NCBI RefSeq assembly: GCF_008189525.1 | Contig: NZ_CP043314.1 | Location: 570,001 to 602,000, forward strand | From: Candidatus Saccharimonadota bacterium | Lineage (GTDB): Bacteria > Pseudomonadota > Alphaproteobacteria > CAJXXZ01 > 1604HC | Direction of reading: 5' to 3' | Length of the DNA stretch: 32,000 bases | In this document: positions 1 through 32,000 of the stretch, in pieces | Layout: each line of letters opens with the position of its first letter | Numbering within the stretch: position 1 is the stretch's first letter | Made by a program: the position numbers and the translations under genes | The notes under the pieces: model-generated | Seen by the model: the letters and a program-made list of their open reading frames with translations, nothing else | What the model was told of the DNA's origin: nothing | Databases searched by the model: none

Positions 1-9780: not shown

Positions 9781-11667
9781 TCAATTGTTTAGAGATCTTA
9801 AAATGTAATTTATATCATTTTCCATAAAATCTACATTCATTTCCTTAATATCATTCCTTTGGTACATCTGATGTGACATTAATATTAAGTCTGATTTAGG
9901 ATGTATGCCTTTAAACAAAAATCTTCTAGATTTTCTCAGCATTCCAATAGTCCCTGAAAGGTCAACACTTCTTCCTTGTGCTTTTTCTTTTGGATCTTTA
10001 ATTGTCAATAATATTACTACAGATTTCTTGTCATCAAGTGAAGATTTCTTTGCAGAAAACAAATCAACCATAGGAACTGATTTTAGACCAGGTATTCCTG
10101 TGTTTCCATATTCACTTATATGACTGTACAACCCACCTATAGCATAGGTTTTTCCTATTTTCGCAGTTATGTCACTTTCCATTGTTGCTGTCATAACATT
10201 TGCTCTATCATTAGCAGACCCAGCAGAGTTCTTGAATGAATTTTTACTAAGATCCACCTTAACATTCAAAAATATACTGTCTTTGTTAACATCTCTAGAT
10301 TGTATATCTATTTTTATACCTGTAGGTATTGAAGAAAGCGCACTTCCCACATCTCCTCCAGCACTTACAAAAACCTTGTCCCCAGAATAGAAGTGTCCCC
10401 TTCCATTTCTTGTAATTTGTATAAGAGGTCTAGCCATTATATCCACCAAACTAGAACTAGAATTGGCAATATTTAAATTATATCTTATATCTTCGAAACC
10501 TATAGAAAATCCTTTGGTAATAGATTTGGTAGTATTATTTTCATCCAAAATCCATTTTCCATCCACATTAGCATATCCTTTGTTAACGTGTCTGTTCAAC
10601 AAATTCCCATTAGAAACTCTCATTCCTAATCCTTTAGTTTCTTCATCTCCAAAGTTCTGCAAAGCTTCTAAAATATTGTTTCCCCTAGAAAATCTAGAGT
10701 TTTCAGAAAAGCTTAGAACTATACATTCTACAACGAAGTTATCTATAGGATGATCTTTTTTAATTTCTTTCTTCCTAGATTCTTCTCTTTGTATTTTCGC
10801 ATAGTTTATATTTTTCAATTTACTATTTAACTCTAACCATTCTTCTGCTCTACCATACAAGTAGCTAACATCTTCTTTGTTACTTGTCTTCTCAGAAAAC
10901 TTACGTATAAATTCGTAACATTTTTTATCTCCATATGATGCATATATTAATGCAGCTAATCTACAAACTCTTTCCGATGAGTCAAAATTGAGCAACCTAT
11001 CAATTGCATTTTTAGAAACAGAAATATATCTAAGTGCATATGAAGCATTAGCAAGCCCATATAGTGCTTCTATGTTGTATTCATCTTGCATGATCACTCT
11101 ACTAAACAAATCCATAGACTTACTGTAGTTGTGATTCATACTATAATGCCTACCAAGCGCAATTAAAACCTTCACATTATTTGGGTCTATGCTTAATGAT
11201 TTCTTGTACGCAACCAACGACAATCCTGAATAGGCTGGCTCTGATTCAGCAAGCCTTTCATATATAAATCCATTTAACAAATGTAGCTGAGTATAATTAG
11301 GATTCATGTTCAACCCTCTGTTTATTACCCTAGATGCATCTCTCCATCTGTAATTCTTAACTAGATCTTCCAGTTGTTTCTCAAATAAAACCTCTTCATT
11401 TTCACATCCTTGTAGAATAAAAATGAAAACAAATATACTCGATTTAAATATCTTTCTAGATTTATTAAAAATATAGCTTAGGAACACTTTGTACCTAGGC
11501 TTATTCTTTGATGCATAATTACAGCTATATTTTCTATTATTAGAATAGCTATCACCACTATACACCTCACTATATCTTCCACTATGTTTACAAAATATCT
11601 TTCTTACAGAAAATGACTTCCTTGTATTCAAAATATATTTTTCTTTAAATTTTCTTAAAAATTGCAT
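9781..11667 (-). CDS. Lipoprotein with N-terminal TPR-like repeats fused to a C-terminal secretin domain
   Basis: The lipobox-like FIFILQGC is followed by TPR-like helices (about aa 95-270, e.g. LNMNPNYTQLHLLNGFIYERLAE, SLSIDPNNVKVLIALGRHY, EYNIEALYGLANASYAL). The secretin C-domain follows, with the hallmark KTYAIGGLYSHISEYGNTGIPGLKSVPMVDLFSAKKSSLDDKKSVVILLTIKD. The annotated ATG gives an ~85-aa leader before the lipobox and overlaps uppP by 23 nt, so the true start may be a downstream non-ATG codon. Confidence 0.7.
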   Translation of the reverse strand: MQFLRKFKEKYILNTRKSFSVRKIFCKHSGRYSEVYSGDSYSNNRKYSCNYASKNKPRYKVFLSYIFNKSRKIFKSSIFVFIFILQGCENEEVLFEKQLEDLVKNYRWRDASRVINRGLNMNPNYTQLHLLNGFIYERLAESEPAYSGLSLVAYKKSLSIDPNNVKVLIALGRHYSMNHNYSKSMDLFSRVIMQDEYNIEALYGLANASYALRYISVSKNAIDRLLNFDSSERVCRLAALIYASYGDKKCYEFIRKFSEKTSNKEDVSYLYGRAEEWLELNSKLKNINYAKIQREESRKKEIKKDHPIDNFVVECIVLSFSENSRFSRGNNILEALQNFGDEETKGLGMRVSNGNLLNRHVNKGYANVDGKWILDENNTTKSITKGFSIGFEDIRYNLNIANSSSSLVDIMARPLIQITRNGRGHFYSGDKVFVSAGGDVGSALSSIPTGIKIDIQSRDVNKDSIFLNVKVDLSKNSFKNSAGSANDRANVMTATMESDITAKIGKTYAIGGLYSHISEYGNTGIPGLKSVPMVDLFSAKKSSLDDKKSVVILLTIKDPKEKAQGRSVDLSGTIGMLRKSRRFLFKGIHPKSDLILMSHQMYQRNDIKEMNVDFMENDINYILRSLNN

Positions 11668-12484
11668 AAATTACCAAAACCAATACTCTGTATATAGAGA
11701 AAAAGTATAAATAATTTATTAATTTGAAGCATAAACGTATCCCAAATATATAAAAAAGTGAAGATTGCGCAAATACATATAATACTGAGGATATAATACA
11801 GAATATTTCAGACATGCTAACACCTGCTGTAATATTGACCCCTAAAACACTTACTTTAGAAATATAAGAACAAAAATTAGTATCAAACATACTATTTAAG
11901 TGAGACAAAGAATTAACATCAGATATGCTAAGTACAAATGCTCCAATAGAAGGAATAATTGAAAAAATATAAGAATACATCAAGGATTCTTTTTTTGTAC
12001 ATTTTAGCATACGAAAGCTAGTATAAGACGTTCCTAGATTACTAGCTCCAGGGAAAAATGCAAAAAGCCCGACTATCCCTGCGAACAAAACTTCTTTATA
12101 ACTCAATTCTTCTAATTTCCTATTCTTAGCACAAAAAACATCACTTACGAAAAATAGCGCTGAGAATAAAGTTATAGAGAAAATCTCATTTATAGGAATT
12201 ATTTTTAATTTCATGACTTTACTAAGAAATAGCCCTAGTAAAATTTTAGGAGCAATGATCAGAGCAGGCTTCCCATGCAAAATTGGGTTACTAAAAAAAT
12301 TTAAAACCATTTCTAGTATTCTTTTCCTAAAGAAAATCAAAGCTGCCAAACCTGTAAATCCATGCATAAAAGCTACTGAATGCTCTGAAATTCCAAGCAT
12401 TTTCAAATGTATGGAAGAACTTATTGGAAAAGCTTCCAAGAATCCTTGTATTATGTAATTCATTTTTTCTACTAAAACTGACAC
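11645..12484 (-). CDS. uppP: Undecaprenyl-diphosphatase (BacA/UppP)
   Basis: 279-aa polytopic membrane ORF. IIQGFLEAFPISSSIHL matches the UppP GxTEFLPxSSxGHL motif, and FFPGASNLGTSYTSFRML matches the PGxSRSGxT motif. Confidence 0.8.
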   Translation of the reverse strand: MSVLVEKMNYIIQGFLEAFPISSSIHLKMLGISEHSVAFMHGFTGLAALIFFRKRILEMVLNFFSNPILHGKPALIIAPKILLGLFLSKVMKLKIIPINEIFSITLFSALFFVSDVFCAKNRKLEELSYKEVLFAGIVGLFAFFPGASNLGTSYTSFRMLKCTKKESLMYSYIFSIIPSIGAFVLSISDVNSLSHLNSMFDTNFCSYISKVSVLGVNITAGVSMSEIFCIISSVLYVFAQSSLFYIFGIRLCFKLINYLYFFSIYRVLVLVIYAIFKKI

Positions 12485-12636
12485 CTCTCTCCTTCCATTT
12501 CTTGATTAACAAGTAACATGATTCAAATAGATACAAAATACAAGCAATTTAAACTCATTAAAATAATTCAAATAAATTAACACAAAGCAAGAAACAAAAC
12601 ACTACACAAGCACGAGTTATAAAAATAAAAAAATAT

Positions 12637-13593
12637 ATGACAAAATACATTAATATGCATATGTCAGAAAATATACTAAAAATATCTATTCTTGGAGCTA
12701 ATGGAAGAATGGGGAGTGCAATAGCACTAAAAGCGCTCAAAGATACATATAGTTCTCTCAATTTGATTAACTCAAAAGAAGAAAATAAAACAAGAAACAA
12801 TACAACACAATGTAACCAAATCAATAATAATAAAAATGCTATGATTCACTCTCTTATAGCAAGGAAAACTGAAGACATAAATGAATTAAATAACCTTATA
12901 CAAGGATTCGTACGAGATCTCACCGCAGAATATAATCTCACTGCCGAATATGAATCAACTAAAGAATCAATTAAGTACAAAGAAAATTTAGTCAATGAAA
13001 GTAAAATTCTAAATATTATACAAGAGATTAAAGAAATAAAAATTTCTACAGATATTAATTGCACCAAAGGGTGTGATGTATTATTAGATTTTTCACATTA
13101 CGAAAGCACTCCTTCACATTGTAAATTTGCAGCTTCTAATAACATACCAATACTTATAGGAACAACAGGAAATCATGAACCTGAAGATTATAATTCATAC
13201 TCTAAATCCACTCCAATAATGTGGGCTCCAAATACTTCGTTAATATGGAATTTATTTTCAATAGCAATGAAAGTACTTTCTTCTGAAGATAAAGATATTT
13301 CTTTTGTAGCTGGAGATGTACATCACGAAAACAAAAAAGACAAACCTTCTGGAACAATGAAAAAGTTAAATAGAGATATAAATCTAGAATCTATCTGGAG
13401 CATCAGAAAAGGAGATATGGTTTCATGGAATCAAATTCTTGGAGTTAGCAGTTCTGAAAATGTAAGAATTGAGCACCAGGTTTTAAATAGAGAATCTTAC
13501 GCAATAGGAGCAATAAATGCTGCTATATGGCTCACTAAACAGAAAAAAAATGGTATATATAGCATGCATGACTTCATTAAAGAAAAAATCTAA
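12637..13593 (+). CDS. dapB: 4-hydroxy-tetrahydrodipicolinate reductase (DapB) with a large N/K-rich insertion
   Basis: It has the Rossmann N-terminus KISILGANGRMGSAIALKAL, then CDVLLDFS, IPILIGTTG, the catalytic signature GDVHHENKKDKPSGTMKKL (ExHHxxKxDxPSGTA-type), and the C-terminal NRESYAIGAINAAIWL. The start could be one of the in-frame ATGs a few codons downstream. Confidence 0.8.
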   Translation: MTKYINMHMSENILKISILGANGRMGSAIALKALKDTYSSLNLINSKEENKTRNNTTQCNQINNNKNAMIHSLIARKTEDINELNNLIQGFVRDLTAEYNLTAEYESTKESIKYKENLVNESKILNIIQEIKEIKISTDINCTKGCDVLLDFSHYESTPSHCKFAASNNIPILIGTTGNHEPEDYNSYSKSTPIMWAPNTSLIWNLFSIAMKVLSSEDKDISFVAGDVHHENKKDKPSGTMKKLNRDINLESIWSIRKGDMVSWNQILGVSSSENVRIEHQVLNRESYAIGAINAAIWLTKQKKNGIYSMHDFIKEKI

Positions 13594-14260
13594 CACTCTA
13601 GATAAACCTAACTTAACAGAAGAGGCTAATATACTGAAAAGATCCAGCGTAGTATTCGAGAAGCTAAGTGAAAGCAAACTCCCTGAAACTATAGCCCTTA
13701 ATTATGAAAACCATTACACATTGCTTGTTGCAGTAATATTGTCTGCGCAGTCAAAAGATGAGCAAGTAAATAAAATCACACCAAATTTATTTAAAGTAGC
13801 CTCAACTCCATCAGGAATGATTGAACTTGGATTGGAAAAACTAATAGATCTTGTCAAATCAATAGGTCTGTATAGAAACAAATCAAAGAATATAATAGAA
13901 GCTAGCAAAATTCTTGCAGAAAAATATAATTCTATAGTCCCTGACACAATGGAAGAATTAATAGAATTACCTGGAGTAGGAAGAAAAACTGCAAACGTAA
14001 TTCTTAACTTTGCATTCAAAAAACCGACTATGCCAGTGGATACCCATGTGCTGAGAGTATCCAGAAGGCTTGGACTTACAAAAGAAAAGACTCCAGAGAA
14101 AGTAGAAAGAGATTTGCTAAAGATAGTTCCTGAAAAACTAAATCTAGAAGCTCATAACTTACTTGTTTGGCATGGAAGAAATGTATGCCAAGCCAAAAAA
14201 CCTGATTGCAAAAATTGCTGTTTAAAAGACATTTGTGAATCAGAAGACAAAATAATTTAG
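13517..14260 (+). CDS. nth: Endonuclease III (Nth), HhH-GPD glycosylase with 4Fe-4S cluster
   Basis: Motifs are LLVAVILSAQSKDEQVN, the HhH LPGVGRKTANVILN, VDTHVLRVSRRLGL, and the Cys ligands CQAKKPDCKNCCLKDIC (C-x6-C-x2-C-x5-C). The ORF-track start overlaps dapB by 77 nt. The ATG at 13568 (MTSLKKK) is a more likely start. Confidence 0.9.
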   Translation: MLLYGSLNRKKMVYIACMTSLKKKSNTLDKPNLTEEANILKRSSVVFEKLSESKLPETIALNYENHYTLLVAVILSAQSKDEQVNKITPNLFKVASTPSGMIELGLEKLIDLVKSIGLYRNKSKNIIEASKILAEKYNSIVPDTMEELIELPGVGRKTANVILNFAFKKPTMPVDTHVLRVSRRLGLTKEKTPEKVERDLLKIVPEKLNLEAHNLLVWHGRNVCQAKKPDCKNCCLKDICESEDKII

Positions 14261-14362
14261 CAGCATTAAACAACTTTATACACATAATTAAATGACTCTC
14301 ATAAAGTCAAATTTATATGTAGAAAAATCTTTTGATATTAAAGGTTATTATGGTAATATTCC

Positions 14363-14980
14363 GTGATGAGCCTATCTATAGAAGAAATCGTTTCCAGAAT
14401 AAAAAACTCAAAAGATGGTAACAAGAGATCACAAGATGATAAATCTAATCAAAAACCTACATACCTAAATCCATTGGAAAGTGACATAGAGTCTCAAACA
14501 CATGATGAGGAAAAAAGAACTGAACAAGAGTATAGCTTAGAACTTAAAACAGAAAGCTTAAATGATAAAAGCATCAATCCAAGCTTACAAAGCTCTGTAG
14601 AAAAATTAAGAGAGATTATGGGCGATTCTAATCATAGAAAAAGCATATATGTAACTAAAGAAGAAAAAATCAGCTTAGATAGCGATATAATCAAATCCTT
14701 AGTAAAACCTTTGGTACAAAAATGGACTGAAGAAAATATGGACAAAATAGGTAAATATATTAGCTATTCATTAAATGAAAATGTAGTAAAAGATCATCAT
14801 GTTATGGATTTTCTACAGAAAAACATAGATATTGTGCAGTCAATAATAAAAGAATCTATAGAGTCTTACATAGAATCCTACAGGCATTATGTAGAATCTA
14901 AAACAGAAACTATGGTTAAGAATTATGTAGAAGAATGTGTCAAAAAAGAATTATCTTCTATTCTAAAAGAAAGTTCTTAA
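14363..14980 (+). CDS. PopZ-like / DUF2497-like acidic protein (tentative)
   Basis: GTG/ATG start. The N-terminus SIEEIVSRIKN resembles the PopZ N-terminal TMEEILASIRRII. An acidic, low-complexity middle follows. The later block LDSDIIKSLVKPLVQKWTEENMDKI resembles the PopZ C-terminal LEDVVRELLRPLLKEWLDQNLPRI. This is from memory of Caulobacter PopZ and is not a search result. Confidence 0.45.
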   Translation: MMSLSIEEIVSRIKNSKDGNKRSQDDKSNQKPTYLNPLESDIESQTHDEEKRTEQEYSLELKTESLNDKSINPSLQSSVEKLREIMGDSNHRKSIYVTKEEKISLDSDIIKSLVKPLVQKWTEENMDKIGKYISYSLNENVVKDHHVMDFLQKNIDIVQSIIKESIESYIESYRHYVESKTETMVKNYVEECVKKELSSILKESS

Positions 14981-15114
14981 AAATATTTTAAGCTATCAGA
15001 ACTCAAACCCATTTAATTAAGCAATTTTTTTATTAAAAAAGAGCAAGATATAACATTCATAACGAAAATTACAAATAAACAAAAAATAATATAGAATTAG
15101 AGAAGGCAAAATAA

Positions 15115-18100
15115 ATGAATTATTCTAAATCAGTAACGAACATGGAGAAAAATTTCTTCTCCAAAGCAGATCCTTTTCAAAAATCATCAAAATATGAATC
15201 CAAATCTCGAATGGTTTTACCTCCACCAAACATTACCGGAAAACTACATATAGGACATGCACTAAATGCTTTTGTTCAAGATTTAAAAGTTAGATATGAA
15301 AGGTCATTTAACAACAATAAAATATCCTGGATCCCTGGAACTGATCACGCAGGAATTGCAACACAAATAATGGTAGAAAAATTATTACTAGAATCAAATA
15401 TTAAAAAAGAAGATTTGGGCAGAGAAAAGTTCCTAGAAAAAGTTTGGGAATGGAAAGAAAAGTATCAAGATAATATATATGATCAATTAAAGAAACTTGG
15501 TTTGGAGCTAGATTGGGATCAAGCTAAATTCACTATGGATGAAGATGTACAGGAGGCTGTATCGGAAGCTTTTTGTAAGTTTTATAAATCAGGATTGATA
15601 TTCAAAGATAATAGAATTGTACATTGGGATACAAAGATGCAAACTGCCATTTCAGACCTAGAGGTAAGAAATGAAGAAGTCACTGGCTATATGTATTATA
15701 TAAAATATTATTTTGAAAACTCTTTATCAGAAGATTCACCAAAGAATACTACAGAAGAGCCTATTTCTGAAAACTTCGTAACAGTTGCCACTACAAGACC
15801 AGAGACTATGTTCGGAGATAAAGCAATAGCCGTAAATCCTAACGATGAAAGGTATAAAAACCTTATAGGAAGATCTGCATATATTCCAATGACAGATATC
15901 AAAATTCCTATAATTTCAGATGAAAGATGTGATATGGAAAAAGGATCTGGAGCTGTAAAAATAACTCCTGCACACGATTTCCTAGATTTCGAAATAGGAA
16001 AAGACCATGACCTAGAGGTACAAAATATTATAGATAAGTACGGAAAATTATCAGGAGATTCAGTACCAAAATCATTACAAAATATAGATAGATTAGAAGC
16101 TAGAAAAAAAATAATAAAAGAATTAAAAGACAAAGAATTATTAGTAAAAGAAGAAAAGATAAAACATATCATTCCTCACGGAGATAGATCTGGATCTATA
16201 TTAGAACCTATGGCTACTAAGCAGTGGTTCTTAGATATGGACAGCATGGCTTCTGAAGCAAAAGAAGATATACAAAATATTGCAGTATTTCCGCAGAATT
16301 ATATTAAGATATTTAACCATTGGATGAACAACATACAGCCCTGGTGCATATCCAGACAAATATGGTGGGGACATCAAATACCTGTGTGGTATTTTGATGA
16401 TAATCATATATATGATTTAGAGAAATATAATAGTTACAAAAAACATGGAACAAATTATTTAACATCCGATTATGGGCAAATAAATAAAGACAATGAACAA
16501 TTTAGTAAAAATGCAAACTTGAATCATGAATTTTTGAATCAGGTGAATTTTGAAAAGAGATTTATAGTTGCTAAAGACATAGAGTCAGCTAGAAAAATAG
16601 CTAAAGACATAGGCATAAAGAATGATTCTCTAACACAGGAAACTGATGTCTTGGATACTTGGTTTTCTTCTGCCTTGTGGCCTTTAGTAAACTCTAAAGA
16701 AATAAATAGCATATTTACAAACTCACTAAACCAGGAACTAAATCAGAAATCAACTCAGGAACTAAGCAAGGGCTTAGATCCAAAAAATGAAGAATATCCA
16801 AATGAATGCATAATAACTGGAAGCGATATATTATTCTTCTGGGTTGCTAGAATGATTATGTTTTGTAAATTCTTTTCTAAAAAAATTCCTTTCAAGCAAA
16901 TATATTTACATGGACTAGTTCAAGATAGCTTTGGGAAGAAAATGTCTAAATCTAAAAACAATGCAATGGATCCTTTAGATATAATTGCAGAAGAAGGAAT
17001 TGATGTATTGAGATACGCCCTGCTATCCTCTTCTGTTCCTGGTAAAAATGTAAAATTCGGGAAACAAAACATAGAAAAATCTAGACATTTCTGTATAAAA
17101 ATATGGAATGTATTTAAATTTATAAAATCAAACTGTTCAGAGCTATTTGATGTAAATATACACACTCCAGAAAACATGGAAGATAATCTAAAATCAGGAG
17201 AATCAAGCCAAACACATGACTCACAAGAAATAAAAAAACAAAACATACCTCAAGAAGAAAGTAGTTATAACTTGCCTGAAAATCTTCATCCATGGAACTC
17301 TTTTATAGTATTAAAAATCTCTGATATAAGGAAAACAATACTTGATTTTATAAGTGAATGGAAAATACATGAAGCATCAAACGAAATATATAAACTAATA
17401 TGGGAAGATTTTTGCAGCCTATACATAGAAGGATGTAAGAGTATGCTTAACTCAGAACATTCTATGGAGACAAAGATTGTAATAACAGAATCTTTTAAAG
17501 AGTTAATAAGAATACTGAATCCATTTATGCCTGTTCTAAGTACAGAGATATTCTCTCTTATGGAAAATATAAACCCACAAACTAAAGCATATAATTCTAA
17601 CCTGACCAACAAACCATGTAATACATCATGCAGCTTTGATTCTATTCTTGATTCAATATTAAAAAAGAAATCTCAAAAAGAAAACCAAGAAAACGAAACA
17701 TTGATAAAGTCTAAAACATTGGATTATATAAAAGAAATTACAGAAATTACAGATTCAATAAGATACTGCAAAGGTGTATTGGGAATAGAGAACTCAATTA
17801 TATATCATGTAAACATAAAGCAGGATCATGTAGGAGAAAATATTATACAGGGTTCCAAATCCCATTTAGAGTCAAATGTAGAAAAGGATGAAGTGTTTTA
17901 TAATATAATTGAAAAGTTGTCTGGGTTTAAAATCCATCCTTCAAAAGAACCTAAAAATGACATGACACCTTACCCGCTGCAACAGGGGGTTTTATACATA
18001 AATTTCTTAGATAAAGATCTAAACAAGTTAAAAAATAAAATAAAGAAAGAGAAAGAGAAATCTTATCAAGATCTTTCTGACGCAGAAAGGAAAATTGAGA

Positions 18101-18219
18101 ATAAGCAATTTATTGAAAATGCTCCTACTGAAATCAAAGAGGAAATCAAGGAAAGAATTGCAAAACTAAAGCAAATTGTAGATAATTTTGATAAAGTGGA
18201 ATTGATGTGGAGCAAGTAA
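15115..18219 (+). CDS. valS: Valine--tRNA ligase
   Basis: 1034-aa class I synthetase. It has LPPPNITGKLHIGHAL (HIGH), KMSKSKNN (KMSKS), an editing-domain TTRPETMFGD block, and the ValS-type C-terminal coiled coil with FIENAPTEIKEEIKERIAKL. There are several lineage-specific insertions. Confidence 0.95.
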   Translation: MNYSKSVTNMEKNFFSKADPFQKSSKYESKSRMVLPPPNITGKLHIGHALNAFVQDLKVRYERSFNNNKISWIPGTDHAGIATQIMVEKLLLESNIKKEDLGREKFLEKVWEWKEKYQDNIYDQLKKLGLELDWDQAKFTMDEDVQEAVSEAFCKFYKSGLIFKDNRIVHWDTKMQTAISDLEVRNEEVTGYMYYIKYYFENSLSEDSPKNTTEEPISENFVTVATTRPETMFGDKAIAVNPNDERYKNLIGRSAYIPMTDIKIPIISDERCDMEKGSGAVKITPAHDFLDFEIGKDHDLEVQNIIDKYGKLSGDSVPKSLQNIDRLEARKKIIKELKDKELLVKEEKIKHIIPHGDRSGSILEPMATKQWFLDMDSMASEAKEDIQNIAVFPQNYIKIFNHWMNNIQPWCISRQIWWGHQIPVWYFDDNHIYDLEKYNSYKKHGTNYLTSDYGQINKDNEQFSKNANLNHEFLNQVNFEKRFIVAKDIESARKIAKDIGIKNDSLTQETDVLDTWFSSALWPLVNSKEINSIFTNSLNQELNQKSTQELSKGLDPKNEEYPNECIITGSDILFFWVARMIMFCKFFSKKIPFKQIYLHGLVQDSFGKKMSKSKNNAMDPLDIIAEEGIDVLRYALLSSSVPGKNVKFGKQNIEKSRHFCIKIWNVFKFIKSNCSELFDVNIHTPENMEDNLKSGESSQTHDSQEIKKQNIPQEESSYNLPENLHPWNSFIVLKISDIRKTILDFISEWKIHEASNEIYKLIWEDFCSLYIEGCKSMLNSEHSMETKIVITESFKELIRILNPFMPVLSTEIFSLMENINPQTKAYNSNLTNKPCNTSCSFDSILDSILKKKSQKENQENETLIKSKTLDYIKEITEITDSIRYCKGVLGIENSIIYHVNIKQDHVGENIIQGSKSHLESNVEKDEVFYNIIEKLSGFKIHPSKEPKNDMTPYPLQQGVLYINFLDKDLNKLKNKIKKEKEKSYQDLSDAERKIENKQFIENAPTEIKEEIKERIAKLKQIVDNFDKVELMWSK

Positions 18220-18713
18220 TGATTTTCATAAAAAAAGCAACAAGTTTTATAAAAAATTTAACAAAGACAATAGTTAATAAGATAAATACGAAGAATTTAT
18301 TTTATAGCACAAACTCCAAACAAAACATATTCACAAAACTTCTACTAATATCTTCCCTTGTATTTATTCTTCAAGGATGTGAAGAAGAGAAACATATGAA
18401 CTGCCCAAAAGGCAAATTAATAGGAATGACAAAAACAGAATTTATCAGTAAATATGGAGAAGGTGCAATAAAGCATCCGCTAGATAACAACACATGGTTT
18501 TACGTAGATCTGATTTACATAAACAGTCTTTTTTCTAAGACTGCAAAAGGAAATTGGATGAGCGTAAGGATCAGCAATAACAAGATTGTAGAATTGAGAA
18601 AAGGCAAGCTTCCAAAGAAAATGAAAATGAAAGAACATAAAAAAGAAACATTAGTAAAGAAAAAGATTGCTGAAGAGCTGTTTGGATATGTTGGATCTGC
18701 ATCTTCATACTAA
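18207..18713 (+). CDS. bamE: BamE (SmpA/OmlA)-like outer-membrane lipoprotein
   Basis: The lipobox LVFILQGC is followed by [28 protein letters not shown], which matches E. coli BamE GMTQQQVAYALGTP....NTWFYV. The start is uncertain: the ATG at 18219 overlaps the valS stop in TAATG, and in either case the leader before the lipobox is unusually long. Confidence 0.5.
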
Positions 18714-18790
18714 AATTATATGTTATTAAAACTATAAATATATATCTTTGGAATATTGTTTTCTACTGTTTTTCATGTAGAATGACTGTT

Positions 18791-18916
18791 ATGAAAGTAT
18801 TCAGTTCTCTAAAAGGCTTAGTGTCAAGAAATAAATATTCTAAAATGATCAGAAGACGTGGAAAGATCAGAATAATAAATAAGAGATTTCCTAGGTTCAA
18901 AGCAGTACAAGGTTAA
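18791..18916 (+). CDS. rpmJ: 50S ribosomal protein L36 (alphaproteobacterial type)
   Basis: Too small for the ORF track. My translation is [41 protein letters not shown] followed by a stop. It matches the MKV.SLK........VRR.G...VINK..PRFKA.QG pattern of L36. An in-frame ATG at 18782 is an alternative start. Confidence 0.85.
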
Positions 18917-18918
18917 AC

Positions 18919-19194
18919 ATGCTTAAAGACAGAAAATACACCAAGTATGAACTTGTTTCAGCATTAACTCAAAGAGCTAAGCAACTGTTTGCAGGAGATG
19001 ATCCTAGAGTAGAAACAAAGCATTCTGAAAAACTATCTTACATAGCGTTAAAAGAGTATATGCAAGGTCTTTTGGACATAGAATCTTTACTTAATGAAGC
19101 TAAAATGATTTACACAGATCAGGCTGTAGCTTTTGAAGATGATGAAGATGATGACAACTATGCATTCGATGCAAACGAAGAAGACAAGCAATAA
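18919..19194 (+). CDS. rpoZ: DNA-directed RNA polymerase omega subunit (tentative)
   Basis: 91-aa ORF starting 2 nt after the rpmJ stop. KYTKYELVSALTQRAKQL resembles the RpoZ core NRFELVLLAAKRARQL, and the C-terminal tail is acidic. Confidence 0.55.
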   Translation: MLKDRKYTKYELVSALTQRAKQLFAGDDPRVETKHSEKLSYIALKEYMQGLLDIESLLNEAKMIYTDQAVAFEDDEDDDNYAFDANEEDKQ

Positions 19195-19435
19195 TCTCCA
19201 TCAATTTATTTCAATATTAATTCTAAACAAACTAATTAATTATCATAAATTATTATTTTAATTATTCTCATGACAAGCGTTACGTACAATTTCTATATTA
19301 AGATTAAATATCTTAAATTAGATAAACATTTTGTAGAGCCCCTGAAATCAGAATAGTATAAAAAAAAAGATATTCTTATTCCTAGAAATTCATTTCATTT
19401 TTTATTTATAAACGACATAAATTATACTTATAAAA

Positions 19436-19717
19436 ACATAAACATTGTGTATAAGGGTATATTTTGGTAAGTTCTTTGCAAGATCTCAGGAGGGATGATG
19501 ACAAGTAATTTGGATAAATTTACATCTGGAGCTAGTGCAAAACAGAGTGCTAACGCTAACGGAAGTACGAACAAGGCAAGCAAATCAAGCACTATGAGCA
19601 AAATGAGGAGCATACTGAAGCTATGCACACTTGCACTTACAGCCCAACACACAAACACGGTTGACATCCCGAAACTACACGACATCCCTAACGAACATGG
19701 TTGTTTTTATCATTTGA
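19436..19717 (+). repeat. Outer inverted repeat, left arm (5' leader, SD, 33-codon leader and constant LRR head)
   Basis: Hand alignment with the reverse complement of 31004-31283. The region from ~55 nt upstream of the ATG through codon ~32 is essentially identical (1 indel and 2 mismatches, all upstream). The head region has about 10 further mismatches, mostly synonymous. Confidence 0.9.
19488..19493 (+). promoter_or_regulatory. Shine-Dalgarno AGGAGG for LRR paralog 1 (within the outer inverted-repeat arm)
   Basis: AGGAGG lies 1 nt and 4 nt upstream of the tandem ATGs at 19495 and 19498. The same sequence is mirrored at 31227-31232. Confidence 0.6.
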
Positions 19718-21510
19718 AATATACAAAAAATGGAACTTTGGATTTATATGAAAGCGGATTGCCAAAATATGAAAGTGGATTGGTAGATCTGTTAGATGGA
19801 ATGGTAGAAATGCATAAATTCAGCAAATCTGACATAGAATTTGTTGCGTTTCTAAGACATGAAATAGAAAAAATCCTTGAAGTTGATTACAATAAGGGAC
19901 TAGAAAATGACTTCTTACTTAAATTTCCAAAAATAAAGGGCATAATAGGAGATGGTGAGCTTGAAGAAGAAGTTTTAGCTGAACATGGATACTCAAAAGA
20001 AGATTATGACAGTACTATTACTGGGTATAATGTTAGAGATTCTTTGGATTGTTTGATTCGTGCCAAGAGAATTTGGGGCAAAATGATTGACCAATATGGG
20101 GAAGAAGATCTTAACAAAATCAAAGATTCAGTAAAAAATGCAAACCATGAATACGAATTAGGGAAAAAAACTCACCTAAACTTAAAAGTTATGCATAATT
20201 TGGTAGGATATGGATTAAGGCAAAGAGAAGCAGCTGGTATGCCAGATGAATCTACATTTTTGCAAAGATGGTACTCTGGAAGACATGCTTATGCAGACGA
20301 TAAAAAGTCTAAAGTATCTATAAAACTAGATAATAGTGCGTTTATTTATCAAGTAATTCCTACTAAAGATTCAGGCACAGACTATGAGAAGAAACCTTGC
20401 GAACGTCATTCGAATATTATGTCTGTTTCATATTTCGATGCAAATACAAAAACAGACAATTTAGTTTGGGCTGGAGATGAAAGAGAATTAAAAGAGAGAA
20501 CCTGCAAAGTTGTTCAATACAACAGCTTCCCAGATTTAAGAAACTTGGATAGAATCGGTCCAATTTTCCAATATGCACTGGCATTGAGATATGTTCATTT
20601 AGATATCACAAGCCCTGATCATTTGTATTGGATGAGATTTGCGCAAGACTTGGAATATGTGAAATTGAGAGTTACAGAATCAGACCACCTAAAGCACTTG
20701 GGTTTGTTGAAAAACACACAATACTTAGGTATTACTAACATAAACGTAGATGATGCAATCATTCTTCCTGAAGAAATCGGCACATTAAGCAAATTAAGGT
20801 GCTTACACTTGAGTGGAGTTGAAGGATATCCAAACCAGATTCATGGAATTAAAGGATTACGTGAAATTAAGTTCGTGGAATCCGAAGGTAAGATAGATAA
20901 AAGCTTAAGTGATTTAGATAAATTGGTACATTTGGAGTTAAGTGGTAAGGTAGAATTGCCTGAAACTATAGAATTATGGGGGCTAGAATCTCTTGTTGCA
21001 CCTAGCGCAGATATAGAAAAAATGCCTAGATTTATCTGCCCTGAATTAAGGTATTTAGATTTAGGAAGTGCAAGATTAGACCATGCTTTAGAGCCTGGAG
21101 CAAAATTACCTATATTTGCAGGTGGTAATGAAATGACCAAAGCAGTAGATTTATCTGAATGCCCTGAGCTACGTGAAGTTTGGGTTGGAAACAGAATCAA
21201 CGAAGTTGACGTGTCTGTGTTTAAGAGTTGCAAAAAGTTGATGTATATTGGACTTGGAGTTGATTTTAAGTACAGTATTAAATCAGGTTTGACTGAGTAT
21301 GTTAAGAAAAATGAGCTATTCTTCGAGTTACTACATCCACTTAATGCAGGTGAAAAATTGCAATACAACTGTAAGATTCCAGGAGAAGATGGTGAGTGGC
21401 TGAAGTTAAAGAGATACCAAGAAAACCAAAAGAGAAATTGGGTAAGAAATAAAAATGCTAGATATAAGCATATGGCAAAAATCTTGAAAGAAAATGGTCA
21501 GCTAAAATAG
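19495..21510 (+). CDS. Leucine-rich-repeat protein, paralog 1 (candidate secreted/injected effector)
   Basis: 671 aa. A 33-aa S/T/N/A/K-rich leader is followed by the constant head MSKMRSILKLCTLALTAQHTNTVDIPKLHDIPNEHGCFYHLKY and a ~260-aa region I do not recognise. About 9-10 irregular LRRs follow (e.g. LPEEIGTLSKLRCLHLSG, LSDLDKLVHLELSG, CPELRYLDLGS, CPELREVWVGN), and the protein ends in a basic tail KRYQENQKRNWVRNKNARYKHMAKILKENGQLK. Confidence 0.75.
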   Translation: MMTSNLDKFTSGASAKQSANANGSTNKASKSSTMSKMRSILKLCTLALTAQHTNTVDIPKLHDIPNEHGCFYHLKYTKNGTLDLYESGLPKYESGLVDLLDGMVEMHKFSKSDIEFVAFLRHEIEKILEVDYNKGLENDFLLKFPKIKGIIGDGELEEEVLAEHGYSKEDYDSTITGYNVRDSLDCLIRAKRIWGKMIDQYGEEDLNKIKDSVKNANHEYELGKKTHLNLKVMHNLVGYGLRQREAAGMPDESTFLQRWYSGRHAYADDKKSKVSIKLDNSAFIYQVIPTKDSGTDYEKKPCERHSNIMSVSYFDANTKTDNLVWAGDERELKERTCKVVQYNSFPDLRNLDRIGPIFQYALALRYVHLDITSPDHLYWMRFAQDLEYVKLRVTESDHLKHLGLLKNTQYLGITNINVDDAIILPEEIGTLSKLRCLHLSGVEGYPNQIHGIKGLREIKFVESEGKIDKSLSDLDKLVHLELSGKVELPETIELWGLESLVAPSADIEKMPRFICPELRYLDLGSARLDHALEPGAKLPIFAGGNEMTKAVDLSECPELREVWVGNRINEVDVSVFKSCKKLMYIGLGVDFKYSIKSGLTEYVKKNELFFELLHPLNAGEKLQYNCKIPGEDGEWLKLKRYQENQKRNWVRNKNARYKHMAKILKENGQLK

Positions 21511-23454
21511 ATGGAGGCAAAAAATATGATTACAAACAAATATAAAATGGGTAATATGAGCAAAATGAGGAACATACTGAAGCTATGCACACTTGCACTT
21601 ACAGCCCAACACACAAACACGGTTGACATCCCTAAACTACACGACACCCCTAACGAACATGGTTGTTTTTATCATTTTAAGTACGTTGAAGGAACTTTTA
21701 GCATAGAAAAGAATGAAACTTTTGAACTTTTAGAGCAAATGTATGAACAAAGTAAATACAGCATAGAGGATATTAAATTAATCGCATTTCTAAGACATGA
21801 ACTAGAGAAGATACTTGAAATTGATTATAAAAAAGGATTGGAAAATGATTTCTTGCTAAAGTTTCCAAAAATAGAAGAAGTTATGGGAGATGGAGAATGG
21901 GAAGAGGAGGTTTTCCTAGGTCATGGATATTCAAAAGAAGAGTATAGACAAACTGATATAGTCTGTAACGTCAGAGATGCTATTTCTTATATGGAATATA
22001 CAAAAAGAATCTGGGGCAAAATTATAAAACAAGAAGATGAGGAAACTGCTAAAGAAATAAAAGATTCAGTAAAAAATACAAATCATGAATGCGAGCTAGG
22101 TCAGAAAACCTATCTAAACTTAGGAGCTATGCTTAATTCCATAGGATATGGATTGAGACAGAGAAAAGAAGCTAGAATGCCAGGTGAATCTACATTTTTG
22201 CAAAGGTGGTATTCTGGAAGACATGCTTATGAAGATGACAAAAAATCTAAAGTATCTATAAAGTTGGATAATAGCAAATTTATCTATCAGGGCATACCCA
22301 CTAAAGATTCAGGAACTGACTATGAGAAAAAACCTATAGAATATAATAATTCTACAGATTTGATGTATTTATCCTATTTCGATGCAAACACAAAAACAGA
22401 TAATCTGGTATGGTGTGGAGATGAAAGAGAACTTAAGGAAAGAACCTGCAAAGTTGTTCAATACAATAGCTTTCCAGATTTGAGAAACTTGGATAGGATA
22501 GGTCCAATTTTCCAATATGCACTGGCTTTAAGGTATGTTCATTTGGATATAACAAGCCCTGATCATTTGTATTGGATGAGATTCGCACAAGATTTGGAAT
22601 ATGTGAAATTGCGTGTAAAAGAATCAGATCATCTAACACATTTAGGTTTGTTGAAAAATACACAATACCTTGGAATTACCAACATAAACGTAGACGAAGC
22701 GATCGTTCTTCCTGAAGAAATCGGCACATTAAGCAAATTAAGGTGCTTACACTTGAGTGGAGTTGAAGGATATCCGAACCAGATTCATGGAATAAAAGGA
22801 TTACGTGAAATTAAGTTCGTGGAATCTGAAGGTAAAATTGATAAAAGTTTGAGCAACCTAGATAAACTTGTTCATTTAGAGCTAAGTGGAAAAGTAGAAT
22901 TGCCTGAAACCATAGAACTATGGGAACTACAATCTCTAGTTGCACCTAGTGCAGACATAGAAAAGATGCCTAAGTTTATTTGCCCTGAATTAAGATATTT
23001 GGATCTAGGAAGTGCAAGATTAGAGCATGCTTTAGAACCTGGAGCAAAATTGCCTATATTTGCAGGTGGTAATGAAATAACAAGCGTATCTGACTTATCT
23101 GAATGTCCAGAATTAAGAGAAGTTTGGGTTGGAAACAGAATCAACGAAGTTGATGTTGAAGTGTTTAAGAATTGCAAGAAGTTGATGTACATAGGATTAG
23201 GAGTTGATTTTAAATATAATATCAAGCAAGGATTAACTGAGTATGTTAAGAAAAATGAGCTATTCTTAGAGTTACTACATCCACTTAATGCAGGAGAAAA
23301 ACTTCAATACAGCTGTAAGATTCCAGGTGAAGATGGTGAATGGTTGAAATTGAAGAGATACCAAGAAAATCAAAAAAGAAATTGGGTAAGAAATAAAAAT
23401 GCTAGATATAAGCATATGGCAAAAATCTTGAAAGAAAATGGTCAGCTAAAATAG
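21511..23454 (+). CDS. Leucine-rich-repeat protein, paralog 2
   Basis: 647 aa with the same architecture as paralog 1, and most positions are identical by eye. It has a short leader, MEAKNMITNKYKMGN, before the constant head. The likely start is 21526. Confidence 0.75.
   Translation: MEAKNMITNKYKMGNMSKMRNILKLCTLALTAQHTNTVDIPKLHDTPNEHGCFYHFKYVEGTFSIEKNETFELLEQMYEQSKYSIEDIKLIAFLRHELEKILEIDYKKGLENDFLLKFPKIEEVMGDGEWEEEVFLGHGYSKEEYRQTDIVCNVRDAISYMEYTKRIWGKIIKQEDEETAKEIKDSVKNTNHECELGQKTYLNLGAMLNSIGYGLRQRKEARMPGESTFLQRWYSGRHAYEDDKKSKVSIKLDNSKFIYQGIPTKDSGTDYEKKPIEYNNSTDLMYLSYFDANTKTDNLVWCGDERELKERTCKVVQYNSFPDLRNLDRIGPIFQYALALRYVHLDITSPDHLYWMRFAQDLEYVKLRVKESDHLTHLGLLKNTQYLGITNINVDEAIVLPEEIGTLSKLRCLHLSGVEGYPNQIHGIKGLREIKFVESEGKIDKSLSNLDKLVHLELSGKVELPETIELWELQSLVAPSADIEKMPKFICPELRYLDLGSARLEHALEPGAKLPIFAGGNEITSVSDLSECPELREVWVGNRINEVDVEVFKNCKKLMYIGLGVDFKYNIKQGLTEYVKKNELFLELLHPLNAGEKLQYSCKIPGEDGEWLKLKRYQENQKRNWVRNKNARYKHMAKILKENGQLK
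21513..21517 (+). promoter_or_regulatory. Shine-Dalgarno GGAGG suggesting the true start of LRR paralog 2 is the ATG at 21526
   Basis: In the sequence ATGGAGGCAAAAAATATG, GGAGG sits 8 nt upstream of the in-frame ATG at 21526. The ATG at 21511 directly abuts the upstream TAG. Confidence 0.5.
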
Positions 23455-25377
23455 ATGGAGGCAAAAAATATGATTACAAACAAATATAAAATGGGTAATA
23501 TGAGCAAAATGAGGAACATACTGAAATTGTGTACGCTTGCACTTACAGCCCAACACACAAACACGGTTGACATCCCGAAACTACATGACACCCCTAACGA
23601 ACATGGCTGTTTTTATCATTTTAAGTACGTTGAAGGAACATTGAATCTGGAACAGAATGAAACCTACGAACTTTTGGAAGGAATGTATGAGCAAAGCAAA
23701 TACAGCTCAGAAGATATAAAATTGATTGCCTTCTTAAGACACGAACTAGAAAAGATTCTTGAAGTTGATTATAAAAAGGGGTTAGAAAATGACTTCTTGC
23801 TCAAGTTTCCTAAAATAGAGGAAGTTATGGGAGACGGAGAATGGGAAGAAGAAGTTCTACTAGGTCATGGATACTCAAAAGAAGATTACAGACAAACTGT
23901 TATTACCTGTAATGTTAGAGATTCTTTTGATTGCTTGATTCGCTCAAAAAGGATCTGGGGCAAGATGATTGACCAATATGGAGAAGAGGATCTAAACAAA
24001 ATAAAAGATTCAATAAAAAATGCAAACCATGAGCATGAATTTGGAAAGAAAACTCATCTTAATTTAAAAGTTATGCATAATTTGGTAGGATATGGATTAA
24101 GACAAAGAGAAGCAGCTAAAATGCCAGATGAATCTACATTTTTGCAAAGATGGTACTCTGGAAGACATGCTTATGAAGATGACAAAAAATCTAAAGTATC
24201 TATAAAGTTAGATAACAGTGCATTTATTTATCAAGGCATCCCTACTAAAGATTCAGAAACTGATTATGAAAATAAACCTTGCGAACGTGATTCAAATATT
24301 ATGTATGTATCATATTTCGATGCAAATACAAAAACAGACAATTTAGTTTGGGCTGGAGATGAAAGAGAATTAAAAGAGAGAACCTGCAAAGTTGTTCAAT
24401 ACAATAGTTTCCCCGATTTAAGAAACTTGGACAGAATCGGTCCTATTTTCCAATATGCATTGGCTTTAAGGTATGTACATTTGGATATCACTAGCCCTGA
24501 TCATTTGTACTGGATGAGATTTGCACAAGACTTAGAGTATGTGAAATTGAGAGTTACAGAATCAGACCACCTAAAGCACTTGGGTTTGTTAAAAAACACA
24601 CAATACCTTGGAATTACCAACATAAACGTAGATGATGCAATCGTTCTTCCTGAAGAAATTGGTAGTTTAAGCAAATTAAGATGCTTACATTTAAGCGGAG
24701 TTGAAGGATATCCAAACCAGATCCATGGCATTAAGGGATTACGCGAAATTAAATTCGTAGAATCTGAAGGTAAGATAGACAAAAGCTTAAGTAATCTGGA
24801 CAAGCTTGTTCACTTAGAACTAAGCGGTAAAGTAGAGTTGCCTGAAACCATAGAATTATGGGAACTACAATCTCTAGTTGCACCTAGTGCAGACATAGAG
24901 AAAATGCCCCAATTTATCTGCCCTGAATTAAGATACTTAGATCTAGGAAGTGCAAGATTAGAGCATGCTTTAGAACCTGGAGCAAAATTGCCTATATTTG
25001 CAGGTGGTAATGAAATTACTAGCGTATCTGACTTGTCCGAATGTCCTGAGCTACGTGAAGTTTGGGTTGGAAACAGAATCAACGAAGTTGACGTGTCTGT
25101 ATTTAAGAGTTGTAAGAAGTTGATGTATATTGGACTTGGAGTTGATTTTAAGTACAGTATTAAATCAGGTTTGACTGAGTATGTTAAGAAAAATGAGCTA
25201 TTCTTCGAGTTACTACATCCACTTAATGCAGGTGAGAAATTGCAATACAACTGCAAGATTCCAGGAGAAGATGGTGAGTGGTTGAAATTAAAGAGATACC
25301 AAGAAAACCAAAAGAGAAGCTGGATGAGAAAAGAACACCCAAGGTACAAACGCATGGAAAAGATCTTTAAGGTTTAA
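23455..25377 (+). CDS. Leucine-rich-repeat protein, paralog 3 (mosaic of paralogs 1 and 2)
   Basis: 640 aa. The N-terminal ~160 aa follow paralog 2 and the middle follows paralog 1. ELWELQS...RLEH...NEITSVSDLSE follows paralog 2, and VSVFKSCKK...YSIKSGL...LFFELL...QYNCK follows paralog 1. Its basic tail is distinct: KRSWMRKEHPRYKRMEKIFKV. Confidence 0.75.
   Translation: MEAKNMITNKYKMGNMSKMRNILKLCTLALTAQHTNTVDIPKLHDTPNEHGCFYHFKYVEGTLNLEQNETYELLEGMYEQSKYSSEDIKLIAFLRHELEKILEVDYKKGLENDFLLKFPKIEEVMGDGEWEEEVLLGHGYSKEDYRQTVITCNVRDSFDCLIRSKRIWGKMIDQYGEEDLNKIKDSIKNANHEHEFGKKTHLNLKVMHNLVGYGLRQREAAKMPDESTFLQRWYSGRHAYEDDKKSKVSIKLDNSAFIYQGIPTKDSETDYENKPCERDSNIMYVSYFDANTKTDNLVWAGDERELKERTCKVVQYNSFPDLRNLDRIGPIFQYALALRYVHLDITSPDHLYWMRFAQDLEYVKLRVTESDHLKHLGLLKNTQYLGITNINVDDAIVLPEEIGSLSKLRCLHLSGVEGYPNQIHGIKGLREIKFVESEGKIDKSLSNLDKLVHLELSGKVELPETIELWELQSLVAPSADIEKMPQFICPELRYLDLGSARLEHALEPGAKLPIFAGGNEITSVSDLSECPELREVWVGNRINEVDVSVFKSCKKLMYIGLGVDFKYSIKSGLTEYVKKNELFFELLHPLNAGEKLQYNCKIPGEDGEWLKLKRYQENQKRSWMRKEHPRYKRMEKIFKV
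23457..23461 (+). promoter_or_regulatory. Shine-Dalgarno GGAGG suggesting the true start of LRR paralog 3 is the ATG at 23470
   Basis: This is the same junction sequence as at 21511-21528, repeated exactly 1944 nt downstream. Confidence 0.5.
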
Positions 25378-25381
25378 TTCA

Positions 25382-26131
25382 GTGGGAGCAAGAGGAGATC
25401 GTTCTACTAAGGAAAAAAAAGAAAAAGCAAAGGAAGTAGAACAGCAGCAAGAAACCATAATTGATGAAGAACCCGTCGATCCAGATATAGGAAGTATATG
25501 TCAGATATACGATGAGAAGTGGGGCGAGACGGTAAGGAACGTAAATGCAGGTACGTATCAGAAACTGATGACGCTTACAAATTTCGGTACAATTGAAGAA
25601 CTAGAAATAGAGGAAGAGCTGTCTGAGCCTTACACTATAAAAGGTAAGTGTTTCTTTTGGGAAGAGATATATGGCGACGTAGTTGGCATGGAACCGAAGG
25701 TCACATTAGCAACAGAAGGTAAAACAAGATATTGGCACGGAGTTATAACTGAGTGGATCGAAGGTGGAACTGATCTTAAGGACGAAAGATATTACTACGA
25801 ATTCGAGATGCGACCAAAATTATGGTATAGGATGCAAAGCAGGCAAAACAAGATACATGTGTCGGATAAGGGCATGCGTGTTAAGGAACTGGCAAGCAAA
25901 CTAATCGAAGATGCGATGCAGAATAATAAAAATACGAAAGTAAAGTTTGAGCAAAAGTACGATGTTAATTTCGCAAAAGTGAAATCAGCTCAAAATAATC
26001 CAAATGAACCATTGATAGAATATGCTGTGCAATATGAAGAAACTACTTACGGTTTCTTCCAAAGATTACTAAGCAATCATGGTATATTTTATTATTATAA
26101 AGTCGAAGACAATTATTCCTGCCTAAGCTAA
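25382..26131 (+). CDS. VgrG N-terminal (gp27-like) head fragment, intact 249-codon ORF with GTG start
   Basis: From DPDIGSICQIYDEKWG to HGIFYYYK it is collinear with residues ~28-235 of the full VgrG at 26841-29414, with 2 amino-acid differences. It then ends with a unique tail, VEDNYSCLS. It starts 4 nt after the LRR3 stop. Whether it is a pseudogene is discussed in the findings. Confidence 0.7.
   Translation: MGARGDRSTKEKKEKAKEVEQQQETIIDEEPVDPDIGSICQIYDEKWGETVRNVNAGTYQKLMTLTNFGTIEELEIEEELSEPYTIKGKCFFWEEIYGDVVGMEPKVTLATEGKTRYWHGVITEWIEGGTDLKDERYYYEFEMRPKLWYRMQSRQNKIHVSDKGMRVKELASKLIEDAMQNNKNTKVKFEQKYDVNFAKVKSAQNNPNEPLIEYAVQYEETTYGFFQRLLSNHGIFYYYKVEDNYSCLS
25477..26101 (+). repeat. Inner inverted repeat, left arm (vgrG head)
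   Basis: 625 nt collinear with the reverse complement of 28710-29334, with 31 mismatches and no indels by my block-by-block hand alignment. Confidence 0.9.
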
Positions 26132-26262
26132 ATTCCACTTATTTAAAAAATCTGATTACTAGAGCTTACAATTAAAAAGATTGATAAGTGATAAAACTAC
26201 AAAAACATAAACATACAAAATCAGAATTATCAACAAAATATTTCAACTGTAGTAAGAAAATA

Positions 26263-26841
26263 CTAACCCATCTCTACGCCAGATTCAAAATAAGTTTTCT
26301 TGATTATTTTTCCTTCTGGATCATATACAGTCCATTGCCCATCTTTTAAATCTTCAAGATACATTCCAGACTCCATGATAGAACCTGTTTTCGGATAAAA
26401 AGTCACAGAAAAACCATTCAATTTATTTTTCTGGAAAATTTCTTGTTTTAACAATTCTCCTTTTTCGAAAACCAAAAACAGCCCGCTTTTCTCTCCATTT
26501 TTGTAATTACCCTTATTAGATATTCCATTTGCATCAAATACGTACACAGGTCCGTGCATCAAATCATCTTTATAATTTGTAATCATTAATAAATTCCCAG
26601 ATTCATATATTTCCATAGGCCCATTCATCTTATTACCAGAATAATTTGTGCGTCTCGTTATGACACTTTTCTCATAAAGAGTCTCTTCGCCTTCTTTTTC
26701 TCCAGCTTTGGAATAGTATCTCTGTACCAGATTTCCTTCTTTATCCCTTATTTCATTATAATCTAAATCACTTTGATCTGATTCTTTGACTGCTCCACAA
26801 GGCTTATAAAAATCGACTATTTGTTCTTTTGTTATATTCAT
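26263..26841 (-). CDS. MORN-repeat-variant (YwqK-like) protein
   Basis: 192 aa made of about six ~23-aa units with the pattern G.......Y.nGk.dG....Y/F (e.g. NYSGNKMNGPMEIYE, NYKDDLMHGPVYVFD, NYKNGEKSGLFLVFE, YLEDLKDGQWTVYD). Its ATG overlaps the vgrG stop (TAATG at 26839-26843 on the minus strand). Confidence 0.7.
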   Translation of the reverse strand: MNITKEQIVDFYKPCGAVKESDQSDLDYNEIRDKEGNLVQRYYSKAGEKEGEETLYEKSVITRRTNYSGNKMNGPMEIYESGNLLMITNYKDDLMHGPVYVFDANGISNKGNYKNGEKSGLFLVFEKGELLKQEIFQKNKLNGFSVTFYPKTGSIMESGMYLEDLKDGQWTVYDPEGKIIKKTYFESGVEMG

Positions 26842-29414
26842 TAGTTTATTTTTACCATTGAACCCTTTATATTAGCAATTGTGTCTGCCTTTAAATCCAA
26901 TTTAGCTCCTTTTATAGACACTCCCGCTTTTCCTTCTATTGAAACTTGTCCCGAAGATTTCAAGCTTATATTAGCATTCGAAGAAATTTCTACAGATTTG
27001 CTAGATTCCATATTAATTCCATCTGCAGAAATTTTTATAGCACCTCCACTTATAGATATTGTATAATCACCAGACTTTATACTAATTGACTTGTTCCCTT
27101 TTATATCAGATTTAAAGTCCCCACTTGATAATGAAATTGATAAATCACCTTTTTCTAATGTTGTACTCAAATTTCCTGAAGCCAATTTCATATCCAAATT
27201 ACCTTTTTCTATTTCGTTAGAAATATTTCCTTCTGTGATTTTCTCTATCAAATCACCTTTGGAGATTTCTATTTTATGATGTGATTTCTCATCTCCCTTG
27301 GATAATAGAGAAATTTCCTTGCTCCCTTTTTCTAGTGTTATTTTATAATCACCCTGCTTTTCATCATCTTCAGCTAGAGTGCTTATTTCTATATTTCCAT
27401 TATTTACCTGCGTATCAATATCCCCTTGTTTTACAAGCAAAATTTTGTCATTTTCTATTTCTGTAAGTAAATCTTTCTGTGCATGGATATAAATTTGCTC
27501 TTCTTCAGCTTTATCAGATATAGTAATTTCATTGAATCCAAAATCTTCTTTTTCATCATCAATTGTTTTGGTTCTCAATCCAGTTTTATGAGAATCATCT
27601 GGCAAATCATATGGATTAGAATTTATGCTATTAAATACCGTACCTATAACAATAGGGTTGTCTGGATTTCCATTTTCATAAGTAACTATTACTTCTTGTC
27701 CAACTCTAGGTATGTAAGAGCCTCCAAATCCAGCGCCTGATCCTCCCCATTGTGCGACTCTCACCCAGCAAGATCTTTCAGAATAAGAAAGCGTATCATC
27801 GTTGTCCCAGTTGAATTTTATTTTCACTCTACCTAAGTCATCAGTGTTGATTTCTGCATTATCAGGCCCTACCACAATAGCAGATTGATATCCTAATATT
27901 TGTCTTTTTACTTTAGGAAGCACTTTAAAAACTGTATTCTCTTTCAGGAAAATAGATTCATTTACATAAGAATATTCAAACCCACTTACTTGACCAGCTT
28001 TGCTTTTTATATTTTGTTGTTTGTACAAAGGGTCAGTTAACGACTCTTCTGCCATTTCTGGGTTTTTCAAAAACAGTTTATGCTTAGTTTTTCTAGCATA
28101 GTATTTATTATCTATGACTTCTTTTACCTGATCAGGAAGATCTCTTTTTGATGCTGCTTTAACATCTGATTTAATTTTTTTTATTTTACTTTTCTTTTCA
28201 GTTTTGTAAACTTTTGTATGTTGATATAAATCTAGGGCAGATTTTAGCTCAAACAAATATCCAGGGCTAATCAAAAAATTACTTGTCACAGACTTATATT
28301 GAGTTTTTACAGACTCTGATGAGTCAGTAATATGCTTTGCATGGTCCTCTGCAGCATCTGGGTCAGTTAATGTTTCGAAGTATTCATTATTTTCAAAGCC
28401 TTCTTCAGCATTTCCCTCATGCTTTTTCTCTTCAACTTTTCCAAGTTTATCGAATTCTACCTCGATACCTGCTTTTTCGTAATTTCGACCTCTTGCCTTT
28501 TGTTTTCCTATCGCATATCTGTTTACTTTTCCCCATGTATCCACAAAAGGGCTGTTTATTTCATCTGATCCCTGTTTAGATAAGAACAAGTTGTCATAAT
28601 TAGCTTCGACCTTGTCATTATCACCTATTTCAATCTTACGTATGCCTGTAATAGGTTCCATTTTGGAAGTGTTATCCTTGAATATGATTTTACTTCCATC
28701 TTTCGCATGTTTATAGTAATAAAATATACCATGATTGCTCAGTAACCTTTGAAAAAACTCATATGTAGTTTCTTCATATTGAACTGCATATTCTATTAAC
28801 GGTCCGTTTGGATTATTTTGAGCTGATTTCACTTTTGCGAAATTAACATCGTACTTTTGCTCAAATTTTACTTTCGTATTCTTGTTATTCTGCATCGCAT
28901 CTTCGATTAGTTTGCTTGCCAGCTCCTTAACACGCATGCCCTTATCCGACACATGTATCTTGTTTTGCCTGCTTTGCATCCTATACCATAATTTTGGTCG
29001 CATCTCGAATTCGTAGTAATATCTTTCATCCTTAAGATCAGTTCCACCTTCGATCCACTCAGTTATAACTCCGTGCCAATATCTTGTTTTACCTTCTGTT
29101 GCCAATGTGACCTTCGGCTCCATACCAACTACGTCGCCATATATCTCTTCCCAAAAGAAACACTTACCTTTTATAGTATAAGGTTCCGATAATTCTTCCT
29201 CTATCTCGAGTTCTTCAATTGTACCGAAATTTGTAAGCGTCATCAGTTTCTGATACGTACCTGCATTTACGTTCCTTACCGTCTCGCCCCACTTCTCATC
29301 GTATATCTGACATATACTTCCTATATCTGGATCGGTAGTTTGAGATTCAGCACTTTTCTGTGCAGAAACTTCACCGTCTTTAGTTTTCTTTTTCTCTTTA
29401 TTTTGTTTAATCAT
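26841..29414 (-). CDS. vgrG: VgrG spike protein (type VI secretion / contractile injection system)
   Basis: 857 aa. The gp27-like part contains YWHGVITEW, YYYEFEMRPKLWY and IEYAVQYEETTYEFFQRLLSNHGIFYYYKH (compare canonical REYCVQYxESDxxFxxRLLEEEGIxYxFEH). The gp5 OB-fold part contains CWVRVAQWGGSGAGFGGSYIPRVGQEVIVTYENGNPDNPIVIGTVFN. The C-terminal ~200 aa form an 8-residue-periodic beta-helix (KGDLSISLSSGDFKSDIKGNKSISIKSGDYTISISGG) ending in GSMVKIN. There is no toxin extension. Confidence 0.9.
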   Translation of the reverse strand: MIKQNKEKKKTKDGEVSAQKSAESQTTDPDIGSICQIYDEKWGETVRNVNAGTYQKLMTLTNFGTIEELEIEEELSEPYTIKGKCFFWEEIYGDVVGMEPKVTLATEGKTRYWHGVITEWIEGGTDLKDERYYYEFEMRPKLWYRMQSRQNKIHVSDKGMRVKELASKLIEDAMQNNKNTKVKFEQKYDVNFAKVKSAQNNPNGPLIEYAVQYEETTYEFFQRLLSNHGIFYYYKHAKDGSKIIFKDNTSKMEPITGIRKIEIGDNDKVEANYDNLFLSKQGSDEINSPFVDTWGKVNRYAIGKQKARGRNYEKAGIEVEFDKLGKVEEKKHEGNAEEGFENNEYFETLTDPDAAEDHAKHITDSSESVKTQYKSVTSNFLISPGYLFELKSALDLYQHTKVYKTEKKSKIKKIKSDVKAASKRDLPDQVKEVIDNKYYARKTKHKLFLKNPEMAEESLTDPLYKQQNIKSKAGQVSGFEYSYVNESIFLKENTVFKVLPKVKRQILGYQSAIVVGPDNAEINTDDLGRVKIKFNWDNDDTLSYSERSCWVRVAQWGGSGAGFGGSYIPRVGQEVIVTYENGNPDNPIVIGTVFNSINSNPYDLPDDSHKTGLRTKTIDDEKEDFGFNEITISDKAEEEQIYIHAQKDLLTEIENDKILLVKQGDIDTQVNNGNIEISTLAEDDEKQGDYKITLEKGSKEISLLSKGDEKSHHKIEISKGDLIEKITEGNISNEIEKGNLDMKLASGNLSTTLEKGDLSISLSSGDFKSDIKGNKSISIKSGDYTISISGGAIKISADGINMESSKSVEISSNANISLKSSGQVSIEGKAGVSIKGAKLDLKADTIANIKGSMVKIN
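28710..29334 (-). repeat. Inner inverted repeat, right arm (codons ~28-235 of full-length vgrG)
   Basis: Partner of 25477-26101. Confidence 0.9.
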
Positions 29415-29419
29415 GCTAT

Positions 29420-31225
29420 TTAAATAAAGTTATCCTTGTTTTTATTTAATTTAGATCTTTTGTTTTTCAACATATATTTATAGATCTGATCCCAGTTTCC
29501 ATTGTTTTTCATATCGTGTTCTGTCTCTGGCTGTTCAATCATAATATATATTTCCTGATTCTTAACCCAATCCATAACAGAATCTTTATCTACCTTATAT
29601 CCATAATCTATGCCTATAGATAGTAATTTAAGTTCAGTAAGTGATGGCAGAGGAATAATTTTCTTGATCCAGTTTCCTATAAATAGCCTTTGCAAGTTTT
29701 TAGGAAGTTTTGACTCTACATCTTCCATGCTTGTCAACAAATTACCAACTGATCTTTTTTCAGATCCACCAAGATGTCTTCTTTGTGTGCTTCCTAAATC
29801 TAACACTTCTAATCTAGAGCACCCAGAAAAATCAGGCATTTCTTTCAATCTTGCATTTGGGATCCTTAACACTTCCAATCTAGGTAGAGATATATCTGTT
29901 TTTAAATATGTATCTGCCATAAATGATGCCACAACCAAATTTGTTAAGCTGTTAAAATTTTCATCTAGCTCTGCAGGAACATGAGCATCTATTTCTTGTA
30001 GATTAGAGCACTTGCTAAATCCATTGCTATACTTTGTTTTTCTTGTTAGCTCTAAATGTCTTAGGTTTTGTAACCCAGATACAGAATTTGGAATCAATGC
30101 AAATCCATCTCCACTTCCATCTACATTAACGGATAATGATCCTAAGTTTTCCATATCTCCCATTTCATATGGCAAATTTATATCTTCCTTTGAATTCAAA
30201 GTTAGTTTTAACTGCAGTTTTTCTAACCCAGGTATCCATTTTAGATTCCTTAAAACATCCAAATCTTCATTTTGCTTATATTCCAATCTAAGTCTTAAGT
30301 CGATTAAATTAGTTGCAAGTCTTATTAATGGGCCAATTTGTTGGTTACATCTAAAGATTTCTACAGAAAATAAATTCAGTTCATCTAATTCTTTAACTGT
30401 TTTTGGAGTTTCACTGTAATCTAATCCGTTATTTATGGATTTTATTCTATTAGTTGAAAACCATCTTGATATTGAATCTTTATCTACCCATTGTTCTACG
30501 TCATTTGTGGTGTTGTTCAAATATTCTATTTTACTATCCAATTCTTTTTTGCTTTTTACTTCTGGTCTAGACTTTTTGTCAACCATATCCTTTGCATCAA
30601 TATAATCATGATAATTAAAGTCATTAACTAAGCTATGCATATTAACTAGAAATGACATAGCAGTGTACAAGTTGTCTCTGGATAAATTTTTATGATAATC
30701 TTCCTCAGAGAATCCTTTTTCTTTTATTAAGCTTAGAACCAGGTTGTAATCTTCTTGATCTTCAGCTGACTCTGCTATTGATTCTACTCTATGCATTTTT
30801 TTGTAATAATTATCTTTAGTCATAAAATCGGATTCTGTTTCTATTATAAATTCCAATTCCATTAAAAGATTTACAACAAAAAACTTCATTTCTGGATTTC
30901 TTCTTAAATCAGATGTATCAACATCATCTAAATCAAATTCTACATGATATGCATCCAAAACCTTTGCTGCTGTTCCATCCGGTTTTTGAGCATCTTTGTA
31001 CTTAAAATGATAAAAACAACCATGTTCGTTAGGGGTGTCGTGTAGTTTAGGGATGTCAACCGTGTTTGTGTGTTGGGCTGTAAGTGCAAGCGTACACAGT
31101 TTCAGTATGTTCCTCATTTTGCTCATGGTGCTTGATTTGCTTGCCTTGTTCGTACTTCCGTTAGCGTTAGCACTCTGTTTTGCACTAGCTCCAGATGTAA
31201 ATTTATCCAAATTACTTGTCATCAT
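29420..31225 (-). CDS. Leucine-rich-repeat protein, paralog 4 (divergent body, same leader and head as paralog 1)
   Basis: 601 aa. The first ~77 aa are near-identical to paralog 1 (MMTSNLDKFTSGASAKQSANANGSTNKASKSSTMSKMRNILKLCTLALTAQHTNTVDIPKLHDTPNEHGCFYHFKY). The rest is only distantly related. LRRs include LRNLKWIPGLEKLQLKL, MGDMENLGSLSVN, VSGLQNLRHLELT, LPRLEVLRIPNARLKEMPDFSGCSRLEVLDLGS. The tail is basic: LKNKRSKLNKNKDNFI. Confidence 0.75.
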   Translation of the reverse strand: MMTSNLDKFTSGASAKQSANANGSTNKASKSSTMSKMRNILKLCTLALTAQHTNTVDIPKLHDTPNEHGCFYHFKYKDAQKPDGTAAKVLDAYHVEFDLDDVDTSDLRRNPEMKFFVVNLLMELEFIIETESDFMTKDNYYKKMHRVESIAESAEDQEDYNLVLSLIKEKGFSEEDYHKNLSRDNLYTAMSFLVNMHSLVNDFNYHDYIDAKDMVDKKSRPEVKSKKELDSKIEYLNNTTNDVEQWVDKDSISRWFSTNRIKSINNGLDYSETPKTVKELDELNLFSVEIFRCNQQIGPLIRLATNLIDLRLRLEYKQNEDLDVLRNLKWIPGLEKLQLKLTLNSKEDINLPYEMGDMENLGSLSVNVDGSGDGFALIPNSVSGLQNLRHLELTRKTKYSNGFSKCSNLQEIDAHVPAELDENFNSLTNLVVASFMADTYLKTDISLPRLEVLRIPNARLKEMPDFSGCSRLEVLDLGSTQRRHLGGSEKRSVGNLLTSMEDVESKLPKNLQRLFIGNWIKKIIPLPSLTELKLLSIGIDYGYKVDKDSVMDWVKNQEIYIMIEQPETEHDMKNNGNWDQIYKYMLKNKRSKLNKNKDNFI

Positions 31226-31283
31226 CCCTCCTGAGATCTTGCAAAGAACTTACCAAAATATACTCTTATACGCAATGTTATGT
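31004..31283 (-). repeat. Outer inverted repeat, right arm
   Basis: Partner of 19436-19717; see that entry. Confidence 0.9.
31227..31232 (-). promoter_or_regulatory. Shine-Dalgarno AGGAGG for LRR paralog 4
   Basis: This is the reverse complement of CCTCCT, immediately upstream of the ATG ATG at 31225-31220, and is a mirror image of 19488-19493. Confidence 0.6.
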
Positions 31284-31347
31284 AAAAGAATGATGATTTG
31301 TAGATTAAAAATTACTTTAGATTATTTAGAGATTTGTTAGGAATGAG

Positions 31348-31419
31348 CTGAGGTACTAGGATTCGAACCTAGGAATGGCGGGATCAAAACCCGCTGCCTT
31401 ACCACTTGGCTATACCTCA
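31348..31419 (-). tRNA. tRNA-Gln (anticodon UUG)
   Basis: 72-nt cloverleaf read from the minus strand. It has acceptor TGAGGTA/TACCTCA, D arm GCCAAGTGGTAAGGC (as in E. coli tRNA-Gln), anticodon stem GCGGG/CCCGC with loop TTTTGAT (anticodon TTG), variable loop CATTC, T arm CTAGG-TTCGAAT-CCTAG and discriminator G. CCA is not encoded. Confidence 0.9.
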
Positions 31420-31628
31420 ATTCAGATTAATAATACATCCAGTTTGTAATTATATCAATAATCGAGAAACACATCACAATCGGTTTTTTCAGCAGTCTTT
31501 ACAAAGGTGAATACTCTATCACAACATTTAAAGCTTAACCCTAAGAAAAAATAACTCCAAATAATCAAACCTCGACTCTCCCTAGCAGTTATTGTCATTA
31601 GAAAAGCAAATCAATTATAATTTTATAA

Positions 31629-32000
31629 ATGAATAAGATAAAATCACTTAAAGTGGCTTCTTGGAACGTGAACTCAGTAAGAGTTAGAGCGCCACTTATA
31701 GAAAAATTAATTAAAGAAGAAGATCCAGATGTAATTCTGTTACAAGAAACAAAATGCGTAGATGCAGATTTTCCAAGAGAATTTTTCCAAGATAGAAGCT
31801 ATGAGCATTTATATATAAGTGGTCAAAAATCTTACAACGGAGTAGCAATAATCTCCAAAATAAAAGCAGATAGCTATAGTACAGATCTAAAAAACAATAC
31901 AGGATCTGAGGCCAGGTACATAGAAGCAGAAATATCTGGCCTTAGAATCGCATCAGCATATGTTCCTTGTGGAAACAAGTCAGATGAAGCATATGAATAT
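31629..32000 (+). CDS. xth: Exodeoxyribonuclease III (Xth/AP endonuclease), N-terminal 124 codons; runs off the window
   Basis: My translation from the ATG at 31629 is MNKIKSLKVASWNVNSVRVRAPLIEKLIKEEDPDVILLQETKCVDADFPREFF...YNGVAIISK. It matches the ExoIII signature (ATWNVNS.R.R......W......PDV.CLQETK). Confidence 0.85.
   Translation, partial: MNKIKSLKVASWNVNSVRVRAPLIEKLIKEEDPDVILLQETKCVDADFPREFFQDRSYEHLYISGQKSYNGVAIISKIKADSYSTDLKNNTGSEARYIEAEISGLRIASAYVPCGNKSDEAYEY

Follow-up and report, generated by a model that had tools for sequence, protein, structure and literature searches.

A constrained vgrG head on nested inverted repeats in Candidatus Nesciobacter abundans and a probable flip-flop of the vgrG body between two operons

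It is suggested here that the vgrG body of Candidatus Nesciobacter abundans, a Holosporaceae endosymbiont of Diplonema japonicum with a 616-kb genome, probably flips between two neighbouring operons, since an orphan head of the gene appears to have been kept intact by selection. The locus lies in the window, which is the whole 32,000-nucleotide stretch of this genome that was analysed, and is probably a homologous-recombination flip-flop cassette. Our fuller account is that an old inverted duplication of a flanking gene together with the vgrG front end flanks a single vgrG body and its MORN gene, and that the two copies have been kept alike by RecA-type recombination. This account is put forward tentatively, with slightly less than even confidence.

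The features of the locus are collected in Table 1. Full-length vgrG is present there as a single copy, with a TIGR03361 match of 305 bits against a cut-off of 186, and its body and the MORN/YwqK gene are bracketed by both the inner and the outer arms. The structure is not an assembly artefact; all eight locus proteins are identical between two independent assemblies of strain YPF1604, which measure 616,088 and 616,058 bp, and the consecutive GenBank accessions from rpoZ to LRR4 follow the order of the window. The inner inverted repeat is 625 nt long with 95% identity (31 mismatches) and the outer one 281 nt long with 96% identity, and two more inverted pairs, of 129 nt and 97% identity each, match the N-terminal modules of LRR2 (21556-21684) and LRR3 (23500-23628) with that of LRR4. 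The repeats, reading frames, gaps and TAATG overlap described in the earlier note were confirmed to within a few bases. The codon phase is the same in both inner arms, and when an inversion of 26102-28709 was simulated in silico, LRR3 was followed by an in-frame VgrG of 862 aa and LRR4 by a stump of 244 aa with the ending VEDNYSCLS; the TAATG overlap was retained, and the attachment that had been predicted was thereby reproduced. Such a nested design is neither due to chance nor commonplace among vgrG loci, and among 80 generic metagenomic vgrG loci, of which 49 span at least 8 kb, not one contains an inverted repeat of 150 nt or longer. Passages of George et al. (bioRxiv 10.1101/719211) report that in Nesciobacter and Cytomitobacter VgrG has LRR proteins on both its upstream and its downstream side, and that a YwqK-family protein adjoins it; in the passages on this locus there is no word of the inverted repeats, of the truncated vgrG copy and its constraint, or of a possible inversion.

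Table 1. Features of the vgrG locus, in positions of the window
Feature	Position	Strand	Description
Outer inverted-repeat arm, left	19441-19721	+	54 nt leader including AGGAGG Shine-Dalgarno, then LRR1 codons 1-76
LRR1	19495-21510	+	671 aa, QEK39300.1
LRR2	21511-23454	+	annotated start 21526, 642 aa, QEK39301.1; starts directly after LRR1 stop codon
LRR3	23455-25377	+	annotated start 23470, 635 aa, QEK39302.1
vgrG head ORF (stump)	25382-26131	+	249 aa, GTG start, QEK39303.1; 4-nt gap after LRR3 stop
Inner inverted-repeat arm, left	25477-26101	+	head ORF codons 33-240
Segment between inner arms	26102-28709		stump tail, 131-nt spacer, MORN gene, vgrG codons 236-857
MORN_2/YwqK-family gene	26263-26841	-	192 aa, QEK39304.1; start overlaps vgrG stop (TAATG)
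Full vgrG	26841-29414	-	857 aa, QEK39305.1; ATG start, 5-nt gap after LRR4 stop
Inner inverted-repeat arm, right	28710-29334	-	vgrG codons 28-235
LRR4	29420-31225	-	601 aa, QEK39306.1
Outer inverted-repeat arm, right	30999-31279	-	partner of 19441-19721
tRNA-Gln(UUG)	31347-31419	-	directly upstream of right leader (context)

The head ORF, or stump, consists of a unique K/E-rich N-terminus of 32 codons, 208 codons shared with the full gene, and the tail VEDNYSCLS. It matches positions 2-148 of the 305 in the Phage_GPD profile and breaks off midway through the gp27-like domain, level with about residue 172 in the solved structure of VgrG 7q5p. Synonymous changes account for 28 of the 31 mismatches between the inner arms (28.5 synonymous against 2.5 non-synonymous over the 208 codons), with a dS of 0.29 and a dN/dS of 0.017. 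Under a model in which a neutral stump accompanies a constrained working copy, the probability of the observed differences is about 1e-12. The substitution pattern indicates that the stump is under purifying selection matching that on the working gene and is not a neutral relic, and it contradicts, in its simple form, the static relic that had been offered as the alternative to inversion.

The distribution of the differences is also informative. Inner-arm mismatches occur in clusters (P = 0.0003 for the index of dispersion), with identical runs of 126, 104, 74, 59 and 53 nt between them; the last 98 nt, at the end adjoining the gene body, contain 15 of the 31 as well as both non-synonymous codons. 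A pile-up at this end is expected if conversion or crossover tracts seldom reach the edge of homology; the last stretch of the stump arm, which carries both non-synonymous codons, would then seldom be joined to the gene body by crossover. In the LRR genes, the body of LRR4 is only 26-30% identical to those of LRR1-3, and over its first 76 codons the nucleotide identity to LRR1-3 is 96-97%; between LRR1 and LRR4 the leader and N-terminus are 96% identical and the bodies are saturated, at 26% amino-acid identity. The outer arms have a dS of 0.20 and a dN/dS of 0.08 over the 76 LRR codons. Along its length the N-terminal region of LRR4 is a mosaic, at first LRR1-like, then LRR3-like and then LRR2-like, and the site patterns in these modules are mutually incompatible with one tree. 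The patchy homogenisation of the arms, and the mosaic modules across left and right, indicate that the inverted copies do recombine, and repeatedly.

Analysis of related genomes helped to clarify which parts of the design are general. Cytomitobacter indipagum, of a sister genus, has the same nested design with flanking genes unrelated to those of Nesciobacter; E431, vgrG and MORN lie on one strand, with a 201-aa stump and E432 facing them on the other, and the repeats measure 726 nt at 98% identity (inner, head) and 190 nt at 93% (outer). All eight differences between its arms over 196 codons are synonymous (P = 1e-4). Because these arms include the start codon, flipping there would leave the VgrG protein unchanged, and so a new N-terminus cannot be what such systems generally serve to provide. 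Another Cytomitobacter has a decayed version of the design. In L005 the head repeat is 86% identical and the structured part of the 98-codon stump has 8 synonymous versus 3 non-synonymous differences, and in L004 a 99% inverted repeat of flanking genes surrounds vgrG-MORN. Orthologues of the MORN gene are present in all four relatives.

In the mechanism that we propose, crossovers between the inner arms would flip the segment 26102-28709, and the VgrG body and MORN gene would be read at times from the operon of LRR4, which is the assembled state, and at times from that of LRR1-3. Either head could then serve as the working 5' end and both would be exposed to selection, which may explain how the stump has stayed intact in a junk-shedding genome. 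Since there is no recombinase gene within the window, any flipping would rely on RecA; RecA and RecFOR (George et al., bioRxiv 10.1101/719211, Current Biology 2020) and MutSL (bioRxiv 10.1101/719211) are reported for the Nesciobacter genome in passages of that work. MutS is encoded within the window. Mismatch repair should depress recombination between diverged arms, and given arms that are 5% diverged and the presence of MutS/MutSL, flipping may be too rare to account for selection of this strength, unless each state has the advantage from time to time. The dS of 0.29 between the inner arms means that large parts of them have long been unhomogenised, which counts against a flip-flop, as does the fact that gene conversion can occur without crossover. 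The comparison of orientations advised in the earlier note revealed no inverted state. No sequence of that state is on record, and the two YPF1604 assemblies, made years apart, share one orientation. The orientation of vgrG relative to ValRS is the same in Nesciobacter and L004, and the arrangement in L007, the one rearranged relative, is not what the predicted inversion would yield; these two observations were counted against a flip-flop.

It is also conceivable, though unlikely, that the arrangement is static and the stump non-functional, with no inversion and with the mostly synonymous differences inherited from functional alleles. A second complete vgrG paralogue might have been truncated recently by a deletion of the genome-reduction type, or DNA of a diverged strain might have taken the place of patches of the working gene, as could happen via gene transfer agents, genes for which are reported in these endosymbionts in passages of PMC9254644. 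The one orientation in both assemblies fits such a history, imported tracts would equally give patchy differences, the stump carries Gly where all five VgrGs have Asp or Glu, and L005 and L004 resemble stages of decay and loss. However, independent recent truncation or import would be needed in at least two genera, each time leaving an open, startable ORF, and none of the five genomes shows any remnant of another vgrG body or another MORN gene. The inner arms end sharply on both sides with no leftover similarity beyond, highly diverged patches as short as 31 nt fit unconverted remnants better than imports, and the mosaic LRR modules represent exchange inside the locus. Another reading is that the head ORF has a stand-alone product, a truncated VgrG-like protein (for instance an adaptor, plug or regulator) that is made with LRR1-3 and is itself the target of selection, the repeat being a by-product of the origin of the gene; this seems to us quite improbable. 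The intact frame of the ORF, which starts just past the LRR3 stop and has a weak Shine-Dalgarno site, its low dN/dS and the occurrence of intact stump ORFs in three species would be in keeping with a product of its own. In the left-head reading frame, the first ATG coincides exactly with the start of P0155, a Trinity isoform protein, and this hints that the left 5' context is transcribed, but Trinity contigs are demonstrably chimeric. The stump ends in mid-domain and at species-specific points, after about 98, 196 and 240 residues with short, unrelated tails, which argues against a stand-alone protein; the 98-aa version, being largely disordered N-terminus, cannot have in common with the longer versions any function that depends on the fold, and constraint at every site at the level of the full gene is unexpected for half a domain.

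An adaptive, phase-variable cargo switch, with frequent inversion and coexisting states that each pair VgrG with a different LRR set, is rather unlikely in our judgement, and a change of cargo by the switch is pure inference. All of the recombination evidence for the flip-flop applies to it equally, the strength of selection on the stump would be easier to explain if each state were periodically favoured, and the nested design is conserved across genera with flanking genes that are fast-evolving (dN/dS 0.37-0.72). In spite of this, each LRR operon retains its own leader in either state, so that both sets would be transcribed and all LRR proteins made regardless, which counts against a benefit from switching. 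Both states of C. indipagum would yield one and the same VgrG; the flanking proteins of Cytomitobacter have signal peptides of the Sec type, unusual on T6SS cargo; and one state alone is seen in the two assemblies. The leader common to both operons covers merely 54 nt upstream of the ATG; the best -35 of the right operon (TTTACA, 31286-31281) lies mostly beyond the shared arm and has no left counterpart, and the farther upstream neighbours differ, being rpoZ for the left operon and tRNA-Gln for the right, so the identical regulation that had been deduced from an identical leader does not hold. A flip-flop that is simply tolerated, neutral like that of plastid inverted repeats, or weakly selected seems to us more likely than a switch selected for effector context.

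Known systems share parts of the design of this flip-flop. In T6SS vgrG/Rhs orphan cassettes, such as the auxiliary clusters of Vibrio cholerae and the Rhs orphans of Salmonella, homologous recombination at conserved segments swaps effector-immunity cassettes. There, as here, conserved spike or carrier pieces anchor recombination beside variable effector-like genes and partial copies are kept by the full gene, but the known cases involve direct repeats or exchange between genomes and lead to replacement, deletion or duplication. A literature search found no inverted, reversible arrangement sharing a single VgrG body. Site-specific inversion, as in shufflons (R64 Rci), inversions of pilin or hsdS segments and intragenic invertons (bioRxiv 10.1101/2023.03.11.532203; PMC11868660), likewise acts on a coding-overlapping segment between inverted repeats and recombines gene parts without loss of information. 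Their sites are short, and a tyrosine or serine recombinase devoted to them is encoded close by, whereas the Nesciobacter arms are hundreds of nucleotides of coding homology with no such gene in the window.

The large inverted repeats of plastid genomes and rRNA operons recombine homologously to give two isomers with the same gene content, and their copies evolve in concert. Two isomers of equal content and concerted copies are also proposed here; the plastid and rRNA repeats, however, hold whole genes and their isomers are functionally equivalent, whereas the Nesciobacter crossover would fall inside a gene and decide which operon owns the vgrG body. At the sap locus of Campylobacter fetus, Dworkin and Blaser reportedly described in the 1990s a RecA-dependent 'nested DNA inversion' between the conserved 5' regions of opposed sapA homologues. 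Both loci have several nested pairs of long arms, hundreds of nucleotides each, that are the conserved 5' coding parts of paralogues; both give in-frame products and lack a dedicated invertase, general homologous recombination being proposed here in its place. Inversion has been shown experimentally in C. fetus and is proposed for Nesciobacter. In C. fetus a promoter-bearing segment moves among many complete gene bodies and changes the surface antigen; in Nesciobacter it is a single body, vgrG with MORN, that would be transferred from one complete 5' context to another, with little or no change in the protein.

We consider it most likely, if tentatively so, that the two LRR-vgrG modules constitute a flip-flop cassette turned round by homologous recombination, with both vgrG heads kept working. 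RecA-dependent inversion between the two copies of the vgrG 5' region would reassign the VgrG body and the MORN gene between two operons and, as either head could become the working 5' end, both heads would be held by selection.

A repeat search and an ORF and domain analysis of the window confirmed the coordinates and the layout of repeats and reading frames given in the earlier note. LRR1, LRR2 and LRR3 lie on the + strand and are followed, after a gap of 4 nt, by the head ORF, here also called the stump. The order on the - strand is LRR4, a 5-nt gap, the full vgrG, and a MORN_2/YwqK gene that overlaps vgrG by TAATG. In addition to the inner and outer arms there are two further inverted pairs of 129 nt (97% identity), which match the N-terminal modules of LRR2 and LRR3 with that of LRR4. 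Turning the segment between the inner arms round in silico placed an in-frame VgrG of 862 amino acids after LRR3 and a stump of 244 aa after LRR4, which bears out the proposal that an inversion would join the VgrG body and MORN in frame to LRR1-3. The 2019 assembly (616,088 bp), in which the eight proteins run consecutively as QEK39299-QEK39306, and the 2023 HiFi assembly agree exactly in all eight protein sequences, and both the 857-aa VgrG and the 249-aa head protein are found exactly on OY490516.1 (GCA_960610765.1, 616,058 bp), which a Wellcome Open Research genome note assigns to Candidatus Nesciobacter abundans. With two assemblies concordant and the design common to relatives, an assembly artefact was rejected. 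A comparison of segment orientation across assemblies, suggested previously as a check, found both alike and no alternative state; there is no inverted-state molecule on record, the two consensus assemblies being in one and the same state.

Features of the vgrG locus and its neighbourhood, and gene order at the vgrG loci of relatives (arrows give direction of transcription; E and number, flanking gene)
Feature	Position	Strand	Description
Inner inverted repeat	25477-26101 / 28710-29334		vgrG 5' region; 625 nt, 95% identity (31 mismatches)
Outer inverted repeat	19441-19721 / 30999-31279		Leader and LRR N-terminus; 281 nt, 96% identity
Predicted inversion	26102-28709		Segment between inner arms
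Head ORF (stump)	25382-26131	+	249 codons
Full vgrG	26841-29414	-	857 aa
MSKMRNILKLCTLALTAQHTNTVDIPKLHDTPNEHGCFYHFKY module	19593-19721, 21555-21683, 23499-23627, 30998-31126		43 codons, N-terminal, nearly identical in all four LRR genes
vgrG stretch at transcript 3' end	28281-28530	-	About 250 nt, in another frame
dnaA	1350-2714	-	
TPR-secretin gene	9781-11667	-	628 aa
ORF beside valS	18207-18713	+	168 aa; overlaps valS end; no Pfam match
C. indipagum locus (L006)			E431→ vgrG→ MORN→ ←201-aa stump ←E432; inner and outer inverted repeats
C. indipagum tandem array	L006:2282-3118		24 x 34-nt unit (or 8.3 x 102 nt), 86-89% matching
Cytomitobacter sp. locus (L005)			←E574 vgrG→ MORN→ 194aa→ ←98-aa stump E542→; head arms 86% identical
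Cytomitobacter sp. locus (L004)			←E556 vgrG→ MORN→ E558→; flanking E genes form 99% repeat; no stump
L004 E genes	L004:8140-9810, L004:13610-15286	-, +	Amino acids identical at 1-53 and 134-556; 54-133 wholly unrelated
MAG locus (L007)			←MORN ←E441 vgrG→; no inverted repeat
L007 MORN/YwqK orthologue	L007:7946-8488	-	Follows E441
L007 E441	L007:8593-9918	-	

A VgrG is recognised by a gp27-like domain (Phage_GPD), a gp5 OB-fold (Phage_base_V), a beta-helix, and a score over the curated cut-off of TIGR03361. The full gene encodes a VgrG (TssI) spike protein of the type VI secretion system (T6SS): PF05954, PF04717 and PF22178 all score over cut-off, TIGR03361 gives 305.5 bits against a cut-off of 186.35, and solved VgrG structures match at E = 2e-44. 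The head ORF was rejected as a VgrG; it covers positions 2-148 of the 305 of Phage_GPD, lacks the gp5 domain and reaches 68 bits with TIGR03361, under the cut-off, and so is a fragment holding half of the gp27-like domain. Among the LRR proteins, LRR2 (29.8 bits), LRR3 (31.3) and LRR4 (27.3) pass the LRR_4 cut-off of 27, while LRR1 scores 22.2 bits, under that cut-off, yet is 82-87% identical to LRR2 and LRR3. The MORN gene product has 25.7 bits with PF07661 against a cut-off of 29.6, and its NCBI name is YwqK family antitoxin; orthologues are present at the vgrG loci of all relatives. The MSKMRNILKLCTLALTAQHTNTVDIPKLHDTPNEHGCFYHFKY module contains a short hydrophobic, signal-peptide-like stretch and is preceded by 33 extra codons in LRR1 and LRR4; candidate roles for it are an export signal or a tag for VgrG loading. 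T6SS core genes (tssA-M, hcp, clpV) are absent from the window, and in C. indipagum TssM and TssL are encoded 8 kb away from vgrG. George et al. (bioRxiv 10.1101/719211) report most T6SS core genes in these symbionts, without Hcp or TssJ.

Sequence differences between the inner arms are informative about the forces acting on the stump. Twenty-eight of the 31 differences are synonymous, an amino acid being altered at two codons only, and the Nei-Gojobori method gives Sd = 28.5, Nd = 2.5, dS = 0.29, dN = 0.005 and dN/dS = 0.017. A neutral stump paired with a constrained full gene predicts about 68% non-synonymous differences, and the deficit observed has P ~1e-12. The earlier note's alternative was a static relic of a segmental duplication. 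Such a pseudogene would be expected to show a dN/dS near 1, a broken frame and no conservation in relatives; in its simple form this alternative is rejected by the dN/dS and by the neutral-stump probability, and moreover the ORF is open and intact stumps exist in C. indipagum and at L005, a Cytomitobacter sp. locus. Nor can gene conversion alone have kept a neutral stump clean, since at steady state conversion strips synonymous and non-synonymous differences alike and therefore does not rescue neutrality; about 68% non-synonymous differences would still be predicted at that steady state against about 8% observed. In C. indipagum all eight coding differences between the arms are synonymous (P = 1e-4), and in the structured part of the open L005 stump there are 8 synonymous and 3 non-synonymous differences.

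Two rival accounts remain to be weighed. A stand-alone function of the head protein would be served by an open, constrained frame, but the product stops in the middle of the gp27-like domain, at VgrG residue 235, corresponding in the solved VgrG 7q5p (645 aa) to about residue 172, and in Phage_GPD to position 148 of 305. The truncation point is also not constant, falling at about 98, 196 and 240 residues in three species, with short and unrelated tails, and constraint at the level of the full gene at essentially all sites is not what is predicted for half a domain. We regard this account as improbable. That the stump is a recently truncated or imported allele is also unlikely, although rather less so. 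Under the flip-flop explanation, constraint at nearly all stump sites is expected, since either of the heads may come to serve as the working 5' end. The two non-synonymous codons are both found in the 100 nt of the arm closest to the gene body, and at a site that is Asp or Glu in all five VgrGs the stump carries Gly; as a crossover would seldom leave this stretch of the stump's arm joined to the body, the position of these codons and the Gly fit the flip-flop.

The inverted copies carry the footprint of exchange, in the form of concerted evolution and mosaics. Mismatches in the inner arms are clustered (index of dispersion, P = 0.0003), with identical runs of 126, 104, 74, 59 and 53 nt, between which lie short stretches where synonymous divergence is very high; the final 98 nt, adjoining the gene body, hold 15 of the 31. 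Directly beyond the inner arms similarity falls at once to random, and as no residual nucleotide homology was found in these flanks the age of the duplication is not readable there. LRR1 and LRR4 are likewise 96% identical in leader and N-terminus (dS 0.20) and 26% in the remainder of the proteins; both sets of arms stand at 95-96% identity beside saturated flanks. The 129-nt module of LRR4 is itself a mosaic. Upstream it has the variant of LRR1, at columns 63-73 of the alignment that of LRR3 and at column 115 that of LRR2; the patterns at these sites conflict with one another and call for recombination of the left-hand array with the right-hand gene inverted to it. RecA, RecFOR and MutSL are listed for this genome by George et al. 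(bioRxiv 10.1101/719211). As the arms are 5% diverged and the genome has mismatch repair, flipping may be rare. A site-specific inverton or shufflon would be expected to recombine at short inverted sites and to have a gene for a dedicated recombinase close by. Among window ORFs of at least 90 aa none was found with an integrase or invertase domain and the arms consist of 625 and 281 nt of coding homology, and a site-specific invertase system was accordingly rejected.

Regulation of the two modules was previously supposed to be identical, which does not hold, because the sequence they have in common extends 54 nt upstream of the ATG and no more. Most of the best right-hand -35 element falls beyond the arm, and upstream the left module has rpoZ as its neighbour and the right module tRNA-Gln. 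A promoter scan gave 50 candidates where 57 were expected by chance, thus not above chance, and no terminators. RNA from vgrG is present in RNA-seq data of the host, whose transcriptome (EukProt EP01064, TRINITY_DN1348_c0_g1 i1 and i2) holds symbiont vgrG transcripts with a 3' end that loops back into vgrG. Two proteins derived from these transcripts, P0003 and P0155, were rejected as evidence for a different junction, since translating vgrG 28530-28450 in another frame gives their unusual C-terminal tail. This tail is an assembly loop, so the contigs are chimeric and prove vgrG transcription and nothing more. A hint that the left context is transcribed comes from P0155, whose start coincides with the first ATG in the reading frame of the left head.

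The window has a G+C content of about 30% and also encodes dnaA, mutS, valS and rpoZ. GC skew tracks the coding strand all along it and reverses twice, at about 12.5 kb, a point of gene divergence, and at about 26.1 kb, where both LRR-vgrG modules converge. Pfam-less ORFs adjoin valS in the Cytomitobacter loci as well, their likeness to the 168-aa ORF here being one of position and of a missing Pfam match. In the 628-aa protein, TPR-like repeats (PilW/LapB-type matches) are followed by a secretin domain of GspD/PilQ type at the C-terminus; the protein probably forms the outer-membrane component of the reduced T2SS/T4P that these symbionts are reported to have. Genes for T2SS E and F occur near the vgrG locus in both Cytomitobacter sp. 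loci and in the MAG.

One clear relative, P0004 (36% identity), came out of an exhaustive profile search, and with it as the query three more were found. The nested design of C. indipagum (CP043315.1) is the same as that of Nesciobacter. Its inner repeat (726 nt, 98%; arms at L006:9863-10588 and L006:13817-14542) comprises the 3'-terminal 102 nt of E, the spacer and codons 1-196 of vgrG, and its outer repeat (190 nt, 93%) the leader and the E N-terminus, the E bodies being 56% identical in amino acids. BLAST found no similarity between the E and LRR proteins. Arms within a genome are 86-98% identical whereas VgrGs differ by 40-65% between species, which indicates concerted evolution or recurrent origin. 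In the MAG (558 kb, CP060235.1) vgrG is reversed relative to RsmE and PriA when compared with L004 and L005, and the MORN/YwqK orthologue lies on the strand opposite vgrG and not downstream of it. The predicted inversion would not yield this gene order, which was rejected as support for it; the neighbourhood has been rearranged by other events.

Generic metagenomic VgrG loci served as the background control, and an inverted repeat of at least 150 nt was found in none of 80 (49 of them at least 8 kb long), a few having direct repeats. The metagenome scan returned generic VgrGs (24-47% identity) and no close relatives, the sole match listed in a genome-contig scan with the VgrG protein was a spurious one in Gardnerella, and in a word-indexed homologue search the Nesciobacter VgrG retrieved almost nothing and the L004 MORN protein only itself. 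At L004 a swapped cassette of about 230 nt with sharp bounds lies inside the 99% inverted repeat of the signal-peptide genes flanking vgrG-MORN. The tandem array of C. indipagum, unusual for a 628-kb genome, sits between tssL/tssM (DotU/IcmF) and a ribosomal protein operon.

An adaptive switch at this locus is possible. In a wider form, which we hold to be doubtful, spike body and MORN/YwqK would be a mobile 3' cassette in Nesciobacter and Cytomitobacter, reversibly reassigned by RecA inversion between two diverging effector-like operons with both heads selected, a phase switch of effector context kept across genera in 0.6-Mb genomes. The expectation that each state gives VgrG a different N-terminus stands for the in-silico products of Nesciobacter (862 and 857 aa) and not for C. 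indipagum, where VgrG would be identical in both states. This predicted identity, together with the Sec-type signal peptides of the Cytomitobacter flanking E proteins, makes a 'cargo switch' speculative.

The usual expectation for a 0.6-Mb endosymbiont genome is that it is static and sheds whatever is unused. Here a 750-nt gene fragment is retained in such a reduced genome, with selection on it matching that on the working gene; the inverted copies show repeated exchange, and in a sister genus the design recurs with other flanking genes. If the body of vgrG flips, this would be the first secretion-system spike shared between alternative operons through DNA inversion, and a case of recombination-based phase variation in an obligate intracellular symbiont of a protist; it would also provide a handle on the flanking partners (LRR proteins, and signal-peptide proteins in Cytomitobacter) of an unusual Hcp-less T6SS. 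If it does not, a strongly constrained half-domain ORF is a functional element left without explanation.

George et al. (bioRxiv 10.1101/719211) note that VgrG has LRR genes to either side, and the passages a term search retrieved mention neither the inverted repeats nor the truncated vgrG copy. Shufflons and intragenic invertons (bioRxiv 10.1101/2023.03.11.532203; PMC11868660) differ in that they work through short sites and a recombinase of their own; a search of the window for such a recombinase found none. Our literature search retrieved no paper relevantly joining vgrG with DNA inversion. Orphan cassettes of the T6SS recombine at direct repeats, whereas those of the Nesciobacter locus are inverted. 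A close mechanistic analogue is the sap locus of Campylobacter fetus, where RecA-dependent nested inversion takes place between long inverted arms that are conserved 5' coding regions. The Nesciobacter arms are likewise long, inverted, conserved 5' gene regions, in phase and predicted to give in-frame recombinants, but in sap it is the promoter that moves, among complete genes.

Follow-up and report, generated by a model that had tools for sequence, protein, structure and literature searches.

A conserved N-proximal segment in four LRR paralogues of the palindromic vgrG locus of Candidatus Nesciobacter abundans, probably homogenised by gene conversion

Concerted evolution by gene conversion is established in bacteria for the tufA/tufB pair, for rRNA operons and for palindrome arms. 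Constant N-terminal regions are also known from effector proteins: the Salmonella SPI-2 effectors SspH1/2, SlrP, SseI, SseJ and SifA/B share an N-terminal domain of about 140 amino acids for translocation by the T3SS, with the motif WEK(I/M)xxFF. Among the delivery domains, RIX, with a length of 55 amino acids, is necessary and sufficient for secretion (PMC10435454).

The stretch of DNA analysed here (32 kb, referred to as the window) comes from the 616-kb genome of Candidatus Nesciobacter abundans, an uncultured endosymbiont of a diplonemid (protist). It contains a palindromic locus, in which each arm consists of promoter/leader, a conserved segment called the head, an LRR body and the 5' end of vgrG; in the plus arm the LRR gene is present as a tandem triplication (LRR1-3). 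Because a second, independent assembly (OY490516.1) was 100% identical to the locus over 20,475 nt, the repeats are no assembly artefact. The two assemblies are collinear, with the same orientation of the LRR/vgrG locus in both. Identity between the arms is 97% in the head, 40-48% in the LRR body and 92-99% in the vgrG block. The features are listed below.

19441..19721, plus strand: outer left arm of the inverted repeat, made up of upstream DNA, the SD site (AGGAGG), a low-complexity leader of 32 codons and the LRR1 head
19495..21510, plus strand: LRR1 (QEK39300), 670/671 aa; leader, head, variable linker, helical N-domain, LRR domain and basic tail
19594..19722, plus strand: head copy 1 (LRR1), MSKMRSILKLCTLALTAQHTNTVDIPKLHDIPNEHGCFYHLKY, holding all 3 non-synonymous differences
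21526..23454, plus strand: LRR2 (QEK39301), 642 aa; start MITNK 8 nt 3' of GGAGG, head from residue 11
21556..21684, plus strand: head copy 2 (LRR2), 97% identical to the LRR4 head, 4 differences, all synonymous
23470..25377, plus strand: LRR3 (QEK39302), 635 aa
23500..23628, plus strand: head copy 3 (LRR3), 97% identical to the LRR4 head, 4 differences, all synonymous
25382..26131, plus strand: vgrG', an intact N-terminal VgrG fragment of 249 aa, 4 nt 3' of LRR3
25477..26101, plus strand: inner left arm of the inverted repeat, 625 nt within vgrG', 95% complementary to the right arm
26263..26841, minus strand: MORN-repeat (YwqK-like) protein, downstream of vgrG
26841..29414, minus strand: vgrG (TssI), 857 aa; Phage_GPD, Phage_base_V and Gp5_trimer_C; TIGR03361 at 305 bits
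28710..29334, minus strand: inner right arm of the inverted repeat, the 625-nt counterpart inside full-length vgrG
29420..31225, minus strand: LRR4 (QEK39306), 600/601 aa, a paralogue of ancient divergence, 5 nt upstream of vgrG
30998..31126, minus strand: head copy 4 (LRR4), the minus-strand copy
30999..31279, minus strand: outer right arm of the inverted repeat, the matching block before LRR4; 281 nt, 96% complementary to 19441-19721
31286-31257, minus strand: promoter-like site before LRR4, a consensus match only
31347..31419, minus strand: tRNA-Gln, at the border of the locus

The head is 129 nt (43 codons) long, and its four copies are pairwise 91-97% identical. All four copies described in the earlier note were recovered, with complete codons ending a few bases beyond the ends given there (19720 and 31004). 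A 41-nt invariant core of the head matched at exactly the four head sites in the sequence and never in shuffles. Thirteen of the 129 positions are variable; ten of these changes are synonymous, in agreement with the earlier description of the differences as mostly synonymous, and three are non-synonymous. Between the heads of LRR2, LRR3 and LRR4 there are eight synonymous changes and no non-synonymous one, where about three of the latter would be expected. The head is a discrete constant segment, as had been proposed: the region directly after it is the least conserved part of LRR1-3 (37-49% amino-acid identity).

The head starts at residue 11 in LRR2 and LRR3 and at residue 33-34 in LRR1 and LRR4 (the proteins have 600-671 amino acids). 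The SD-supported start codons lie 32-33 codons upstream of the head in LRR1 and LRR4 and 10 codons upstream in LRR2 and LRR3; of the previously stated range of 15-33 codons the upper end held, and the lower has to be replaced by 10. LRR1 and LRR4 share a longer block of 281 nt (19441-19721 and 31279-30999), which comprises upstream DNA, SD, leader and head. Antisense ORFs encoding hydrophobic peptides overlap the head (19428-19685, minus strand; 31035-31340, plus strand); they were discarded as candidates, being present only at LRR1 and LRR4, with substitutions that fit the sense frame.

The earlier note had found no obvious similarity between LRR4 and LRR1-3 immediately after the head, and had compared the family with the MIX, Rhs and CDI systems, in which a constant head is joined to unrelated bodies. 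Neither view could be maintained. LRR4 is homologous to LRR1-3 over 99% of its length (27-30% identity, E 3e-56), thus the bodies are not unrelated; all four proteins have the same architecture, with bodies homologous from end to end. Even the segment of LRR4 just after the head aligns with LRR1-3 (G-T, then F/L-D-L), which indicates that the 5' end of the LRR genes is anciently homologous. LRR1-3 are mosaics of alternating similarity. A fold search with an AlphaFold2 model returned only generic LRR solenoids, with internalins and Leptospira LRR proteins at the top, and the solenoid was the sole part of the LRR proteins with structural matches.

Synonymous divergence differs sharply between head and body. 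Between LRR4 and LRR2/3 the head has a dS of 0.17 and a dN of 0, whereas the body has a dS above 1.7 and a dN of 0.87-0.90. At positions with the same amino acid in this comparison, codons are identical in 90% of the cases in the head and in 46-47% in the body; the latter value equals chance (45% expected from codon usage), i.e. synonymous sites in the body are saturated. For the head to have so few synonymous differences, the binomial probability is between 7e-8 and 3e-10. The similarity extends to non-coding DNA, which is about 96-98% identical upstream of LRR1 and LRR4. Synonymous and non-coding identity is thus far above that of the flanks and has sharp edges, and phylogenetically incompatible sites and mosaicism, the other mark of gene conversion, were found in and beside the head. 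Five linked synonymous sites of the head group LRR1 and LRR2 against LRR3 and LRR4, and one site groups LRR1 and LRR3 against LRR2 and LRR4; these patterns are incompatible with the body, which groups LRR1-3 against LRR4. vgrG' and vgrG differ by about 28 synonymous and 2-3 non-synonymous changes. RecA and RecFOR are reported to be present in the Nesciobacter genome, outside the window (George et al., bioRxiv 10.1101/719211).

The saturated body, the 90% of identical codons in the head and the incompatible sites together argue for gene conversion within the palindromic locus. Gene conversion, rather than function by itself, accounts for the near-identity of the head at synonymous sites. The head is probably the conserved N-proximal module of a family of four LRR paralogues, with the ends of the repeat unit homogenised by gene conversion and the head peptide under purifying selection. 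As to the strength of this selection, dN/dS over the whole head tree (about 0.08) does not really differ from the average of the LRR1-3 bodies (about 0.1), so no stronger constraint on the head than on the remainder of the protein can be demonstrated. The high GC3 of the head (0.47-0.49) fits GC-biased conversion only loosely, and as a general cause of high GC3 this process found no support, third-position identity and GC3 being uncorrelated within LRR1-3.

The locus probably evolved in the following way. The LRR bodies of the two arms diverged in ancient times, up to synonymous saturation, while the arm ends (the 129-281 nt head block and the 625-nt vgrG block) were presumably kept 95-97% identical by repeated RecA-dependent gene conversion between direct and inverted copies. 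Purifying selection probably acts on the head peptide as well, as suggested by the lack of amino-acid changes among LRR2, LRR3 and LRR4. From this we infer a common step that may need the head peptide in all four paralogues. The leading guess for this step would be loading onto the VgrG spike of a T6SS reported as Hcp-less, since LRR4 and LRR3 are followed after 4-5 nt by vgrG and vgrG', respectively. Against a combination of conversion and function it can be noted that a single replacement of the 5' end followed by drift also yields a young head on an old body, and would require no separate function of the head.

Searches for the head and the whole N-terminal half elsewhere gave the following. 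A word-indexed search of 5.8 billion clustered proteins found only Nesciobacter proteins, and exhaustive HMMER searching of 1.84 billion protein representatives yielded nothing beyond Nesciobacter. No match was found in metagenome contigs. A scan of genome contigs with the four-protein alignment gave no relative (the source genome is apparently outside that set), and a scan based on vgrG gave 80 loci, none from Cytomitobacter and none with a relative of the LRR proteins or the head. Many of these 80 loci of other bacteria have a MORN gene after vgrG, and the vgrG-MORN pair recurs in many unrelated genomes. In Cytomitobacter the neighbourhoods of valS, reached through ValRS synteny, lack the LRR-vgrG island. 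With VgrG as query, word-indexed searching gave a single distant match and did not recover VgrG itself, and a 56-aa ENA member of the LRR4 cluster (P0005) turned out to be an unrelated sequence. Neither the head alone nor a profile of the N-domain matched anything in PDB and Pfam; the N-terminal half had no match in Pfam/NCBIfam, and the head alone had none even at E 10. Confinement of the head to its four genes had been named in the earlier note as the first half of what would speak against a delivery tag, and ORFs with the head were indeed limited to these four paralogues in one genome.

The proposal of the earlier note, under which the head would serve as a new tag for T6SS delivery or loading and dock the LRR proteins on VgrG or an adaptor, is rather unlikely. 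Such a tag would be comparable to RIX, MIX, FIX, PIX and WHIX. The head lies near the N-terminus as a discrete module with a variable linker behind it, its peptide is invariant among LRR2-4, and the coupling to vgrG is as tight as had been claimed (gaps of 5 nt from the end of LRR4 to vgrG and of 4 nt from the end of LRR3 to vgrG'). LRR genes beside T6SS genes had already been reported in these endosymbionts (bioRxiv 10.1101/719211). However, the head is restricted to four paralogues at one locus in one genome, the bodies are homologous rather than polymorphic, and the nucleotide identity is accounted for by gene conversion. The head did not match known delivery-domain models. In the AlphaFold2 model (built from the 4-sequence alignment) mean pLDDT was 52 and that of the head was below 50, which makes it uninformative about a physical link between head and VgrG. 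A role of the head in T6SS loading is hypothetical. The T6SS of Nesciobacter was reported to be without Hcp and TssJ (George et al., bioRxiv 10.1101/719211). A more specific version, which we consider doubtful, is an orphan, lineage-specific loading signal: through it the Hcp-less T6SS would load a number of diverging LRR proteins for host interaction onto a single VgrG spike, and conversion would keep the head and the N-terminal block of VgrG (kept also as a separate truncated protein) constant while the bodies diversify.

It is also rather unlikely that the head has no function of its own and is just a young segment, a single recombination having brought the promoter, the leader and the initial 43 codons of a paralogue to LRR4 or to the ancestor of LRR1-3. 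Such an origin would agree with the extension of the LRR1/LRR4 block, at 96-98% identity, into non-coding DNA and with the dN/dS of the head over all copies, which is the same as the body average; the family also has no relatives that could show long-term conservation. On the other hand, the incompatible site patterns require at least three separate exchange events, and LRR2 and LRR3 share with LRR4 the head alone, not the leader or the promoter. In all pairs the 3' edge of the head falls at the same place, suggesting that a module ends there. Furthermore, LRR4 still aligns with LRR1-3 after the head, and the eight synonymous and zero non-synonymous changes among LRR2-4 (about three non-synonymous expected) are not what a merely young segment would predict.

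An improbable alternative is that the head opens with a weak cleaved Sec signal peptide (MSKMRNILKLCTLALTA, cleaved before QH), and that the proteins reach the periplasm and then leave through a reduced secretin system of the T2SS/T4P type. Read from the sequence, there is a basic n-region (K, R) and a permissible cleavage motif (L-T-A before Q) with small residues at -1 and -3; over 11 residues the Kyte-Doolittle hydropathy peaks at 1.86. Many LRR proteins have Sec signals, the internalins and Leptospira LRR proteins that headed the fold matches among them, and there is a secretin in the window and T2SS E/F genes in relatives. The uncharged hydrophobic run, however, has only 8 residues, including two Thr, with a Lys just before it, whereas in four genuine signal or anchor sequences of the window the run is 10-17 residues long. 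The head has no longer stretch free of charged or amidated residues than this run, LCTLALTA (KD 2.0), which overlaps with what would be the c-region. The SD-supported start is conserved between LRR1/4 and LRR2/3 and sets the segment back from the N-terminus by 10 or 32 residues, and conservation extends 25 residues beyond the putative cleavage site. MSKMR in LRR1 and LRR4 has no SD, the conserved GGAGG and ATG being 10 or 32 codons upstream; initiation may still occur at this internal site. A lipoprotein signal was rejected, because L-K-L-C in the head violates the lipobox [LVI][ASTVI][GAS]C, whereas true lipoboxes in the window read I-L-Q-G-C. The 8-residue core and L-K-L-C support the earlier judgement that the head is a poor classical Sec signal without a lipobox.

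It is very improbable that the conserved entity is the nucleic acid, either an unstructured C/A-rich 5' coding region aiding translational (re-)initiation within the operon or a regulatory site in RNA or DNA. No other coding stretch of the 32 kb is as rich in C as the head (26-29% C as compared with 13-15%), the GC3 of the head (0.47-0.49 against about 0.23) is in the top 0.2% of control windows, its RNA folds worse than 194 of 200 shuffles (z +1.63), and neither LRR2 nor LRR3 has a separate promoter. But selection for composition would not keep 90% of codons identical, and the ratio of ten synonymous to three non-synonymous changes is the pattern of a translated, constrained peptide. An RNA element failed as a candidate on two counts: a search of Rfam gave no match, and none of the predicted pairs had a compensatory change. 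Finally, the purely conjectural reading that the head, once delivered, serves as a motif for targeting in the host cell, be it a basic amphipathic helix (membrane/organelle) or a Cys/His-rich metal-binding or acylation site, is very unlikely: the first 23 residues have a net charge of +3, no acidic residue and a low-confidence helix in AlphaFold2, the second half of the head has four His and one of the two Cys, and LRR domains suggest eukaryotic targets, but the hydrophobic moment is modest (0.27-0.30) and no motif or family matched.

Should the head prove to determine loading or export, it would offer a first way into the question of how the reduced T6SS of diplonemid endosymbionts, reportedly without Hcp, chooses eukaryote-directed cargo, and it would provide a 43-residue tag for reporter fusions. 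As it stands, the head is a clear small case of concerted evolution, with conversion confined to the ends of the repeat unit, in a 616-kb genome that has retained RecA; this should help annotators of the Nesciobacter genome and will not surprise specialists.

Compared with RIX, MIX, FIX, PIX and WHIX, the head is likewise a short N-terminal segment common to several effector candidates near T6SS genes. These domains, however, are joined to many unrelated C-terminal toxin domains in hundreds of genomes, whereas the head is found on four homologous LRR bodies at one locus; it matched no model (the libraries may omit RIX, PIX and WHIX) and is not arginine-rich. Of the properties of the delivery-domain class the head therefore has the N-terminal position, and lacks diverse C-terminal domains, occurrence in many genomes and a sequence match. 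The Salmonella SPI-2 effectors are similar in that a constant N-terminal region is common to LRR effectors and other ones; there it directs secretion and is spread as a module by recombination. WEK(I/M)xxFF is absent from the head; a loose WGK(M/I) occurs near residue 190 in LRR1-3 and is missing in LRR4, and no injectisome-type T3SS is listed for Nesciobacter. With internalins and Leptospira LRR proteins that have Sec signals the family shares the LRR solenoid and an N-terminal segment that is basic and then hydrophobic, but the hydrophobic core of the head is too short, interrupted and 10-32 residues from the start.

The phage Mu G segment and the R64 pilV shufflon also have inverted repeats within coding regions, a constant N-terminus and bodies on opposite strands. 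In the Nesciobacter locus, by contrast, every LRR body comes with a complete head, LRR1 and LRR4 have separate promoters, and inversion would switch nothing. A shufflon-type switch was rejected on these grounds, and also because the window contains no recombinase ORF and the orientation does not differ between the two assemblies. The locus resembles tufA/tufB and the other cases of concerted evolution in its near-identity, at synonymous and non-coding sites, in sharp-edged mosaic tracts, in the presence of direct as well as inverted copies and in the possession of RecA. It differs from them in that only the two ends of the LRR-vgrG unit are homogenised, whereas the 1.7-kb middle has diverged to saturation, and in the unusually high GC3 of the tracts.

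The DNA belongs to Candidatus Nesciobacter abundans (Holosporales), which lives as an endosymbiont in the diplonemid Diplonema japonicum and has a ~616-kb genome. Each of its four paralogous leucine-rich-repeat genes (LRR1 to LRR4, encoding QEK39300, QEK39301, QEK39302 and QEK39306) carries near the 5' end a near-identical segment, the head; the remainder of the gene is called the body. The heads are:

19594-19722, plus strand: head of LRR1, 129 nt, 43 codons
21556-21684, plus strand: head of LRR2, 129 nt, 43 codons
23500-23628, plus strand: head of LRR3, 129 nt, 43 codons
31126-30998, minus strand: head of LRR4, 129 nt, 43 codons

The four copies described in the earlier note, with mostly synonymous differences, were confirmed (13 variable positions, 10 of them synonymous) and were correctly located, although the ends had been placed a few bases short. 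All three non-synonymous changes are in LRR1. The 41-nt invariant core of the head matched at the four copies only, and nowhere in shuffled controls. The repeats are not assembly artefacts, since an independently obtained second assembly (OY490516.1) has the same gene order and shows 100% identity with the window across 20,475 nt.

LRR4 had been thought to lack obvious similarity to LRR1-3 immediately past the head, giving a constant head on variable bodies as in polymorphic effectors. Neither view held: the bodies are homologous, and the alignment of LRR4 with LRR1-3 covers 99% of LRR4 at 27-30% identity (E 3e-56 and 2e-36). All four proteins consist of a leader, the head, a variable linker, a helical N-domain without family match, an LRR region (Pfam LRR_14/LRR_4) and a basic C-terminal tail. 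The tail is strongly basic in all four, e.g. KRYQENQKRNWVRNKNARYKHMAKILKENGQLK and YMLKNKRSKLNKNKDNFI (regions 21400-21510, 23340-23454, 25290-25377 and 29420-29480). LRR1 (19441-19721) and LRR4 (31279-30999) share a 281-nt block of 96% identity, which runs from non-coding DNA through an AGGAGG site and a 32-codon leader rich in Ser, Ala, Asn and Lys to the head. The start codons are homologous, the start regions of LRR2/3 ('GGAGG..ATGATTACAAAC') and LRR1/4 ('AGGAGGGATGATGACAAGT') being alignable; the head thus begins not at the N-terminus but at residue 11 (LRR2/3) or 33-34 (LRR1/4). Antisense hydrophobic ORFs of 85 aa (19428-19685, minus strand) and 101 aa (31035-31340, plus strand) overlap leader and head in LRR1 and LRR4 but not in LRR2 or LRR3; most likely they arise incidentally from the complement of a Lys/Ser/Ala-rich leader.

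The locus is a palindrome spanning 19441-31279. When the unit of LRR3 and vgrG', an N-terminal fragment copy of the T6SS spike gene vgrG, was aligned with the reverse complement of the LRR4-vgrG unit, nucleotide identity was 97% in the head, 24-49% (mostly 36-49%) in the LRR body and 92-99% in the vgrG block. Each arm is thus composed of promoter/leader, head, LRR and vgrG 5' end; only the two ends are alike between arms, the LRR middle having diverged to saturation. In the plus arm the LRR gene is in tandem triplicate with a period of 1938-1962 nt. Full-length vgrG occupies 26841-29414 on the minus strand, and its 5' part (28710-29334) is the inverted counterpart, with 95% complementarity, of a 625-nt block in vgrG' (25477-26101, plus strand). 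vgrG' (25382-26131, plus strand) is an intact ORF of 249 aa corresponding to the N-terminal gp27-like part of VgrG, and across 208 codons it differs from vgrG by ~28 synonymous and only 2-3 non-synonymous changes, which indicates purifying selection. Judged by this pattern, vgrG' is probably expressed and looks selectively maintained rather than a decaying pseudogene.

Nei-Gojobori estimates for LRR4 versus LRR2/3 were dS 0.17 and dN 0 in the head, compared with dS >1.7 and dN 0.87-0.90 in the body; among LRR1-3 they were dS 0.12-0.46 and dN 0-0.03 (head) and dS 0.68-0.93 and dN 0.07-0.11 (body). At the body rate, the probability of so few synonymous head differences is 7e-8 to 3e-10. When only amino-acid-identical columns were used, which makes the test independent of the uncertain alignment of divergent residues, codon choice agreed between LRR4 and LRR2/3 in 46-47% of body columns (45% expected from codon usage) and in 90% of head columns. 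These values show that the bodies diverged anciently and that the head is young. The identity seen at synonymous sites and in the upstream non-coding DNA is beyond the reach of purifying selection on the peptide. Between the bodies of LRR4 (29423-30997) and LRR1 (19723-21507) the same-codon rate was slightly above chance (0.56, 0.45 expected), in contrast to the chance level against LRR2/3, and hints at an additional small exchange between the outer genes.

Five linked synonymous sites group LRR1+2 against LRR3+4, one site groups LRR1+3 against LRR2+4, and the bodies group LRR1-3 against LRR4; these patterns are mutually incompatible. LRR1-3 (19723-25377) are recombination mosaics of alternating similarity, LRR1 resembling LRR3 in alignment columns 141-300 and 521-580, and LRR2 resembling LRR3 in columns 41-120 and 400-520. 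Repeated gene conversion is the straightforward explanation of the near-identity of the heads. It is probable that gene conversion, together with constraint on the peptide in a palindromic locus of paralogues, has kept the heads near-identical. RecA and RecFOR are reported to be retained in the genome (bioRxiv 10.1101/719211).

No coding stretch of the window is richer in C than the head (26-29% C versus 13-15% in genes), whose GC3 (0.47-0.49 versus ~0.23 in 12 control genes) was reached by only 0.2% of control windows. GC3 is also raised in the vgrG repeat (25477-26101 / 28710-29334; 0.37-0.38 versus 0.23 in the remaining vgrG). Raised GC3 in both homogenised repeats would fit GC-biased conversion, but identity and GC3 are uncorrelated within LRR1-3 and the elevation is therefore not attributed to it. 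An Rfam search with the head gave no match, none of the predicted head RNA pairs had a compensatory change, and the head RNA folded more poorly than 194 of 200 shuffles.

The LRR-vgrG island lies between rpoZ and tRNA-Gln (18919-31419). Downstream of valS-rpmJ, both Cytomitobacter primus and C. indipagum have one unannotated small ORF and then mutS, so the position of the island is lineage-specific. The genome's authors had already noted the LRR genes adjoining vgrG and a YwqK/MORN protein after it, in a T6SS without detectable Hcp (TssD) and TssJ; their supplementary table has only two Pfam LRR_4 proteins in the whole genome (bioRxiv 10.1101/719211), a count that fits with all LRR genes being at this locus. 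A MORN/YwqK-like gene directly 3' of vgrG was present in ~25 of 80 vgrG loci fetched from other bacteria (L002-L075; e.g. L004 2618-3109, L019 4576-5100, L040 1981-2493), in many phyla, thus the vgrG-MORN pair is a widespread module not peculiar to these endosymbionts. Nearby, the Nesciobacter ValRS (15115-18219, plus strand) has 1034 aa; its nearest relatives, at 44% identity, have 837-899 aa, so that it carries ~150 extra residues as insertions. A 168-aa ORF (18207-18713, plus strand) and a TPR-secretin (9781-11667, minus strand) share the lipobox ..F/I-L-Q-G-C, preceded in the longest ORF by an unusually long stretch (~40-85 residues); their real starts are probably further downstream.

That the head serves as a T6SS loading signal is doubtful. 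In its favor, 5 nt separate the end of LRR4 from vgrG and 4 nt the end of LRR3 from vgrG', and short N-terminal T6SS domains, RIX among them, offer a precedent (PMC10435454). The 3' edge of head identity is at the same position in all pairs and the stretch directly after it is the least conserved in LRR1-3 (37-49% identity), so the head behaves as a discrete, constrained module, which also favors loading. The predicted structure (mean pLDDT 52, head <50) was uninformative: it has a low-confidence helix over MSKMRNILKLCTLALTAQH, and its fold matches are generic LRR solenoids. A functionless 5' swap, which would likewise be young, is an unlikely origin of the shared head: variable sites among the LRR2, LRR3 and LRR4 heads are 8 synonymous and 0 non-synonymous, with ~3 non-synonymous expected at body dN/dS. 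With LRR1 included, head dN/dS (~0.08) is near the body average (~0.1), and the constraint is not demonstrably stronger than in other conserved parts of the proteins. A classical Sec signal is unlikely, since the sole stretch containing neither charged nor amidated residues (LCTLALTA, mean Kyte-Doolittle hydropathy 2.0) has 8 residues and directly follows a Lys, compared with runs of 10-17 residues in the four genuine signal or anchor sequences of the window (PLD-like protein, two ILQGC lipoproteins, FtsQ), since conservation continues 25 residues beyond LTA|Q, the only plausible cleavage site, and since the starts are, as had been proposed, SD-supported and upstream, at 10 or 32 residues from the hydrophobic segment rather than 15-33 codons; LKLC violates the lipobox rule, also as anticipated.

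The head and the entire N-terminal half of the LRR proteins are orphans. A word-indexed search of 5.8 billion protein clusters found nothing beyond these LRR genes, nothing outside Nesciobacter came up when 1.84 billion representatives were searched exhaustively with an HMMER profile, and the invariant 41-mer and peptide patterns were both absent from metagenome contigs. Neither the 80 vgrG loci nor the Cytomitobacter valS regions (L082, L083) contained a relative, and PDB, Pfam and NCBIfam had no match to head or N-domain. The restriction to these four genes in the clustered-protein, HMMER and metagenome searches is one half of the outcome that the earlier note had itself named as refuting its delivery or loading tag. 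The feature is real and has an ordinary explanation, in which the paralogous effector candidates share an orphan N-terminal module that concerted evolution probably keeps uniform. Against membership in the class of short N-terminal T6SS domains are the bodies behind the head, which are not polymorphic, its confinement to one genome and the lack of any model matching it. The head and the RIX-type domains are alike in being short modules at or near the N-terminus; RIX, of 55 aa, is both required for secretion and enough to bring it about (PMC10435454).

What the first reader, a model, noticed from the sequence alone, without database searches (positions are those of the whole stretch)
25382..26131. 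The truncated vgrG head is not decaying: 31 nucleotide differences from the full copy, but only 2 amino-acid changes
I aligned 25477-26101 by hand against the reverse complement of 29334-28710. The alignment has no indels and 31 mismatches in 625 nt. Of these, 28 are synonymous third-position or Leu/Arg changes (e.g. cta/ctc, ctg/tta, tct/tcg, aat/aac, aga/agg). Only two codons differ in amino acid: gaa/gga (E/G) and ggt/gag (G/E). A neutrally drifting pseudogene would accumulate mostly non-synonymous changes and frame disruptions. The mismatches are also patchy: none in the first ~114 nt, 8 in the next 60, and 11 in one 60-nt block near the end. That pattern suggests gene-conversion tracts. 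So the fragment is either expressed as a stand-alone gp27-like head, or it periodically serves as the 5' end of the functional gene, which fits the inversion model.
Basis: seen in the sequence. Interest (0 to 1): 0.7.

Follow-up and report, generated by a model that had tools for sequence, protein, structure and literature searches.

The report
Truncated vgrG copy with silent-only differences
A half-length spare copy of a secretion-spike gene (vgrG) in a tiny protist endosymbiont differs from the working copy almost only at silent sites, which most likely means it was part of a working gene until recently and has been patched by gene conversion, not that the stump itself works.

Summary
Arms 25477-26101 (+) and 28710-29334 (-) align without gaps over 625 nt with 31 mismatches. 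Twenty-seven codons differ only silently and 2 change the amino acid. dN/dS is 0.017 (NG86) or 0.027 (LPB93, bootstrap 0-0.07). The mismatches are significantly clustered (p about 0.0002).

The window is Candidatus Nesciobacter abundans, a 616-kb endosymbiont of Diplonema japonicum. Both ORFs are already annotated there, and two independent assemblies show the same orientation.

- Nearly all differences arose under protein-level constraint. At most about 7 unconstrained substitutions fit the data.
- That does not show present function. The ORF holds under half of the gp27-like module (Pfam positions 2-148 of 305) and appears to end inside a beta-hairpin.
- It carries a Gly at a motif position where 0 of 156 homologues have Gly.
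- None of 155 homologues ends near this point.

Best reading: a remnant of a second LRR-vgrG module, mosaic through gene conversion and truncated recently. RecA-driven inversion across the repeat remains possible but untested, and so does a stand-alone function. No sister genome exists in public data. Moderately low interest.

The parts
25382..26131 (+). Truncated vgrG ORF of 249 codons with a GTG start 4 nt after the LRR-A3 stop. It consists of a 32-codon unique K/E-rich leader, 208 shared codons and a 9-codon unique tail (VEDNYSCLS) before the stop. It is annotated in GenBank as QEK39303.1.
   Evidence: (Phage_GPD positions 2-148 of 305, E 1.3e-18)
25477..26101 (+). Left arm of the 625-nt inverted repeat
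28710..29334 (-). Right arm of the inverted repeat, corresponding to codons 28-235 of the intact vgrG
25601..25633 (+). Dense patch 1: 7 of 11 codons differ, all synonymously, so silent sites are saturated
26003..26071 (+). Dense patch 2: 12 of 23 codons differ, including both amino-acid changes. It encodes the most conserved VgrG motif, EYxVQYxETxFxFxxRL.
26102..26262 (.). Unique tail of the fragment plus a 131-nt gap between convergent genes. It has no significant similarity to anything else in the 36 kb examined.
26841..29414 (-). Intact vgrG of 857 aa with Phage_GPD, Phage_base_V and Gp5_trimer_C domains. Its start lies 5 nt after the LRR-B stop. GenBank QEK39305.1.
26263..26841 (-). MORN_2 / YwqK-like gene whose start overlaps the vgrG stop by 1 nt. 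The literature calls it a putative immunity partner. It would invert together with the vgrG body.
19495..25377 (+). Three tandem LRR genes (A1, A2, A3) directly upstream of the fragment. They are mosaic paralogues with dS 0.68-0.85 and omega 0.08-0.16.
29420..31225 (-). LRR-B gene directly upstream of the intact vgrG. Only its first ~300 nt resemble the LRR-A genes.
19441..19721 (+). Outer inverted repeat, left arm. It covers 54 nt upstream of LRR-A1 plus the first 227 coding nt.
30999..31279 (-). Outer inverted repeat, right arm, at the 5' end of LRR-B. It is 96% identical to the left arm.

Best explanation
The 249-codon ORF is most likely the 5' remnant of a second LRR-vgrG module that faces the intact one.

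The two vgrG heads are old paralogues. In two short patches the silent sites are saturated. The rest of the 625 nt has since been homogenised by RecA-type gene conversion, which leaves three layers of divergence: none over codons 0-40 of the shared tract, dS about 0.13 in the middle, and saturation in the patches.

The silent-only pattern was therefore written while both sequences were translated as parts of complete VgrG proteins. The left copy lost everything beyond codon ~240 only recently, within about 1% neutral divergence at most, and has not yet had time to decay or be deleted.

On its own the stump is probably co-transcribed with the LRR-A genes but has no spike function.

What is shown: the alignment, the omega value, the clustering, the domain coverage and the orientation in two assemblies. 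What is inferred: the former full-length state, the conversion history and the recency of the truncation.
For: - **Constraint on the history.** Omega is 0.017-0.027. At most about 7 unconstrained substitutions are compatible with the data.
- **Mosaic structure.** Clustering is significant. By segment, pS is 0 in codons 0-40, 1.17 in codons 41-51, 0.12 in codons 52-174 and 0.82 in codons 175-197.
- **Boundaries.** Both edges of the repeat are sharp and the flanks are not homologous.
- **Same process next door.** LRR-B and the LRR-A genes share a sharply bounded 129-281-nt 5' tract at 96-97% identity in otherwise saturated genes. The LRR-A paralogues show window identities ranging from 54% to 98%.
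- **Matching module layout.** Both heads start 4-5 nt after an LRR stop codon and have an open K/E-rich leader.
- **Incomplete domain.** The stump has under half of the gp27 module and appears to end inside a hairpin.
- **No family precedent.** None of 155 homologues ends within 30 aa of that point, and the fragment's Gly in the conserved motif is seen in 0 of 156 homologues.
- **Recombination machinery.** The published genome description reports RecA/RecFOR and MutSL.
- **Silent-site GC.** It is higher in the repeated head than in the unique body: GC3 78/208 against 143/622, p=6e-5. This fits biased conversion.
Against: - The genome is described as gene-dense with very few pseudogenes, so a 750-nt dead ORF must be young.
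- The middle layer has 8 synonymous and 0 non-synonymous differences. On my back-of-envelope reading, this puts the truncation in roughly the last tenth of the time since that layer was homogenised.
- No trace of a second vgrG body or second MORN gene remains.
- No outgroup exists to place changes on branches.
- None of 80 unrelated vgrG loci shows an inverted head copy, so this is not a routine kind of debris.
- The Trinity ORF P0004 begins at exactly the first ATG available in the fragment's frame. This may mean that the fragment's 5' flank is transcribed and joined to the body.
Confidence: 0.45

Rival explanations
1. Flip-flop inversion. RecA-mediated crossing-over between the two 625-nt arms inverts 26102-28709, which holds the vgrG body and the MORN gene. 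The single body is then joined alternately to the LRR-A-side head and the LRR-B-side head. Each head is exposed to selection part of the time, and this keeps both intact.
For: - The geometry is exact. The arms are inverted and in the same codon phase, and each has its own start codon 4-5 nt after an LRR gene.
- Perfect-identity tracts of 126, 104, 74, 59 and 53 nt are available for recombination.
- RecA is reported present.
- Both amino-acid changes lie in the 3'-most patch. A crossover exchanges only the part of an arm that lies 5' of it, so this patch can hardly ever be exchanged. The chance that both changed codons fall in the last 33 of 208 codons is about 0.025 (my calculation from the positions).
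- Trinity isoform i2 yields an ORF starting at MTLTNF, as expected if the fragment's 5' flank is joined to the body.
- Four-fold-site skews of LRR-B and the vgrG body are not those of their present strand.
Against: - Two assemblies made years apart have the same orientation and identical proteins.
- No recombinase gene lies within 10 kb.
- MutSL is present and the arms are 5% diverged.
- With identity tracts of about 100 nt, inversion is probably rarer than mutational decay of the detached head, so it could not sustain an omega near 0 (my inference from published recombination rates).
- Inversion would change only a ~30-aa leader and 2 residues of VgrG, so no benefit is evident.
- The Trinity isoform could be a chimera formed through the 126 identical nt.
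Confidence: 0.2
2. The stump is a gene in its own right. A 249-aa protein, made of the first tube domain of VgrG plus part of the next domain, is translated from the LRR-A operon and kept by purifying selection.
For: - Omega is 0.017-0.027 with no stop or frameshift in 249 codons.
- The start is operon-like.
- NCBI annotates it as an ordinary CDS.
- The genome has few pseudogenes, and its type VI system is reported to lack an Hcp tube protein.
- From general knowledge, the first gp27 domain has the Hcp-like tube fold.
Against: - It ends in the middle of the module, and in the low-confidence model inside a hairpin.
- No homologue among 155 ends near this point.
- Gly at a motif position never occupied by Gly in the family.
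- No ORF with the fragment's tail appears among the EukProt transcriptome proteins that were retrieved.
- There is no comparative evidence at all.
Confidence: 0.1
3. Continuous gene conversion from the intact gene alone keeps a dead fragment looking healthy.
For: Conversion clearly operates here, as shown by the identical tracts and the clustering of mismatches.
Against: Conversion erases silent and replacement differences alike. The differences left at any moment should therefore include the fragment's own mutations in the neutral proportion, about 72% non-synonymous. That would give an omega near 0.5, not 0.02. Conversion can shorten the visible record of decay, but it cannot create a silent-only pattern.
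Confidence: 0.05

Closest known systems
Concerted evolution of inverted duplicate genes by RecA-dependent gene conversion (for example tufA/tufB in Salmonella; from general knowledge)
   Same: Two inverted copies are kept nearly identical over a sharply bounded coding tract. The divergence is patchy. Recombination between the copies can also invert the intervening DNA.
   Different: In the tuf case both copies are complete, functional genes. Here one copy is a 5' stump, so conversion has no obvious selective role.
Orphan or displaced fragments in T6SS, Rhs and CDI effector loci (vgrG/rhs core pieces left by recombination; from general knowledge)
   Same: A partial copy of the conserved part of a polymorphic-toxin or spike gene lies next to the intact gene, in a locus rich in effector-like genes.
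   Different: Typical orphans keep the variable 3' toxin and immunity part in direct orientation. Here the conserved 5' head is kept, in inverted orientation, and no alternative 3' module is attached.
Gene-altering programmed inversions (hsdS shufflons, phage tail-fibre invertons; Milman et al. 2023, PMC9881135)
   Same: A full-length gene and an inverted partial copy share in-frame repeats inside the coding sequence, so an inversion would build an alternative full-length gene.
   Different: There is no recombinase nearby. The repeats are long homologous tracts, not short recombination sites. The swapped parts encode almost the same protein. VgrG/T6SS is not mentioned in the main text of that survey. 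No orientation variants have been seen.
Silent donor cassettes for antigenic variation (pilS, vls, msp2 pseudogenes; from general knowledge)
   Same: Truncated, promoter-less copies stay free of stops because they exchange sequence with an expressed gene.
   Different: Those cassettes are kept because they differ in protein sequence. Here the two copies are 99% identical in protein, so there is no diversity to donate.

Membership tests
VgrG/TssI spike protein (functional) | Complete gp27-like module (Pfam Phage_GPD, about 305 profile positions, with two tube domains) | tested here: not met
   The fragment matches profile positions 2-148 of 305. The intact gene matches 2-281. In the alignment to solved VgrG structures, the fragment stops at about residue 172 of 7q5p, well before the gp5-type region that begins at about residue 355.
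VgrG/TssI spike protein (functional) | gp5-type OB fold and C-terminal beta-helix | tested here: not met
   Phage_base_V and Gp5_trimer_C are found only in the 857-aa gene and are absent from the 249-aa ORF.
Decaying pseudogene | Frameshifts or internal stop codons, and dN/dS near 1 against the parent copy | tested here: not met
   No indel or stop in 249 codons. Omega is 0.017-0.027, with an upper bootstrap bound of 0.071.
Decaying pseudogene | Truncation relative to the family, and substitutions foreign to the family | tested here: met
   The fragment lacks about 70% of the gene (249 of 857 codons). It has Gly at a position where 0 of 156 homologues have Gly. None of 155 homologues ends within 30 aa of the truncation point.
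Gene-conversion mosaic between paralogues | Sharply bounded high-identity tract between unalignable flanks, with mismatches clustered more than chance allows | tested here: met
   Flank similarity is no better than shuffled sequence (p=0.98 global, 0.16 local). Clustering has p=0.00015. There are three divergence layers.
Gene-conversion mosaic between paralogues | Homologous recombination machinery present | not testable with these tools
   recA is not in the window. George et al. report RecA/RecFOR and MutSL in this genome. A mutS-like ORF lies in the window at 7264-9672, identified from its translation and not checked against a family library.
Gene-altering programmed inversion | Inverted repeats inside coding sequence, in frame, linking a full gene and a partial copy | tested here: met
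Gene-altering programmed inversion | Dedicated site-specific recombinase next to the invertible segment | tested here: not met
   Among the called genes within 10 kb on each side, none has an integrase or resolvase domain. The ORF lists agree.
Gene-altering programmed inversion | Both orientations observed among reads or genomes | tested here: inconclusive
   Two assemblies of the same culture have the same orientation. One Trinity ORF (P0004) is compatible with the inverted form or with a chimera.
Gene-altering programmed inversion | Alternative forms encode functionally different proteins | tested here: not met
   The two heads differ by 2 residues in 208, plus a ~30-aa leader.

The most novel reading that the evidence does not exclude
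The stump is a maintained gene. It would be a free-standing first tube domain of VgrG, translated from the LRR-A operon and held under strong purifying selection. It could conceivably supply the Hcp-like tube function that this endosymbiont's type VI system is reported to lack. A milder version is that it is the alternate 5' end of a recombinase-independent invertible vgrG.
Probability: 0.08. Interest if true: 0.75.

Novelty: new member of a known kind. Interest (0 to 1): 0.3.

Why it matters
If the main reading holds, this is a clean worked example of a general caution. A low dN/dS between a gene fragment and its parent records the history of the sequences, not the present function of the fragment. 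It would also show that gene conversion is still active in a 616-kb endosymbiont genome.

If either rival holds, it would be more notable. An inversion would be the first invertible vgrG. A functional stump would be a free-standing half-gp27 protein in a type VI system reported to lack Hcp. Either would bear on how these mitochondrion-associated symbionts deploy their LRR proteins. The existing PacBio HiFi and RNA-seq reads could settle the inversion and transcription questions directly.

Tried and rejected
- **Assembly artefact.** Rejected. Two independent assemblies, one from PacBio HiFi reads, carry both exact proteins, and the DNA is identical over the 16.6 kb compared.
- **Conversion alone as the cause of the silent-only pattern.** Rejected by the expected neutral proportion of non-synonymous changes.
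- **Old homology in the flanks** (leader 25382-25476 against 29335-29414, and tail 26102-26262 against 36 kb). Nothing beyond composition was found.
- **Sister-genome test.** This failed for lack of data:
  - Three homologue searches found only the same organism plus VgrGs whose gp5-region alignments reach only 34-47% identity.
  - Two scans of species-representative genomes contained neither Nesciobacter nor Cytomitobacter.
  - The exhaustive search of 1.84 billion representatives gave a next-best hit of E 9e-15 at 34% identity.
  - The metagenome scan gave one hit at 24% identity.
- **Look-ups of the two transcriptome ORFs.** Not on record.
- **AlphaFold model of VgrG.** Mean pLDDT was 47.9, so it was used only for local secondary structure and not sent to a fold search.
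- **Terminator and promoter scan.** No terminator-like site was found, and promoter-like sites were at or below the shuffled expectation.
- **Strand-composition test for past orientation.** Suggestive for LRR-B but too noisy for the 2.6-kb segment.
- **Direction of GC/AT changes between the arms.** Symmetric at 14 against 15, so uninformative.
- **Survey of 80 unrelated vgrG loci for an inverted head copy.** None found.

Full report
**What the window is**

The 249-aa ORF and the 857-aa VgrG are exact matches to QEK39303.1 and QEK39305.1 of Candidatus Nesciobacter abundans. This is a Holosporaceae endosymbiont of the protist Diplonema japonicum with a 616-kb genome. Both proteins occur on two assemblies, of 616,088 and 616,058 bp. 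The second was made from PacBio HiFi reads and is identical to the window over the 16.6 kb compared. NCBI annotates the short ORF as an ordinary CDS of the VgrG/Pvc8 family.

**Checking the observation**

The ungapped alignment of 25477-26101 with the reverse complement of 28710-29334 has 625 positions, 31 mismatches and no indel. Twenty-seven codons differ only synonymously. Two change the residue: E/G at 26006 and G/E at 26051.

The formal estimates are:
- NG86: dS 0.288, dN 0.005, omega 0.017.
- LPB93, which allows for the 25:6 transition excess: omega 0.027, with a bootstrap interval of 0 to 0.071.

In simulations with the observed transition bias, 72% of random substitutions are non-synonymous. 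Three or fewer non-synonymous nucleotides has probability 0.04 after 8 random hits and 0 after 15.

The mismatches are clustered. Twelve of 22 consecutive codons differ in one place (permutation p=0.00015) and the gap variance is also high (p=0.002).

**Anatomy of the locus**

On the + strand, three tandem LRR genes (19495-25377) run straight into the stump, whose GTG lies 4 nt after the LRR-A3 stop. On the - strand, a fourth LRR gene (29420-31225) runs into the intact vgrG, whose ATG lies 5 nt after the LRR-B stop. The intact vgrG overlaps by 1 nt a MORN_2/YwqK-like gene (26263-26841).

The two modules face each other. The shared 625 nt begin roughly where homologous VgrGs start, by eye in the alignment. 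Upstream of that point, each copy has its own K/E-rich leader of 27-32 residues, and the two leaders show no nucleotide similarity beyond composition.

Downstream, the stump runs 9 codons into sequence that matches nothing else.

A second, outer inverted repeat of 281 nt (96% identity) joins the 5' ends of LRR-A1 and LRR-B. A 129-nt part of it is shared by all four LRR genes at 96-97%, although LRR-B is otherwise saturated against the LRR-A genes. The LRR-A paralogues are themselves mosaics, with 54-98% identity by window, dS 0.68-0.85 and omega 0.08-0.16. Sharply bounded homogenised tracts are thus a general property of this locus.

**Layers inside the repeat**

| Codons of the shared tract | Window coordinates | Differences |
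|---|---|---|
| 0-40 | 25478-25600 | none |
| 41-51 | 25601-25633 | 8 synonymous in 6.8 synonymous sites |
| 52-174 | 25634-26002 | 8 synonymous, 0 non-synonymous (dS 0.13) |
| 175-197 | 26003-26071 | 11.5 synonymous and 2.5 non-synonymous (pS 0.82) |

The two dense patches are as different at silent sites as sequences encoding the same peptide can be. The second patch encodes the most conserved motif of the family.

This is the picture expected for two anciently diverged coding sequences that were later partly homogenised.

**What the silent-only pattern does and does not show**

It shows that nearly all differences arose while both sequences were constrained as protein. It does not show that the stump is constrained now.

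Continuous conversion from the intact gene cannot by itself produce the pattern. Conversion removes silent and replacement differences alike, so the residue should contain the stump's own mutations in neutral proportion.

Three histories remain:
1. The left copy was a complete gene until recently.
2. The two heads take turns on the single body through inversion.
3. The stump has a function of its own.

**Is it a stand-alone head?**

The stump matches Pfam Phage_GPD positions 2-148 of 305, against 2-281 for the intact gene. In the alignment to solved VgrGs it stops at about residue 172 of 7q5p, well before the gp5-type region that begins near residue 355 of that chain.

The AlphaFold model was poor overall (mean pLDDT 47.9). 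In the 60-72 pLDDT stretch around the cut, it places the end between the two strands of a hairpin, 231-237 and 240-246.

From general knowledge of gp27, the second tube domain follows this point, so the stump cannot form the usual trimeric ring.

Among the hits of the exhaustive search together with the homologues retrieved earlier, none of 155 that aligned ends within 30 residues of this point. At the position where the stump has Gly (ETTY-G-FF), 156 homologues have N 59, D 58, A 21, H 6, E 4, S 3, Q 3, T 2 and G 0. The intact copy has Glu. At least one of the two replacements is therefore a family-foreign change on the stump.

**Inversion**

A crossover between the arms would invert 26102-28709 and build an in-frame vgrG behind the LRR-A genes, leaving a mirror-image stump behind LRR-B.

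Points in favour:
- Identity tracts of up to 126 nt are available.
- RecA is reported present.
- Both replacements sit in the 3'-most patch. A crossover exchanges only what lies 5' of it, so this patch would almost never be exchanged.
- The transcriptome ORF P0004 starts at exactly the first ATG available in the stump's frame after the stop at 25325.
- Four-fold-site skews of LRR-B and the vgrG body do not match their present strand.

Points against:
- The orientation and the proteins are identical in two assemblies.
- No recombinase lies within 10 kb.
- MutSL is present.
- The protein difference between the two forms is trivial.
- By my estimate, inversion through ~100-nt identity tracts is probably slower than decay of the detached head (inference).
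- The Trinity isoform may be a chimera through the identical 126 nt.
- The survey of gene-altering inversions does not mention VgrG in its main text.

**Verdict**

I favour a recently truncated second vgrG paralogue shaped by gene conversion (0.45), over inversion (0.2), stand-alone function (0.1) and conversion alone (0.05).

The main weaknesses of the favoured view are these:
- The truncation must be recent.
- No trace of a second body remains.
- The genome is said to hold few pseudogenes.

No sister genome is available to test any of this. The gp27 module has no relative above about 35% identity in 1.84 billion representative proteins. Neither the genome nor the metagenome collections hold a close relative. 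None of 80 unrelated vgrG loci has an inverted head copy, so the arrangement is uncommon even if its explanation is ordinary.

The existing HiFi and RNA-seq reads would settle the inversion and transcription questions quickly.

Noticed in passing
window 19593-19721, 21555-21683, 23499-23627 and 30998-31126 (-): All four LRR genes share a 129-nt 5' tract at 96-97% identity. It encodes MSKMRNILKLCTLALTAQHTNTV…, which looks like a signal peptide by eye. The annotated starts of LRR-A1 and LRR-B lie 33 codons further upstream and may be too long.
   Followed up: partly
window 19441-19721 and 30999-31279: An outer inverted repeat of 281 nt (96%) spans 54 nt of upstream DNA plus the 5' coding end of LRR-A1 and LRR-B. 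It has 11 mismatches: 2 non-coding, 6 synonymous codons and 3 replacements. It could invert the whole 11.3-kb block between its arms.
   Followed up: partly
window 28710-29334 versus 26844-28709: Silent-site GC is higher in the repeated head than in the unique body of the same gene: GC3 78/208 against 143/622 (p=6e-5). Four-fold-site GC is 0.27 in the head, 0.17 in the body and 0.135 in housekeeping genes. GC-biased conversion is a possibility, although the LRR-A paralogues do not show it.
   Followed up: partly
whole window; LRR-B 29420-31225, vgrG body 26841-28709: Four-fold sites show clear strand asymmetry. Housekeeping genes on the + strand have GC skew -0.20 and AT skew +0.14. Those on the - strand have +0.31 and -0.16. 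LRR-B, on the - strand, has an AT skew of +0.17, like a + strand gene. The vgrG body and the LRR-A genes are intermediate. This hints that the block has changed orientation in the past.
   Followed up: partly
window about 28287 and 28530 (-); proteins P0001 and P0004: Both transcriptome ORFs from the host's Trinity assembly end in a 27-residue tail. The tail is vgrG sequence from about 28530 read in another frame, after a backward jump from about 28287. This is probably an assembly or template-switch artefact. The intact copy is at least represented in poly(A) RNA-seq.
   Followed up: partly
window 26841-29414 (-): The Nesciobacter VgrG is very isolated. Outside its own organism, the best match to its gp27 module among 1.84 billion representative proteins is E 9e-15 at 34% identity. 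It carries lineage-specific insertions, for example a K-rich stretch at about residues 395-480.
   Followed up: partly
L002 175-3079: A Logan contig (SRR30592953) encodes the closest full-length VgrG relative found, with 34% identity over 41% of the query. It is directly followed by a MORN_2 protein, so the vgrG-MORN/YwqK pairing recurs outside this genome.
   Followed up: no
window 9781-11667 (-): A 628-aa protein has a secretin domain preceded by TPR repeats. It fits the reduced T2SS/type IV pilus machinery described for this symbiont.
   Followed up: no
window 13517-14260 and 12637-13593: The endonuclease III-like ORF, as listed, overlaps the end of the dapB-like ORF by 77 nt. Its true start is probably further downstream.
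   Followed up: no
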